Positions 1 to 64,000 of a stretch of 64,000 bases of DNA are shown here, one piece after another; the first letter of the stretch is position 1; every line of letters begins with the position of its first letter. The translations under genes and the position numbers were made by a program. The notes under the pieces were generated by a model that ran no database searches, was not told the origin of the DNA, and was given only the letters and a program-made list of their open reading frames with translations. This DNA is from Myxococcota bacterium. GTDB lineage: Bacteria > Myxococcota_A > SURF-8. The DNA lies in contig OZ223209.1 of NCBI GenBank assembly GCA_965140415.1, positions 320,001-384,000 of the forward strand, written 5' to 3'.

Positions 1-1
1 T

Positions 2-637
2 CGTGCGCTGACGCGAAAACTGCAACAGTTGTTGAGTCAGATCCGCTGCACGAACGCAACTGTCCTCGATAATCTGCGAATATCCCGCTAAGGTTTCATC
101 ATCTTCACAAAGAGCGTGAATCAAGTTGGCGTATCCCAGGATGCCGGAAAGCAGATTGTTGAAATCATGCGCGATGCCACCGGCCAGACTGGCAACAGCT
201 TCCATGCGTTTGGCATACACCAGATCCTGTACCAGGGAATTGCCGTCTTGGGATTGATTTAAACCGATCACCCGCCTTACCAGAGCGGGGAGGATCAAGG
301 TCCAGTTGTTATCCAGAACCAGGTAGCTGACCGCGCCATGGTCCAAAGCCAGGGGAACTCGGCTGATATTGCCGGGTTCGACCAACACCAATACGGGAAC
401 ATCCGCCAATTGTTCCGACCATTCCAGGGCTTGCCGATCGATTGGATTTGTGGAATTTTCCAACACGACCAGAGCCAGATCGGCGGGAGAAACCGAGACT
501 TCGTCGGTGATTGCTTCCAGTGAAGATACGGGGATCAGCGATAGGGATTCCTGGACATTACCCAGAACCAATTCGCAGGTCGATACGAATTCCTTATCCG
601 CTCCAACAACCAGAATACGCCACTCAACCTGTTTCAT
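2..637 (-). CDS. Hybrid sensor histidine kinase (degenerate N-terminal receiver-like region plus HisKA); 3' end runs off the window
   Basis: Not in the ORF track. Manual translation from ATG 637 gives MKQVEWRILVVGAD...KRMEAVASLAGGIAHDFNNLLSGILGY (H-box) with no stop before the window edge. Confidence 0.85.
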   Translation of the reverse strand, partial: MKQVEWRILVVGADKEFVSTCELVLGNVQESLSLIPVSSLEAITDEVSVSPADLALVVLENSTNPIDRQALEWSEQLADVPVLVLVEPGNISRVPLALDHGAVSYLVLDNNWTLILPALVRRVIGLNQSQDGNSLVQDLVYAKRMEAVASLAGGIAHDFNNLLSGILGYANLIHALCEDDETLAGYSQIIEDSCVRAADLTQQLLQFSRQRT

Positions 638-919
638 GGTTTTGTACCCATACAGAAATTTACCATAATTATATCAGATTATAATACTGTTTGCAACAAA
701 AACTGGCATGAAGTAAATTTTGGGTGAATGCATTTTATTGAGTGATTTTTGGGGATTTACTTTTTCTCACCCGATTTCCCGTCATCCCGCTGACGCTCGT
801 AGCGCTACGTAGAAAGATCGCACCGGCCAGCCTTCCCGGTCGAGACCGCTAACTCACCCATTTAACTATATAAGCCCGGACTTACATTGCAGAGCGGAAC
901 CGGCTGCATTGGTACGATT

Positions 920-933
920 TACAAAATTTTGAC
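920..933. promoter_or_regulatory. Candidate enhancer-binding-protein site (FleQ-box-like)
   Basis: TACAAAATTTTGAC with palindromic core CAAAATTTTG, between the divergent kinase and EBP genes. Confidence 0.3.
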
Positions 934-1023
934 ACCCTATAAAGCAATTCAACATTGCCAGATAGCTCGATTGCTGGTATGATACGCATTCTGGGGTGTT
1001 TAATTGCAGCGGCTAAATCCACA

Positions 1024-2418
1024 ATGAGTCGAAAATATAAAATTCTGGTTGTTGATGACGAACCAACCGTCCGAACGGCTATCGCCAGTTATCTGCGTAC
1101 CTTCAATTTCGAAGTTGAAGAAGCGGAAGATGGTGAATTTGCTAAAGATCTTTTAGGCAAAGCCCACTTCGACCTGATCGTGACCGATGTCACCATGCCA
1201 CGTTTCGACGGTCTCCAATTGACTGCGTATGCCAAGGAGCACAATCCACAGGCGGAAGTCATCGTCATTACCGGCTACGGCACAATTGAAATGGCGGTCG
1301 AGGTCATGAAGCGCGGAGCCTTCATGTTCCTGCAAAAGCCCATCAAGCTGCCGGATTTAAAAGATCAGGTGGAAAAAGCACTGGGTCTGATGCTCGACAG
1401 CAACTTCACGGCCAGTTCCATTCGCAATAACGTGGCCAAAGAGGGGGTCATCGGTCGACTGGTTAAAAGCGACGATGCCAAAATGACCGAACTGTTCAGC
1501 ATCGCCAAGGTGATTGCTCCCACCGATTCGACGGTATTGATTACCGGTGAAAGCGGTACCGGAAAAGAGCTGTTGGCGCAATACATTCATTTCAACAGCG
1601 GTCGTGCCGAAGGCCCCATGATTCCGATCAATTGCGGAGCCATTCCGGAAAGCCTGATGGAAAGCGAATTCTTCGGGCATGTCAAAGGAGCCTTCACTGG
1701 CGCAGTCAACGCCCGCAAAGGTCGCCTGAGGCTGGCCGATAACGGCACGCTCTTTCTGGATGAGGTCGGCGAATTACCGCTGCACATGCAGGTCAAGCTG
1801 CTGCGCGTATTACAGGAAAAAAGCTTCGAACCGGTCGGCTCCAGCAAATCCGAAAATTCCGATTTTCGCGTGATCGCGGCCACCAATAAAGACCTGGAAA
1901 AAGCGGTACAGGAAGAACAGTTCCGCGAGGATCTCTATTACCGTCTCAACGTCATCCCGCTGCATCTGCCGCCGCTACGGGCGCGACGCGGGGACATCAT
2001 GAAGCTGGCCAACTATTTCGTCGATCGGTTCAACAGGGAAAAGAACTGTCGGATCAGCGGTTTCAGTGACGATGCCGGAAACGTGCTAAGCGCTTATTCC
2101 TGGCCGGGAAACATTCGCGAACTGGAAAACATCGTAGAGCGCATGGTGATCATTCATCAGCGCGGTTTGATCGAAGTGGAAGACTTGCCCCAGAAAATCC
2201 GCAGTGGGTCATCCGTGAAAGCCCCCACCAAAATGGAAGACGAGGAAATCCCGGATAACGGCATCAACTTCGCCGATGAAGTGGATCGGCTGGAACGCAA
2301 GTTGATCGGGTTGGCCTTGCAACGCACGGGCGGCAACCGCAACCAGGCGGCAAAGATTCTGAACTTGAATCGTACAACACTCGTCGAAAAAATCAAAAAG
2401 AAGAAAATAGAGATTTAG
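1024..2418 (+). CDS. Sigma54-dependent response regulator (REC-AAA+-HTH_8, NtrC/FleQ-like)
   Basis: ILVVDDE receiver, GESGTGKE Walker A, GAFTGA, LFLDE, C-terminal LNRTTLVEKIKK; start moved to ATG 1024. Confidence 0.95.
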   Translation: MSRKYKILVVDDEPTVRTAIASYLRTFNFEVEEAEDGEFAKDLLGKAHFDLIVTDVTMPRFDGLQLTAYAKEHNPQAEVIVITGYGTIEMAVEVMKRGAFMFLQKPIKLPDLKDQVEKALGLMLDSNFTASSIRNNVAKEGVIGRLVKSDDAKMTELFSIAKVIAPTDSTVLITGESGTGKELLAQYIHFNSGRAEGPMIPINCGAIPESLMESEFFGHVKGAFTGAVNARKGRLRLADNGTLFLDEVGELPLHMQVKLLRVLQEKSFEPVGSSKSENSDFRVIAATNKDLEKAVQEEQFREDLYYRLNVIPLHLPPLRARRGDIMKLANYFVDRFNREKNCRISGFSDDAGNVLSAYSWPGNIRELENIVERMVIIHQRGLIEVEDLPQKIRSGSSVKAPTKMEDEEIPDNGINFADEVDRLERKLIGLALQRTGGNRNQAAKILNLNRTTLVEKIKKKKIEI

Positions 2419-2480
2419 AGCAGATACTGTCCACTTCTGCTCATCGAGTAATCGAGATGTCTCATGGCCTCACGGTGTGT

Positions 2481-2563
2481 GGCATGGGCCAAGCGGAGAA
2501 AAACGAAGCTTGCCCATGTGGCTCTCGAACACAGGCAAACCTGCGGTTTAGCCCGCGCCCCCC
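2481..2563. repeat. REPIN-like dispersed repeat family A, copy 1
   Basis: 2491-2558 matches 28691-28758 at 61/68 nt; inverted partial copy at 8011-8056. Confidence 0.85.
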
Positions 2564-2610
2564 TGAAATCAACTATAGGAGTTATTATCCATTATTCGCG
2601 ATGTCTTACT

Positions 2611-2663
2611 GTAGCGGCGAGGCGTAAGCCCGCCGTTTTCAATATGCTTTTCAGCGCCACTAC
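2611..2663. repeat. GTAG-type REP family B, copy 1
   Basis: GTAGCGGCGAGGCGTAAGCCCGCC...CGCCACTAC; related copies at 7922 and 40142-40203. Confidence 0.8.
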
Positions 2664-2684
2664 AGGAAAAACCTTGTAATCGCT

Positions 2685-3953
2685 TCAGTGAATCCGGGGG
2701 GTGGGATCGTCCTCATCGTCATTCGAAGGATGCTCGGGATCTACCCATTGCAAGCGCTTCAATGGTGAACTGGACGGTGTTTCTTGACTGCTTTGCCGTG
2801 TCGTTTCCATGGGATTACGTCGTTCGGAACGATTCAAGCTGGACAGGCTGGAAACGTTTTGTTCCTGCCGATTCGGAACCAACTGAAGATGGCCGGTACG
2901 CCGTAGCGGTTGCGGTTCATTAAGCGAGCGAAGCGTCCGGTCCATGGCTTGCTCTTCCGCTTCCCATGCATCCATCTTCTTCTTCCTATCGCGCCGCCGT
3001 TTGAAATAGCCCATTAAAAACAGGATGGAAGCCACCGTCCAGACCGTCGTTCCCGACATGATCAGCGGAATCCAGTTGTAATTCATTTTCAAACTGGAAA
3101 GCCACTTTATTTCGATCTCGTTCTGGGTTTTGCCATAGGTTTCTTCCAATGCGGAAGCGAACGCTTCTCCTTTTCCCAGGCGCTTGAAGAAACGATGAAA
3201 TTTCTCTTCTCCGAATTCTCCCACCATGTAGTTCACGAACTCGAAGCTCTGATCGTAGGCCAGGTGCACATCCATGGGATTGGAAGGAAACCTCTGAGTC
3301 AGATCGTCCATCGGCATCAAGCGACCGGAAATCAACGCTTTACTTAAACGCAAGGCGCGTTCCAGTTCGAACTGTCTGGCCTGCCACTGCGCCAGCCCCT
3401 CGACGAACCATTTCGGCATGGGATTGTCGCCTACGACGTTTCGCAGAATGATGTGCGACATTTCGTGGCGAAAGGTTTCCATCAGATCGATGGCCTGCCC
3501 CTGCGATCCCGCCTGCCGAAGCAGAACCACATTAAGCCGGGTATAGGCAATGCCCGCCACCCAGTCGGGCACTCGACGTCCCCCCGGCTGCATCGTCTGG
3601 AAATCCTTGCCGTTTGCGGCCAGATACACGCGAGTTTTTCCCGGCGGATCGACGCCGATCTCGGCGACCAGTTGAGCGCGAATCGATTCTGCCTGAGCCA
3701 TGATGGCATCGGCGCGGGTTTTGCCGCGTTGTGGGAAGGTAAATAGATAATGCTCGGTTTCATTTTCCGCATAGCCATCGGGAAGTTGGATCGAAGTGCT
3801 GGATAATTCATGACTTTCCAGAACTCGTTCCCGTAGCGGTCCTTCCGGTGCCTGTTCGGCCATCACCGATGGAACGACCCCGAGACTCATGAAAGAGAGG
3901 AATATGATGAGTAATGACAAGATGTTGCGCTTTAATCGTTTCGGATGGAAAAT
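2685..3953 (-). CDS. Membrane-anchored peptidase MA-like zinc metallopeptidase
   Basis: HEMSH (HExxH) plus WFVEGLA, N-terminal signal peptide, C-terminal TM helix and disordered tail; start is TTG 3920 or ATT 3953. Confidence 0.85.
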   Translation of the reverse strand: MFHPKRLKRNILSLLIIFLSFMSLGVVPSVMAEQAPEGPLRERVLESHELSSTSIQLPDGYAENETEHYLFTFPQRGKTRADAIMAQAESIRAQLVAEIGVDPPGKTRVYLAANGKDFQTMQPGGRRVPDWVAGIAYTRLNVVLLRQAGSQGQAIDLMETFRHEMSHIILRNVVGDNPMPKWFVEGLAQWQARQFELERALRLSKALISGRLMPMDDLTQRFPSNPMDVHLAYDQSFEFVNYMVGEFGEEKFHRFFKRLGKGEAFASALEETYGKTQNEIEIKWLSSLKMNYNWIPLIMSGTTVWTVASILFLMGYFKRRRDRKKKMDAWEAEEQAMDRTLRSLNEPQPLRRTGHLQLVPNRQEQNVSSLSSLNRSERRNPMETTRQSSQETPSSSPLKRLQWVDPEHPSNDDEDDPTPRIH

Positions 3954-3988
3954 GATCGCTCCTTACTGCGAGGAAAAAAATAACCGGC

Positions 3989-4285
3989 TTAGGCCACTTC
4001 TAAAATAGAGGCTGCTGTTTCCGGCTTTATGCCCACAATCCGAATCCGCTTGCGCCGCGAGCTGCTCCCGGCTTCAAGTTGCACCGCCTGTTTGGGAACG
4101 CCGAACCGTTTACTGAAAAAAGCGATCAGTTCCTTATTGGCCGCTCCATCCACCGGCGGAGCTTTCAAGCGGACTTTCAAGCGACCGTCATGCTCGCCGA
4201 TGACTTCGCTTTTCGAAGCGCGCGGCTGTACCAGCACTTCCAGCAGTACGTCGTTTTTTTCTTGCCGCAGCCAGTCGCGGCTCAT
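3989..4285 (-). CDS. yggU: DUF167/UPF0235 family protein
   Basis: VQPRAS, LKAPPVDGAAN, SSRRK motifs; conserved gene context. Confidence 0.9.
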   Translation of the reverse strand: MSRDWLRQEKNDVLLEVLVQPRASKSEVIGEHDGRLKVRLKAPPVDGAANKELIAFFSKRFGVPKQAVQLEAGSSSRRKRIRIVGIKPETAASILEVA

Positions 4286-4287
4286 AC

Positions 4288-4842
4288 TCAGTTCTCCTCG
4301 GAAAAGGCGTCGCCGCTTTCCTCTTCATCTTCTCGTTCATACGAGTCGAAGGAATCTTCCTCATGTTGCTCGATGGACTGCGCCGAGCGCCGCTCCTGTT
4401 CGTTTAACGCATCCAGCATTTTCAAATGCACTTCGATGGAACTGCGCAAAGTCGTTTCGAACTGGATTTTCTGGCGTTTCAAGTCGTGAATGTCACTGAT
4501 CAAATCCCTCCGACGCAGTTCCGCATCCTGCATAAAGCGTTCCGCTTCGACTTCCGCCTTGGAAATCAAAGCCTGCGCTTCGCGTTCGGCGATGGCCTTT
4601 AAATCTTCGCTCATTTTCTGAGCGGTTAAAAGCGTTTGTTTTAATGTCTGTTCGCGGTCGCGATGCTCTAACAAACGTTCTTCCAACTCGGACACGCGCC
4701 CTTTCAACTCGTTGTTATCGCGAACCAGTTCTTCCATTTCTTCGGAGACGAGTTGCAGAAATTCCTCGACTTCCTGCTGGTCGATACCCCGAAAGGAACT
4801 TTGAAAGCGTTTTTGTTTGACCTCTAACGGAGTCAGCTTCAT
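4288..4842 (-). CDS. divIVA: DivIVA domain coiled-coil protein
   Basis: MKLTPLEVKQKRFQSSFRG..EVEEFL signature, coiled coil, acidic tail. Confidence 0.9.
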   Translation of the reverse strand: MKLTPLEVKQKRFQSSFRGIDQQEVEEFLQLVSEEMEELVRDNNELKGRVSELEERLLEHRDREQTLKQTLLTAQKMSEDLKAIAEREAQALISKAEVEAERFMQDAELRRRDLISDIHDLKRQKIQFETTLRSSIEVHLKMLDALNEQERRSAQSIEQHEEDSFDSYEREDEEESGDAFSEEN

Positions 4843-5147
4843 CAGAAACCTCCCTTCAAGGATCGGGCGTAATCGAACAGGTTCGCCACCAGGGCGTATT
4901 GCAGAAAGTAGATGATGCCCAGCGCGACCAGCGGGGTAAAGTCCAAACCGCCGACATTGCGCAAAAAGGGCAGGTAGCGACGCAATTTTCTGAACAACGG
5001 CTCGGTCGCGCGCATCAGGATACGAACGATCGGATTGTATGGATCGGCGTTCACCCAGGAGATGATCACGCGACCCAGCACGATAAACATGTAAACCTGT
5101 AGAAACATGTCCAACACGCTAGCTATTCCAAAAAGAACGTTTGCCAT
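4842..5147 (-). CDS. yggT: YggT/YGGT family membrane protein
   Basis: ISWVNADPYNP, TEP, GLDFTP motifs. Confidence 0.92.
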   Translation of the reverse strand: MANVLFGIASVLDMFLQVYMFIVLGRVIISWVNADPYNPIVRILMRATEPLFRKLRRYLPFLRNVGGLDFTPLVALGIIYFLQYALVANLFDYARSLKGGF

Positions 5148-5171
5148 GATCTTTATAACCTCCCGGTTTTC

Positions 5172-5867
5172 TTAAGTATGATAGTTTCGCGGTCCGAAAA
5201 TATCCGTACCGATGCGCACCATCGTTGCGCCTTCCTCCACCGCTGCTTCCAGATCGGTGGACATGCCCATCGACAATTCCGGCAGCGCCAACCCGCTATC
5301 TTGCCGCAGCTTTTCTGCCAACAGGCATAAGCGCTTGTGGAAGGGCCGAATCAATTCCGGGTCGTCGTAAAAGGGCGGTATCGACATCAACCCCAACACC
5401 CGAACGTGTTCGAGCCCAGTTGCCGTTTCCAATAATTCCGCCGCCTGCTTTTCCGATACGCCGCCTTTGCTTTCCTGCTCGCCGACGTTGATTTCCAGCA
5501 GGCAATCCGTCACGATATCCAACGCCGCGCTGCGTTTTTCGATTTCACGCAGCAGCTTTGGGCGATCCACCGAATGAATCAGCTCCACCTGTCCCACGAT
5601 CTGCCGCACCTTGTTCGATTGCAGCCGTCCGATAAAATGCCAGTGCACCGTGTTTGGACATTGCGGCTTGATTTCCAATAGTTCCTGGGCGTAGTTCTGC
5701 GCGATTTCCATCTGCCCGGCTTCAATCGCTTCCAGTACGCGTGAGGCAGGCTGCGTTTTGGCGACAGCCAGGAGACGTACCGATTCCGGAGCGCGTCCGG
5801 CTTTTTCGCAGGCCCGTTGGATGCGTTGCTGCACCTGTACCAAATTGGCAGCCACGTCTACACTCAT
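5172..5867 (-). CDS. yggS: PLP homeostasis protein
   Basis: LAVAKT, NYAQE, WHFIGRLQSNK, LSMGMS, VRIGT. Confidence 0.95.
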   Translation of the reverse strand: MSVDVAANLVQVQQRIQRACEKAGRAPESVRLLAVAKTQPASRVLEAIEAGQMEIAQNYAQELLEIKPQCPNTVHWHFIGRLQSNKVRQIVGQVELIHSVDRPKLLREIEKRSAALDIVTDCLLEINVGEQESKGGVSEKQAAELLETATGLEHVRVLGLMSIPPFYDDPELIRPFHKRLCLLAEKLRQDSGLALPELSMGMSTDLEAAVEEGATMVRIGTDIFGPRNYHT

Positions 5868-6439
5868 AACGAAACTCCCACTTTCTTCAGCAGTTCCAGG
5901 GTTTCGGTCAATGGTAGACCGATGACGTTGGTGTAGGAACCGTGTACGCTCTCTACCATCGCGCCGCCTTCACCTTGAATGGCGTAGGCTCCGGCTTTGT
6001 CGTGCGGTTCGGGAGTGGCGACGTAGCGCCGGATGCTCGCTTCGCTCAACGCCCTGAACGTAACCGGAGTACTTACGACCTGTTCGTAGCAGCTTCGATC
6101 CCGACCCAGTACACAAATACCGGTAAATACGACATGCGTTCGACCCGATAGCCGTTGAAGCATCTTCACTGCATCTTCCGGATCGCGTGGCTTACCGAGA
6201 ATATCGTCATCCAGGGTAACGATTGTATCCGCCGCCAGAATCGGCGCGCCCGATTCGTGATCGCCACGATCGAAGGAAGCCTGGGCTTTTTCGCGCGCCA
6301 GCCGACGCACGAAGGCTTCGGGCGTTTCACCTGACTTCAGGCTTTCATCGATGTCCACCGGACGAATATCAAACTGCAACCCCGCCGAAGTCAATAGGCG
6401 TTTGCGGCGAGGGGATTGTGAGGCCAGAATCAACATCAT
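5864..6439 (-). CDS. maf: Maf family nucleoside triphosphate pyrophosphatase
   Basis: LILASQSPRR, ADT, LGKP, DKAGAY, NVIGLP. Confidence 0.95.
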   Translation of the reverse strand: MMLILASQSPRRKRLLTSAGLQFDIRPVDIDESLKSGETPEAFVRRLAREKAQASFDRGDHESGAPILAADTIVTLDDDILGKPRDPEDAVKMLQRLSGRTHVVFTGICVLGRDRSCYEQVVSTPVTFRALSEASIRRYVATPEPHDKAGAYAIQGEGGAMVESVHGSYTNVIGLPLTETLELLKKVGVSL

Positions 6440-6627
6440 CGTTCTCTTTTACTTCTGCATGGTTGCCAACATTTGCGCTCGATTTTGCATTGAACATGTA
6501 AAATCAAGGCGCATTATTATAGCCAGCAAGCGCTTACAAGTCAACGAAACATAGAAATTCCAATAGTTTAAAAGACATTCCAAGCAGGCTCGATCTTGCG
6601 GGAGTTTGAACTTTTTTCCGTTATATA

Positions 6628-6642
6628 GGACAGACTATGTCC
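6628..6642. promoter_or_regulatory. Inverted repeat, candidate WYL-regulator operator
   Basis: GGACA-N5-TGTCC about 85 nt upstream of the WYL gene start. Confidence 0.5.
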
Positions 6643-6727
6643 ATAGTGGGGTTGTCAAGCGTATTCGGAAGGGATAGGCTTATTCTTGATACGAAAAGAT
6701 ATCGCGCATTTTTACGGGAGGGATATC

Positions 6728-7786
6728 ATGACAACGGGGCGTCCCAAGGGGAAGTATACACAAGCCTATCGCCTGGTAAAAATCATGGAGATGCTGCAAA
6801 CCAAGCAGCAGGTCACGATCGGCATGCTGGTAAATGAGTTCGGTGTAAGTCGCCGAACGGCGAACCGCGATCTGGCGACCTTGCAGGAAACCTACTCCAT
6901 CGAAGAAGTCGGCCAACTGGATGACAAGCAGAAAATCTGGCGGCTATCGAGCAGAGGCGGTAGTGAGTTCATCAAGCTGAGCGTGATGGAAATGGCGGCG
7001 CTATTTATGGGGAAAAACCTGTTCAATTTCACGCGCGGCACGGCACTGAAGGACAGTATCGATTCGTTATACAGTAAAGTTTCTCATCGCTTGACTTCTC
7101 AACGCAGCGCCTACAGCGAAAACCTGGAATTCAAATTCTACTGCACCCCCGGCGCACCCAAGGATTACGCCCAGCGCGACGATCAACTGAACGAAATCGT
7201 TACCGGTCTGCTGGAGGAGCAGAAAGTGCGCGTGTTGTATCGACCGCCCAATCGCAAATCCTACGAGGTCGTGTTGCATCCCTGGACGCTGGTGGCGCAT
7301 CATAACGGCCTGTATCTGATCGCCTTTTCCGAACGTTCGCAAACCATTCGCACCTTTGCGGTGGAGCGCATTCTCGATGCGAACTGGCTGCGCGGGGAGT
7401 CGTTTCCTTTTCCCGAAAACTACGACCCTCAAAAATATCTGTCACAGGCCTTTGGAATCACGGTTGGCAGCCCTGCCGAAGTCGTTCTCAGAGCAGGACA
7501 GGATACGGTGGAATACTTCCAGCAGCGGCAATGGCATCACAGCCAACGTCTGGAAGAGAGTGCCGATGGAGTGACCTACATTCACTTGCAGGTTCCGCTG
7601 ACACCGGAACTGATTTCCTGGATTCTTTCTTTCGGTTCGAAAGTGGAAGTGCTGCGCCCGGAAAAACTGCGGCACCAGATCCGGCATATTATCGATGCTA
7701 TGGCTCGCCTTTATTCCGACGACGAGTCACCTGCCGGAGAGGAACAGGATTCCACCACTCACAGCAACAAGATCGGAACAACCTGA
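6728..7786 (+). CDS. HTH-WYL-WCX transcriptional regulator (PafB/PafC/DriD-like)
   Basis: N-terminal wHTH (EFGVSRRTANRDL), LHPWTL..GLYLIA, RTFAVERI, WILSFG..VEVLRPEKLR; GGAGG before ATG 6728. Confidence 0.92.
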   Translation: MTTGRPKGKYTQAYRLVKIMEMLQTKQQVTIGMLVNEFGVSRRTANRDLATLQETYSIEEVGQLDDKQKIWRLSSRGGSEFIKLSVMEMAALFMGKNLFNFTRGTALKDSIDSLYSKVSHRLTSQRSAYSENLEFKFYCTPGAPKDYAQRDDQLNEIVTGLLEEQKVRVLYRPPNRKSYEVVLHPWTLVAHHNGLYLIAFSERSQTIRTFAVERILDANWLRGESFPFPENYDPQKYLSQAFGITVGSPAEVVLRAGQDTVEYFQQRQWHHSQRLEESADGVTYIHLQVPLTPELISWILSFGSKVEVLRPEKLRHQIRHIIDAMARLYSDDESPAGEEQDSTTHSNKIGTT

Positions 7787-7868
7787 AACAATTCGGTTTA
7801 ATTGGAGGAGTTGCCATTCCCTTCGATGGATCGGGATTGCAATTCTAGAGTGGTAGCATCATTTTCCC

Positions 7869-7945
7869 GTAGGTCGGCTCCAGTGTAGCCGACAATTCTG
7901 AGCAAATGTCTAAAAATTCCCGTAGCAGCGGAGCGTAAGCCCGCC
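7869..7945. repeat. Two GTAG-type REP hairpins
   Basis: GTAG-GTCGGCT-N7-AGCCGAC at 7869-7893 and a family B copy at 7922-7945 (21/24 to 2611-2634), both preceded by TTCCC. Confidence 0.7.
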
Positions 7946-8010
7946 TTTTTATACCGGTTCTTAGTCATTTCTAGCCACGAATTTCAATAACGTGTGCCAT
8001 CTATAATAGA

Positions 8011-8083
8011 GGGTCTAAGCCGCAGGCTTACCCGTGAGAGCCACATGGGCAAGCTCCGATTCCTTTCCGTTTTCCAAGCCCAT
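8011..8083 (-). repeat. REPIN-like family A, inverted degenerate copy
   Basis: Reverse complement reads AGCTTGCCCATGTGGCTCTC-ACGGGTAAGCCTGCGGCTTAGACCC, with a 4-nt loop deletion relative to the other copies. Confidence 0.75.
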
Positions 8084-8212
8084 CTTAACATTCAATGACA
8101 CACCCAGTAGGGATATAAGGATATCCTGTCGCTCCTGCTTGACTTTCCCCCCATGGCTGCGGTAGGTTGTCTGCGATAGTTGAATTATATATTAGGAAGT
8201 AAGGGTAAAACG

Positions 8213-9583
8213 ATGAGGGTACAGCAATCACCGAGGCCTGCTCTCGTGGCCGTATTTTTTGCGGTCCTGATTTCTCTTGTTTTTCTAGTAGGTTGTGGCG
8301 CGAAAGCACGACCGGAGGCGCAGACTGCCGCCGAACCGCTGGCCATTAAGAATATCCAGGTCAGTGCGGAATCGGGTCGTCTGCGCATACAATGGAGCCT
8401 GCCGGCAGCGGAAATCAGCAAGGTGGCCGGTGTGCGCATTTACCGCAAACACTGGCCCACCGGCACCGCCGATCCGGCGCAGATCAAAACCCTGCTGATG
8501 GGCGAACTGCCCGCCACGAAACAGAGTGTAGACGGTCGCCTGGTTTATGACGACCGCGACATCCAAACGACCAACAGCTACGAATACCATCTGTTCGCCT
8601 ACGACGCGGAAAAGAAACTGGGACCGGACTACATGATTGGCCCCTTTACTCCCGTTTTCCCGACGGAGCAGGTAAAGGGCCTGGTCGCCCAGGCGGGAGA
8701 CGGCGTGGTGCAACTTAGCTGGATGGCAGTCACGGGCGCAGTCGATCCGGAAAGCGGTGAAATCGCCAACGACACCGGCCTGCGCGTCGATCTCTATCGC
8801 GCCGAGGGCGAGCAGGGACCGTACACGCCCCAGGCCATCAACGATAAGCCCCTTGTTTCAACTGGTTACGAAGACTACGACGTGCGCCCCAGCAAGAAAA
8901 TGCGTTACCAGGCCCGGCTGGTGCGTATCGAAAAGGGAGTGCGTCTGCTCGGTCCGTTGACCCCGGAAGTCTCCGTTACGGTGCAGGACAATACGCCCCC
9001 TGCGGCGGCACAGGTGCTTGAAAGCGAAGCCATCGAAGGCGGCGTGCGGCTGTTGTGGCAGCCGGTGCCGGATCGTGGTTTGCTGGGTTATCAGGTTTTA
9101 CGCCGCAGCGCCAAACAGGAGCCGAAGGCATTTGCCCCGGTTTCCGGCCTGTTGACGGTGGACGAATTCACCGACCGCACAGTGGCCGATCCCGATACCT
9201 ACGTGTATCAGGTGATTGCCATCGATCGCGCGGGGAATCGTTCGCAGTCCGCCGAACGATCCATCGTGTACCCCAAACCGGAATCTCCGGCGCCCGCTCC
9301 GGCTCCGACGGAGGGAACGACTCCCGCCGCCGAAGAAAAACCTGTAGCCGCTCCGGCTGCAACCGCCGCCCCCGCAACGGAAAAGAAACCCGAAGCGGCT
9401 CCGGCGACGACGGAAGCTCCCGCAGCAGTCGCCGAACCGAAAAAAGAAGCCGCACCTGCAACAGCCGAACCGGTAGCTCCCGCAGAGGAAAAGAAAACGG
9501 AAGCGGCTCCGGCTCAGTCGGAACAGACAGAGCCTGCCGTAGAAGAGCCGCCCATCGTGCCGGTGCTGGTGCCTTTGCAATAA
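8213..9583 (+). CDS. Lipoprotein with fibronectin type III-like domains and Ala/Pro/Glu/Lys-rich tail
   Basis: Lipobox LVGC; three L.W...Y.IYR...Y.Y modules ending AIDRAGNRS; low-complexity C-terminus. Confidence 0.8.
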   Translation: MRVQQSPRPALVAVFFAVLISLVFLVGCGAKARPEAQTAAEPLAIKNIQVSAESGRLRIQWSLPAAEISKVAGVRIYRKHWPTGTADPAQIKTLLMGELPATKQSVDGRLVYDDRDIQTTNSYEYHLFAYDAEKKLGPDYMIGPFTPVFPTEQVKGLVAQAGDGVVQLSWMAVTGAVDPESGEIANDTGLRVDLYRAEGEQGPYTPQAINDKPLVSTGYEDYDVRPSKKMRYQARLVRIEKGVRLLGPLTPEVSVTVQDNTPPAAAQVLESEAIEGGVRLLWQPVPDRGLLGYQVLRRSAKQEPKAFAPVSGLLTVDEFTDRTVADPDTYVYQVIAIDRAGNRSQSAERSIVYPKPESPAPAPAPTEGTTPAAEEKPVAAPAATAAPATEKKPEAAPATTEAPAAVAEPKKEAAPATAEPVAPAEEKKTEAAPAQSEQTEPAVEEPPIVPVLVPLQ

Positions 9584-9630
9584 GCGCACTACGCCTGCCT
9601 AACTCGAACTTCAAGGATAGGAGGAGCGAC

Positions 9631-10506
9631 TTGGAACTCCATGGTGTTCTAACAGCATTAATCACACCGTTTAAAAACGGTGAAATCGATATTCCGGCTT
9701 TAAAAGCGCTGGTGAAACGACAATTGGACGCGGGTGTCCATGGTCTTGTGCCGCTTGGATCGACCGGCGAAGCCGCGACCATTTCGTTTGAGGAACGGGA
9801 AACCGTCATTCGCGTCGTGTTGGAAGAAGTCGCAGGGCGCGTACCCGTCGTGGTTGGTGCGGGAACCAATTCGACCGCCAGCACCATCGACATGGTGAAA
9901 CAGGCCAAGGAACTGGGCGCGGACTACGCCATGAGCGTGACGCCCTATTACAATAAGCCGACACCGGAAGGCATGCTCGCGCACTATCGCGCCATTCTGG
10001 AGGCGGTGGATATTCCGTTGTTAGCATACAACGTTCCGGGCCGTACCGGGATCAACGTCGCACCCGCACTGGCGGCTCAGTTGGCCGAATTGCCTGGTTT
10101 GGTGGGTTTGAAGGAAGCCAGCGGCAACATCATGCAAGTCAGTGAGATCGCTTCGTTAACGGAAGGAAAACTGGCGCTGTTCTCCGGCGAGGATCAACTC
10201 TTTTACTCGATTCTGACACTGGGTGGCGCGGGCGTCATCTGTACCTGCTCCAATATCCAGCCGGAACGGTTCGTGGAGTTGTACAAGCGCTATACGGATG
10301 GCGATCTGGCGGGTGCGCGCAAGATTCAATGGGAATTGCTGCCATTAATCAAGCTGATGTTCACCTTTACCAACCCGGTGGCGGTCAAGGCGGCTTCTAC
10401 CCTGCTTGGGCTGGTGGGTAACGAACTGCGCCTGCCGTTGACGCCGTTGGACGGCGCACAGCTTGATTCTATTCGCACCGGATTGAACAAAATCGGTTTA
10501 CTCTAA
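9631..10506 (+). CDS. dapA: 4-hydroxy-tetrahydrodipicolinate synthase
   Basis: GSTGE, PYYNKP, YNVPGRT, GLKEA; TTG start after AGGAGG. Confidence 0.97.
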   Translation: MELHGVLTALITPFKNGEIDIPALKALVKRQLDAGVHGLVPLGSTGEAATISFEERETVIRVVLEEVAGRVPVVVGAGTNSTASTIDMVKQAKELGADYAMSVTPYYNKPTPEGMLAHYRAILEAVDIPLLAYNVPGRTGINVAPALAAQLAELPGLVGLKEASGNIMQVSEIASLTEGKLALFSGEDQLFYSILTLGGAGVICTCSNIQPERFVELYKRYTDGDLAGARKIQWELLPLIKLMFTFTNPVAVKAASTLLGLVGNELRLPLTPLDGAQLDSIRTGLNKIGLL

Positions 10507-10524
10507 ATTCGAACGGGAGGATCT

Positions 10525-11328
10525 ATGCCCCTTGGCATCGGAATTTACGGAGCCGCAGGCCGAATGGGCCAGACCCTGCTGCGGCTGATTTTTCAGGCCG
10601 ACGATCTGCACCTGGCGGCGGCTTACGAAGCGGACGGCCATCCCCTGCTCGGCAAGGACGCAGGCAGCCTTTGTGGATTGGAAGAATGCGGCGTTTTGCT
10701 GCAAGCGCTCCCCGAGAAAATCGATGTAGATGTGCTGATCGATTTTTCCCTGCCGCAAGGCACCGCTACGTTATTGGATAAACTACAAACACAACCGCTA
10801 CCCTACATCTGCGGCACGACCGGTTTGGATGAAGCCATGCAGGCGCGTTTACACGACCTGGCCAAACTGACAGCAGTGGTGTGGGCGCCGAATTTCTCTA
10901 CCGGCGTGAGTCTGCTGTTCGATCTGGTTTCAAAAGCGGCGAGCATTTTAGGTGTGGAATCGGATATCGAGATTACGGAAATCCATCACCGCCACAAAAA
11001 AGACGCCCCCAGCGGTACGGCGGCCAAGCTGGCTGAACTGGCGGCGCTCGGGCGCGGATCGGACCCGAAGCAGGATCTGCTTTACGGACGCAAAGGCATT
11101 TCCGGCGAGCGCGAACGCGCCACCATCGGCGTGCATGCGCTGCGCGGCGGTGAAGTCGTCGGCGAACATACGGTGCATTTTCTGGCCGACGGTGAACGGC
11201 TGGAACTGACGCATCGTGCGGGATCGCGCGAAGCCTTTGCCGGTGGCGCGCTCAAAGCGGCTCGCTGGGCGGTTACAAAAGAAGCGGGAATGTATGACAT
11301 GATGAACGTATTGGGATTAGGAAAGTAA
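10525..11328 (+). CDS. dapB: 4-hydroxy-tetrahydrodipicolinate reductase
   Basis: GAAGRMG, GTTG, EIHHRHKKDAPSGTA. Confidence 0.97.
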   Translation: MPLGIGIYGAAGRMGQTLLRLIFQADDLHLAAAYEADGHPLLGKDAGSLCGLEECGVLLQALPEKIDVDVLIDFSLPQGTATLLDKLQTQPLPYICGTTGLDEAMQARLHDLAKLTAVVWAPNFSTGVSLLFDLVSKAASILGVESDIEITEIHHRHKKDAPSGTAAKLAELAALGRGSDPKQDLLYGRKGISGERERATIGVHALRGGEVVGEHTVHFLADGERLELTHRAGSREAFAGGALKAARWAVTKEAGMYDMMNVLGLGK

Positions 11329-11333
11329 GAATT

Positions 11334-12512
11334 ATGGCAGCAAAACGTAAATCTATTCTGGCGCAGCGGGTTCAAGAGCTGCCGCCTTATCTGTTCGCAC
11401 GTATCGACAAACTACGCGACGAAGTTCGCGCACAAGGGGTAGACGTCATCGATTTGGGTGTCGGCGACCCGGATCTGCCCACACCGGCACCGATCGTTCA
11501 GGAAATGGCGCGTGCCATCGAGCGCCCGGCCAATCATCGCTATCCGGCCTATCAAGGCTCCTATGCCTTTCGGCAGTCCTGCGCGAAATATCTGAAGCGC
11601 CGCCTTAAACTCAAGCTGGACCCGGACAAGGAAGTGCTGACGCTGATCGGCTCCAAAGAGGGCATCGCCCACTTGCCGCTGGCCTATGTCGATCCGGGTG
11701 ACGTGGTGCTAGTTCCCAACCCCGGCTATCCCGTGTACGCCATTTCAACGCGCTTCTGCGGCGGCGAACCGGTCTTTATGCCGTTATTGCAGGAAAACGA
11801 TTTTCTGCCCGACTTCAAGAAGATTCCGGCCAGGGTCTGGAACAAAGCCAAAATCATGTTCCTGAATTACCCGAACAACCCCACCGGGGCGCGGGCCACG
11901 GAAGAATTCTTTAAAGAGGCGATTCGCTATGCCGCGAAATACAACGTGTTGATCGCACACGATGCCGCCTATTTCGAAATCTACAGCGGACGCAAACGGC
12001 CCCTGTCGATTCTGGAGCTGGAAGGCGGACGTGATGTGGCCATCGAGTTGTACTCGCACAGCAAAAGCTACAACATGACCGGCTGGCGCGTCGGTTTCGC
12101 CGCCGGACAGCCGGAGGCCATCGACGCCCTTGGGCGCATCAAAAACAACGTAGATTCCGGTGTGTTCACCGCCATTCAAGAAGCGGGCATCGCCGCCAAC
12201 GAAATGGCGGTTTCTGCACAGAACGAACTACGCCGCGTGTACAGCGATCGACGCAAAGCCGCCTTGAAAGTGTTAACCAAAGCCGGTTTCGATGTGTTCG
12301 ACGCCGGGGCGACCTTTTACATCTGGATTCGCACGCCGAACAACCAACCGGCGGCAAGCTTTGCCATGCGCGCCCTTTCCGAAGCTGGAGTCGTGGTGAC
12401 GCCGGGAACCGGTTTCGGTGAGTCGGGCGAAGGTTACTTCCGCTTGGCGCTATGCACCAGTCAAGAGCGCGTGGCCGAAGCGGTGCAGCGTCTGGCTGCT
12501 TTGGCGGACTGA
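11334..12512 (+). CDS. dapL: LL-diaminopimelate aminotransferase
   Basis: LPPYLFA, GSKEG, NYPNNPTG, SHSKSYNMTGWR; dap operon context. Confidence 0.9.
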   Translation: MAAKRKSILAQRVQELPPYLFARIDKLRDEVRAQGVDVIDLGVGDPDLPTPAPIVQEMARAIERPANHRYPAYQGSYAFRQSCAKYLKRRLKLKLDPDKEVLTLIGSKEGIAHLPLAYVDPGDVVLVPNPGYPVYAISTRFCGGEPVFMPLLQENDFLPDFKKIPARVWNKAKIMFLNYPNNPTGARATEEFFKEAIRYAAKYNVLIAHDAAYFEIYSGRKRPLSILELEGGRDVAIELYSHSKSYNMTGWRVGFAAGQPEAIDALGRIKNNVDSGVFTAIQEAGIAANEMAVSAQNELRRVYSDRRKAALKVLTKAGFDVFDAGATFYIWIRTPNNQPAASFAMRALSEAGVVVTPGTGFGESGEGYFRLALCTSQERVAEAVQRLAALAD

Positions 12513-12518
12513 CAAGCG

Positions 12519-13010
12519 ATGCCGTTGGCCGCGATTTCCATCGGCTCCAATATCGGCGATTCGCGCCAGCAGGTTCGGGTGGCGTTCGAGGAGTTGAACG
12601 CATTGCCGCAAACTCGGCTCGTCGCCCATTCGAACCTGTACGAAACCGAACCGGTGGACGTCGTGACTCAACCCTGGTTCGTCAACGCTGCCGCAATTAT
12701 TGAAACCGATCTTACGCCTGAACAATTATTGCAGGCGATGCTTGACATTGAGGCCAAAGCAGGCAGAATTCGAACAGTGGATTCCATTAAGGGGCCACGT
12801 CCCCTGGATCTGGATCTGTTGCTGTTCGAGGATCGCGTGATCGATACGGAGCGTTTGTGCCTGCCCCACCCGCGTATGATGCAACGGCGTTTCGTTTTAG
12901 AGCCTCTACATGAAGTTGCCGCCGATTGGGTGCATCCCGTATGCGGGAAATCCATTTCGGCGTTATTCATTGACTGTACGGACCCGGCCACGGTGCGACG
13001 CATCGAATAA
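12519..13010 (+). CDS. folK: 6-hydroxymethyl-7,8-dihydropterin pyrophosphokinase
   Basis: IGSNIGD, GPRPLDLDLL, LPHPR. Confidence 0.96.
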   Translation: MPLAAISIGSNIGDSRQQVRVAFEELNALPQTRLVAHSNLYETEPVDVVTQPWFVNAAAIIETDLTPEQLLQAMLDIEAKAGRIRTVDSIKGPRPLDLDLLLFEDRVIDTERLCLPHPRMMQRRFVLEPLHEVAADWVHPVCGKSISALFIDCTDPATVRRIE

Positions 13011-13098
13011 CCGGTAACGATATCTGTTTTTTAAGATACTGTCAGAAGCTCAAAATCGCTGGGGTAAGAAACCGCAGCACCTACAAGGAGAATCGGAA

Positions 13099-13743
13099 AT
13101 GAAATTCTTTATCGACACCGCTGATGTCAATGAAATCAAGGAAGCCATCAGCTATGGTCTGGTGGACGGCGTTACGACCAACCCGTCCTTGATCGCCAAA
13201 ACCGGGCGCTCCTTCGACGACGTGGCCAAGGAAATCCTGCAACTGGTCAGCGGGCCGGTCAGCCTGGAAGTCACCGCACTGGATACTGAAGGTATGCTGA
13301 GTCAGGCGCGTGAACTGGCCAAACTGGGCGACAACGTCGTGATCAAGATCCCGATGACCATGGAAGGTATCGCAGCGGTACGCACCCTGGCGCAGGAAGG
13401 CATCAAGACCAACGTGACCCTGGTTTTCTCGCCGATGCAGGCTCTTTTGGCCGCCAAAGCGGGCGCGACCTACGTTTCCCCGTTTGTGGGTCGGCTGGAC
13501 GATATTTCCGAAGTGGGCATGGATTTGATCGAACAGATCGTACAAATCTACGAAAACTACGGTTTCACCACCGAAGTGCTGGTGGCTTCGATCCGCAACC
13601 CCGTACACGTGGTGGAAAGCGCATTGATGGGCGCAGACGTGGCGACGATCCCTCTGGGTGTCATCAAGCAACTGGCCAAGCATCCGTTGACGGATATCGG
13701 TCTGGACAAGTTCATGAAGGACTGGGAGAAAGTCCCGAAATAG
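13099..13743 (+). CDS. fsa: Transaldolase / fructose-6-phosphate aldolase (short type)
   Basis: [25 protein letters not shown]. Confidence 0.93.
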
Positions 13744-13823
13744 TTTCGTTCATCACGAAGAAGAATCATCATCCAAGCAGACGCAATCCGTTGCTGTAAG
13801 AAACGGGCGCAGGAGAGAGTGGT

Positions 13824-14489
13824 ATGAAAATCGAGAATGGCTGTTACGTTCGCTTTAATTATCTGTTCCGCAATTCGGAAGGCGAAATCGTTTACGAAAG
13901 CAATGTGGACGAGCCGACCTGGTACATTCACGGGCAGAATCTGATTCTGGGAGCCTTCGAAGAAGCCATGGCAGGGCACGAGCAGGGCGAACGCCTGACG
14001 ATCGATCTGAAACCGGAAGATGCGTTCGGAGAGCGGCGCGACGAATTGATCAGCGAAGTAACTTTCGATATGTTACCGGAGGGTTTCGAACCGAAGCTGG
14101 GCGAAATTCTGGAAGCCACCAACGATGACGGCATGGTGCTTCCGATGCAGATTACCGAAGTCAAAGAGAACAGCGTCATCTTGGACGGCAACCATCCGCT
14201 GGCCGGAATGACGCTCGTTTGTGACTTGATGGTCGAGGAAGTGCGCGAAGCCACGAGTGAGGAAACCGCGGAAATGGATCGCCTGATGGCCTCGCCCGGT
14301 TCGCAGGAAGAGGAAAGCGATGAAGCCTCGCCGTTGATCATGGAATTCGGCGGAGACGACGAAGAGGGTACGGAAGTAGACACTCCGACGTGCAGCACCT
14401 GTTCCGGCTGTGCGCCTGTGGTGATCAAAGGAGATAAAGACAAAGGTGGTTCGGGCGGTTGCGGCCCGGACGGATGTTGTGGCTGTTAG
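13824..14489 (+). CDS. slyD: FKBP-type peptidyl-prolyl isomerase with acidic and Cys-rich tail
   Basis: PEDAFGER, LDGNHPLAG; tail CSTCSGC...GCGPDGCCGC. Confidence 0.88.
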   Translation: MKIENGCYVRFNYLFRNSEGEIVYESNVDEPTWYIHGQNLILGAFEEAMAGHEQGERLTIDLKPEDAFGERRDELISEVTFDMLPEGFEPKLGEILEATNDDGMVLPMQITEVKENSVILDGNHPLAGMTLVCDLMVEEVREATSEETAEMDRLMASPGSQEEESDEASPLIMEFGGDDEEGTEVDTPTCSTCSGCAPVVIKGDKDKGGSGGCGPDGCCGC

Positions 14490-14549
14490 TAGTCGCTCGG
14501 ATGTACGTATAGCATAGTCGGGGAACCGGCACAGGAAGGTGGGTGTAGA

Positions 14550-15257
14550 ATGAAAGCGTGTAGACATTTCATGGTGGTTTTAATGGGATGCCTGGTGCTG
14601 AATCTGTCTGGCGTCGCGTGGGCACAGCAAACGGATGCCGCTGCCCCACCTGCTGAAGAATCTGGTGCCGATGCGGTGGAACAACCGACCGAACAAGCGG
14701 TTGAAAAGACTACCGATACCGCCGAAGCAAAAGAAGCCGAGGCCACTAAGGAAGGTTGCGCAGAAGCACAAGACTGCAAAGAAGATATGACGATGGATCT
14801 CGGCGTTCCCGGCGAACCGCCGTTGCCGGGTGCCGTTGCCGTACAGGCAGAGCAGCCGGAACCGGAAGTCACGACGTTGCGCACGCATGGTGGACGCCTG
14901 ATCGGCTCCGGCGTGTTTTTCGCGATTGCCGGTGGCGTGTTGACCGGTGTGGGTGCTGACCAGAATGCCGATGAAGCCTTGTATGCCGGAATCAGCGGGC
15001 TGGGAATAGCAGCCATTCTAGCGGCGGTCGGTATTCCGTTGTTCGTGATGAATCCGGAAGAAGACGTGCAAAAAGAAGAAATGGTTACCTTGCAGTCGAA
15101 ACCGAAAAACGGCAACGTGCAGGTTCTGGAAATGGACGATTTCGAGGCGCAATTGCGCTACGTTGCAAGCCAGCAGACGGCACCCAAGCCGGTTTTGAGC
15201 ATCGCTCCCGCTATTTCGCCGGAATCCGCCGGACTTTTCATGCAGCTCGGATTTTAA
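14550..15257 (+). CDS. Exported/membrane hypothetical protein
   Basis: Signal peptide AWA-QQ, acidic linker, two hydrophobic helices, C-terminal strand ending in Phe. Confidence 0.7.
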   Translation: MKACRHFMVVLMGCLVLNLSGVAWAQQTDAAAPPAEESGADAVEQPTEQAVEKTTDTAEAKEAEATKEGCAEAQDCKEDMTMDLGVPGEPPLPGAVAVQAEQPEPEVTTLRTHGGRLIGSGVFFAIAGGVLTGVGADQNADEALYAGISGLGIAAILAAVGIPLFVMNPEEDVQKEEMVTLQSKPKNGNVQVLEMDDFEAQLRYVASQQTAPKPVLSIAPAISPESAGLFMQLGF

Positions 15258-15267
15258 GCTGATTTAC

Positions 15268-15302
15268 AATGCCCTTCGGCTTTACTGTCGAAGGGCATTT
15301 TT
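15268..15302 (+). terminator. Rho-independent terminator
   Basis: AATGCCCTTCGGC / GTCGAAGGGCATT stem followed by a T run, 10 nt after the stop. Confidence 0.8.
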
Positions 15303-15512
15303 GTGTGTAGACTAGGTATCAGTCATATTTAGCCACTGATTCCATGAATTTGTGCCATAGTCTTACGCGATCGAAGATCGTGGAAGGCTGTGTGTCTTCA
15401 ATAGGTTACACACGGCCTCCCGGAATTTTCATTCCGTGAGACCATGGCACATCCCGATTACTCGATGGACAGGAATGAGTAGTATCTATTCGAAATACAA
15501 GGGAGACGAATC

Positions 15513-16670
15513 ATGAGCAAGCGCTTGCATCTGGATTGCACGGGCGGCATTGCCGGAGATATGTTTATTTCCGCTCTCACCGGCTTGCCCATGGATATCG
15601 AAGCCTGGTGGGAGATCATGGATCGTCTGCCGCTGCCGGAATGGGAAGCGTCGTTTCCGGAGCGGTCGGAATGCGGCTTGATGTGCCGTACTTTGAAATT
15701 GACGTTGCCCGGCGGCCCCGGCGACCCGCGCGACGTGCGCTCGATCCGGCAGACCATCTTACAAGCCAAGCTGCCTTCCGAAGTGGAAGAGAATTCGTTG
15801 GCGCTATTGCAACTGCTGGCCGAAGCCGAAGGCAAGGTGCATGGCGAAGAACCGGATCTGGTTCATTTTCACGAACTGGCCGGATTCGATTCCATCTTCG
15901 ATCTGGTCGGTGCGGCGGCGGCGGTGCATCTGCTGCAGCCGGTGACGATCAGTTGCTCGTCGTTGCCATTGGGACACGGTACGGTGCAGACCGCGCACGG
16001 CGAATTGCCACTGCCGGTTCCGGTGGCGCTGGAACTGCTCGATGGCCTGCCGGTGCATCCGGTTGATATTGCAGGTGAAACCATTACCCCCACCGGGGCG
16101 GCCATTGCGCGTCATTTTGCAGGTTCCTTTTCCACTTTTGCCCAAGGTGCGATTCTGGCTCACGCCCAAAGCGCCGGGACAAGAAAGAATGCGCGTATTC
16201 CCAACATGCTGCGCGCCATCTTATTGGAGGAAGACGCCGGGGATTCGGAAACGCTGTGGGTATTGGAATGCAACCTGGACAATATGAATCCCGAACATAC
16301 GGATTTTCTTTTCGCCCGCCTGTTCGAAGCCGGGGCGCTGGATGTCTGGCTCAGTTCGATTCAGATGAAGAAAAACCGCCCGGCCCAGACCGTTTCCGTT
16401 TTAGTGCGCCCGAATCTGGCCGACGAGATGCAGCGGCTGCTCTACCTGCACACACCGACAATCGGTGTTCGGCGCTTTGCGGTGCAGCGTCATGCTCTTA
16501 AACGCAGCGAGGAGTTCCGTGAAACTCCATTGGGGACCGTGCGCGGAAAGCGCATCGACGCACCAGACGGTTCACGCTGGATGCCGGAATACGATGAACT
16601 GGCTCGTATCGCCTCAGAGCGCGGCTGGTCGATTCGTCAGGTGTTGGAAGCGCTTTCAGCCACGAGCTAA
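15513..16670 (+). CDS. larC: Nickel pincer cofactor Ni-insertase family (DUF111)
   Basis: LDCTGGIAGDM, VHFHE, TAHGELPLP, TPTGAA, ECNLD, QMKKNRP, PEYD. Confidence 0.9.
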   Translation: MSKRLHLDCTGGIAGDMFISALTGLPMDIEAWWEIMDRLPLPEWEASFPERSECGLMCRTLKLTLPGGPGDPRDVRSIRQTILQAKLPSEVEENSLALLQLLAEAEGKVHGEEPDLVHFHELAGFDSIFDLVGAAAAVHLLQPVTISCSSLPLGHGTVQTAHGELPLPVPVALELLDGLPVHPVDIAGETITPTGAAIARHFAGSFSTFAQGAILAHAQSAGTRKNARIPNMLRAILLEEDAGDSETLWVLECNLDNMNPEHTDFLFARLFEAGALDVWLSSIQMKKNRPAQTVSVLVRPNLADEMQRLLYLHTPTIGVRRFAVQRHALKRSEEFRETPLGTVRGKRIDAPDGSRWMPEYDELARIASERGWSIRQVLEALSATS

Positions 16671-17693
16671 AGGCGGGTTTTCGAATGATGCATAGCGGGA
16701 AGCGGCGGACTCGAAACGGTCGTCCAGTCCCGCTGCCGCCTGCAAGGCACGTCGTAGGAAATACCCACGCGCGGCTTCATCCTTTCTCATATGAAAAAAC
16801 AACGCCGTCTGAACTCCGAAAATGAATCCGTAATAGTTCAGTTTGCTTTTGTATTTGGGCGGGAAAGAGCGCTGCGCCTCGTAGCCGTCGTGAATGAGTT
16901 GATAGAAATCCGCTTCGTGTACGTGGGTGTATAGCGAGCAGATATCGACCAGTGGAGATCCGGCGGCGGCCTGGGTGAAGTTGACGAACCCGGTGATTTT
17001 TTTCTGCTCTCGATCTACCCATAGATTGGCGAACTGCAAGTTATTGTGCGTCAGTCCCAACGATTCCCCGATCATCACCGATTTAGATTTCTCACCGAAT
17101 TCCAGTAGTTGCTGGACCAACCCTTCATCGAGCATCTGGCTGGCCTGCACGTGTTTCATGACCGTATCCGCCATCAAACCAAAATACTTCTGCCAGGGGC
17201 CTGGATGCACCCCGTTGCCTTCGACTGAAATCAGCCCGGCACCTTTGACCTGAATGGAATGGATACGCGCCAGAAAGCGGCCAATCTGTTCTCCGATTTT
17301 CTCTTTTTCATCATTCGAAAACGAATCACCTGCGGCATAGCTGCGTGCAATCGGTTCGCCGTCGATTTTCTGTACAACCAAAGCGGGGCGCTCCACAAAC
17401 TCGCTGTTGGACTCTACCCCAATCGGCCTGGTCAGCGGAACGTGCAGGTTCAAATCCAACGTGGAACGATTGAAGCGATCCAGTTGATCGAGAATGTTGT
17501 ATTCCCGGTGAAGGATGGTAAAGTCACGGTTTTTCGGTTCCGCTTTCAGAATTTTGACCCAATAATCACCAACCTCGTAGGTATCGCAGGCCGGATCGAT
17601 CGGAACGCCATGAACCTGTTCCGGATCGGTTTCAAAATCCGATTTGAATTTCTGTATGAGTGAGATCAGATTTTCGGCGTTCGCTTGACTCAT
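16656..17693 (-). CDS. Aminoglycoside phosphotransferase/choline kinase-like fold protein, probably inactive
   Basis: VKI, REYNIL, FLARIH, LTHNNLQFAN, FVNF, GSPLVDI; GGAGG before ATG 17693. Confidence 0.75.
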   Translation of the reverse strand: MSQANAENLISLIQKFKSDFETDPEQVHGVPIDPACDTYEVGDYWVKILKAEPKNRDFTILHREYNILDQLDRFNRSTLDLNLHVPLTRPIGVESNSEFVERPALVVQKIDGEPIARSYAAGDSFSNDEKEKIGEQIGRFLARIHSIQVKGAGLISVEGNGVHPGPWQKYFGLMADTVMKHVQASQMLDEGLVQQLLEFGEKSKSVMIGESLGLTHNNLQFANLWVDREQKKITGFVNFTQAAAGSPLVDICSLYTHVHEADFYQLIHDGYEAQRSFPPKYKSKLNYYGFIFGVQTALFFHMRKDEAARGYFLRRALQAAAGLDDRFESAASRYASFENPPLARG

Positions 17694-17971
17694 GGGTTCC
17701 TCCATCGGCGTATTGATCGATGCTGAAACTGTAACAGAGAATGGGCGTTGACGCACCTTCTTTTCGCAGTTGAACATCTGCGTTACACCAAACCCACAGC
17801 GGCAATTGACACGCATTCCCGGTCATGTTACCTTTATGTGTAAGGCGTATCATCACGGTTTTGTATTGCACCGAATCGCCAGGAATTCCGAGCCGTTTCC
17901 GCTCTGCAAGTGGAGCGGTCCTTTGTTTTGCCTTTCGAACCATTCGGCAGGCACGCCACGATGAGGATAGC

Positions 17972-18184
17972 ATGAGTGACGAGCAAAAAGACGACCTGCA
18001 AAAAGAGAAGAAACTGCCGGCGTTCGAAAACAACCGGGATTTACTGCTGTTTCTGTACGTTCTGATCAAGCAGAACCGCAAGTGGTGGCTGTTGCCCTTC
18101 TTGTTCGTGCTGGGAATTTTAAGTCTCTTCGTCAGCTTGACCGGCAATACCTCGCTGTTGCCCGCCATTTACGCCCTGTTCTAG
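17972..18184 (+). CDS. DUF5989 (SxtK-like) small membrane protein
   Basis: RKWWLLP-hydrophobic-PAIYALF C-terminus typical of the family; GAGGA before ATG 17972; 70 aa. Confidence 0.85.
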   Translation: MSDEQKDDLQKEKKLPAFENNRDLLLFLYVLIKQNRKWWLLPFLFVLGILSLFVSLTGNTSLLPAIYALF

Positions 18185-18198
18185 GTCGGGATTCAGAA

Positions 18199-19671
18199 AT
18201 GGGTCAAGCTCCGACGCCAAGGCGTTTTCTCTTTATCCGCACCTTCAAGTTTCTCAAAGCCGGAGGACCGATTCCCCCGTTGGGGTTGTTGTACCTGGCT
18301 GCCTGTCTACGCAAACGCTTTGGTGACGACTTCCAGTTGCGCTTGGTCGATACCGGTTTGCTCGGGTTGGACGGCGTTAAACAGGCCATCACGGAATTCA
18401 ACCCGGATTACATCGGTATCAGCAGCATGAGTTGTGAAGAGGATTATCTCTTCGAGCTTTCCCGCTTTTGCAAGCAACAACACCCTGATTCTACAGTGAT
18501 TGTCGGTGGACCACATGCCACCGTAAGAAAGGAAGCGCTGCTTTCGGAACGCTCGCTGGATTATCTCGTTTTCGGCGAAGGCGAGGAAACGCTGGTGGAA
18601 TTATTGGAAGCGCTGGAAAACAAGAGCGATCCTTTGCAAGTGGCCGGAATCGCGGCGCGAACGGAACAGGGAGTGCAGACCAGTGAACAGCGTGCTCCGA
18701 TTGAAGATCTGGATGCCTTGCCCTTTCCGGCCTGGGATCTGATCGATGCCAGGGAATACGCCCGTTTTCCCAACTGGAACGGCTCGCTGAAAAAAGAATT
18801 CTACGCCGTGCTGGCCTCCTCGCGCGGTTGTCCCTACGGCTGTTTCTTTTGTCACAATCTGTTCGGTAAAACCGTGCGCGCCCGCTCGCCGGAAAGCGTC
18901 TTTGCCGAGTTGAAGTGGCTGCACGAAGAATACGGCGTGGAAGAAGTCCACATCCTGGACGATATCTTCAATTTCAACGCCGCACGTGCAACTCGTGTAA
19001 TGGAACTGGTGCTGGAATCGAAGATCGATTTCGCCTTTGCGTTTCCAAACGGTTTACGCGCCGACATCATGACCGAAGAACTGATCCGCATTCTCGCCAA
19101 AGCCGGAACCTATAAAATCAACTATGGTTTCGAAACGGCTTCTCCCCGCCTGCAAAAGCTGATCGGGAAAAACCTGAACGTGGAGAAAGCGGCGCGAACC
19201 TTCGAGTTGACCAGCCGGGCGGGTATTATTACCGGGGCTTATTTCATGCTGGGTTTTCCCACGCAGACGAGAGCGGAAATAGAGCATACCATCGACTTCG
19301 CCGCTCATTCCGCCCTGGATGTCGCTTACTTTTTCAAGGCGACGCCGTACCCTGGCAGTGGATTCTTTAACGAGGTCTTCGAGCAATCGTCCGATGAAGC
19401 TTCCGGGTTGAAGCAGATCGAGAATTACGGCGACTACCACTTCTATTCCGTCTCGCGTTCTTATGGCGAAGTGGATACAAACGAGTTGAACCTGTTGATG
19501 TTGCAGGCGCAACACCGGTTTTATTTCCGTTTCAGCCGCATCTGGCGCGTGTTCTGGAAAAGCAGCAAGAAAATGGAATTTCTGCATAACCTGTTGGAAG
19601 TCTTCGCGCTGTTGATTCAATCGTTTTTACTGAAACATCTGCTGGCAAGCGGCAAGGAGAAGACGCCGTGA
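18199..19671 (+). CDS. Cobalamin-binding radical SAM enzyme (class B methyltransferase-like)
   Basis: PPLGLLYLA, VGGPHAT, GEGE, SRGCPYGCFFC, TPYPGS. Confidence 0.92.
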   Translation: MGQAPTPRRFLFIRTFKFLKAGGPIPPLGLLYLAACLRKRFGDDFQLRLVDTGLLGLDGVKQAITEFNPDYIGISSMSCEEDYLFELSRFCKQQHPDSTVIVGGPHATVRKEALLSERSLDYLVFGEGEETLVELLEALENKSDPLQVAGIAARTEQGVQTSEQRAPIEDLDALPFPAWDLIDAREYARFPNWNGSLKKEFYAVLASSRGCPYGCFFCHNLFGKTVRARSPESVFAELKWLHEEYGVEEVHILDDIFNFNAARATRVMELVLESKIDFAFAFPNGLRADIMTEELIRILAKAGTYKINYGFETASPRLQKLIGKNLNVEKAARTFELTSRAGIITGAYFMLGFPTQTRAEIEHTIDFAAHSALDVAYFFKATPYPGSGFFNEVFEQSSDEASGLKQIENYGDYHFYSVSRSYGEVDTNELNLLMLQAQHRFYFRFSRIWRVFWKSSKKMEFLHNLLEVFALLIQSFLLKHLLASGKEKTP

Positions 19672-19841
19672 AGCGCATTCTGGCGTATCTAATCTGCCTG
19701 TTCGCCTTGCTGTTGCCCTGGCGGCTGCGGGTGGCCTTTGCCGGGTTATTGGGTTGGATTACCCAGGGGATTTACGGCCTGCTCTATGCCGTGATGCGCA
19801 TTCTGGTTAAAAACCTTCGTAACGACTCGGACAGCACATGA
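19668..19841 (+). CDS. 57-aa hydrophobic small protein (absent from the ORF track)
   Basis: GTG start overlaps the upstream TGA (GTGA) and its TGA overlaps the next ATG (ATGA); AAGGAG RBS; MKRILAYLICLFALLLPWRLRVAFAGLLGWITQGIYGLLYAVMRILVKNLRNDSDST. Confidence 0.8.
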   Translation: MKRILAYLICLFALLLPWRLRVAFAGLLGWITQGIYGLLYAVMRILVKNLRNDSDST

Positions 19842-20728
19842 CCAAAAGCCGTCAGATCGCCATTCTGTTTTCAGGCGGTACGGATTCGACTGCTGCCACA
19901 GCGCTGCTTGCCGAGCAATATGACCGGGTGCATCTGCTTTCCTATTTTCATTCCGGTTCGGCGCAGCCGAAAAACGCCGCCACCAACATTCCCAAGTTGG
20001 TCGAGTTGTACGGCGACAAGTTCGAGCATCACATTTTTTCCACCGACAAGTTATTTCGCCATTTCACCTACGAGCGCTATTTCAAAAACCTGCGCCGGTA
20101 CGGCTTGTTCAACCTGACGAGTTGCGGTTTCTGCAAACTGGCCATGCACGTGCGCACGCTGGTTTATTGCCTGGATCATGATATTATCGAAGTTGCAGAC
20201 GGTGCCAACCGGCACATGTCGCACTTTCCGGCACAGATGAAAGCCATGCTCGATCCGCTGCGTGAACTGTACGCCCATTTTCACATTTCGTTTGAAAATC
20301 CGGTGTTCGAATACGAGAACCCGCGTGAAATCGATTGGATACACAAGCTCGGCCTGGCGGATCTGGCGCAATCGTCCTCCAAAAAGAAGCTTGCTGAAAA
20401 AGAGGAAGCAGCTGAGGTTTCTGCAAAAACCACCGGCGATTTGCTACTGGAGCGCGGTATTCTTTCCAACGCGAATGTCAAAGGGACGGCGACCGACCGC
20501 AAGATGCAGGCGCGTTGCTTTCAACTGACGCTGCTAAACGCCTTTGCTTTAGGCTACTTCATTCCAACAAAGGGCATGGATGCCTACCAGCAGGGCATCT
20601 CGCGCTTTTATACGGAAAAGATTTCCGTGGCGGAAGAGTTGTTACAGGACTATCGGGAGCGAGGAAACGAAAGCCGTTTGGCCGGGCTAGTCGAGCGTAA
20701 TGATCTTGGGGAACATGATGCCTCGTAA
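19838..20728 (+). CDS. PP-loop (adenine nucleotide alpha hydrolase) ATPase, QueC-like fold
   Basis: ILFSGGTDS PP-loop, CGFCK CxxC, DGAN, later Cys in QARC. Confidence 0.8.
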   Translation: MTKSRQIAILFSGGTDSTAATALLAEQYDRVHLLSYFHSGSAQPKNAATNIPKLVELYGDKFEHHIFSTDKLFRHFTYERYFKNLRRYGLFNLTSCGFCKLAMHVRTLVYCLDHDIIEVADGANRHMSHFPAQMKAMLDPLRELYAHFHISFENPVFEYENPREIDWIHKLGLADLAQSSSKKKLAEKEEAAEVSAKTTGDLLLERGILSNANVKGTATDRKMQARCFQLTLLNAFALGYFIPTKGMDAYQQGISRFYTEKISVAEELLQDYRERGNESRLAGLVERNDLGEHDAS

Positions 20729-22004
20729 AACCTCGGCAGACACCACGATGTCCTATCCGGTTTTAGGAAAACTGCTGGCTTTGGGATTCGGCCTGTTTCT
20801 GCTGGTCGTACTGGAACTGGTTGCCAGACTCGCCCTGCCGGAAAGCCACCTGGATCGGATTCTGGATATTTTACAGCAGGACGCAACCCTCTTCTGGCGA
20901 CAGCGACCCGAATTGAATACGATGTTCGCCGGAACCGAAGTCACGACCAATGAAATCGGGCTGCGCATTGCACCTGACTCGAACGCATCGATTTTGAAGA
21001 AGCAGGCAGAAGTTCCGCGCATCGTCTGCATGGGCGCTTCGCCGACCTTCGGTTGGGGAGTTACGGAGAAACAAGCCTACAGCCGCCGGCTTGAACCGCT
21101 GCTTTCCGAAAAACTGGGGAAGCCGGTCGAAGTCATCAACGGCGGGATGATCGGGTATTCCTCGCTGCAAGGTGCGCGTTTTTTCGAGCGGGAAATCCTG
21201 CCATTGCAACCGGATTGGATCACGGTCTCCTACGTTATCAACGATGTGGACAAATACCGCTTTTTCCGCACGGATGGCCGCCCGGATCGTGAACTGAAAC
21301 CGCTGGATGAAACGGGCGTCTGGCTGCGGAATCTGCTGATGAAAAGTGCGTTTTATCGACTGTATGAGCGCAGCCTGCATGTGATGCTGCAACGGCGCGG
21401 ACAGTTGGACGGAAAACCGCTGCGGCTTTATCGCCCCGGCGAGGTGCGTGTACCACCGCAAGATTACGTAAGCAACCTGGCGACCTTTGCCGATCTCTGC
21501 AAGCAGCACCATATCGGCCTGCTGTTTGTTGCCATGCCCATCAATCTGCCTGTTGGAAAAAAGCTGTCGGCCAAAGAGCGACAACGAGCGTCGGAGTTTT
21601 TGCAGGAAGGTCTGCGCCTGGCGGCTGCCGATCGGTGCGAGCAGGCGTTAGAGCCTTTACAGAAAGCGGTTGAATTGAATCCCGACGCCAGCGAGGCGCA
21701 CTACCAGCTTGGTGTCTGCTATTCCGAACTGGGTAAGGAGCCGGAGGCGCGCGCGGCTTTCGACGCCGCCATGCTCAGCGAGGCTCATCGCTGTGGAGCG
21801 GATGGACTGCGCTACAACGACCTGCTACGCGAATTTGCCGGGCAACGACGCATTCCCCTGGCGGATGTCGCAAGCGTCTTTAGAAACGAACAGGAAGAAT
21901 TGTTTCTGGTGCAGGCCGGAGACCCGATTCACCCCAACGCCAAAGGCCACGCCATCATCGCCCGACTGTTGGCCGAGACGCTGTCGAACTTCATGACACG
22001 CTGA
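20715..22004 (+). CDS. Membrane-anchored SGNH/GDSL hydrolase with inserted TPR repeats
   Basis: N-terminal TM ending LELVAR, GAS-PTFG block I, NGG..GY, IND, DPIHP; TPR (AVELNPDASEAHYQLG). Confidence 0.85.
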   Translation: MMPRKTSADTTMSYPVLGKLLALGFGLFLLVVLELVARLALPESHLDRILDILQQDATLFWRQRPELNTMFAGTEVTTNEIGLRIAPDSNASILKKQAEVPRIVCMGASPTFGWGVTEKQAYSRRLEPLLSEKLGKPVEVINGGMIGYSSLQGARFFEREILPLQPDWITVSYVINDVDKYRFFRTDGRPDRELKPLDETGVWLRNLLMKSAFYRLYERSLHVMLQRRGQLDGKPLRLYRPGEVRVPPQDYVSNLATFADLCKQHHIGLLFVAMPINLPVGKKLSAKERQRASEFLQEGLRLAAADRCEQALEPLQKAVELNPDASEAHYQLGVCYSELGKEPEARAAFDAAMLSEAHRCGADGLRYNDLLREFAGQRRIPLADVASVFRNEQEELFLVQAGDPIHPNAKGHAIIARLLAETLSNFMTR

Positions 22005-22296
22005 GTGTTGGGGTTTTTCTACTCATCGCCGTCAATTTCCGTACAACCAATGCAATCCATGTCCAGCTATAAGTCAGGCAGATTTTACCCGACAAAAAAC
22101 ATATCGGACTACGACTGGGGTTGCTCAACCCATGATGATTTCACCTTGCTTAGAATTGGACAAAACCTGGTGAAAGGTGTAAGAATATAGGAACTTACGA
22201 AGCAGGCGGACGGATTCAATCGGTGGATGTTGTGGCAACAGTCCCAAGATACCTGGTGCGCCTGTGCATAGCCCGGAAATTCAAACGGAAACAACC

Positions 22297-24672
22297 ATGA
22301 ACCAGACTGAAAACAAACGTGCGATCCTGCTGCCGTTCGTGGTATTCATCACCATTTCCCTGGTCTTTCTGGGGATCTGGGTGTCCTCTCGGCAACAGCA
22401 AAAGAATGTTCGGGAAAACCGCACTGCCCAGATTGCCGAACAGGTAGCGATCCGGCTGGAAACCTATTTCGAAACTCGTTTCGATATTGTAGGCATGATG
22501 AAAGTCGAATGGGAGCAGGGCAGGCTTCATCAAAAAGATGAATTCCGCAAGCGCGCACTGTATATCCAGAAGCAATTCGAAGGGCTACTGGCCATCAACT
22601 GGATCGATCCCGAGGGGGTGATTCGCTGGGTGGTGCCGGAGGAAGAAAACCATTCCGCACTGAATCGTGATCTGAAACGCCATCCCGGTGGTGCCTCGAA
22701 AACATTCATGCTGGCTTATGAAAGCAGCCAATTTCAGGTTACGCCGCCCATCGATCTGTTGCAGGGCGGACGTGGTATTGCCGGGTATTTCCCTTTGTCT
22801 CTCCAAGGCAAACAGGACGGATACTTAAACGCTGTTTTCCGATTGAAACCTTTGGTGGAAAACTGCCTGTCGCGCGGTGTGTTGAAAAACTACGCCTTTG
22901 TTCTGCACGATGGTGCGCACAAGGTGTATCAGAACGGAACGGATGACGCTTTGGCCGGGAACATCATGCAATCCGCGCAAATGCTGACCGTCGGAAACCG
23001 GCAGTGGAGCCTGCAACTGATGCCCATGCCGGCGACTCTGGCTCGATACCAGACCAATATGCATCATTACTTTCTGGCCCTGGGTTTCGTGCTGGCTTTC
23101 GGGCTGGCCTATCTTACCCGGCGTCTGATTCTTCGCGAACAGGCCTTATCCGAAAGTGAGCATAAGTTCCGCGCGCTGGCCGACTCTACCAGCGCCGCGA
23201 TTTTCATTTCCTATGACGATCACTATATCTATGCCAACCCAGCGGCCATTCGCCACACCGGGTACAGTTTCGAAGAGCTTTGCAAGATGAACCCGGAACA
23301 GATCCTGCACCCGGATAGCATGGCCTACATCATGCGCTTGCGTGAACGGGCAAGGCGGTTGAATGAAGCAATACCTTCCCGGCTGGAGCTACGAGTGGTT
23401 ACGGCGGATGAAAGTGAACGTACCGTAGAGGTGACTTACGGAAGCTTCGAGCTTGGCGGAGTTCCTGCCGTGATTACCACCTCTTTCGACGTCACCGAGC
23501 GCAAACAGGCGGAACAGAAACTACGCGAGGAGGAGCATAAATACCGTACCATTTTCGAGACCAGCGGCAGCGCCATGGTGAGTCTGGATAAGGACGCCAT
23601 CATTTTACTGGCCAATAAGGAATTCGAGAAACTGAGCGGATACACCCGGAAGGAAATCGAAGGCACGAACCTCTGGTCGAAGCTGCTCGATGCGGAAAGT
23701 CTGCAAAAACTGGAGAAACTCCGCAAACTGGACGATCTGGACGAGAAACTGACGACACATAGCCAGGAAATGGTTCTGATTAACCGCAACGGGAAAACCA
23801 TCGATTGTCTCAGCCTGATCAACGTGGTTCCCGGTACCGATCAATGGGTCATGTCGTTTGTGGATATCAGCGAACGTAAACAGGCCGAATTGCAGATGCT
23901 GCGCGCGGAGAAAATGGCGGCTTTGGGGCAGATTATCGCCGGTGTCGCGCACGAGATCAATAACCCCAACAACTTTATCTATTTCAATCTTCCCATTCTC
24001 AAGCGCTATGTGGATGCCATCCGACCGATCCTCGATCGGGAGGCCGAGGAAGTAGAGCATCTGCGCATTTTGAACATGTCCTACCATGCCTTTTTGGAGG
24101 ATCTGTACAAGCTGATTGAAAACATGCAGGACGGCTCGGAGCGCATTACGGGAATCGTATCCGAATTGAAGAATTATATCCGCAGTCACGAAGCGCAGGA
24201 GAAAAAGCCGGAGCCGATTGCGGCGATGGTCGATCGTGTCATGATCCTGGTGGGCAAGCAGGTTCGGAAAATGGTCAAGCATATGGAAATCGAACTCGAT
24301 CCCGACCTGCCCAAGGTGCTGGTGCATTCGGGAAAAATCGAACAGGTGCTGATCAACCTGATCATCAATGCAGGCCAGGCGGCGAATAAAGCGGACAGTC
24401 GCGTGCGCGTGTCCGCCAATCGACACCCGCAAAACCGGAAAATCGTACAATTGCGTATACAGGACAACGGCTCGGGCATCGACAAAGAATTGCGCGAGAA
24501 GATCTTCGATCCCTTTTTTACCACCAAAAGCCGGGATTCAGGCACCGGACTGGGCCTGGCGATCAGTCAGCGTATCATCGAAGAACATGACGGTCGCCTC
24601 TTTCTCGACGAAACGGAAGCGGAAACGACCTTTATTATTGAACTTCCCATGGCAGAAAGCGAATACGCATGA
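22297..24672 (+). CDS. Sensor histidine kinase (CHASE-like periplasmic domain, two PAS, HisKA, HATPase)
   Basis: Two TMs, [13 protein letters not shown] repeats ending DVTERK/DISERK, AHEINNP, DNGSG, GTGLGL. Confidence 0.93.
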
Positions 24673-26030
24673 GAGCGTCTGTGTTGATTGTAGATGACGA
24701 ACAGGCTTTTTTAGATAGTCTGGCGCGGATGCTGCGCATGGAAGGATACGAAAATCTCTGTATCCGTTCCGATTCGACCCAGGTTCCGCAACTCATTGAA
24801 AAGCAGCGTTTCGATGTGGCTTTTCTGGATGTAACCATGCCCGAGCTAGATGGCATGGACCTGTTGAAAATCATTAAAGAAAAACAACCCCAGACGGAAT
24901 GCATCATGTTGACGGCGCAGGACAGCATCCAGACCGTCATGCAGGCCACACGCTTGGGTGCTTATGATTATCTGATAAAACCGATTCTGCCGGAGCGGGT
25001 GATTCACAGCCTGGAAAAAGCACTGGAACATCGACGTTTACTGGAATCGCTGCGCATGCGTTCGGAAACCGCACAAGCGCAGACACTGAATCAACCTGAA
25101 GCCTTTCAAGCCATCGTGACCGGCAATTCGCGAATGCTGAAACTGCTGCACGAAGCGGAACTGCATGCCGCCAGCAGAATTCCGGTTCTGATTACCGGTG
25201 AAACCGGAGTCGGCAAGGAACTGTTGGCGCAGGCGGTGCATCGTTGCAGCCGGATGCGGCAGGGAGCCTTCGTTCCCGTAAATATGCTGGCGCTTTCGCC
25301 TACGTTATTCGAGTCGGAATTTTTCGGCCATGTCAAAGGTGCATTCACCGGCGCGGAGCGCAACAAAACGGGCTATCTTGCCTCTGCCGATCAGGGCAGC
25401 CTGTTCCTGGATGAAATCGGCGATTTGAGCCTGGAAATACAAGGCAAGCTGCTGCGTATTTTACAAGAGGGAGAATTCACTCCGGTCGGCAGCAGCCAAT
25501 CCCGACCGGCAAACGTCCGCTTCATCGCCGCGACCAATCAGAATCTGGAAGAACAGGTCCGCAAACAGCTTTTCCGCAAGGATCTGTTTTATCGACTTCA
25601 ATTCGCCCATTTGCATCTGCCTCCTTTGCGGGAGCGCCGCGACGATATTCCTCTTTTGTGCGCACACGCGCTGGAGCGGTTCGGCAAGGAAGACATGTGC
25701 CTTTCAGATGCCGCGCTACAGCGCTTGCAGCAGCACGACTGGCCCGGCAATGTGCGCGAATTGATGGGAATTCTGGAGGCGGCGGTCAACCTGGCCGAGC
25801 AGGGAGAAATTCTTCCATCTCACTTGCGGTTACCAAAATCTTCCAGCCCAAAACCTTTGCCTGCCAATCCGTTGGCAATGGATGAGCTGCAACCGCTGGA
25901 AGACATCGAACGGGAGCATATTCTACGTGTTTACAATGCGTTGGATCACAATAAAAGCCAAACTGCGCGCGCCTTGGGCATCGGTCTGCAAACCCTGCAT
26001 CGAAAACTGAAAAGTTACGAAGTTTCCTGA
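24669..26030 (+). CDS. Sigma54-dependent response regulator
   Basis: REC domain, GETGVGKE, GAFTGA, HTH; ATGA overlap with the kinase. Confidence 0.95.
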   Translation: MRASVLIVDDEQAFLDSLARMLRMEGYENLCIRSDSTQVPQLIEKQRFDVAFLDVTMPELDGMDLLKIIKEKQPQTECIMLTAQDSIQTVMQATRLGAYDYLIKPILPERVIHSLEKALEHRRLLESLRMRSETAQAQTLNQPEAFQAIVTGNSRMLKLLHEAELHAASRIPVLITGETGVGKELLAQAVHRCSRMRQGAFVPVNMLALSPTLFESEFFGHVKGAFTGAERNKTGYLASADQGSLFLDEIGDLSLEIQGKLLRILQEGEFTPVGSSQSRPANVRFIAATNQNLEEQVRKQLFRKDLFYRLQFAHLHLPPLRERRDDIPLLCAHALERFGKEDMCLSDAALQRLQQHDWPGNVRELMGILEAAVNLAEQGEILPSHLRLPKSSSPKPLPANPLAMDELQPLEDIEREHILRVYNALDHNKSQTARALGIGLQTLHRKLKSYEVS

Positions 26031-26069
26031 ATCCACCTGAATGGGAATTTGTCTGATTATTCTGGACTA

Positions 26070-26141
26070 TACCATTTTGGTACAATTCCAAAGTTCAGCT
26101 CTGATATTATGAACTTATCCTCGTGGTGTACCATTTTGAGA
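26070..26141. promoter_or_regulatory. Paired upstream activator sites
   Basis: TACCATTTTGGTA palindrome at 26070-26082 and TACCATTTTGAGA at 26129-26141. Confidence 0.55.
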
Positions 26142-26230
26142 TAGTTGAATCTCTCCGTAAGAACTAACCGTCTTTTGTTAAAATTTCGCAACAACATGAA
26201 AATACACAAGATTGTCTGCGACCAAAGAGT

Positions 26231-26245
26231 TGGTATGTGCCTTGC
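26231..26245 (+). promoter_or_regulatory. Sigma54 -24/-12 promoter
   Basis: TGGTAT-GTGCC-TTGC with exact GG-N10-GC spacing, 80 nt before the receiver gene. Confidence 0.7.
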
Positions 26246-26325
26246 AAATACTATTTGCGAAGTTAACATGGTTGGCGGAAAAAAGTATGTTTATTGAAAC
26301 GCAACAAACGGAAGTTTTTCATAAA

Positions 26326-26730
26326 ATGGCAGATAAGAAAATCACTGTACTGCTAGTGGATGACGAGCCAGTGCAGGTTGAGAGCATCTGTCGAGGCTTG
26401 TTCATGTATCAGTACGAGTGGCAAACCGCAAGTAATGCAAAAGATGCCATGGAAATCCTGCAAGGACCGCAAGGAGTGAATATCGATTTACTTTTAACGG
26501 ACTTGACGATGCCGGGTCGTAGCGGCCTGGAATTGATTCAGCAAGCACGCACGCTCTTTCCCTCGCTGAAAGTCATGATCATCAGCGGACTGGGACTGAC
26601 CCCGGCAATTTTGCAGGTAGCCGAGCAAGGCATTCCGATTCTAGAAAAACCTTTCAGCCCGGATAAGCTGGACCAGCGCATTCGCAACCTGGTTTTCTCT
26701 TCCGAGGCCATCACAGGAAAGGAACAATAA
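26326..26730 (+). CDS. Single-domain response regulator
   Basis: VLLVDDE, TDLTMPG, ISG, EKPF. Confidence 0.9.
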   Translation: MADKKITVLLVDDEPVQVESICRGLFMYQYEWQTASNAKDAMEILQGPQGVNIDLLLTDLTMPGRSGLELIQQARTLFPSLKVMIISGLGLTPAILQVAEQGIPILEKPFSPDKLDQRIRNLVFSSEAITGKEQ

Positions 26731-26805
26731 GAGTTTTCCCACCACAATTACCCAATCCCCAAGTAGTATTTCCCAAAGCCCCCATCCCCTATCCCCACTA
26801 TTTGT

Positions 26806-26831
26806 CCGGAGGAGGCGCAAGCCTCCTCCGG
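26806..26831. terminator. GC-rich hairpin between convergent genes
   Basis: CCGGAGGAGGC-GCAA-GCCTCCTCCGG, perfect 11-bp stem with GNRA loop, no clear T tract. Confidence 0.6.
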
Positions 26832-26862
26832 GAAGCCTACCTTTATGGGATAGCTATTAACG

Positions 26863-27792
26863 TTATTGCTGGTTGAACAAGGGAGTGGAAAGATAGCGCT
26901 CGCCGTTACTTGGAATGATAACGACGATCAGCTTGCCTTTCATGTCCGAGCGCTGCGCCAGCTTCAACGCGGCGGTGACGTTGGCTCCCGAACTGATGCC
27001 CGCCAGAATGCCCTCTTCCTTGGCCAGGCGCCGCGACATTTCGAAGGCTTCGTCATTGGTTACGGTAACGATTTCGTCCACCAGATCCATTTGCAGCACG
27101 TCCGGAACGAATCCTGCACCGATTCCTTGGATTTTGTGCGGTCCCGGCGTTCCGCCCGACAAAACGGGAGAATCCGTCGGTTCTACGGCAACAGCCAGCA
27201 AACCGGGTTTGCGTTCCTTCAATACCTGGCTCAATCCGGTAATCGTGCCGCCGGTACCCACTCCGGCTACAACGACATCCACCTGGCCATCGGTGTCTTC
27301 CCAGATTTCTTCGGCGGTAGTGAGGCGATGCGCTTCCGGGTTGGCGGGATTCGCGAATTGCTGCGGCATGAAATACTTTCCGGGATCTTTGGCTGCAATC
27401 TCCTCGGCTTTGGCAATCGCGCCCTTCATGCCTTCGCCACCCGGTGTCAGGATGATTTCCGCCCCATAGGCCTTGAGCAGTAAGCGTCGTTCCTGGGACA
27501 TCGTCTCGGGCATGGTAAGAATGCAACTGTAGCCCTTGGCGGCGGCAACGAAGGCCAGTGCGATACCGGTGTTTCCAGAAGTCGGTTCGACGATGGTCAT
27601 CCCGGCTTGCAGGCGACCATCGGCTTCTGCGGCGGCAATCATGTTGCTGCCGATACGATCCTTTACACTGCCTGCCGGATTGTAATATTCCAGTTTAGCC
27701 ACGATTTTGGCTCCGGCATTATAGGTGATCCGATTCAGTTTCACCAGCGGCGTATGGCCGACTAACTCCACGACATTGTCATATATTTTCAT
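26863..27792 (-). CDS. cysK: Cysteine synthase A
   Basis: [37 protein letters not shown]. Confidence 0.97.
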
Positions 27793-27869
27793 AACGGTTC
27801 CTCTTTGTTTGACTGTGGTTGCTTTTCCCACATGCAAATCGTAGCGATACGATTCAAGACAGTTTTCAC

Positions 27870-28319
27870 TTAGATGTAATACATGTTTTCCTGGCTGTTT
27901 TGAGCGTGTAGCTCAAGCTGTCGATTGGCTACATCGGCCAAGCTGCGATTTTCGAGAATGTTGCTGATGGCGTCGTGAACTTCGTCCCACAATTCATGTG
28001 TCGCGCAGCGCCGCACAAGACGACAGGGATGGTTGTCATGGCTACACTCCACCGGGGCAAGCGACCCTTCCAGTGCCTGCAAAATGGTGGAAATATAAAC
28101 TTCCTCCGGAGGGTTGCTCAATCGATAGCCGCCACGCGCACCACGCACACCCAGCACCAATCCGGCAGCCCGTAGCGGTGTTACCAATTGTTCCAGATAC
28201 TTAAGCGATACCATTTGCCGACGGGCGACATCTTTAAGCAGCACCGAACCTTCGTTGTAATGAATTGCCAGATCCACCATAGCACGTAGACCGTATCGAC
28301 CGCGAGTTGAGAGCTTCAT
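27870..28319 (-). CDS. Rrf2 family regulator (IscR/CymR-like)
   Basis: [23 protein letters not shown]-x6-C-x5-C-x2-H. Confidence 0.93.
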
Positions 28320-28376
28320 GTTTCCGCCTCCGAAGATGAATTCCTATTATTCATATCAGATAACCAATGAGACGAA

Positions 28377-28405
28377 AAGGTATCTTGTATTATTCCCACT
28401 GTCAA
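28377..28405 (-). promoter_or_regulatory. Sigma70 promoter of Rrf2-cysK
   Basis: TTGACA-N17-TACCTT on the minus strand. Confidence 0.6.
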
Positions 28406-28676
28406 CCAAATAATACGATTATTATTAAATAATAGTATGAAATAAATATGTGTTGTTATTACATCGGAATATCAGAATTTGACAACATGTCAGTATTCCT
28501 TGGTGTTTTCATATAGCTATCTGAATGTAGCCGGAATATAGGTATCTGATATTCGGGATACCCTTTTGTTGTCTCTATCGTATCGTAAAACCCACCGTAT
28601 CGCTAGGTGAAGCACGGGTGCTGGTTAGGCCGATCCAACGAAGCGCATCACAAATAGTACGATTGCTTTTGAAAGC

Positions 28677-28763
28677 GGGTGCCAGGGGCAAAGCGAAGAG
28701 AAACGAAGCTTGCCCATGTGGCTTTCGAACACGGGCAAGCCTGCGGCTTGGCCCGCGCTACCC
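28677..28763. repeat. REPIN-like family A, copy 2
   Basis: Inner hairpin GCTTGCCC...GGGCAAGC, outer GGGT...ACCC ends; 61/68 identical to copy 1. Confidence 0.85.
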
Positions 28764-28818
28764 AAAGTTAAGAAGCGGTTGAAAGATTTTGTACTGCACC
28801 CCAGACCGCAGGTTGTGC

Positions 28819-28846
28819 TTGCGTTGATGACACACTGTGTTAAAAT
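28819..28846 (+). promoter_or_regulatory. Extended -10 promoter overlapped by a near-palindrome
   Basis: TTGCGT-N16-TAAAAT with TGn; TGACACA-C-TGTGTTA at 28828-28842. Confidence 0.4.
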
Positions 28847-28884
28847 CGGCATTGGATTGAATTGAAACAGGATGCGAGGCGGGT

Positions 28885-30789
28885 ATGACAAAGCTCCAGT
28901 TTACCGAGCAACAGCGGGATATTCTTTACCATTTGGGACAATGCATCATCATTCCCGGTAGGGTCTTTCCACCCTTCTCCCGCGATGTCGTCACACGCAT
29001 CGAGTCTTATTTACAACAGACCCCGCCACATGTGCTGCGTATGTATGCCAACTTCCTGATGCTGCTCGAACGAGGCGCATGGACGCGCTATTTCAAACCG
29101 ATGAGCCGCCTGAATTCCAAACAGCGACACGACTATGTCACTTCCTGGCAGCAGGGATCGGTTGCCAAGCGTACGATAATGAAAGCACTTGTAGCGCCCA
29201 TCAAAGTCAACTACTACGACGATCCCGGCCTGTTCGAACAACTGGGCTTGCAATACGGAAAGCCGCCGGTGAAGGTGGAAACCGATCGCTGGCAGGAACG
29301 GATTACGGCTGGCAAGGATATCCACGAAGATCTGCAACTTGAATGCGAAGTCGTGGTTGTAGGCAGTGGTGCCGGGGGTGCGGTTGTTGCCGCCGAACTG
29401 GCGGAAAAAGGCGACGCCGTGATTCTCGTCGAGCGCGGCGATTACTTCGACCGCTCGCATTTCAGTGGCCGCCCCTTCGCCATGATGCGCGACTTGTACG
29501 TGCAGCAGGGACTATTGGGAACGGTGGGAAACGCCTACATTCTGGCTCCGGCGGGCAGAACCGTAGGCGGCACCACAACCGTCAACTCGGGTACCTGCCT
29601 GCGTCCTCCGCGTCGCACCTTGCGCCGCTGGCGCGAAGAATACGGCTTGACGGAATACGCTCCCGATAAACTGGAAGCATATTTTCGCTCGGTGGAATCG
29701 ATTTACCAGGTCGCGCCCGCCAAAGCCGAGCAGATCGGCAAAAACGGCGAGATCATCGCTCGCGGCGCGCAACGGCTCGGTTATCGCCACGGACCGCTTC
29801 CGCGCAACGCCCCCGACTGCGACGGCCAGGGCGTTTGCCCATTCGGTTGTCCGACCGACGCCAAACGCTCCACCAACGTCAGTTACGTGCCGCGCGCCTT
29901 AAAGCAGGGCGCATCGCTGCTAACGGGCGTGGAAGTCAATGAAATTATAATCAAAAACGGCCAACCCACCGGCATTCGCGGCTTCTGTTGTTCCTCCGGA
30001 AGGCAGGTGACGATTAACGCCAAGATCGTCGTACTGGCGCTGGGTGCCTATTTCACTCCGCTGTTATTGATGAAACAGAAGCTGGGGAATAGTTCGGGGC
30101 AACTCGGGCGCAACCTGTCGATTCATCCCAGCACCGGTGTCGGGGCGCTGATGGCCGAACGCCTCAACGCCAGCAACTGTATCCCCCAGGGATACATGGT
30201 GGATGAATTCGAAGAAGAAGGCATCATGTTCGAAGGCAGCCACATGCCCATGGATCTGGCCAGCCTGATCTACCCCGGCTTCGGTTCTCCGTTGCAACAG
30301 ACTATGGAGGCCTACGAGCGGCTCTCCCTGTTCGGCCTGATGATCGAAGACAGCACCCGTGGCGTGATCCGTCCCCGAAAAGACGGATTGCCCTTGATCC
30401 GCTACATGATGAATCGAAACGACGTCGCGCTGATGCAGCGCGGAATCGGCATCCTGTGCCGCATCTATCTGGAAGCCGGAGCCTTGCAGGTCGTTGCACC
30501 GGTGCACGGCTGGAAAACGATTCGCTCCGCCTCCGATCTGGAAGCCAATTTAAGCCGAAAGCTGCATGCCTGGGATCTGGATATGAGCGCCTATCATCCC
30601 CTGGGTAGCTGCCACATGGGAGGGGATCGCACCAACTATGTTTGCAGTCCCGATGGCGAACTGTACGACATGCCCAATGTTTTCGTTTGCGATGGCTCGG
30701 CCATCCCACCCGCCTTGGGAGTCAACCCGATGATCACCATTTCGGCAGTCGCCGCCCGAAACGCCGAGGTCATTCATTCTCGGTTGTAG
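28885..30789 (+). CDS. GMC family FAD oxidoreductase (long-chain alcohol oxidase-like)
   Basis: VVGSGAGG, GGTTTVN, CDGQGVCPFGC, YHPLGSC, GVNP. Confidence 0.9.
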   Translation: MTKLQFTEQQRDILYHLGQCIIIPGRVFPPFSRDVVTRIESYLQQTPPHVLRMYANFLMLLERGAWTRYFKPMSRLNSKQRHDYVTSWQQGSVAKRTIMKALVAPIKVNYYDDPGLFEQLGLQYGKPPVKVETDRWQERITAGKDIHEDLQLECEVVVVGSGAGGAVVAAELAEKGDAVILVERGDYFDRSHFSGRPFAMMRDLYVQQGLLGTVGNAYILAPAGRTVGGTTTVNSGTCLRPPRRTLRRWREEYGLTEYAPDKLEAYFRSVESIYQVAPAKAEQIGKNGEIIARGAQRLGYRHGPLPRNAPDCDGQGVCPFGCPTDAKRSTNVSYVPRALKQGASLLTGVEVNEIIIKNGQPTGIRGFCCSSGRQVTINAKIVVLALGAYFTPLLLMKQKLGNSSGQLGRNLSIHPSTGVGALMAERLNASNCIPQGYMVDEFEEEGIMFEGSHMPMDLASLIYPGFGSPLQQTMEAYERLSLFGLMIEDSTRGVIRPRKDGLPLIRYMMNRNDVALMQRGIGILCRIYLEAGALQVVAPVHGWKTIRSASDLEANLSRKLHAWDLDMSAYHPLGSCHMGGDRTNYVCSPDGELYDMPNVFVCDGSAIPPALGVNPMITISAVAARNAEVIHSRL

Positions 30790-30824
30790 GGGGTGGAGAG
30801 AGCAAAAGGAAAATGTTCCCCGTT

Positions 30825-30951
30825 GGAGCATGGCTCCCGTCATGCTCCTGACGTTTGTTTTCATGGTCGGGACAGGAGCCCCGACCGGAAACCTGTGGTT
30901 CAAGACAGGAGCCTTGAACCATCCACAAAGCATGGCAAATGCCCATCCTAC
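30825..30951. repeat. Cluster of intergenic hairpins sharing the loop ACAGGAGC
   Basis: Three stems of unrelated sequence with the same 8-nt loop (one inverted), plus a minus-strand GTAGGATGGGCA element. Confidence 0.75.
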
Positions 30952-30988
30952 AAGATATAAGCAGCGAGACATCAACCCGCCGTACTGC

Positions 30989-33900
30989 TTACTGGCAGTA
31001 ACTCTTTTCCGGATAGGCCGCGCAGCAATGCGCCTGCACGTCGAAAGCGGTCACGTCTTCCCATAAGCCCAGGTTGTAGAAGTAGTCGCACAGATGCTCG
31101 GAACGGCAATAGGGCACAAAGCTTTCATCCGTCTCGGCACGGGTGTGCATCGGGGGTGGTGTGAAACCCGGTTCTCCATCCAGTTCGATGAAAATCGGAT
31201 TGCTTACGGCGAACGATGGCGTCCAGGGATAGGTCGGATACAGATCCTCCATGGCGTCGCCAAAAGCGAAGACCACCGCGTAGGCGTCGTGGCCGTTGGT
31301 GCGGCTGACGTTGGTAGCAAAGCTGCGATTCATGCGCACCGGAGCGGAAACGCTGCCGGGAACCATGTGGTTACTGTCCATCGGGTAGCCGTTGATGCAG
31401 ACATAGATGTGATTGACTTTGACGTAAGGCGGCGCCTGTACCTTGACGTTGAACTCCAGGCGCACCGAATTTTCCGTACCCGGCGGCGTGTAGGTGTCGC
31501 CCGGCAAGGCATTGCCTAAACGCATGGTGACGGTGGGACCGGTGGTCACGATGTTATGTCCCTGCCCCAGACGCAGAATCTGATCGAGGGCTGAATTGGG
31601 CGAAAGCGTTTCCTGATCCGAAATCACCAAGTTGATCGGTGAGCCGATGTGCCGGAAGTCTTCTTTGGAAGCGGCTTGCAGCTCGCTATTGGCAGTGATC
31701 GGTTTGTAGTAGCCCTGATGCAATAAAGAGAGCCAATCCTGAATGGCCGCATACGTATAAGCAAAGGGCTCCTCGCCGTTGATCACCTCCATGGTGTCCC
31801 AGTTTTCCATTTGGCTGCGCACCAGAAACTGCAAGGAATCGATGCCCTCGAAAGGATCGTAACCTTCCGATTTTCCAAACACATCGAAAAAGGCTGGAGC
31901 GTCTTCCACGCCGCGCGGACGGCTGATCTGTACGAAGCTTGCGCCGTAGTTTTCTTTCAACTGCTGCCAGATTTCTCCCGGCGGCTGCAAGCCGGCATAC
32001 GTGCCGTTTTCCTGATCGTAGGCCGTAGACCAGACCCCGGTATATTCCGGGCTATCCTGCGGTTTCAGTACATTTACGCCAAGATATTGGCCGTTATTGG
32101 AAGTGATCTGCATGCCCGGTACCCAATGCACTGGATGCGCACCGCCGCTGGCCCCGGTTTCGGAAAGCGCCTCGGTATAGTCGCCGATGGTCTCCGCGTC
32201 GGAGCCGACAAACACTTCCACGCCCTCTGCGCGCAGGTTGTTCACGCGCTCGGTTTTCGTCATATCCGAATAAAGCGAAGCGTTACTGTGAATGTTCAGA
32301 TCCGCCGTATGCAGGTACATGCCCGCTTCGCCGGGCGGCATTTCGATCGTGGGATCGACGATGCGGCGTAACACGACGTTTCGTGGTCCCTGCTTTTCGC
32401 CATCGCCCAGATACGCGCGATAGGTGTGCTGCTCCGCGCAGACCGAATAATGGATGCCGCAGGAAACCACTACCGAATACTGGCTGTTGACGGCCCCTCC
32501 CAACGGCAGACGCACCTGAATTTCTCCCGGCGTTTCGGTGGTAAAGACCGTTCGTTCAATCGGAATGTTGCCCGGCATGGAGCCGGTCGGACCGAAGTCC
32601 AGTAAACCATGATAAAAGTCCACCCGCGCTCCCAGCGGGAAAGTGCCTTCGTCGCGCTCTTCATTCACCGAAATGGTTACGACCGCGCCACGCGGCGGAG
32701 CGGGAACTTCCAGCCCCTGCAAGGATTCTTCCTCTACCACCGTGACGTCCAGTGCATCGGAACGTTCGCCCCAAGGAGCGACAGTAACCAGGTGCCAGTC
32801 TCCGGCGGGCAACTGCAATTCGAATGCGCCCTGCGCGTCGAGGTAGCTGCTGGCGTGGATGTAGTCGTGATATTTCGGGTTTTCCGCGCTGCCGCCGATT
32901 TTTCGCGTTTCGATGGCGATGATTTCCACTTCCTGCGCCTGTAAATCCACACGGTCGCTGAAATCCACCGTCCCAGAAACCGAGCTTGTTGCAACAACTT
33001 TGTTCGGAAGGCTTTCTTCCCGGAAAGCCTGCATATCGGCAAAGACCTGTTCCGCCGGACCTTCGCTGATCATGAATACCAGCGATTGCGTGTTGGGGGC
33101 GATCTCGGTAACGGCAAAGTCTTGATATCCAAGGATAAATGCCGGTTTGGGCAGCAGCATCATGGAGAACAGGTTTTTGGCTTCACCGGAAGTGACCGCA
33201 TAGGAAAAGTCCGATTTGCTGAAGGCGTAATAGGGATGATAGTAGCCCTGGAAACTGCGTCCGCCATCGAAAATGGCGATGCCGTCCGTATCCTGGCCCG
33301 GATAAAAGGGAGTCAGGCTCGAATCGGTCATGACGCCCAACCCGGGACGCACGTATTCCAGTGTCAGATCCACCGGGTCGATATCGATTTCTGCGGTTTC
33401 CGTACCCGCCTCTTCCATATCCAGATCGCCATCGGCGTCCTGCGGCTGCTGATAGATGGAAACCGTCATGTCCATGCGTAGGTAGGTGGCATCGGCATCC
33501 AGGTAATAATCCACGGTTAATGCCACCTTGGGATTGATGGGCGCGGCGAGCATGTTGTCTACCTGCTGAATCGGCCAGTCGATGCCGCTGGCGCGCACGT
33601 GTGCCGGGAAACCGCCCGAACCATTGTGAATCAGTTCGATTTTATCGGCGCGGAACATATGGATATTGCCGTCGTAGGGGAGCACGTCGGTATTGGAGCT
33701 GATCACCGGGAAAGCGTCGAACAGCAGGTCTTCGGTGCGCGTATCGCCGTTACTGTCGAGCAGCACCGCGTCCAACAACGAACCGCCGGTCAAATTGAAA
33801 CCGCGACCAGGCCCGGCTGCGGCGATGACGAAGGCTGCCTTGCTGTTATACAGTTTGAAATCGCCCACCTGCCCCTGGCCATCGGAGGCCGGAAGCTGGC

Positions 33901-34204
33901 TGCGTTCGCCCACCACACCCGCACGGACTTCGCCGTCCTCCAGTGCGTCGCCGACATTCAAAGGCGTGGTGTCGTTGGGATCGCCAAGATCCGTATCGGT
34001 GTCGAGATCGCCGTCGTTCTCCGAATCCGCGTCTTCGACATCCGCGTTTTCATCGTCGCCGTCGGTGATGACGTCGTCGCCATCGGTGGGCGGCTGATAA
34101 TAGGTCGTATCGTCGTTACAGGCGAAAACGAAGAGCAACACGACAAGAAGAACGATCGCTGCAAAAGGATAGTACAACGTTCCTTTTAATTGAGAATGGA
34201 TCAC
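30989..34204 (-). CDS. Large lipoprotein with CehA/McbA-like (PHP-fold) domain
   Basis: Lipobox VFAC, DGD linker, GDFKLYN, DLNIHS, EGVE, WLSLL..G, SNPIF; GTG start after AAGGAGG. Confidence 0.75.
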   Translation of the reverse strand: MIHSQLKGTLYYPFAAIVLLVVLLFVFACNDDTTYYQPPTDGDDVITDGDDENADVEDADSENDGDLDTDTDLGDPNDTTPLNVGDALEDGEVRAGVVGERSQLPASDGQGQVGDFKLYNSKAAFVIAAAGPGRGFNLTGGSLLDAVLLDSNGDTRTEDLLFDAFPVISSNTDVLPYDGNIHMFRADKIELIHNGSGGFPAHVRASGIDWPIQQVDNMLAAPINPKVALTVDYYLDADATYLRMDMTVSIYQQPQDADGDLDMEEAGTETAEIDIDPVDLTLEYVRPGLGVMTDSSLTPFYPGQDTDGIAIFDGGRSFQGYYHPYYAFSKSDFSYAVTSGEAKNLFSMMLLPKPAFILGYQDFAVTEIAPNTQSLVFMISEGPAEQVFADMQAFREESLPNKVVATSSVSGTVDFSDRVDLQAQEVEIIAIETRKIGGSAENPKYHDYIHASSYLDAQGAFELQLPAGDWHLVTVAPWGERSDALDVTVVEEESLQGLEVPAPPRGAVVTISVNEERDEGTFPLGARVDFYHGLLDFGPTGSMPGNIPIERTVFTTETPGEIQVRLPLGGAVNSQYSVVVSCGIHYSVCAEQHTYRAYLGDGEKQGPRNVVLRRIVDPTIEMPPGEAGMYLHTADLNIHSNASLYSDMTKTERVNNLRAEGVEVFVGSDAETIGDYTEALSETGASGGAHPVHWVPGMQITSNNGQYLGVNVLKPQDSPEYTGVWSTAYDQENGTYAGLQPPGEIWQQLKENYGASFVQISRPRGVEDAPAFFDVFGKSEGYDPFEGIDSLQFLVRSQMENWDTMEVINGEEPFAYTYAAIQDWLSLLHQGYYKPITANSELQAASKEDFRHIGSPINLVISDQETLSPNSALDQILRLGQGHNIVTTGPTVTMRLGNALPGDTYTPPGTENSVRLEFNVKVQAPPYVKVNHIYVCINGYPMDSNHMVPGSVSAPVRMNRSFATNVSRTNGHDAYAVVFAFGDAMEDLYPTYPWTPSFAVSNPIFIELDGEPGFTPPPMHTRAETDESFVPYCRSEHLCDYFYNLGLWEDVTAFDVQAHCCAAYPEKSYCQ

Positions 34205-34371
34205 GACTCCTCCTTACAACCAGATTTCATCCCACGCTATAGCGCAGATTGGATAAACGATAGAACTGCGGACTTTCAGTTGAAGAAACGGAAGGCGGCT
34301 TCACTCTCCGGTCGGGTGGCGAGGTTCGATGCGCAGGCCGGAAGGGGCGAAACCCCCGTATTCAAACTAGT

Positions 34372-35547
34372 TTATCCGCAAACGGAAGTTTGTGCAAATA
34401 GATAGTTGCCCATGCGTAACAGTCCCCGGATATCGTGGATATCTTCGTTGAAGATCGGAACGCAGGCGATTTTCTCTCCGCCTCCAAGGGCCTTATCCAG
34501 GCGTTCCACGTTCTCTCGGGCAATGGAATTCAATTGTTCGGCAACCTGCTTCAATCCTGCCAGTTTATCCACCAGACCGGGTAGACTCTGTTGCATACCC
34601 GGTTCGCTTTCAACCACCTGCTTGATGCTTTCCCCATCGAAAAGCGTTGCAAGTTCCTCTGGCTTGGGAACCAGTTTTTCCGATAATTCGAAGGCGCGGT
34701 TAACGATTACCGCCTCCAGCGGAATGTCGGCTTCGACCAGTTTATTGTGGAAATACAAGGCTTCGGATAAGGCATTCTGCTCGGCGCTGGTGACCAGTAC
34801 GAAAACGGTAGAGGAATTGCGCAGTAATTCGTTAACTTTGCGTGCGCGTTCGGCAAAACCTTCCGTCAAGCCGGTCATCGCCTGGAAGAAGTTCGTCAGA
34901 TCCTGGATGAACTTGTCTCCCACCAATAATCCCAATAACTTGAAGACGACCTCGCCTCCCTTGTGAAACAGCAGCGAACGCATGCTTTTCTTGGCCGGTT
35001 GCGTAAACCATTTGACGACGTTCTCGTCTAAAAAGGAGGCCAGACGACTGGGAGCGTTCAAGAAGTCGAGTGCATTCTTCGTCGGCGGTGTATCGAGCAC
35101 CACCAGGTCGTAGTCACGCTGCTGCATCAGTTCGTACAGACGCTCCATGGCGACATATTCCTGCGAACCGGCGATGGCGTTGGTAAACTGGCGGTAAATC
35201 ATGGTATCGGTGATCTGCTTCTCTTGCTTTTCATCGCGTGCAATGCGCCGGATCAGGCTATCCAAGCTGGCCTTGGTGTCCAGCATGGCTGCCCACAACG
35301 ACCCTTTGACCTCTACCCCGGCATCCACGAAACGATCCATGGGTACCTGGCGTTCCTCGTTGGTAAGTCCTTCCAAACCAAGCGATTGCGCCAGACGGCG
35401 GGCCGGATCGATGGTGATAACCATGGTTTTTTTGCCGCTTTGAGCAGCGTGCAAGGCGATAGCGGCGGAAGTGGTTGTTTTGCCGACTCCACCGGAGCCG
35501 CAACAAACAACCAGTTTACGATCCTGCAACACTCGGTTCAATTTCAT
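34372..35547 (-). CDS. ArsA/Get3-family ATPase
   Basis: GSGGVGKTT, TIDPARRLA, LDTPP. Confidence 0.92.
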   Translation of the reverse strand: MKLNRVLQDRKLVVCCGSGGVGKTTTSAAIALHAAQSGKKTMVITIDPARRLAQSLGLEGLTNEERQVPMDRFVDAGVEVKGSLWAAMLDTKASLDSLIRRIARDEKQEKQITDTMIYRQFTNAIAGSQEYVAMERLYELMQQRDYDLVVLDTPPTKNALDFLNAPSRLASFLDENVVKWFTQPAKKSMRSLLFHKGGEVVFKLLGLLVGDKFIQDLTNFFQAMTGLTEGFAERARKVNELLRNSSTVFVLVTSAEQNALSEALYFHNKLVEADIPLEAVIVNRAFELSEKLVPKPEELATLFDGESIKQVVESEPGMQQSLPGLVDKLAGLKQVAEQLNSIARENVERLDKALGGGEKIACVPIFNEDIHDIRGLLRMGNYLFAQTSVCG

Positions 35548-36512
35548 GAGGTCGCCTCCGCCGGAGTTTGCAACAACTGCTGAGCCAGCCGTTGCAGAGC
35601 GGAAACATCCAATTGTCCGATCAGCAGACGCGGCAGGGTGACAAGCGTCAAGCCGACGCGCTCGGATAAGGTTCGCAGGTGGCCGTCGCAGCGCCGTTGA
35701 CGATCCAGGGCGGCGGCTCCCGCTTCCAGGGCGGATTGCAGATCCTGGGTGTGAAAGTCGAGCTGGCTTAACTTGTCAAGCAGGTTCTGCTCGTCGCGGT
35801 TGAATGTACGTTCGCGCACGCCGTTGACGAACAGCAGGCCCATGTTCATTGGAACTCGTTTCTTAAGATTTTCATACAGTTCGATGGTTTCCGTTACCGG
35901 CATCTCTTCAGGTAAAGTCACTAAGTTTAGCAAGGTGGTGCGTGCATCACTAAAGAGTGTTTCATAGCGCTTCAAAATGCGCGACAGAGCACCGACACCG
36001 ACCAGTTGCTGCAACATCTGTGGCGTTTGCAAAAATGACAAGGCGTGACCGGTTGCCGGAAGATCGACCAGGATCACGTCGTATTGCGGCATCCGTGTGC
36101 CCGGTTCCCGCTCTTTTAGCAGGTTGTACAGTTTGTTGATGGAAACCAGTTCGTTGACCGCCGGAGCGGTTTTGAAGAAATACTGCAAGACGGAATTTTT
36201 ACGGATCAGATCGGCAACCATCTGCAACCTGACGTGTTGCTGGATGTATTCGGCCAGCGCCTCATCCGGGTTGATGCTGATCGCCCAGACATCGTCGAGC
36301 ATTTCCATTGGTTCGAAGCCGACGAACGGCACGTTGAAAATACGTTTCATGCTGCTTTCGGTATCGATTTCCACGATCAGGGCGCGCTTGCCCATATGCG
36401 TTGCCGCCAAGGCCAAACTGGCCACGACGGTGGATTTTCCCACGCCGCCTTTGCCGGTGAAAAACAGCAAGCGACGCGTGAAGAGATCCGAAATCTGCAA
36501 TTGTCCGTTCAT
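35544..36512 (-). CDS. ArsA/Get3-family ATPase (partner subunit)
   Basis: GKGGVGKST, DLPATGH, LPEEMPVTET; ATGA overlap with the next gene. Confidence 0.92.
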   Translation of the reverse strand: MNGQLQISDLFTRRLLFFTGKGGVGKSTVVASLALAATHMGKRALIVEIDTESSMKRIFNVPFVGFEPMEMLDDVWAISINPDEALAEYIQQHVRLQMVADLIRKNSVLQYFFKTAPAVNELVSINKLYNLLKEREPGTRMPQYDVILVDLPATGHALSFLQTPQMLQQLVGVGALSRILKRYETLFSDARTTLLNLVTLPEEMPVTETIELYENLKKRVPMNMGLLFVNGVRERTFNRDEQNLLDKLSQLDFHTQDLQSALEAGAAALDRQRRCDGHLRTLSERVGLTLVTLPRLLIGQLDVSALQRLAQQLLQTPAEATS

Positions 36513-36599
36513 ATTCTGGTTCCTCTTTCATTCGAGCCGTGGATTATACTGTATTGATCGATCTTCTTAAAGTAAAAAGTCTGCAAATGAAGTAATTCC

Positions 36600-36628
36600 T
36601 TGTTTTTCATACGGAATCCAATTATAAT
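36600..36628 (+). promoter_or_regulatory. Sigma70 promoter
   Basis: TTGTTT-N17-TATAAT upstream of the amphi-Trp gene. Confidence 0.55.
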
Positions 36629-36673
36629 CAAAAATTAACAATGGGTTTGTTGAAAAAGCTCGGAGATCTCCCC

Positions 36674-36943
36674 ATGCCCAAAAAGAAAGATTTCGTGTTC
36701 TCGCTGTCCGCTTCGAACGACATCATCGCCGATCATCTGGAGGCTCTGGCACGAGGATTTCGCTCGGGTGAGATTATTCTGGCAATGAACGAAAAAGAAC
36801 TGGCTCTACAACCGATACAAGATATTGACCTGGATTTGCATGCTAAAATCGACGGTATTCACCAATCCGTTTCGTTTTCGATGCACTGGTATTCCAAAAC
36901 AGGGGAAAAACCGGACCTGAGCATCCGTTCCGGGAAGGATTAG
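36674..36943 (+). CDS. Amphi-Trp domain protein
   Basis: IADHLEALARGFRSGEI, alternating hydrophobic strands ending SFSMHW. Confidence 0.8.
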   Translation: MPKKKDFVFSLSASNDIIADHLEALARGFRSGEIILAMNEKELALQPIQDIDLDLHAKIDGIHQSVSFSMHWYSKTGEKPDLSIRSGKD

Positions 36944-36951
36944 CAGTTGGT

Positions 36952-38601
36952 GTGACAACGGCAGTGAACGTGAAAAAGCAGGCGAGGGAACTGGTTACTC
37001 AGATGGTGGGTGCGGTTCGTTCTCAATTGCGAACGGCGGTCGCCGCTTTTGTGGATCGCGACTCCCAACTGGCCAACACCGTCATTGAGCGTGACGACTA
37101 CATCGACAATCTCTACGTTTACACCGAAGGAAAAATCTTCAAACTGATGACCGGCTGTTCCGATGAAGCCCGGCTGGCCGTGTTGCGGACATCGTTGAAG
37201 ATGGCCAAAGGTATGGAAAAGATTGCCGATTATGCCGAAAACCTGGCCAAGCAGGCGCTCTATCTTCCTTCCGGTCAATCCGACGAAATGGAACTGGACA
37301 TTCAGCACTGCTACGAGCAGGTTCGAGAAGGACTCGATCAGGTTTTGAAGGGCTTTTTGAAGCTGGATGCCAAAACCATCGTGCGCGCTGCGAAAAAAGA
37401 AGCTGCGTTGGATGCGCTTTATGCCGATCTGCTGCGGCGTATCATCCAGCGTTTGCGTGAACCGGGCGCGGATGTAGATATGCTGATTACGGAAATGTTT
37501 GCCGCCAAGCACATGGAGAAGATCGGCGATATTATTCTGGATATGTCCGAAGAAATTCTTTCGTTGATCTATGGCGAACGGTTGAAGGTGCACCAGGTGC
37601 TGCACATGGATGACCTGGCGAATGCACGCGGAAAAGCCAGCTTCAACACCGAGGGCATCTGGGGAACGCGCAGCGGTGCTTCGGTGTTTAAACTGGGAGT
37701 CAATGGCAAAGAAGAATATATCTACAAAGAAGGCACCCCAGCAAAAATCAATCGTGAAATCGAGCGTTTGAAAAAGTGGAACGAAATCGAGCCCGGCCTT
37801 GTACCGGAGGTGCAGTCCACTAATTCCGATCAAGTCAACGGACGCGAAGTGCTGGTTACCAATTATTTCCATGGGGTGACTCTGAAAGATCTGTACGAAA
37901 ATTTCGAGTGGTCCGCCAAAAAGCGCGTGACATTGCAGTTGCTACAGTTATTGGAGCGGATCTGGGAAAAGACGATTCAGCCCGATCCGATTCCGTTCGA
38001 CGCCATCAGTCAAATTCAAAGCCGCTTGGACGCCGTGTTTTCCATGCATCCGGATTTCGTTCGGATTCAGCATTCCGCCATTACCTTCTGCGGCATCCGA
38101 CATCCTTCGCTGAGCACCATGCTGAATCGCTTGGAGAGCCTGTCCGAATCGCTGTACACGCCGTTTTCGGTTTTCATCCACGGCGATTTCAATTCCGACA
38201 ATGTGCTGCTTACGACCGGAGACGACAAGCTGCGTTTCGTCGATGTCAATCGTTCGCGCATGGGCGATTACCTGCAAGACATCAGTGTGTTTTTGATATC
38301 CATTCTGCGTGTGCCCATCCTTTCGGATCAGCAGGTATTGGATATTCGAGGCATTTCCGAACTGGTCATCGACTTTGCCCGTGAATTCTCGCAAAAACAT
38401 GGCGATCAGCTTTTCGAGCCGCGCCTGCAATTGCTGATGGCGCGTTCGCTGATTACCTCCACGCGCTTCGTCAATAACCCGTCTCAATCGAAAAAGATGT
38501 TTTTACAGGGCATGCTGAAACTTGAAAATGCCTTGATGATGCTGCTGCCGAAAAAAGAGCGCGGTATCTTTTCTCCCTCGGCACCATTCACCGAATCCTG
38601 A
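36952..38601 (+). CDS. PhoU-domain / aminoglycoside phosphotransferase-like kinase fusion
   Basis: Two PhoU repeats (DDYID, EKIADYAEN, EKIGD), GTRSG, HGDFNSDN, FVD, DYLQD. Confidence 0.85.
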   Translation: MTTAVNVKKQARELVTQMVGAVRSQLRTAVAAFVDRDSQLANTVIERDDYIDNLYVYTEGKIFKLMTGCSDEARLAVLRTSLKMAKGMEKIADYAENLAKQALYLPSGQSDEMELDIQHCYEQVREGLDQVLKGFLKLDAKTIVRAAKKEAALDALYADLLRRIIQRLREPGADVDMLITEMFAAKHMEKIGDIILDMSEEILSLIYGERLKVHQVLHMDDLANARGKASFNTEGIWGTRSGASVFKLGVNGKEEYIYKEGTPAKINREIERLKKWNEIEPGLVPEVQSTNSDQVNGREVLVTNYFHGVTLKDLYENFEWSAKKRVTLQLLQLLERIWEKTIQPDPIPFDAISQIQSRLDAVFSMHPDFVRIQHSAITFCGIRHPSLSTMLNRLESLSESLYTPFSVFIHGDFNSDNVLLTTGDDKLRFVDVNRSRMGDYLQDISVFLISILRVPILSDQQVLDIRGISELVIDFAREFSQKHGDQLFEPRLQLLMARSLITSTRFVNNPSQSKKMFLQGMLKLENALMMLLPKKERGIFSPSAPFTES

Positions 38602-38706
38602 TTCGTAAAAATCATTTAAGCACTGCCTTAATCCAAGGCTTGTCTTTATTTGCAGGTTGTGCTGTAGTATAAATAGATACAGTGAATGCGAATAAGGGAG
38701 GTTCAC

Positions 38707-39429
38707 ATGGAACGAAACAACGGTTCCGTTGCCGGGGCGGGCTTGTTTATTGCAATCGGTCTCATCGTTTCCAGCTTCATTATGGGAAAAGCGCTGATCG
38801 ATTTCAAGTCGGTGGACCGCGTGGTGACGGTGAAAGGTCTTGCGGAGCGCGAAGTAAATGCCGATCTGGTGATCTGGCCATTGACTTTTGAAGATGCCGA
38901 CAACGATCTGAAACGCCTGAATCAGCGTATTCTGAAAAAGCGCGATGCCATCGCGGAATTTCTGAAACAGGCACAGGTTAGCCAGGAAGATCTGTCGTTT
39001 CCTCCGCCGCAGATGGTCGACTTCCAATCCACCCGCTACGTGGGAGACAATCGACACCGCGACATGCGCTACCAGGCGCGCGTGACGGTGGCGGTGCGCA
39101 GTCAGCAGGTCGATGCGGTGCGCAAGCTGATGCAGCGCACCACGGAATTGGTGGATCAAGGCATTGTGATTGTTGAGGAAGACTACCAGAACCGCAGCGA
39201 GTTTCTGTTTACGGGACTAAACGAAATCAAACCGGCCATGATCGAACAGGCCACAAAGAATGCGCGCGAGGCAGCGGAGAAATTCGCCAAGGATTCAGGC
39301 AGTGCAGTCGGCAAGATCAAAAACGCCAGGCAGGGTCTGTTTTCCGTAACCAATCGGGATCACAACTCGCCGTACCGCAAAAAGGTGCGCGTCGTCACGA
39401 CGGTGGACTATTACCTGATCGACGAATAG
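38707..39429 (+). CDS. SIMPL (DUF541) domain protein
   Basis: RVVTVKGLAEREVNAD, ATKNAREAAEKFAKDS, KKVRVVTTVDY. Confidence 0.9.
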   Translation: MERNNGSVAGAGLFIAIGLIVSSFIMGKALIDFKSVDRVVTVKGLAEREVNADLVIWPLTFEDADNDLKRLNQRILKKRDAIAEFLKQAQVSQEDLSFPPPQMVDFQSTRYVGDNRHRDMRYQARVTVAVRSQQVDAVRKLMQRTTELVDQGIVIVEEDYQNRSEFLFTGLNEIKPAMIEQATKNAREAAEKFAKDSGSAVGKIKNARQGLFSVTNRDHNSPYRKKVRVVTTVDYYLIDE

Positions 39430-39473
39430 AGGCGGTATGGATTCGGAATCTCCAATTGCTTCAAATTGCAGGT

Positions 39474-40025
39474 TTACTTGTTGCTGGCGGAAACGATTAA
39501 ATCGCCCAGGCGGCGAGACATGGCCAGGATTTTTCCCTTGCGGCGATTCTTGGTCATCATGCGCTTGAGCACGCCACCCGGATTGGCGAAACTGACGTAA
39601 TGGGCGTGTACGTATCCCGGATATTCCGCCGATGGAGTCAGTTTCCATTCTCCCTTGAACGCCACGAAATCGCCCTTGATGCGGTTCCAGCGCAGATGGT
39701 GCTTGCCGTCGTCCTGCTTGACTTCACAAATCACGCTTAATGCGCCAAACGGATGTTTGAAACGATATTCGCGTTGCGTAAGCTGTCCGGCAACGGGAAA
39801 GAGCGTCAGGTTATCGAACATTTTGGGCGCGTTTTTCGAATCCGTCAGGACTGCCCAGATCGTATCGATGTCTGCCTTGTAATACGCATCCAACACGATG
39901 CCCACTTCTCCGCTTTCTTCGATAAACGAAATTTTAGGTGGAGCGGAAGAATCGGCAGCCCACGCCAGCGCATAAAACAGACAAAGCGAAAGCACCAAAA
40001 CGGTCAACAGAGTAATTCGTTTCAT
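39474..40025 (-). CDS. Secreted SRPBCC/START-like (polyketide cyclase family) protein
   Basis: Signal peptide AWA, IWAVLTD, W.RIKGDF..FKGEW. Confidence 0.7.
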   Translation of the reverse strand: MKRITLLTVLVLSLCLFYALAWAADSSAPPKISFIEESGEVGIVLDAYYKADIDTIWAVLTDSKNAPKMFDNLTLFPVAGQLTQREYRFKHPFGALSVICEVKQDDGKHHLRWNRIKGDFVAFKGEWKLTPSAEYPGYVHAHYVSFANPGGVLKRMMTKNRRKGKILAMSRRLGDLIVSASNK

Positions 40026-40107
40026 GATCGTTCTTACCTTTTTTACAACATACTAAGCAAACTATGTATTTTGTATAACATTACAAATAGCATTAATATC
40101 CAATAGA

Positions 40108-40122
40108 TGGCAATAATTTTGC
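40108..40122 (+). promoter_or_regulatory. Candidate sigma54 promoter
   Basis: TGGCAA-TAATT-TTGC (GG-N10-GC) upstream of the VIT-vWA/FHA-EBP operon. Confidence 0.5.
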
Positions 40123-40141
40123 ATCTTCCTTATGCAAAGCC

Positions 40142-40203
40142 GTAGCGGAGGAGTGTAACCCCGCCGTTTTTCGAAGCATGGCGGGCTAACGCCTCGCCAC
40201 TAC
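40142..40203. repeat. REP family B inverted doublet (REPIN)
   Basis: GTAGCGGAGG...CCGCC then GGCGGGCTAACGCCTCGCCACTAC, whose reverse complement is 22/24 identical to 2611-2634. Confidence 0.85.
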
Positions 40204-40366
40204 AAATAAATGTAGAATTGATTTAAAGCAGCGCAGAGAATTCCCCGGATCTTAATTCACACCCCAGGAGATGTTAAAATAAAATCCATTCTTGTGACCT
40301 CACATAAAATTTCGTACACTTGATCGAAAGACGAATCCGCTTACCAAATAGAATCAGGAGGACGGG

Positions 40367-42892
40367 ATGCTGAACAGGAAAAATCGAATCTTGCAAAGCG
40401 TAGGGATGACGCTCTTGATCGCAGCCTTGGTCATGTTGTCACTCGGTTGTTTTGAAGACGAAGACGACGTTCAGGACACCGACGCCCAGGTGGAAAAAGA
40501 TCCCACGCCACCCGCCGTGGCACAAGTTGAACAGCGTAAGCCGTTGACCCCGGAACAGGTTGCAGCGCTCAACAAAGCTGTGGAACGCAAGAACAAGTTA
40601 TTGAAGCAAGCCTACGACAGCATGCCCGAGGGGGGTGAAAAGACGCTATCGCCCTATTTCTTCGTGCTCAGTGAAGATCCATCTTCCGAGCAGTTGCCGC
40701 TTAAATCCACCCGTGCGGACGTGCGTATCTCCGGCGTTATCGCCCAGGTGAACATCACCCAGGTTTATAAAAACAGCGGTGAAAAGACCATCGAAGCGAT
40801 CTACATTTTCCCGACGTCTTCCCAGGCGGCGCTGTACGCGATGAAGATGACCATCGGCGAGCGCACCATCATCGCCAAAATCCGTGAGCGTGAACAGGCG
40901 CGGCAGGAATACGAACAGGCAAAAGAAGAGGGTAAAACAGCCAGCTTGTTGGAGCAGCAGCGTCCCAACGTCTTCCAGATGAATGTCGCCAATATTCTGC
41001 CCGGCGACGAAATCAAGGTCGAGTTACAGTACACCGAATTGCTGGTTCCCGATGCAGGTGTGTACGAATTCGTGTATCCCGCCGTGGTGGGACCGCGCTA
41101 TTCCAACGTTCCAGAACAAAACGCGCCCGACACCGAAAAGTGGGTACAGAACCCCTACACCAAAGAAGGCGAGCAGGCGCTGTATACCTTCGGGCTGGAT
41201 CTGGATCTCATCAGCGGTCTGCCCATCGGCGAAGTCACTTGCCCCAGCCACGATATCAAGGCGGAATTCAGCGGTCCCAAAGCGGCGGCGGTACATCTGC
41301 CCGAAAGCACCGAATCCGGCAATCGCGATTTCGTGCTGAAGTATCGACTGGCTGGAGACAAGATCGAAGGCGGTCTGTTACTGTATCCCGGCGAAAAGGA
41401 AAACTTCTTCCTGTTGATGATGGAACCGCCCAAGCGTGTGGCCAAAAACGAAATCGTGCCGCGCGAATACACCTTCATTCTCGATGTCAGCGGCAGCATG
41501 CACGGCTTTCCCATCAATACCAGTAAGACCTTGATGCGCGAACTGTTCAGCAAGCTGCGCCCGACCGATTCCTTTAACGTCATGCTCTTTTCCGGCAACA
41601 ATTCGGTATTAAGCGAGAAAGCGCTTCCGGCGACCCAGGCCAACCTGGACAAAGCCATGCGCGTTATCGACCAGCAACGCGGCGGCGGTGGCACCGAACT
41701 GGTTCCGGCCATGAAACGCGCGATGGCGCTGCCTCGCATTGAGGGGCTCTCGCGCATTCTCATTCCGATCACAGATGGTTATGTCTCCGTTGAAAAAGAA
41801 GTGTTTCAGATCATCGCCGAGAACCTGAACGAAACGAACGTGTTTTCCTTCGGCATCGGTTCGTCCGTCAACCGTTTCCTGATCGAAGGCATGGCGCGCG
41901 CCGGTATGGGAGAACCCTTTATCCTGCTGGATGCAACGGGAGCCAAGGAAAAAGTGCTGAAGTTCCGCGACTACATCCAGAGCCCGGTATTGCAGGGAAT
42001 CCAGTCGGAATTTAACGACTTCGATGCCTACGACGTAGAGCCGATCGCCTTGCCGGATCTCTTTGCCGAAAAACCGGTCATCCTGTTCGGTAAATATCGC
42101 GGCAGCGCCAAGGGAGCCATCACCATCACCGGTCGTACTCCCAAGGGAGAATTCAAGCAGACCATTCAAGCGAAGAGCGGAACGAGTTCCAAGGAAAACG
42201 AGGCGTTGCGCTATTTGTGGGCGCGCCATCGCATCCTGCGTCTGTCCGACATGAACAAGTTGGACTCGACCGACGAGCGCAAGCAGGAAGTGACGAAACT
42301 GGGACTGGACTACAACCTGATGACCGAATTCACCTCGTTTGTCGCCATCGATTCGCTGGTGCGCGCCACGGAGAAAGGCGAAACCGTTACCCAGCCTCTA
42401 CCGCTGCCGCAGGGCGTCGGCAATCTGGCTGTGGGTGCCAGCATGGGTGGAAAGCGTCGTATGCTGCGCAGTCCCACCTCTTCCAGAAAAATTATCGCGG
42501 AAGAAGCTTCGATCGATGTCGATGAAGCGGAACCTGCTCCCGTAAAAGCGCCGGTCGGTAAAGTGACGCTGCTGGCGGACGAATTGACCATCAGTGGCGA
42601 CTGGAACAAAAAGAAAGTGATGAAGGCATTACTGCGTAGCCGTCCGAAACTGAAGCTCTGTTATGAAGATCAGTTGGCGACCAATCCGAAACTGGGCGGC
42701 AAAGTCGTGGTGGAAATCAAGCTGGACGAAAAAGGCCAGGTACAATCCGTGGCGATTATCGTTTCGGGGTTGGGTAGCGTTCAGGCCGATGCCTGCATCC
42801 TGGAGCAACTGAAGAAAGTGCGTTTCCCGAAACCGGGTAGTGCAAAACCGGCGACGATACGCGCCAGCTTCAGCTTCGAAGTGAAGAAATAG
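40367..42892 (+). CDS. Lipoprotein with VIT, vWA and C-terminal AgmX/PglI (TonB-C-like) domains
   Basis: Lipobox SLGC, VIT ([17 protein letters not shown]), MIDAS DVSGSM/GGT/TDG, FTSFVA, CYE..L...P.L.GKV...C....FPKP. Confidence 0.85.
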
Positions 42893-42899
42893 GCTAGGA

Positions 42900-44570
42900 T
42901 TGAAAGAGGCTGAAATACCCCGCTCTTTTGAGGAGGCTGTCATCGAATCCAAGCAACCCGTGCTCGAAATTTCCATCGGCGGTCACGCGCCGGTCATGCT
43001 GCCGTTAACGGAACGTCGCCTGCGTCTGGGTCAGAGTCCCTTCAACGATCTGAGCTTTCCTGATGCGCCCATCGCACGACAGCAATGCGAACTGTTGCGG
43101 CAGAAGCGCAGCTATAGCCTGTCGGATCGTTCCGGAGTGGGCACCTGGATCAACGGTCATAGCGCCACCGAACATGAACTGGCGGAAGGCGACCGCATCG
43201 AGCTTGGCGATGTGACGCTTCGCTACCACCTGCAACAGGTTCACACCGATAACCTTGTATCGGATAAAACTGCGATTTTGGCGAGTCCGCGCAAACAGCC
43301 GACAAGCAGGCGATTGAGTTGGACCGTCAATGGCGAGAAATTTCGACGCACGATCGAAGAACCGTTGTTGATCGGCGCATCCCATGACAATCACATCCAA
43401 CTCACCGATTCCTACGTTTCCGGTCGCCACTGCCAGTTGATTCCCACCGATCAGGGGGTCGTGCTGCGCGATCTATACAGCACCAACGGCACCTGGATCG
43501 ACGAGTTGCGCGTCGGCGAGGTGATTCTTCCGGCGAAACAGCGTTTTCGCATCGGCCAAACGGATTTTCTTTTCGAGGGCGACTCTCCCGCCGAACAGAG
43601 CCGACAGCCTTCTTCCTTTTACGGACTAGTGGGCTCGCATCCTTCCATGATGAATCTGCACCGTGCATTGCAGCGGGTGGCGCCTTTATCCGATCCAGTG
43701 CTGCTATACGGTGAAACCGGCTGCGGCAAGGAACTGGCCGCCCGTGCGATTCACGAGCAGTCGTCACGCGCCGCACAGCCTTTCGTTGCCGTTAATTGCG
43801 GCGCATTGGCGGCGCAGTTGATCGAATCGGAACTGTTCGGACATGAAAAAGGGGCCTTTACCGGTGCGACCCGCAAACACACGGGCGCTTTCGACGCCGC
43901 GAAAGATGGTACGGTCTTTTTGGATGAAATCGGCGAACTGCCGCTGGAATTGCAACCCAAACTATTACGCGCTCTAGAGCAGGCAGAAGTCAGACCGGTG
44001 GGTAGCGAACGCGTTCACCACCACAAGGCGCGCATCATTGCAGCCACCAACCGCGATCTGGCGGAAATGGTGCAGGAAGGCTCGTTCCGAAAGGATCTGT
44101 TTTACCGGCTTTCCGTGTTACCGATTACCATTTCACCGCTGCGTGAACGTCGCGAGGACATCCCGTTACTGACCGAACATTTTCTGCGTGCGGCGGGAAA
44201 GAACCTGCGCCTGTCTAAAGCGGCTTCGGAAACCTTGTTCTACTATTACTGGCCGGGGAACGTGCGCGAACTGAAAAACGCCGTCACCGCCAGCTTGTGT
44301 TATCACCCGGAAGCGGTGCAGCAGGGCTTATTGGACGACGAGCACCTGGTGTTAAACGGTCCCGGAGTATTGACAGCGGCACTGAAACAAGAAACCGCTG
44401 CGAATTCACAAGGATATCAGGGGCAAACCTTGCAGGAAGTGGAAACCGACCTGATTCGGGAAGCCTTGCTCTACTTCGACGGCAACAAGAGTCAAGTCAG
44501 CCGCGCACTGGGTATCAGTAAATCCACATTATACGAACGCATTCGACGCTATAGGCTGGAAGATCACTGA
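42900..44570 (+). CDS. FHA-FHA sigma54 enhancer-binding protein
   Basis: Two FHA-like domains (SGRH, STNGT in the second), [17 protein letters not shown]. Confidence 0.92.
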
Positions 44571-44613
44571 AAGTTATTCCGAACGTACACCGCTTCTAAA
44601 GGAAACAGGTATC

Positions 44614-46239
44614 ATGCAGAATTCGACATCATCTTCACGCTGGTTATGTCTTCTACTTATTTCTTTGATTGCCTTCGCATGTGGTGACAGCAACGACTCC
44701 GGCAATGAACCGGATGGCGACAGCGACGTAGTGGAAACGGAAGAGATCGAGCTGGAACCCGTGCCGGAGGGAGAAAAAGTAGCGCTTACTTTGGACATTG
44801 AAACTCCCATTGCTACCGTGAGCGACAAGTTCCTTTCCTTTGCCGTCGATACCTCGCAGGTCGTGGGCGGTCACTGGTGGTCGGAGGGGCAACCCGCTGG
44901 AACGGTGGGCGCGCAGTTATGCGATCCATATGATTTTTCCCGTCCAAAATTGCGTTTGCTCGCAAAAGCGTTGGCTCCGGCTTATTTACGCATCGGAGGT
45001 TCGGAAGCGGATGTGGTGGCCTACGATCTGACCGACGATCCGCCCGAAGACGCTCCCGAACCCTTTGAATTCGTCTTTTCAAAACAACGCTGGGATGCCG
45101 TCAACCAGTTCGCGATGGATATGGGTTTCGAGGTTTTCTTTACTTTGAACGCCGGACCCGGCTGCCGTAACGAGGACAAGTCCTGGAACCCTGAATGCGC
45201 CAGAGAATGGATGCAATACACCCGCGAACAAGAATACCCAGTATCCATCTGGGAACTGGGAAACGAGATTAACGGTTACCCGCTGTTTCACGGTTTTGAA
45301 TGGACGATCAGCGGGGAGCAATACGCTGCGGATATCGCCAAACTCGACGATCTTCGAGACAGCGTGGACCCTCAAACTTTGATTGCCGGACCTTCCTGCG
45401 CTTTCTGGCCGCTCTGGGGTGAGATGGCGGCGATTTATCCCGATTTCATGGCGGCAGACGGAGGAAGCCTGCTCGATGTGATTACCTGGCATTACTACCC
45501 GCAGCAGTCCGAACGCTGCCCGCTGCAAAGCCTGCCAGCCGAAGAATATACGATGCTGGACCCGACAAACCTGAATGAAATCAACACCTGGGCCGATCAG
45601 GTCGAGGAAGCACGAGAAGGCGCGGCTGCTGAAACTCCGGTGTGGCTGGGCGAATCCGGCAATGCGCAATGTGGCGGTCAGGTTGGCGTATCGGATCGTT
45701 TCGTCTCAAGCTTCTGGTGGCTCGATCAACTGGGACAGATGGCCAATCGCGGACAGCCGGTGGTCGTCCGCCAGTCGCTCTCCGGTTCCGATTACGGCAT
45801 GATCAATGACAGCACTTTGGAACCTCGACCCGACTACTGGATGTCGCTGTTATGGAAACGGAATATGGGAGAACGAGTGCTGCAAGTACGGGAAAAAAGC
45901 TCGCTACTGCGTAGCTACGCGCACTGCCTGCCCTCCTTTGATGAGGATTCCACCGGCGGGGTGGCCGTGCTGCTGTTGAATCTGGACCGGGAGAATTCGG
46001 TTATCGCAACGCTGGAACAATTGCCGAGCTCGTTTGAGGTATATGAAATCAGTGCCCCCGATCTGTTGGGGTACGACGTTCGACTGAACGGCGAAACCTT
46101 GCAGGTTCCTGAAGATGGCCCGCTACCTGTGCTGGAGCCGATTCTGGTGCATCACGGCAACCCGGCCTGGTTTGAAGTCCAACCGACCAGCATGGTGTTT
46201 ATGCGCTTTACGGATGCGGATCTGCCGGCTTGTCGCTGA
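44614..46239 (+). CDS. Glycoside hydrolase family 79 (heparanase/beta-glucuronidase-like) lipoprotein
   Basis: Lipobox AFAC, YLRIGGS, WELGNE, WLGES, WWLDQLG, PRPDYW. Confidence 0.88.
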   Translation: MQNSTSSSRWLCLLLISLIAFACGDSNDSGNEPDGDSDVVETEEIELEPVPEGEKVALTLDIETPIATVSDKFLSFAVDTSQVVGGHWWSEGQPAGTVGAQLCDPYDFSRPKLRLLAKALAPAYLRIGGSEADVVAYDLTDDPPEDAPEPFEFVFSKQRWDAVNQFAMDMGFEVFFTLNAGPGCRNEDKSWNPECAREWMQYTREQEYPVSIWELGNEINGYPLFHGFEWTISGEQYAADIAKLDDLRDSVDPQTLIAGPSCAFWPLWGEMAAIYPDFMAADGGSLLDVITWHYYPQQSERCPLQSLPAEEYTMLDPTNLNEINTWADQVEEAREGAAAETPVWLGESGNAQCGGQVGVSDRFVSSFWWLDQLGQMANRGQPVVVRQSLSGSDYGMINDSTLEPRPDYWMSLLWKRNMGERVLQVREKSSLLRSYAHCLPSFDEDSTGGVAVLLLNLDRENSVIATLEQLPSSFEVYEISAPDLLGYDVRLNGETLQVPEDGPLPVLEPILVHHGNPAWFEVQPTSMVFMRFTDADLPACR

Positions 46240-46343
46240 AAATGCTTGAAGTTCACAAAGCCTTCCGCATCTTGAAGCCGCTTGTGGTAGGATAGCCGTC
46301 ACATTGAGAACGGAAACGCGACTGAATCGACAAGGAACGAAAC

Positions 46344-47333
46344 ATGGCGAAACATAAGGAGAAAGAAGTCAAATCGGGTATCCAGCTAACGCAAGGTATC
46401 CGCGAGATGAGCCAGGGCAAGCCCATGCTTGGCGTGGCTTTCGGCAAACGCATGAAGATCGCCATGCTGATTTTGCTGGTGGCTTCGACCTTGGGAATTC
46501 TGTTTCTGGGCTTAGGCACCAATGCCTACGTCGGTATTGCGGTGGGTGGTATGCTGCTGGCGTTGCCGATTCTGGTGCTGGTTCAGAATTATTTCTTGGA
46601 TATGGAAGTCAGCCGTAACAAGAAGAACGTGGTTTTTGTGTTGATCGTCGCTCTGATTCTGGCTACCGGCTATCCGCTTATCACTCCGCTATTGCCTGGA
46701 CGCTTTGCCCTGGATGCGTCGTTTTCGAAAGTAGGCGAAAGTTTTAATATCACGCCGCAAACAGGTGGTGAGCGAGAATGGATGGTGGATGTTGAAGGAA
46801 CGCTAGAGCCGGTTGAAGCTCCTTATGATGTTCCCTATGTTCTGCGTATCGGGGATCGGCGTCACACTTTGATCAAGGGTAGCTTGTATCGAGGCTGGGA
46901 TGACGCCACTGCCAAAGATCGCCAATTGATCGATGTGGAGAGTCGTCGCCATACGCTTAGCATCGATTTAGGTGGCAACCCCACACTCGAACTGGTGGAG
47001 CAGAATGGTCCCCTGGTTGGACCGTTGAAAGTCACCATTCACAAACCGACGGTCCCCTGGATTTACCTGCTGCTGGTCGGAATTCCATTGCTGCTGGTCG
47101 GAGCGGCTATCGATTTGTCCGAAGCTCCCAAGATCAAGCAGACTTTAGTGAGCAACATCGTGGGATTTATGCTGATTTTCAGCTTTACCTACGCCATTCA
47201 TTTCAATGCGGAAGCCTGGTTCGGTCCGGCATTGCTATCGTTATTGGGTGGCGTGGTCGGCGCATTCTTTATGGGCTGGGCGGCTCCGACTTTTTTGGGA
47301 CCGATCGCCAAGCGGCTTCCCGGTGTGAAGTAA
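46344..47333 (+). CDS. Multi-pass membrane hypothetical protein
   Basis: Three TMs, a soluble loop, three TMs; AAGGA RBS. Confidence 0.7.
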   Translation: MAKHKEKEVKSGIQLTQGIREMSQGKPMLGVAFGKRMKIAMLILLVASTLGILFLGLGTNAYVGIAVGGMLLALPILVLVQNYFLDMEVSRNKKNVVFVLIVALILATGYPLITPLLPGRFALDASFSKVGESFNITPQTGGEREWMVDVEGTLEPVEAPYDVPYVLRIGDRRHTLIKGSLYRGWDDATAKDRQLIDVESRRHTLSIDLGGNPTLELVEQNGPLVGPLKVTIHKPTVPWIYLLLVGIPLLLVGAAIDLSEAPKIKQTLVSNIVGFMLIFSFTYAIHFNAEAWFGPALLSLLGGVVGAFFMGWAAPTFLGPIAKRLPGVK

Positions 47334-47356
47334 GCTAAGCAGCAAACCTGCCACGG

Positions 47357-49654
47357 TTATTTATAGTGGCAGAACTCTTCGACCATGCATAAGGTGTAAT
47401 TGTTGTCGATCTCTTCGCAACAGGAAGCACCATAGAATTGTGGGTCGCAGTCTTCCATCTCCTGGCACTCTTCCGTGCAAAAGCTGACACCGCAATAACC
47501 ATTGGCACATTCAGCGTGACTGCCTAAATAATTTTGGCAATCCAGACTCGAAGTGCAGCTCACCGCCTGTCCCGAGCTTTCGTCGGCGTAGAATCCAATG
47601 CAGTAAAGGCCACTGCCGCAGTCTCCAGCATCGGCATGCACCAGGCCGAAGGAACAGGTTTCTCCGGCATCCCTTGTACCCTGGCCGTAACAAAAGGCCG
47701 GCAGCAAGCAATAGCCAGGATCGTTATCCTGACAACAGGCACCTTGCCCGTAGATATCCGCCGAGCAGTCGGAGTTGCTGTTGCAGGCGGCGGTGCACCA
47801 ACTCACACCACAATACCCTTGGATGCACTGTCCCAGATTTCCGAAGTATTGTTCACAATCCGCAGCGAAGTTGCAGGGCAGCGGCGTGTCATCGTTCAGC
47901 CAGATACCGGCGCATTCCAGATCGTCGGCGCATACTCCGGCCTGGGAATTGATTTGGCCGAAACTACAGGTTTCTCCTTCCTGTCGGATGACTTCCCCTT
48001 GGCATAATACCGGCAGCAGGCATACTTCTTCGCCGGGATTGCCGCCGCAGCAGGAATCCAGGCCATAGCTGTCCATATCGCAGTGCTCTTCGGCATAACA
48101 GGCTCTGGTACACCAACTCAACCCACAGTAGCCGTTGACGCATTGCGTGTTGCCCGCACCGAAAATGTGCTCGCAGTCAAGATCTCGCGTACAGGGTAAC
48201 TCCATTTCGACTGGCCATGAGCCGTCGAACATCAAGCCCGTACAGAAGAAATGATCGTCAGCACACTCACTTTCGTTTGGGAAAATATCGCCAAAACGGC
48301 AGGGTTCTCCTGCCCGCTGTGTTGGTGGGAAATCGCAGAACTCGAAACGATAACACGAGTTGCCGTAAGTTCTATGCACGCAGCAACCACCGTCCGGTCC
48401 GAAGCCGCTGTCGGGGCAGTCTACGTCTTCTTCGCAGTTGCGCGTACAGAAGCTGTAGCCGCAATACCCTTCGGCGCAATCACCTGTCACACCGAATAGC
48501 ACACGGCATTCCTGATCGGTTTCACAGGTGATGGCCGAAAAACCGTCGTTGGAATAGGCATTTAAGCAGCGTAAATCTTCCGCGCAGGAATTGTATTCCA
48601 TGTTCAGTGGATAGGAAGGACAAGGTTCGCCAGCCTGTTGAAATTCCTCTTCTTCGCAGAACTCGAACCGATAACACATGCTGCCGCCCCCAACCGGTCC
48701 ACAGCAACCGCCATTCGGCCCGTAGCCCGGGTCCGTGCAATCGTTATCTTCATCGCAATTTCTGGTGCACCAACTTACTCCACAATAGCCGTTGACGCAG
48801 TCGCTGTTCGCACCATAGGCAGACTGGCAATCCTGCACCGAAGAACAGGGAATCCCGGCAGAACCACTGTTGGCGAAAACGCCGACACAGGAAAGAGCAC
48901 TGTTACAATATTCCGCATCGATATTCACATCTTCAAAAGTGCATGGTTTTCCCTCATTCCAGTCGCCATCAACAGTTCCGCAATATTCTTCCAGATAACA
49001 TGCCTTTGAGCCTCCAATTGGTCCGCAACAGCCTCCATAGGTGGTTCCGTATCCCGTGTCCATGCAATCCTGATCCACCTCGCAATCTTTAGCGCACCAA
49101 CTGACACCACAATAGCCCTCGGCGCAATCGGCGTGGGAGCCAAAATGAGAGAGACAATCCTGTATCGAAGAGCAGGGAATCACAGATGAGCTGTTGGTGT
49201 CATTTGCGTATGCACCGATACAATTTAAACCGGCAACGCAAGCTCCTGCATCGGCATGTACCGGACCGTAGGTGCAAATCTCTCCGGCCAGCTGCAAATC
49301 GGGAGCATCTCCGTCTACTGGTTGATCTCCATCTATTGGCAGGTCACCGTCTACCGGTTGATCGCCGTCTATCGGCAGGTCTCCGTCTACCGGTTGATCG
49401 CCATCTATTGGCAGGTCACCGTCCACAGGCAGATCCCCATCTATTGTTATGTCGCCATCGACTGGTTGATCTCCATCCGTAAACGGCTGGTCCTTATCCG
49501 CCGGGGAGTCGTCGCCATCCGAGACCGAGTCGCCGTCTGTGGGGACCGAATCGCCTTGCGAGAAAATGATCACATCATCGGAGGCGCAACCACCGATATA
49601 AAACACGACTAAAAGAATCCAGAACGCCGCCATCGACCGAAATACAGACATCAT
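47357..49654 (-). CDS. Cys-rich repeat lipoprotein with DGD hexapeptide linker
   Basis: Lipobox IGGC, ten DGDxxx units, six ~105-aa Cys-rich repeats; AAGGAG before ATG 49654. Confidence 0.85.
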   Translation of the reverse strand: MMSVFRSMAAFWILLVVFYIGGCASDDVIIFSQGDSVPTDGDSVSDGDDSPADKDQPFTDGDQPVDGDITIDGDLPVDGDLPIDGDQPVDGDLPIDGDQPVDGDLPIDGDQPVDGDAPDLQLAGEICTYGPVHADAGACVAGLNCIGAYANDTNSSSVIPCSSIQDCLSHFGSHADCAEGYCGVSWCAKDCEVDQDCMDTGYGTTYGGCCGPIGGSKACYLEEYCGTVDGDWNEGKPCTFEDVNIDAEYCNSALSCVGVFANSGSAGIPCSSVQDCQSAYGANSDCVNGYCGVSWCTRNCDEDNDCTDPGYGPNGGCCGPVGGGSMCYRFEFCEEEEFQQAGEPCPSYPLNMEYNSCAEDLRCLNAYSNDGFSAITCETDQECRVLFGVTGDCAEGYCGYSFCTRNCEEDVDCPDSGFGPDGGCCVHRTYGNSCYRFEFCDFPPTQRAGEPCRFGDIFPNESECADDHFFCTGLMFDGSWPVEMELPCTRDLDCEHIFGAGNTQCVNGYCGLSWCTRACYAEEHCDMDSYGLDSCCGGNPGEEVCLLPVLCQGEVIRQEGETCSFGQINSQAGVCADDLECAGIWLNDDTPLPCNFAADCEQYFGNLGQCIQGYCGVSWCTAACNSNSDCSADIYGQGACCQDNDPGYCLLPAFCYGQGTRDAGETCSFGLVHADAGDCGSGLYCIGFYADESSGQAVSCTSSLDCQNYLGSHAECANGYCGVSFCTEECQEMEDCDPQFYGASCCEEIDNNYTLCMVEEFCHYK
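49298..49477 (-). repeat. Coding 18-bp tandem repeat, 10 units
   Basis: Encodes DGDQPV/DGDLPI-type units with synonymous variation. Confidence 0.9.
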
Positions 49655-49794
49655 CGGCTCCTTCGCATACGAATCGAAAACGAAACCACCCTCCACACAT
49701 GCGGATCTCATTATGCAGAACAGCTTCGATTGTTACAGATTTGACGCAGGATTGCAAGTCTTACCGGGCGGGATGACGGAAAAGAGAAGTGTTT

Positions 49795-50355
49795 TCAATA
49801 CGGAAACACAGGGGGTCCATGCTTTTCGACGTGTTGTCGCAAAGCCTGCACGAAGCTTTGCTGTTGCGCGTCGTTCTCGAATGCTCGGGTGGGAATGACG
49901 TGGGCGCTGATGCTGTCAATAAATACGAAAAGATGCTCCGCTTGCTCCACGATTTCGTGAATGCCTTCCCAGCGGGTCAGTTGCTCGCCATAGGCGGTGC
50001 GCTCCCGGAAGCCGTCTTCTTCGATAGTAAAGGTCTTTTCGCCCAGCAGACCGCTATTCGGATCGGCCAGCTTGATGACACGCCGAAAGTTTTTCAGCAT
50101 GCCTTTTCTGATTAGCCGAGGCAGGAAGGGAAGCACGATCAAGGTGGCGATGGCAAGAGGAATAAGCCGGATGAAATCATCGACATAGAGCGAAAGAAGA
50201 ATCGCCAGAGCCGCCATCAGAAGCAGATACGCGCCGATACCGGTAATGATGGTACGGCGATAGACGGAGCGATGCTTGACGAAGTAGGCGTAGCTGTTAA
50301 ATGCGACGAAATCTTCTTGTGTCACCTGCACGGTAATCGATGCGGCGGCGTCCAT
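49795..50355 (-). CDS. YcxB family membrane protein
   Basis: Two TMs, W..I..IVE, VIPTRAF. Confidence 0.8.
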   Translation of the reverse strand: MDAAASITVQVTQEDFVAFNSYAYFVKHRSVYRRTIITGIGAYLLLMAALAILLSLYVDDFIRLIPLAIATLIVLPFLPRLIRKGMLKNFRRVIKLADPNSGLLGEKTFTIEEDGFRERTAYGEQLTRWEGIHEIVEQAEHLFVFIDSISAHVIPTRAFENDAQQQSFVQALRQHVEKHGPPVFPY

Positions 50356-50378
50356 GCTCTATCCTCTTGACGTTTCGT

Positions 50379-50759
50379 TTATTTCCCTGCGATCAGGTCG
50401 ATCTCCACCATACCGTTTGCGGGTAGTTTCGACACTTGAACCGCCACACGCGCAGGCGGGTCTTGTTCGAAAAACGAGGCGTAGACTTCGTTGACGGCGG
50501 GGTAGTCTGCCAGATCGACCATGTAAATGGTGGCCTTTAACGCATTGGCCATGCTCATCTGAGCCGCTTCCAAGATCGCCTGCAGATTCTTCATGGCCTG
50601 GCGGGTCTGGGCGCTCACATCGCCGTCCACCAGTTTTCCGGTTGCCGGATCGATGCCCAGGCTACCGGAAGCAAACAGCATATCGCCATATTGAACCGCC
50701 TGCGAATATGGCCCCAATGCTTTCGGAGCTTGATCGGTATGGATGATCTTCTTCTGCAT
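50379..50759 (-). CDS. ridA: RidA/YjgF enamine deaminase
   Basis: APKALGPYSQA, NEVYASFF, PPAR, VEID. Confidence 0.93.
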   Translation of the reverse strand: MQKKIIHTDQAPKALGPYSQAVQYGDMLFASGSLGIDPATGKLVDGDVSAQTRQAMKNLQAILEAAQMSMANALKATIYMVDLADYPAVNEVYASFFEQDPPARVAVQVSKLPANGMVEIDLIAGK

Positions 50760-50858
50760 GATTTTCCTCCCACACTTCCGCATCTTGCAATACCACATCC
50801 CACAATCCGTTGTGAAACCAGTTGTGCGCTCAACAATTAAATCTTGATTGCCTTAACG

Positions 50859-51758
50859 TTACTTCTTTCTCGACAGTAGCGAAACAATTGGGATCTTCCT
50901 GAATATTTCAATGGTTTTGAACAGGTAGCGATCTATCGTTTCAAGATGACCGGTAATTTCATTAAGTTTAGGATAAATTCCAAGTTGTAGGAGAACTCCA
51001 ATACCCAGTACCCCACGTTCAATATCCCTGCGTAGCCATTCATTGGCGATTCGCGCGGTGTATATCTGATTCGAATTGTCATTGATTGAATTATTGTAAG
51101 TTACATTTTCCGAAATGGGACGTATATGGTAACAAGCAAGCTCTTCTGGAAGAACCCAAATATCGTATTTCAACAAAAATCGTATCATAAACTCAACATC
51201 GCCAGCTGAACGGTAATCAGGATTGTACATGCCGACACAATCATAAACATCGCGTCGATATACAAAACTATTATTCGGCAGACAATGATAGTAGTTTCCA
51301 AGAACAGTCACTGCTTTCAAATTCGGATTAAGAGGATTACGAGAAAGTTCTATGCAAGTATTTCCTTCAATTCTTTCTTCCACTAACATACTGCGACAAG
51401 CTGCTCCGGCAAACTGCGGATCATCACAGGCTTCCAGGAAACCAATTGTTTTTTCAAGGAATGTAGGAAACCAAGTGTCGTCATCGTCTAAAATCGTCAC
51501 ATATTTACTTTGACAACTTTGTATCGCTTTTACAGCAGCGCCTTCCATACCAATGCTTTTATCATTATGTAGCACAATTAATCTACCTGAAAAGCGGTCC
51601 TTGAATCGCGTAGCCAGTTTATTCACAGGATCAGGATCTCCCCCATCATTGATGACGACCATCAGGTAATGCTGCCAAGTTTGATCGAGAACGCTTTTCA
51701 TCGCCCGTTCGAGCAACAAGGGTCTATTCTTTGTTCGCGTAACAATAGCAATATCCAT
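50859..51758 (-). CDS. Glycosyltransferase family 2 (AT-rich gene)
   Basis: TRTKNRP, INDGG, LDDDD, GDVEF. Confidence 0.9.
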   Translation of the reverse strand: MDIAIVTRTKNRPLLLERAMKSVLDQTWQHYLMVVINDGGDPDPVNKLATRFKDRFSGRLIVLHNDKSIGMEGAAVKAIQSCQSKYVTILDDDDTWFPTFLEKTIGFLEACDDPQFAGAACRSMLVEERIEGNTCIELSRNPLNPNLKAVTVLGNYYHCLPNNSFVYRRDVYDCVGMYNPDYRSAGDVEFMIRFLLKYDIWVLPEELACYHIRPISENVTYNNSINDNSNQIYTARIANEWLRRDIERGVLGIGVLLQLGIYPKLNEITGHLETIDRYLFKTIEIFRKIPIVSLLSRKK

Positions 51759-51778
51759 AACCGCGATTCTCCCGTTTA

Positions 51779-53965
51779 TCAGTCCGTTCGGTAGTCGATC
51801 ACGCGCTCGACACTGAGGATTCCCTTTTGACGTCGTATGGCGCGTTTGAGCTTGTCGAGTTGTTCCTCGCTTTTAATGTGGAACTTGAAAATACTGGTGC
51901 CACGCCCGGCGTCGCTGCTGGCCCAGACACTGAGAATGTTGATACGAAAATCCGAAAAAATCGCCGAGACGTGAGTGAGCAGGCCGGGTTGATCTTTGCC
52001 GATCACTTTCAGAGCAACCGGAAGTTCCAATTGCTGTTTTTCATCCCAGTAGGCTTCCAGCACACGTTCCGGCTCGGCCTTGGGTAACATGCGGCAGTCG
52101 GCTCGGTGAATGGTTACACCGTGTCCGCGCGTCACGAAGCCGACAATGGCATCTCCGGGTATCGGTGAGCAGCACTTGGCGAAACGTACCATCATGTTGT
52201 CGATATCGGAAATACAGATACCCGACTTGGAACGCTTGTTGCGATGCACCGGCGGGGCCGGTGGTTCTTCATAAAGTTTCGCTTTATCTTCTTCTTTTTC
52301 CTGTTCGGGAGCGTGTTTCCCAAGCAACTCGGAAATGCGCGCCTTGCCACGACCGATGGCGATCAGGGCTTCGTCGATGTTGCGGTAGCGCATGTTTTTG
52401 AGCGACTCGTCCAACTCACCGTCTTTTTGCAGACGATTGAAGTTGAGCCCATGTTTCTTGAACTCACGCTCGACCAGTTCGCGCCCCAGTTCCCGGCTCT
52501 TTTCGCGCTCTTCCTCGCGCAGCGCATGGCGGATCTTGTTCTTGGCGCGCGAAGTTTTAACGAAGTCCAGCCATTCCTTGTTGGGATGCTGGTTTTTCGA
52601 AGTCATAATGGAGACTTCGTCGCCGTTTCGAAGCTGGTATTTCAACGGAACGATTTTTCCGTTGACCTTGGCACCGGTGCAATGCATTCCGACTTCGCTG
52701 TGAATCGAAAAGGCAAAATCCAGTGGCGTCGATTCGATGGGCAGTTCGCGCACATCACCGTCCGGCGTGAAAACGAATACGTAATCGCTGAACAAATCCA
52801 GCCGCAACAAATCGATGAACTCGTTGGGGTCGTCTGCTTCGCTGTAGGAGGAAGTCAACTGCCGCAGCCAGTTGATCTGCGAATGTTCCTTGGGATCGTA
52901 ACCGCTGTGGCCCTGCTCCTTGTAGCTCCAATGAGCGGCCACGCCGTTTTCGGCGATGTCGTGCATATGGCGCGTGCGGATCTGAATTTCCATGCGGTCG
53001 CCGTAGGGACCGACCACGATGGTGTGCAACGACTGGTACCCGTTGGGCTTGGGCATGGCGATGTAATCCTCGAACATGCCCTGAATCGGTCGCCACAAGG
53101 TGTGAACCAGACCCAGCGTTTGGTAACACTGCTCCAGGTTCTGCACGATGATGCGAAAGGCCACCAAATCGTAAAGCTGGTCCATGCCGATCAGCTTACG
53201 TCGGATTTTGCGATAGATCGAATAGTAGTGCTTGGTGCGTCCGTAGACCTTGGCCTCGATGTTATGCTCCGACAGCACGTCTTTCATTTGCCGCACGACG
53301 TTGTCTACGTGGGTGCGCTGTTCCTGTTGGTAACGGGCGACGTACTCGGTGATCTCGGTATATTCTTCAGGATGCAGCACACCCAGAGATAAATTCTCCA
53401 ACTCGCTTTTCAACCAGTGGATACCCAGTCGGCTGGCAATAGGGGCGTATATGTCCAGCGTTTCCTGCGCCAGTTGCTGCCGCCGGTCCGCATCGGCGAT
53501 CAGTTGCAGATCGCGCATGACCTGCAAGCGGTCGGCCAGTTTGATGAAAATGACGCGGATTTCGGAAGCCATCGCCAGAAACATCTTGCGAAAGCTTTTA
53601 GCCTGTTCGGCCTGGCGACTGCGAAAGTTGAGTCGGCTCAGCATCGTGACTTCATTGACCAGAAATGCAACTTCTTTTCCAAACTGCTGTTCGATTTCTT
53701 CGTTGGTCGCCAGATTTTCCACCTGAGCATCGTGTAATAGCGCGGCGGCCACGCTTTTATCATCCATATGTAAGCGGACAACCTGTGCTGCCACTTCCAC
53801 CGGATGCACGAGGAAAGCGTCTCCCAGCTTTGATTTCTTTTGACCGTGCCAGAGCATGGTCTGATCGTAGGCGCGCCGCAGCAGATCGGCGTCGGCGTTG
53901 GGTGCATAGCCGAGCACCTCGTCCAGAACGGACTTGAAACGAGATTTAATCGATGGGGGGGTCAT
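51779..53965 (-). CDS. rel: Long RelA/SpoT homolog (HD-SYNTH-TGS-ZFD-ACT)
   Basis: IKLADR, GRTKHYYSI, PKPNGYQSLHT, EIQIRT, AAHW, DFAFSIH, AKCCSP. Confidence 0.96.
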   Translation of the reverse strand: MTPPSIKSRFKSVLDEVLGYAPNADADLLRRAYDQTMLWHGQKKSKLGDAFLVHPVEVAAQVVRLHMDDKSVAAALLHDAQVENLATNEEIEQQFGKEVAFLVNEVTMLSRLNFRSRQAEQAKSFRKMFLAMASEIRVIFIKLADRLQVMRDLQLIADADRRQQLAQETLDIYAPIASRLGIHWLKSELENLSLGVLHPEEYTEITEYVARYQQEQRTHVDNVVRQMKDVLSEHNIEAKVYGRTKHYYSIYRKIRRKLIGMDQLYDLVAFRIIVQNLEQCYQTLGLVHTLWRPIQGMFEDYIAMPKPNGYQSLHTIVVGPYGDRMEIQIRTRHMHDIAENGVAAHWSYKEQGHSGYDPKEHSQINWLRQLTSSYSEADDPNEFIDLLRLDLFSDYVFVFTPDGDVRELPIESTPLDFAFSIHSEVGMHCTGAKVNGKIVPLKYQLRNGDEVSIMTSKNQHPNKEWLDFVKTSRAKNKIRHALREEEREKSRELGRELVEREFKKHGLNFNRLQKDGELDESLKNMRYRNIDEALIAIGRGKARISELLGKHAPEQEKEEDKAKLYEEPPAPPVHRNKRSKSGICISDIDNMMVRFAKCCSPIPGDAIVGFVTRGHGVTIHRADCRMLPKAEPERVLEAYWDEKQQLELPVALKVIGKDQPGLLTHVSAIFSDFRINILSVWASSDAGRGTSIFKFHIKSEEQLDKLKRAIRRQKGILSVERVIDYRTD

Positions 53966-54581
53966 AATCGAATTCGGCTAGCAGCCGCTCCAGATCATCC
54001 TGGCTGAAGGAGGTTTCCGTTTGGGTCTCCGTAATAACGGCCTCCAACTCGTCGACGGCGTTTTCCAGGACGTCGTTCAAGATAATGAAATCGTAATGCC
54101 GCGCCTGGTATAGTTCTCCAGCGGCGTTACGCAGGCGTTTGGCGATCTCCGCCGGATCGTCCGTTTTCCGTTCGCGCAGTCTCCGCTCCAGTTCCATTCG
54201 GGACGGAGGCGAGATGAAGATCAGGGTGCATTCCGGATAGACTTCCTTCAACTTCTGCGCGCCCTGCACGTCGATGTCGAAGATCACCCGTTTTCCCTGC
54301 GCCAGAAGCTGCTCGACGAATTCTCGGCTGCTGCCATAGTAGTGTCCGTGCACTTGCGCCCATTCCAGGAAATCTCCCCGGTCACGCCGGTCGAAGAATT
54401 CGCGCTGGGTCAGAAAGTAGTATTCGCGCCCGTGCTGCTCGTCGCCCCGCCGGGGACGAGTCGTGCAGGAGATGGACATCATGAATTCCGGGCGGCGCGT
54501 GGACACCGCTTTGGTCAAGGTCGATTTGCCCGCTCCCGAGGGGGCGGAAACCACGTATAGATGTCTTCCCTTCTCGCTCAC
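53946..54581 (-). CDS. gmk: Guanylate kinase
   Basis: SAPSGAGKST, TTRPRR, DIDVQG. Confidence 0.97.
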   Translation of the reverse strand: MSEKGRHLYVVSAPSGAGKSTLTKAVSTRRPEFMMSISCTTRPRRGDEQHGREYYFLTQREFFDRRDRGDFLEWAQVHGHYYGSSREFVEQLLAQGKRVIFDIDVQGAQKLKEVYPECTLIFISPPSRMELERRLRERKTDDPAEIAKRLRNAAGELYQARHYDFIILNDVLENAVDELEAVITETQTETSFSQDDLERLLAEFDYDPPID

Positions 54582-54625
54582 GCCCGGTCCTTCCTATCGC
54601 TATTACCCTATACAGGGCATTGTTA

Positions 54626-55504
54626 TTATTCGACGTTTTGAATCTGTTCGCGCAGTTTTTCCAACTCGCTTTTGATTTCGACCACCATGCGCGAAATGTC
54701 CGCACTGCTGTTTTTCGAGCCGATGGTGTTGGCTTCCCGGTTCATCTCCTGAATCAGGAAATCGATTTTACGCCCGACCGGTTCGTCGTTGTCTAGAAAC
54801 CCCAGAAACTGTTGAATATGACTGCGCAGCCGTGTGATTTCCTCTGTAATATCACAACGGTCGGCAAAGTAAAGCACTTCCTGGGCCAGACGCGACTGAT
54901 CCAATTCCTGTGGCTTGATGGCCGAAATTTTCTGTTCCAGGCGGTTTTTATAACTCTCCACCACTTCCGGCGCCAGTTTTTCGATTTGAATGCTTAATTC
55001 CTTGATCGTGTTACAGCGCCCTGCCATATCGACGGCGATGGCTTTCCCTTCCGTTTCCCGCATTTCCGTAACCGATTTCAGCACGGCATCCAGCGCATCC
55101 TTGAGTTTGGTCCACATCAACTCAACGTCGTCATCGGTCCGTTTCAGCGAGATCACTTCCTTGGAATTGACGATCATGCTCAGGTTGACATCCTGCTGGA
55201 TGCCGAACTTGTGCCGGATCGACTGAATCGCCTTGTAATACTTTTCGGCCAGATCCCAGTTGACGCAGACATCTCTCGGCGTGTCGGCATTGGCGGCATC
55301 ACGAATCAGGGAAACTTCAAAGCGCCCCCGCGCAAACACTTTCTTGATGTGTTGCTGGATACGAATATCCAACCCGGCCATGTCATAAGGGACTTTGACC
55401 TTGACGTCGATGAATTTGCTGTTCACCGACCGGACTTCGAGGCGGTGGTGGTAATCCGCCAGCACCACGGATACGGATCCGAATCCTGTCATTGATTTGA
55501 TCAT
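54626..55504 (-). CDS. yicC: YicC/YloC family endoribonuclease
   Basis: KSMTGFG, RSVN, GRKIDFLIQEMNREANT, REQIQNVE. Confidence 0.95.
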   Translation of the reverse strand: MIKSMTGFGSVSVVLADYHHRLEVRSVNSKFIDVKVKVPYDMAGLDIRIQQHIKKVFARGRFEVSLIRDAANADTPRDVCVNWDLAEKYYKAIQSIRHKFGIQQDVNLSMIVNSKEVISLKRTDDDVELMWTKLKDALDAVLKSVTEMRETEGKAIAVDMAGRCNTIKELSIQIEKLAPEVVESYKNRLEQKISAIKPQELDQSRLAQEVLYFADRCDITEEITRLRSHIQQFLGFLDNDEPVGRKIDFLIQEMNREANTIGSKNSSADISRMVVEIKSELEKLREQIQNVE

Positions 55505-55550
55505 GGTGTGTACCATCCAATCTTGTATGTTGGTAAAGTTTCATGCTGTT

Positions 55551-55579
55551 ATGGTAGAGGCAAATCGAGGCGCTGTCAA
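55551..55579 (-). promoter_or_regulatory. Sigma70 promoter of yicC-gmk-rel
   Basis: TTGACA-N17-TACCAT on the minus strand. Confidence 0.65.
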
Positions 55580-55690
55580 ATCCGGGAAAATTCTATTTCC
55601 GGAGCAGACGCAATGGCAGGGAGAAAATATCGTGTTGTAGAAAAATTGTTGTGATGAAGAGAGGCGAATAGGGGAATCTTCGGAACTAGA

Positions 55691-57031
55691 TTAGATCACG
55701 TCCGTGCCTTTTTTGATAATCCACAGATCACCGACCCGACGGTAGAAGTCCTCCGGTTCCAACTCGGTTTTCATCACGCTGTTGAAGAAATTGTATTTGG
55801 ACAGGTCGTTGTCGATGATACGATCCTTCTGTTCCTCATAATATGGCGTGCCGGGCATGGGGGTGAGAATCGTATATCCTGCATACACTACACGATGTGA
55901 AGACGCATACTCTTGTAACGCGCTGAAGTCGTCTTCGGTGTAATCGGGCGGCACCACGTAATTGCCACGAATCATGATGCCGTTCTGGTGGAAAATCTCG
56001 ATGGCTTCCCGGATGAATTCGGCTTGTGAAGATTTGTTGTAGTGTCGCAGTTCCTCGTTGCGGAAGGACTCGAAACCGCAGATCACGACCTTCAAGCCAC
56101 CCTTGGCCAGTTTCTCTACCAGTTTCGGGTGCTTGGCCACAGCGTCCACGCGCAGATCCATAATGAAGAATTTGCGGATGCCTTCTTCGTCGATGCGGTC
56201 GAAAAGCTTGGAAAGAAACTCCTCACCTACCATGGAGTTGGCGTCGGCAAAACGTACTACCGGGTAGTCGTCGCAGCGTTTCAATTCCTCGATGACGCTT
56301 TCCACCTCGCGCTGGCGATACGCGCCGCCATACTGCGGCCAGATCGAACAGAAAGTACAGCGATAGGGACAGCCCAGCGATGTAAACACGTAGGTCGCCG
56401 GATCGGGTGATTTGCCGACTTTATAGGTTTCCCGCCAACGCGCCAACAGTCGCCGGTCGGGCATCAGGAAATCTTTCGTCGCCGACAGGCATTCACGTTC
56501 AGCCGGACCGGTGAAACGATACTCTTGGCCGTCGTTCAAATAGATGCCGCCGATTTGCTGCAAAGGCCGTCCCTGCTCCAACGCCTGCACGACTTCGCGG
56601 AAAACGTGCGCCGATTCACCTGGACAGACAATGTCCACCGGTTTTCCGGCGAAATCCTGCGGACACAGTGTCGCATGTAACCCACCGGCAACCGTTACGA
56701 TTTCCGGGTTGACCTGCTTGGCGACACGCAAAATCTCCATGCCGTCGTAGAATTCGGAAGCGATTACGGTAGTGGCGACGATATCCGGTTGTTCTCTCTC
56801 GATAATTTCGCGCACGAAGGCTGCAAGTGGCGGCGTATCCGGGTTCAGGTCGTATTCGCCCTTGGTTTCGATAAACACCACATCGTGATCTTTGACCGCC
56901 TCAGCGACTGTCAATAACCCGAGTGGAGGACCGATCAGCTTTTTATGGATAAAAGGTCGAGCCTGTTCGCTTGCGTGTTCCAGAATTCCGTTGTGCGGGG
57001 AACGCGGCGTGTTGATCAGCAGAATTTTCAT
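55691..57031 (-). CDS. Cobalamin-binding radical SAM enzyme (HpnR-like methyltransferase)
   Basis: PPLGL, GGLHAT, GCPYRCTFC, FADAN, GFES, TPMPGT. Confidence 0.9.
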   Translation of the reverse strand: MKILLINTPRSPHNGILEHASEQARPFIHKKLIGPPLGLLTVAEAVKDHDVVFIETKGEYDLNPDTPPLAAFVREIIEREQPDIVATTVIASEFYDGMEILRVAKQVNPEIVTVAGGLHATLCPQDFAGKPVDIVCPGESAHVFREVVQALEQGRPLQQIGGIYLNDGQEYRFTGPAERECLSATKDFLMPDRRLLARWRETYKVGKSPDPATYVFTSLGCPYRCTFCSIWPQYGGAYRQREVESVIEELKRCDDYPVVRFADANSMVGEEFLSKLFDRIDEEGIRKFFIMDLRVDAVAKHPKLVEKLAKGGLKVVICGFESFRNEELRHYNKSSQAEFIREAIEIFHQNGIMIRGNYVVPPDYTEDDFSALQEYASSHRVVYAGYTILTPMPGTPYYEEQKDRIIDNDLSKYNFFNSVMKTELEPEDFYRRVGDLWIIKKGTDVI

Positions 57032-57660
57032 GATACGCGACGTTTTCCAACCTGAGTGTGCGCCTGTTTGCGAATCAAGGTCTCCGCCGTCTTCAATAGT
57101 TCCTTGCGATCCACGATCAGATCCACTAAGCCGATATTGGCGGCTTCATCCGCCAGCACCGTGCGGCCCGACAAAATCAGCTCCGTTGCTCGCGATGCCC
57201 CCAAAAGCTCCGTCAGACGCACGACGCCGCCGCAACCGGGCATCAAATTGAAACTGACTTCGGGTAAAGAGAACACGGCCCGGCGTGCCGCGATGCGAAA
57301 ATCGCAGGCAAGCGCCATTTCCAGACCCACTCCCAAGCAGCAGCCACCAATAGCTGCCACCACTGGGAAAGGGGCATCTTCGAAGGCTTTGAAATTGAGG
57401 ATGTTCTCTTCCAGCCGTTCTTCCGGGTTTTCGATCAAAGGCTCTTCACTGTCGAACATCGCCTGTAATTCCGGTACGTTGGCGCCACTGCTAAAGTGCC
57501 GCCCTGCACCGTGGATGATCAAACCCTGTACCTGTAGAGAAGGCAGAACCTCTTTACGAAATTCGGTAATCTTGGCGAAAAACGCCAGATCCATTTCATT
57601 TCTGGGTGGCCGATCCAGTACCAGATAGCCGATCCCGTCTTTTTCCGTTAGACGTAGCAT
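57028..57660 (-). CDS. Enoyl-CoA hydratase/isomerase family
   Basis: FSSGAN, GVGLEMALACD, LPEV..MPG. Confidence 0.9.
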   Translation of the reverse strand: MLRLTEKDGIGYLVLDRPPRNEMDLAFFAKITEFRKEVLPSLQVQGLIIHGAGRHFSSGANVPELQAMFDSEEPLIENPEERLEENILNFKAFEDAPFPVVAAIGGCCLGVGLEMALACDFRIAARRAVFSLPEVSFNLMPGCGGVVRLTELLGASRATELILSGRTVLADEAANIGLVDLIVDRKELLKTAETLIRKQAHTQVGKRRVS

Positions 57661-58082
57661 TCCGTTTCCTGAACCACTACCAGGCCATAGGCCTGCGTCC
57701 GTGTATGCGACACACTGATGTGAAGTCTGTCGATTGTTTTTGCGGCCTGCTTGGCGGGCAGGCCCGAAAGCGTAACAATGCGTGGTGCGCCCTTCTCCGA
57801 GTGACCGAGTTCGATATCCCGTTCCGACAAAGCCGGAGAATGCGCCTCATCACCCAAATAACATAACACTGCGCGTTTCAGCGCTACAGCACCCGCCAGG
57901 CTCTGCATCGAGCGCCCGGCATATTCATCTCGTTCACGCTTGCTGAAAGAAGAGAATAGCACCTCCTCACGACGCTTGCGTAACGGATCGATTTCCACTA
58001 CTTCCAGATACGTGACGATCTGTCCGGTTTCGGCTACCGAAGAGATTTCATCGTTGAAGGTCTGTGCCGCTTTTTCTACCAT
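57648..58082 (-). CDS. AcpS-like protein, degenerate
   Basis: FSKRE, LAG..ALKRA, GAPRI, ISVSH; lacks GxD and KEA. Confidence 0.7.
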   Translation of the reverse strand: MVEKAAQTFNDEISSVAETGQIVTYLEVVEIDPLRKRREEVLFSSFSKRERDEYAGRSMQSLAGAVALKRAVLCYLGDEAHSPALSERDIELGHSEKGAPRIVTLSGLPAKQAAKTIDRLHISVSHTRTQAYGLVVVQETECYV

Positions 58083-58098
58083 ATTTGCCCGATTCCAC

Positions 58099-58812
58099 TT
58101 AACGATGGCGACGCGCCATTTCACAAAACAGCGACGTTTCCTCTCGCAGGGCCTCATCTTTGGGCATACGTTCTCCATTGTGAATTGCCGTCATGATCGC
58201 ACGAATCAACTCCGGGGGACGTCCTACGGTCAGGCTGCGTAAAAAAGTCAGACCTTCTTTTTCCAAGTCCTTGGGTGCGGTAGTGCAATCCACCAGACCC
58301 ATTTCAAAAGCTTCCATGCCGGAAATCAGTTTCCCGGACAGAATCAGTGACAAGGCCCGCCCGCGCCCCATTACCTGCTGCGCACGCACAGTGCCTCCGA
58401 AACCGGGTAACAGGTCGCGTTCCGATTCGGGCAGACCCAATAGCGCCGTCGTCGTGGCGTACCGGAAATGACAGGCCAGAGCCAACTCCAAGCCAGCCCC
58501 CATGCAACTTCCTGAAATCAAGGCAATAACTGGAACGGTAGCCGTGGAAATCATGTTCAGCAGGGTTTTACCTTCGTCCAACAAAGCCGCAAAACCGGTG
58601 GCGTCCACCTGCTCGCGTAATTGCTTCAAATCCGCCCCGGCGCAGAAATGTCTCCCCTTGCCTTTAACGATCACCGCTTTGATCGTCGGTTCGTTCAGGA
58701 AATCATGCAATTCCTGCCGATCGGCGAACACCGGTTCCGTCAAGGTGTTATAGGGAGGATTGCTCAATTCAATCCATCCTATTTTATCTTTGATGGTGTA
58801 GGTCAGTTGCAA
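58099..58812 (-). CDS. Enoyl-CoA hydratase/isomerase family
   Basis: FCAGADL, GAGLELALAC, LPE..LLPGFGG. Confidence 0.9.
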   Translation of the reverse strand: MQLTYTIKDKIGWIELSNPPYNTLTEPVFADRQELHDFLNEPTIKAVIVKGKGRHFCAGADLKQLREQVDATGFAALLDEGKTLLNMISTATVPVIALISGSCMGAGLELALACHFRYATTTALLGLPESERDLLPGFGGTVRAQQVMGRGRALSLILSGKLISGMEAFEMGLVDCTTAPKDLEKEGLTFLRSLTVGRPPELIRAIMTAIHNGERMPKDEALREETSLFCEMARRHR

Positions 58813-58873
58813 TGCTGACTCCTTCCCGTTGTATCAGGATTGAAACCGCGTACCGGGCCACAACCGAAGAAAC

Positions 58874-59962
58874 TCATTCCATCGCTTTGAAATACGACAA
58901 TCCACTTCTCTCGAAAGCGAGTTGCAAGCGCCGATCCAGACCGGAGGCCTGCTCTTGTGACAACAGCGACAAAAACTCCTGTTCCGCCTGATAGACGGAA
59001 TCCAGGACCAGCTCAAGACCGTTCTCGTCGATCCATTTCCGTTGCAGCACGCGGCGGCAACTCTGTACGACAAGATCCCGCAGGTCTTCCGCCCAATGTG
59101 GTGGTTCGCTTTCTACATCCATCTCCAACCACGGCAATGGTTCACCACAAAGTAAACCATCTCTATTCTTTGTACCACCTTTACCGCGTCTTACCAACTC
59201 CGAAAGCAATTTTAATAGCGGTTCGTAGTCTTTACGCTCCGTTTCCGGCATACGCTCCAGGTAATTTCCGACCGCAGGCAATAGGACATCCAACCCGATT
59301 GCATCCATCATCGACAACTGCCCGGCAGGGATCAGCGGATGTCGGCTGGCCGATTCCACCCGAGTGGCGGGGATACCCAATAGCAGAAGACGGCAGACTT
59401 CCGCTTGAATCGGCAATAGCAGACGATTGGCGGTAAAAGCGTTTTCCTCTTTCTGCATCACGGGTTTCAGTTCGTAACGACTGAGAAAATCGAGCAGGCG
59501 CGTGTGTTTATCGGAAGGATAACCATCGGGTATTATCACTTCCACCAGGGTCGTCAACTGCACCGGATAAAAGAAGTGCAACGCGGCCAGATCCGGATAC
59601 AAATCATCCGGCAGGATGGAACTGGAATTGCTGAACAACAGGGTTTGGCGATCCAATCGCGACATGACCGAGTCGATTGCACCCTGCTTTACCGGCAAGG
59701 ATTCCGCTACGCTCTCCAATACGATATCCGGCGGTTGCGTCAGAGGATCGCCATAGCGCAGAAAACGGACGGCTGGAAGCGGTTGTGACCCATCGGAAAG
59801 ACGAGCCATGCGTTTTTGAATCTTGCTGATGCGTTTTTTGAGTTTACTCAAGCGCTCGTCATCGGTGGACATCCACCAGACGTGACACCCGCGTTGCAGA
59901 AAGTACTCCCCTATGTTTTGCGCCATTTTTCCCGAACCCAGAATCAGTAGCCGTTCGGTCAC
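58874..59962 (-). CDS. 3-hydroxyacyl-CoA dehydrogenase family
   Basis: GSGKMA, ESVAE, SNSSS, LHFFYP, MDAIGLD; GTG start overlapping the upstream TGA. Confidence 0.85.
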   Translation of the reverse strand: MTERLLILGSGKMAQNIGEYFLQRGCHVWWMSTDDERLSKLKKRISKIQKRMARLSDGSQPLPAVRFLRYGDPLTQPPDIVLESVAESLPVKQGAIDSVMSRLDRQTLLFSNSSSILPDDLYPDLAALHFFYPVQLTTLVEVIIPDGYPSDKHTRLLDFLSRYELKPVMQKEENAFTANRLLLPIQAEVCRLLLLGIPATRVESASRHPLIPAGQLSMMDAIGLDVLLPAVGNYLERMPETERKDYEPLLKLLSELVRRGKGGTKNRDGLLCGEPLPWLEMDVESEPPHWAEDLRDLVVQSCRRVLQRKWIDENGLELVLDSVYQAEQEFLSLLSQEQASGLDRRLQLAFERSGLSYFKAME

Positions 59963-60891
59963 AGCCCCAACTCCTTTGTAAATTTCTTTCCATTGATATA
60001 CTTCATGGAAAAGGGGAAAAAGCGGCCATTCTGCGTCAGGGAAACTCCCGGTCCGCATTCGATTACGCGGGTAATGTTCTGGGCGTGCAAGGTCTCTACT
60101 ACATGTTGCCAGTGGATGGGTGTACTCAGGTTGGCGGCGGTAAAGCTTTTCAGCGCATCGGCATCTTGCATCAATACCTGGTCGATGGAGGAAACAACAG
60201 GGATTGAAGGATCCTGCCAGGCCAACGTATCTAAAAAGTTAGAGAATCGTACACTGGCCTCGCGCAAAAAGCCGGGATGGTGATAGGGAATGGAGACGTG
60301 CAGTTTTTCCGCCTTCAACGCATCGCGGCGCATGGCCTGTTGCAGAAAATGCTCGACATCCTCGATTTTTCCGGAAACAACCTTGCAGATATCGTTATTG
60401 GAATTGACCTGTACCACCGAGGCGAAACGCTTGTCCGAGAGCAGTTCATCGACATCCGGCTGGGTCAGTCCCACCACGATTCCCATACCGAAACGACCTT
60501 CGCCGCAGACCTCGTGCATGTCGGTATAAGCTTGTTGCAGGATTCTCAATCCATCCGAATAAGACAAGGCCCCGCTAACACATAAGGCGGCGTAGATTCC
60601 GAAACTGTAACCAGCCAACAGATCGACGGTGATCCCTCGCCTGCTCAACACGTTGAACACACCTACACTGAACGAATAGGTAAAGAACTGGCGTTGCGCT
60701 TCATTCAGTTCGTCAATACGCCCCGATTCAAGTCGTTTCGCCAGGTTCTGGCCGATCACATCACCGGCTTCTTCCAAAAGCGGTTTCAATTCCGTTTTCT
60801 GCGCGCGGTAGAAATCGGCTTCGCCTCCATACAGGCGCACTCCGACTCCGGGAAAAGCCGCCGCTGTTTTATGGTTGCCGGTATCCGTCAT
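59959..60891 (-). CDS. fabD: ACP S-malonyltransferase-like acyltransferase
   Basis: FPGVG, GYSFG, PYHH, ECGPG. Confidence 0.82.
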   Translation of the reverse strand: MTDTGNHKTAAAFPGVGVRLYGGEADFYRAQKTELKPLLEEAGDVIGQNLAKRLESGRIDELNEAQRQFFTYSFSVGVFNVLSRRGITVDLLAGYSFGIYAALCVSGALSYSDGLRILQQAYTDMHEVCGEGRFGMGIVVGLTQPDVDELLSDKRFASVVQVNSNNDICKVVSGKIEDVEHFLQQAMRRDALKAEKLHVSIPYHHPGFLREASVRFSNFLDTLAWQDPSIPVVSSIDQVLMQDADALKSFTAANLSTPIHWQHVVETLHAQNITRVIECGPGVSLTQNGRFFPFSMKYINGKKFTKELGL

Positions 60892-61999
60892 GAATCTTGA
60901 ATATGTACCCCGCCTGCATGAACTTACTGACTTCCGTAACGAAACTCGCCACCCGATCTCCTACCGACAACGCTTCCTCGCGCACGATCCGATCCAGGCA
61001 GATCAGCGCCATGGGCGGACCGCTGTAGCCGAATTCGTGTAATTTCGTGTAGAAACGTTTTTTCGGTAAACCGATTGCCTCGAACTCATCCATTACCGAT
61101 TCCACAATATGCTTGGAAGGCAGGTTGACCTGGAACAGCTTGATGTTCCCGATGTCCGTATTTCCCGCCTGTAGCATTCGCTTGAAACCCTTGAAGAAAA
61201 TGGAACCGTCCTTTTCGTTGAAAATTTCCGTAGATAAGGCATTACGGAAATTCTGGCGCAGATGATGTGCCGCCTGCTCGAATTCCTCCACCGGATTCAT
61301 CCAGTAGGCCGGTCGATAATTGTACATCAACGACGGGCGCTTGCCACCCACCGATTCGATATAACTCTGCTCCAACTCGAATCCCTTGGAGCGCTGGATA
61401 TCATCGGTCAACAGGATCGCCCCTGCGCCGTCACACAGAAACCAGCGTAAAAACAACGACTCGCGGTCCAGTTTCTGCTGATTGTAGTACTCGGCCCGAA
61501 GTTCGGAGGAACTGACACTGGAGGAAAGCACTAGCGCGGTGTGGTTCTGGCCGCTGCGAATTAATTGGTGGGCCAGATACAGCGCCTTGTATGCGGAAGT
61601 ACAATTGGCGTGGATGGAGAACTCGCTACAGGCTTCGATGCCCAGTTCTTCCTGGATGCGAGCGGAAGCGGTCGGCATCTGATCCTGATGAGCGGATCCG
61701 TAGCAGATCAAATCCACGTCCTCGGCTTGCATCCCCGCCGCGTTCAACGCCGCCTGGGCCGCTTTGACCGACATGCTGATGTTGTCGTCGGTGAAGCTGC
61801 GTGTTTCCGGGTCCAGTGCGTAATGATACTGTTTGATATCCAATAGTTCCCGCATGACTTCATGGGTGCGGGCGATCCAGCGTTGGATAGCCGGGGGCGC
61901 TTCCGTCAGTTTGCCCAGCACCGCTTCGATGCCATCGAAAGGAACCGGCTCACCGGGAAGATAACTGCCACTGCCTGCTATGTATACCGAGGAACTCAT
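60869..61999 (-). CDS. Ketosynthase III-like (FabH/DarB/StlD-like) enzyme
   Basis: GSYLPG, ANCTS, CDGAGA, FVTEVSKF. Confidence 0.82.
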   Translation of the reverse strand: MSSSVYIAGSGSYLPGEPVPFDGIEAVLGKLTEAPPAIQRWIARTHEVMRELLDIKQYHYALDPETRSFTDDNISMSVKAAQAALNAAGMQAEDVDLICYGSAHQDQMPTASARIQEELGIEACSEFSIHANCTSAYKALYLAHQLIRSGQNHTALVLSSSVSSSELRAEYYNQQKLDRESLFLRWFLCDGAGAILLTDDIQRSKGFELEQSYIESVGGKRPSLMYNYRPAYWMNPVEEFEQAAHHLRQNFRNALSTEIFNEKDGSIFFKGFKRMLQAGNTDIGNIKLFQVNLPSKHIVESVMDEFEAIGLPKKRFYTKLHEFGYSGPPMALICLDRIVREEALSVGDRVASFVTEVSKFMQAGYIFKIHDGYRQP

Positions 62000-62011
62000 T
62001 GACTTCCTGTT

Positions 62012-63238
62012 CTAACGTCTTGCTTCATGCCGGGAAAAGACCAGCACGCCATTGTGACCGCCGAAAGCGAACGAATTGGAAAGCACGTGCTGCAAGTTCG
62101 CCGCCCGTGGTGCGTCGCATACGAAATCCAGTTCAAAGCCATCGTCCGGTTGATGTAGATGCCAGGTGGGCGGAATCACTTGTTCCTGCAAGACTTTTAC
62201 GCAGATCACCGCTTCGACTCCCGCCGCCGCACTCAAGCAGTGCCCGGTCAGCGATTTCGTGGAAGAAACCGGCGGACTGTTTTTCTCTTCTGCATAAAGA
62301 TGAGTGATCGCCTGTACTTCGTACAAATCATTCAGGCGCGTGGAGGTGCCATGCGCATTGATGTAGTCGATCTGTCCCGGCTGCAACCCGGCCTGTTCGA
62401 TTGCCAATCGCATCGCCCGCGCCATGCTCTTGCCCTCGGGTTCGGGCGAAATAATGTTGTAGCTTTCCGAACACAACCCCGGCCTGGACAACTCTGCGTG
62501 AATGCGTGCGCCGCGCTTTTGAGCGTGTTCCAATGATTCCAGCACCAGCATGCCGGCACCTTCTCCCAAGACGAAACCGGTGCGCGTTTTATCGAAAGGA
62601 CGCGAGGCGCTTTGCATGTGTTCCACATCTTCTGATAACGCCATCAACGAGCAGAAACCTTGTACATCCAGATAACTTATGGCGCTGTCCGCTGCGCCGC
62701 TGACGACGATGTCGCATTGCCCGGAAGTGATCAGACCGTGGGCGGCATGCAGGGCGTATGCACCGGACGAACAGGCGGTGCTCACCACAAACGACGGTCC
62801 CCTGAACTTGTGACTCAAGCTGATCCAGGCCGCAGGTGCACTGGCCATATTCTTTAAAATGCGATGAGGGTCCGATTCCTCGGTTTGCGGAGCATAGCCG
62901 GTGCCGGTACCGCCGACGATAACTCCGATTCGGTCAGTATCGACGTCTTCCGGGTTGATTCCCGCGTCTTCAATCGCCATTTGAGCGCAGGTAACGGCAA
63001 TTTTCGTGCCGCGCGTCATCTGACTGCGCTTGCGTTTTTTAATCGATCGACCGAATAGCTCTTCGGCCTGTTCCGGTAATTCAATACCGAAAGGGGAAGG
63101 CAGATCCTGTGGATCGAACAGTTTAAACCGGCGGACCGGACTATTCCCCTGTAATAATCCGTTCCAAGTGGTTTGCAGATCCAGTCCCAGCCCGGTCATC
63201 AGTCCCAGGCCAGTCACCGCAACACGTGAGTGGGTCAT
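62012..63238 (-). CDS. fabF: Beta-ketoacyl-ACP synthase II
   Basis: STACSSG, SRPFD, HGTST, KSLTGH, NSFAFGGHN. Confidence 0.93.
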   Translation of the reverse strand: MTHSRVAVTGLGLMTGLGLDLQTTWNGLLQGNSPVRRFKLFDPQDLPSPFGIELPEQAEELFGRSIKKRKRSQMTRGTKIAVTCAQMAIEDAGINPEDVDTDRIGVIVGGTGTGYAPQTEESDPHRILKNMASAPAAWISLSHKFRGPSFVVSTACSSGAYALHAAHGLITSGQCDIVVSGAADSAISYLDVQGFCSLMALSEDVEHMQSASRPFDKTRTGFVLGEGAGMLVLESLEHAQKRGARIHAELSRPGLCSESYNIISPEPEGKSMARAMRLAIEQAGLQPGQIDYINAHGTSTRLNDLYEVQAITHLYAEEKNSPPVSSTKSLTGHCLSAAAGVEAVICVKVLQEQVIPPTWHLHQPDDGFELDFVCDAPRAANLQHVLSNSFAFGGHNGVLVFSRHEARR

Positions 63239-63327
63239 TTGTCCTGTGTCCTGTTCAAACGAAAAACCCGCCGAATCGATATTTACCGATCAACGGACAA
63301 CATTGGGGGCCACGGAATTATGAGTAT

Positions 63328-63735
63328 TCATTCCGTCCCGAACACGTACACGATTACTGCGATTTCCTTTGATGGTAATTCATCTTGAAGAATTTTGAAA
63401 ACGCTTTTTGTAATTCCACTTTGTTTTTCGAACTCTGGTGAAAATTCGATTGTCTGTAAGGATTCGTCGTGCTTCGGAAACACCTGAACTTCCAGGAAAT
63501 CATACGACTCACCAAACGACTTAACTAACGCTTCCTTCACACAAAACGCCACACAGAACTTCCAGGCCGCTTCACTGCCGGATTGTATGTATTGGATTTC
63601 CCGGTCGTTGAACAGCAGAGGAAACGGGCGGGAATCTTGCGCTAGAAGTTTTTCGAAACGATCGACGCTTTCTGCATCGATACCACAACGAAGCAGTGGC
63701 TTCGAAGCTTTAAAACTCCATGTTAACGATGTCAT
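63328..63735 (-). CDS. AcpS-type 4'-phosphopantetheinyl transferase-like protein
   Basis: CGIDAESVDRF, FNDRE, FCVKEALVKS. Confidence 0.75.
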   Translation of the reverse strand: MTSLTWSFKASKPLLRCGIDAESVDRFEKLLAQDSRPFPLLFNDREIQYIQSGSEAAWKFCVAFCVKEALVKSFGESYDFLEVQVFPKHDESLQTIEFSPEFEKQSGITKSVFKILQDELPSKEIAVIVYVFGTE

Positions 63736-64000
63736 TGCCGTATTTGACGATCTGCAAGGTCATTTCCATCACTTCACCGATCGTGTTGGCAGGTTTGCTC
63801 ATCAGATGTTTTCCAAGGGTTTTCAACTCGATGGTCAATCCGTATTTCTTACGGAAAATTTCCAGCAGAGAAAGCAGCATCAACGAGTCACCCTCTAAAT
63901 CCACGATGATGTCGGTTTGATCGGTAATTTCACTTTTATCGATATCGCATTCTTCCGAAAAGTAATCGAACACAATCTCGCGGATGTCATCCCTGATTTC
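63710..64000 (-). CDS. Acyl carrier protein (start lies beyond the window)
   Basis: Frame open to the window edge (EIRDDIREIVFDYF...), DLEGDSL phosphopantetheine Ser. Confidence 0.88.
   Translation of the reverse strand, partial: EIRDDIREIVFDYFSEECDIDKSEITDQTDIIVDLEGDSLMLLSLLEIFRKKYGLTIELKTLGKHLMSKPANTIGEVMEMTLQIVKYGNDIVNMEF

Follow-up and report, generated by a model that had tools for sequence, protein, structure and literature searches.

What does a DUF5989 microprotein do in a locus that lacks its usual partner? The sxtI-J-K genes of saxitoxin clusters encode a carbamoyltransferase, SxtJ and SxtK (a DUF5989 protein), and CmcH-DUF5989 pairs are widespread. In the 64,000-nucleotide stretch of a Myxococcota genome analysed here (the window), a DUF5989 gene is followed by genes for a B12-binding radical SAM enzyme, a second microprotein, a PP-loop ATPase and an SGNH enzyme (Table 1).

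Layout and recurrence of the cassette

The coordinates bear out the preliminary description of five co-directional genes with a short gap and overlapping junctions (17972-22004, all + strand), the gap being followed by GTGA, ATGA and 14-nt overlaps. A Shine-Dalgarno-like GAGGA lies upstream of g1 and AAGGAG lies 8 nt upstream of the g3 GTG; if g5 started instead at the ATG at 20700, its product would be 434 aa long. The five genes are translationally coupled. Gene order had been expected to be conserved beyond this genome, and the collinear arrangement was found again in 9/80 related loci of other genomes, so it is not due to chance. The set is found in several phyla and in many bacteria, mostly uncultured, and full-length g4 orthologues occur in only 9/301 genomes of the phylum sample.

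Table 1 Features of the cassette, with positions in the window
Feature	Position	Strand	Description
g1	17972..18184	+	DUF5989 (SxtK-like) microprotein, 70 aa, stop TAG
g1-g2 gap	18185-18198		14 nt
g2	18199..19671	+	B12-binding radical SAM enzyme, 490 aa
g3 (mic)	19668..19841	+	57-aa hydrophobic microprotein, GTG start within GTGA
g4	19838..20728	+	YcfA-like PP-loop (adenine nucleotide alpha-hydrolase) ATPase, 296 aa, ATGA junction
g5	20715..22004	+	SGNH hydrolase-fold enzyme with TPR-like module, 429 aa, 14-nt overlap with g4

The first gene is a DUF5989 member, as previously assigned (Pfam PF19451, 46.3 bits; cut-off 27), and the stated association of this family with NodU/CmcH carbamoyltransferases also holds (24/30 top matches within 1.5 kb, 18/20 within 8 kb). 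The window encodes no carbamoyltransferase, in agreement with the preliminary description; it spans 0.32-0.38 Mb of its genome, whose three Carbam_trans_N matches lie at 2.94, 4.83 and 5.80 Mb. The further proposal that the radical SAM and PP-loop enzymes simply take the place of the carbamoyltransferase is not supported by related loci. CmcH co-occurs in 16/44 full-flank loci, and L065 and L066 hold both modules, with a separate DUF5989 gene for each, in the order CmcH, SxtJ, DUF5989 (FVYTLF), GT2, DUF5989 (AIYALF), mic, PP-loop and B12 radical SAM. The carbamoyltransferase-SxtJ-SxtK modules that coexist there with the cassette type likewise include a DUF5989 member and share its logic, in which small membrane proteins accompany a cytoplasmic enzyme that activates a group, whereas the window has neither carbamoyltransferase nor SxtJ and differs in tail subtype (AIYALF versus FIYTLF). 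SGNH and SxtJ proteins, described earlier as usual companions of canonical DUF5989, were detected in only 3/20 and 5/20 such loci, respectively, with narrow models and, for SGNH, a distance limit of 8 kb.

A tyrosine tail and a membrane-anchored SGNH enzyme

The g1 product has a single hydrophobic span (residues 40-58) and ends in ...LLPAIYALF, and its strictly conserved part is this extreme C-terminal tail, with Tyr67 at position -4 invariant and Phe70 at the terminus. P42, P64 and Y67 are invariant in an alignment of 32 DUF5989 sequences (A3), all of which finish in the same column. Tyr at -4 is present in 60/60 DUF5989 genes of 81 related loci and terminal Phe in 59/60; the corresponding counts among 111 family representatives are 105 for Tyr at -4, 100 for Y..F and 57 for exact FxYxxF, and the best 30 matches in the phylum sample all carry a C-terminal APF[IV]Y[AT][LI]F. 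The N-terminal flank carries more positive charge than the tail in 32/32 sequences, which predicts an N-in, C-out topology. According to PMC12148441, the acyl-shuttle motif of DltX and PatA is an FXYXXF at the extracellular C-terminus (for example, FIYANF), the Tyr of which bears the acyl group and delivers it to an SGNH serine. Carbamoyltransferase-linked DUF5989 copies have this exact hexapeptide, and the window tail has Ala in place of the first Phe. The likeness to DltX lies in the tail motif; a PDB profile search gave 0 matches.

An SGNH partner is the rule in related loci: 30 of 31 full-flank loci with DUF5989 also carry the g5-type family, and an SGNH gene is directly upstream on the same strand for 27/60 DUF5989 genes and directly downstream for 8. 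The g5 product matches Lipase_GDSL_2 (63.3 bits) and TPR families in Pfam and has an N-terminal hydrophobic span (residues 19-37), with a more positive N-terminal flank in 19/25 sequences of its family. Invariance of S109, G147, N176, D403 and H406 (alignment A2) indicates that a complete Ser/Gly/Asn/Asp-His catalytic set is retained. The block II Gly (G147) is canonical and, judged from sequence, looks more like that of a hydrolase; PatB and OatA, which are proven transferases, have Ser or Asn there. Fold matches to the predicted model (pLDDT 88) are SGNH esterases, headed by the crocagin RiPP hydrolase CgnD (PDB 8a2n; Foldseek 5.8e-10), whose match includes the N-terminal beta module (Z 22.4 over 251 residues, versus 19-21 for generic esterases). 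Identity is 14-16%, and CgnD is soluble and lacks the TPR insert and membrane anchor of g5.

Because CgnD is the best g5 fold match, a RiPP- or cofactor-like pathway, akin to the alternative raised in the preliminary description, has to be weighed, although we regard it as unlikely. On this view, DUF5989 would be a precursor anchored in the membrane, and its conserved C-terminal tail would be modified by the B12 radical SAM enzyme and thio-modified by the YcfA-like enzyme before membrane insertion, with SPASM and carbamoyltransferase changes added in relatives. Release of the tail would fall to the outward-facing SGNH enzyme, acting as CgnD does on crocagin. Peptide tailoring is typical of radical SAM, SPASM and thioamide-type enzymes, and the 81 loci include B12 radical SAM in 42, SPASM in 20 and CmcH in 20. 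The peptide gene directly precedes the radical SAM gene in 17/60 cases and mic/PP-loop in 18/60, the g5 Gly is hydrolase-type, and a membrane conduit is no longer needed. In crocagin synthesis (PMC10070186), the core that CgnD releases ends in Ile-Tyr-Trp, and a carbamoyltransferase belongs to the pathway. Against a peptide product, the tail hardly varies between phyla and 173/301 genomes of the phylum sample have the family, which is unlike most RiPP cores; protease, RRE-type and transporter genes do not recur in related loci; and the lead of CgnD over ordinary SGNH esterases is small (~1.5 Z units). The neighbours of PP-loop loci, including GT-C enzymes (PMT_2, YfhO-like), GT9, GT2 and Wzy_C, indicate glycans instead, and canonical DUF5989 copies sit in polysaccharide-export settings beside Poly_export, sugar dehydrogenases and sigma-54 regulators.

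The PP-loop enzyme, its microprotein and the radical SAM enzyme

The g4 product carries an SGGTDST motif, and Pfam matches only its PP-loop N-terminus. Whether it is a true QueC had been singled out as a critical point. It is not; its closest solved relative is YcfA, to which it is near in both fold and sequence (PDB profile search, 7e-20 versus 1.7e-5 for QueC; Foldseek with the predicted model, pLDDT 87, 8.6e-12 and TM 0.68-0.79 on target, versus 2e-5 for QueC). According to PMC12494993, YcfA of the Erwinia amylovora YcfA-YcfC system forms the thioamide in 6-thioguanine synthesis by adenylating a carbonyl and adding sulfur from cysteine. Both proteins have the PP-loop Asp, KLAxH, DG and FP.Q motifs, but the guanine base-catalyst E134 and cysteine-activating Q129 of YcfA are Ala and Met in g4, and only g4 has C96, C99, H104 and C227 (invariant in alignment A1) and a ~70-aa C-terminal helical extension. 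As in the YcfA-YcfC system, a PLP sulfur enzyme lies two genes off in many g4 relatives. YcfC is a C-S lyase, whereas g4 relatives are partnered by a SufS-type desulfurase (E 1e-79; 22/44 full-flank loci), which together with a CCG-motif membrane protein follows the PP-loop gene in roughly half of those related loci that are full-length; the window has no such sulfur partner.

Unlike YcfA, g4 is partnered by a membrane microprotein, mic (g3), a homologue of which accompanies the PP-loop gene in 81/81 loci. It has the motif LPWRLR...LGW..Q..Y..Y, in which P17 and G29 are invariant and R21, W30, Q33, Y36 and Y39 are conserved at >=90% (alignment A4), and it is positively charged at both ends and in the loop. 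It reaches the cut-off of no Pfam or NCBIfam family and is unrelated to DUF5989 (hhalign probability 2%). This linkage, the recurrence of the cassette and the restriction of full-length g4 to few genomes make it very improbable that g4 is a QueC- or tRNA-thiolation-type housekeeping enzyme in an incidental neighbourhood, a reading already disfavoured by sub-cut-off scores to two QueC models (20.9 versus 22 bits and 20 versus 150.3), even though some database records call its relatives 7-cyano-7-deazaguanine synthase or tRNA methyltransferase subunit and tRNA thiolases are among the weaker fold matches.

The g2 product combines B12-binding (68.9 bits) and Radical_SAM (85.6 bits) domains, has a CPYGCFFC motif at residue 211 and ends in an amphipathic helix. 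It belongs to no named radical SAM subfamily: none of the 25 listed NCBIfam matches (of 27) reaches its cut-off, the best of those listed being BchE (175 bits versus 481). Its nearest solved chains are AprD4 (2e-18), TokK and TsrM, and orthologues with 37-59% identity adjoin DUF5989 or mic in related loci.

A possible tyrosine shuttle for envelope glycans

We tentatively predict that the cassette is a tyrosine-shuttle/SGNH system for envelope-glycan modification with a new PP-loop/radical-SAM loader, a reading we consider plausible but short of probable. In this scheme, g3 would tether g4 at the cytoplasmic membrane face, where g4 would adenylate a small donor at a carboxyl or carbonyl and convert it to a thio-activated form, with sulfur provided in trans in the window's genome. 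The radical SAM enzyme g2 would tailor this donor, most simply by methylation; the group would arrive on g1 Tyr67, on the outer side of the membrane, and be accepted by Ser109 of g5 for transfer to a polysaccharide or lipopolysaccharide. Among the closest known systems are Dlt D-alanylation (DltB MBOAT, DltX microprotein, DltD SGNH) and PatA/PatB peptidoglycan O-acetylation. Common to these and the cassette are a one-span microprotein or MBOAT C-terminus whose final hexapeptide has an invariant Tyr at -4 and closes with Phe, an SGNH partner that has an N-terminal anchor and is encoded alongside, and an envelope-polymer context. The cassette differs in having no MBOAT or AT3 protein and no carrier-protein or CoA-thioester logic, in its candidate loaders (a B12 radical SAM enzyme and a PP-loop ATPase that has a dedicated microprotein), in its AIYALF tail in place of FxYxxF, and in the block II Gly of its SGNH enzyme, which PatB lacks.

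The preliminary description had proposed that the small membrane proteins and the SGNH enzyme form a trans-membrane group-transfer module. The DltX/PatA-type tail and the usual SGNH neighbour favour the group-transfer part, and the shuttle reading also draws on the predicted outward-facing tail, the parallel modules of L065 and L066, the glycan-related neighbours, and the YcfA match and desulfurase linkage of g4. A conduit protein was looked for and not found, which leaves the trans-membrane step conjectural: neither MBOAT nor AT3 genes were detected in the window flanks or among 22 polytopic neighbours, of which 12 have no Pfam family. This absence, the hydrolase-like g5 and the Ala of the window tail count against the shuttle, as do canonical CmcH-DUF5989 pairs mostly without a nearby g5-type SGNH, the CgnD match, enzyme types typical of peptide tailoring, and the Ala/Met substitutions in g4. 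Some of these points would suit a scheme without any shuttle, which seems to us rather unlikely. Here the mic-anchored PP-loop enzyme and the radical SAM enzyme would work at the cytoplasmic face on a lipid or lipid-linked glycan precursor, DUF5989 would serve only as a membrane scaffold or regulator, and the SGNH enzyme would act apart as a periplasmic esterase trimming or editing the exported polymer. All predicted catalytic loaders are cytoplasmic, the charge pattern of mic is as for a monotopic cytoplasmic-leaflet anchor, the g2 C-terminal helix is amphipathic, and lipid and hopanoid enzymes are among the sub-threshold NCBIfam matches listed for g2. Such a scheme leaves unexplained the frequent SGNH-DUF5989 adjacency and the most conserved part of DUF5989, the predicted periplasmic hexapeptide with its invariant Tyr. 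If the tyrosine-shuttle prediction is true, an envelope sugar polymer would be decorated without either of the known membrane acyltransferase families.

Organization and recurrence of the cassette

The five genes at 17972-22004 are co-directional, with one short gap followed by overlapping junctions, and this arrangement, reported in the preliminary description, was confirmed by ORF listing, sequence reading and translation. Shine-Dalgarno sequences are good for g1 (GAGGA) and g3 (AAGGAG, 8 nt before the GTG), and a scan of 17500-22500 for sigma-70 promoters and terminators gave signals no better than in shuffled sequence. No cassette protein had an NCBIfam match at or above cut-off among the matches listed. 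Pfam searches of the window ORFs show unrelated genes on both flanks, and the PAS kinase/sigma-54 regulator pair downstream has no recurrent counterpart cluster in the 80 related PP-loop loci. A survey of sequencing runs found three matching runs from one study, with no RNA run among those listed.

Features of the cassette and its surroundings
Feature	Position	Strand	Length	Remarks
Housekeeping run	9055-13743			DapA-like, DapB, class I/II aminotransferase, HPPK, transaldolase
ORF	14550-15257	+	235 aa	no Pfam family (E up to 0.001)
LarC-type nickel-insertion gene	15513-16670	+		15-nt overlap with 3' end of APH-family kinase gene
APH-family kinase	16656-17816	-		divergent from cassette
g1, DUF5989 microprotein	17972-18184	+	70 aa	stop TAG (ORF listing, translation)
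g1-g2 gap			14 nt	
g2, B12-binding radical SAM	18199-19671	+	490 aa	
g3, microprotein mic	19668-19841	+	57 aa	GTG start within GTGA
g4, PP-loop ATPase	19838-20728	+	296 aa	ATGA junction
g5, SGNH enzyme	20715-22004	+	429 aa	14-nt overlap with g4; alternative ATG 20700
PAS histidine kinase and sigma-54 response regulator	22264-26030	+		g5 strand; start 260 nt downstream of g5
ORF	30989-34204	-	1071 aa	no Pfam family (E up to 0.001)

Relatives of g4 of near-equal length number 77 in the protein collection, almost all of them unnamed and metagenome-derived. In species-representative genomes, a pattern scan hit 207 stretches; 176 of them encode a relative, and the 80 best were taken further. Myxococcota, Omnitrophota, Elusimicrobiota, Bacteriovoracaceae/Halobacteriovorax, Planctomycetes and others appear in the record titles of these 80. 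ORFs were called and clustered, and cluster HMMs were run on all six-frame ORFs of these 80 loci plus the window (the ORF map of one locus, L145, shows many long overlapping frames). Because the HMMs were built from these very loci, the resulting counts measure recurrence rather than independent membership. A second count was restricted to the 44 loci for which the 7-kb flanks are complete.

Recurrence of gene families (counts from HMMs built on the same loci)
Family	All loci	Full-flank loci
mic	81/81	
PP-loop	81/81	
SGNH	54/81	35/44
DUF5989	53/81	31/44
DUF5989 and SGNH		30/44
B12 radical SAM	42/81	
SPASM radical SAM	20/81	
Further radical SAM (r406)	13/81	
Any radical SAM		34/44
SufS-like PLP enzyme	34/81	22/44
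Membrane protein u121	31/81	22/44
SufS-like and u121		21/44
Carbamoyltransferase (CmcH)	20/81	16/44
All five window families		17/44
All five, without CmcH		14/44

The five-gene order singled out in the preliminary description is conserved elsewhere, with DUF5989, B12 radical SAM, mic, PP-loop and SGNH genes exactly collinear in 9/80 loci, 8 of which have an extra SGNH gene in front. A chance gene cluster was considered and rejected. Among 301 sampled genomes of the window's phylum, only 9, including the window's own, have PP-loop orthologues that are full-length (above 200 bits), in 10 places, so the cassette is a patchy accessory set; a further 31 genomes match only the N-terminal ~160 positions. 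DUF5989 is matched in 173/301 genomes of the same sample.

A YcfA-like PP-loop enzyme and its candidate partners

Pfam recognizes only the PP-loop N-terminus of g4. By sequence, its best solved relative is YcfA (hmmsearch E 7e-20 over profile positions 7-164, versus 1.7e-5 for QueC), and YcfA is also the best match to its modelled fold (pLDDT 87; Foldseek E 8.6e-12, TM 0.68-0.79), with TtuA, ThiI and LarE matching more weakly (E about 1e-4 to 1e-3). An alignment of 26 sequences has SGGxDST, C96, C99, H104, D121, N124, Q133, Q224, R226 and C227 invariant, the PP-loop of g4 itself reading SGGTDST with D16. Sequence and fold relationships, together with this Asp, place g4 among the relatives of the YcfA-type thioamide-forming enzymes. 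Identity as a true QueC, raised as a possibility in the preliminary description, is rejected: QueC models remain below their cut-offs (PF06508, 20.9 bits vs 22 and residues 9-48 only; TIGR00364, 20 vs 150.3), and the Foldseek match to QueC (2e-5) falls far behind that to YcfA. Atlas clusters for g4 are only unnamed or DUF7411/QueC-tagged, and a housekeeping role as QueC or a tRNA enzyme is, given the sub-threshold QueC scores, highly improbable.

YcfA is described as adenylating the C6 carbonyl of guanine and adding L-cysteine, after which the PLP lyase YcfC leaves a thioamide (PMC12494993). Its E134 and Q129, to which that account assigns substrate and cysteine handling, correspond to A132 and M127 in g4, whereas the Cys pair of g4 is lacking in YcfA. 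By analogy with QueC and TtuA, the Cys-Cys-His-Cys set of g4 could form a zinc or iron-sulfur site. The two systems also differ in their PLP enzymes: in place of a YcfC-type C-S lyase, relatives of the cassette have a SufS/CsdA-type cysteine desulfurase (E 1e-79), and the window cassette has no PLP enzyme. Always located between the PP-loop and desulfurase genes of these relatives is u121, an unnamed family of ~120-aa membrane proteins with an N-terminal CCG motif and 2-3 hydrophobic segments (for example, L019 7851-8216), which may act as a membrane sulfur relay. Neither u121 nor the desulfurase is encoded in the window, and one query of the window's source genome (93.7% complete) did not find u121. 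No fused PP-loop forms were found among proteins of 519-2000 aa, which is weak evidence.

The two remaining candidate partners are g2 and mic. The former is a B12-binding radical SAM enzyme by domain content (PF02310, 68.9 bits; PF04055, 85.6 bits) and a CPYGCFFC motif at residue 211, and reaches no NCBIfam subfamily cut-off among the matches listed. The microprotein mic has no Pfam family above cut-off, and its gene almost always immediately precedes the PP-loop gene in the 81 loci (the exceptions being L048-L050, where it follows directly; L054 and L057, ~0.7 kb before; and L063, ~3 kb away). Positive charge at its N-end, PWRLR loop and C-tail suggests that mic may lie within the cytoplasmic leaflet instead of forming a membrane-spanning hairpin. 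A profile-profile probability of 2% indicates that mic and DUF5989 are unrelated.

The DUF5989 tyrosine tail and the SGNH enzyme

The assignment of g1 to DUF5989, first made in the preliminary description, is borne out by PF19451 (46.3 bits vs a cut-off of 27), with residues 28-70 aligned to profile positions 7-49 of 49, so that the match reaches the C-terminus. Among 32 aligned DUF5989 proteins, P42, P64 and Y67 are invariant and all sequences stop at the same column. Every one of the 60 DUF5989 genes in the 81 loci encodes Tyr at -4, with a terminal Phe in 59/60 and the tail AIYALF in 34. Tyr at -4 is likewise found in 105 of 111 DUF5989 representatives from an all-against-library search (Y..F in 100, exact FxYxxF in 57), and each of the best 30 phylum matches ends in APF[IV]Y[AT][LI]F. 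A profile search of the PDB with the DUF5989 alignment gave no matches at E up to 10, and no paper in the literature collection searched mentions DUF5989.

This tail resembles the C-terminal extracellular 'acyl shuttle' hexapeptide FXYXXF described for DltX and the MBOAT protein PatA (FIYANF in N. gonorrhoeae PatA), whose Tyr takes up the acyl group and passes it to the catalytic Ser of an SGNH partner, DltD or PatB (PMC12148441). In the literature searched, only papers on Dlt and Pat combine the terms 'acyl shuttle', 'microprotein' and 'SGNH'. The g1 tail AIYALF keeps the Tyr and terminal Phe, with Ala for the first Phe; exact FXYXXF is present in carbamoyltransferase-linked copies and in the second DUF5989 copy of the source genome. 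The latter gene (C1:4364234-4364377; L003 8208-8381; tail PFIYALF) follows Rieske and DUF2231 genes and precedes a Mut7-C RNase gene, and no carbamoyltransferase is encoded close to it. The N side of the hydrophobic span is the more positive in 32/32 DUF5989 sequences (mean +2.5 vs +0.1) and in 19/25 SGNH sequences, a bias that predicts, as prediction only, an extracytoplasmic Tyr tail and SGNH domain. An alternative arrangement, in which DUF5989 would be a scaffold and tailoring would be cytoplasmic, is considered unlikely.

As in the DltX/PatA-type shuttle, an SGNH protein that has a catalytic Ser is encoded nearby, namely g5 in the same operon. Pfam finds Lipase_GDSL_2 and TPR in g5, and invariant S109, G147, N176, D403 and H406 in 25 aligned sequences account for SGNH/GDSL blocks I, II, III and V. 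In other loci, its closest relatives are mostly encoded immediately ahead of DUF5989, and among full-flank loci with DUF5989 the SGNH family is also present in 30/31. The shuttle systems differ in having an MBOAT or AT3 protein load the Tyr; MBOAT-SGNH and AT3-SGNH are the membrane systems described in PMC12148441 as moving acyl groups to envelope polymers via tyrosine. No MBOAT or AT3 was detected in the window flanks, among recurrent neighbour clusters or in 22/23 unclassified neighbours with at least six hydrophobic spans (12/22 without family; a 1742-aa protein was left out). Other neighbours of the PP-loop loci include PMT_2 and YfhO-like GT-C enzymes, GT9, GT2, Wzy_C, a sulfatase, an AsnB-like enzyme and TauE.

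The g5 model (pLDDT 88) matches SGNH esterases (Z 19-22), with the crocagin hydrolase CgnD first (Foldseek 5.8e-10; Z 22.4 over 251 residues, generic esterases 19-21); DltD, PatB and OatA are absent among the 50 fold matches listed. The pathway in which CgnD is reported to free a C-terminal Ile-Tyr-Trp core also includes a carbamoyltransferase (PMC10070186). PatB and OatA are described as having Ser or Asn instead of the block II Gly, with an atypical oxyanion hole (PMC12148441), whereas the g5 family keeps G147 in 25/25 sequences. The first-ranked CgnD match and the retained Gly make a simple PatB-like transferase less likely and leave room for a RiPP- or cofactor-like pathway in which a precursor peptide would be cleaved and modified. 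The evidence for that pathway, from the enzyme set of the 81 loci and the CgnD-like fold of g5, is indirect, and the pathway is judged quite unlikely overall. We tentatively interpret the cassette as a tyrosine-shuttle/SGNH envelope-modification system, a reading held at somewhat less than an even chance, in which the loader would be the membrane-tethered YcfA-like PP-loop enzyme acting with the B12 radical SAM enzyme. The shuttle interpretation is weakest on three counts: the lack of a membrane conduit, an SGNH active site that is hydrolase-like, and the identity of the group.

Two proposed loaders for DUF5989 and their implications

Of the 30 best DUF5989 matches in the phylum, 24 have a carbamoyltransferase within 1.5 kb, as do 18 of the 20 taken again with 8 kb of surroundings. 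These canonical loci (n=20) also encode sigma-54 regulators (10/20), DUF362 (5/20), Poly_export (4/20) and sugar dehydrogenases (4/20), and only 3/20 have the g5-type SGNH family. The window cassette differs from such sxtI-J-K-L-like modules, as the preliminary description noted, in having no adjacent NodU/CmcH carbamoyltransferase: there is none in the window, and the three matches in the source genome are megabases away. The accompanying suggestion that radical SAM and PP-loop enzymes simply replace the carbamoyltransferase must be abandoned, as CmcH occurs in 16/44 full-flank loci and both modules are present in L065 and L066. Each of these loci has two DUF5989 genes (L065, 5104-7816): one with an FVYTLF tail follows the carbamoyltransferase and SxtJ, and one with an AIYALF tail stands ahead of mic and the PP-loop gene. 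Under the shuttle interpretation, which is the most economical account, a YcfA-like plus B12 radical SAM loader would run parallel to a carbamoyltransferase/SxtJ loader.

A broader and more doubtful proposal is that DUF5989/SxtK represents a third tyrosine group-shuttle class, independent of MBOAT and AT3. On its C-terminal Tyr, the one-span microprotein would carry a carbamoyl group in CmcH-linked copies and, in the window cassette, a group with thio- or methyl-tailoring from the membrane-tethered YcfA-like PP-loop enzyme and the B12 radical SAM enzyme, delivering it to an SGNH transferase that decorates envelope glycans. If true, this would give a function to the long-unexplained sxtJ and sxtK genes. 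A microprotein with the same tyrosine tail, paired with an SGNH enzyme where both kinds of membrane acyltransferase are lacking, would suggest an additional route and new envelope chemistry, possibly involving sulfur-containing or carbamoyl groups, that would occur in Myxococcota, Omnitrophota, Elusimicrobiota, Bdellovibrionota and others. Tyr67, Ser109 and Cys96/99/227 provide single-residue handles on two families without an assigned function and an uncharacterised YcfA-like branch.
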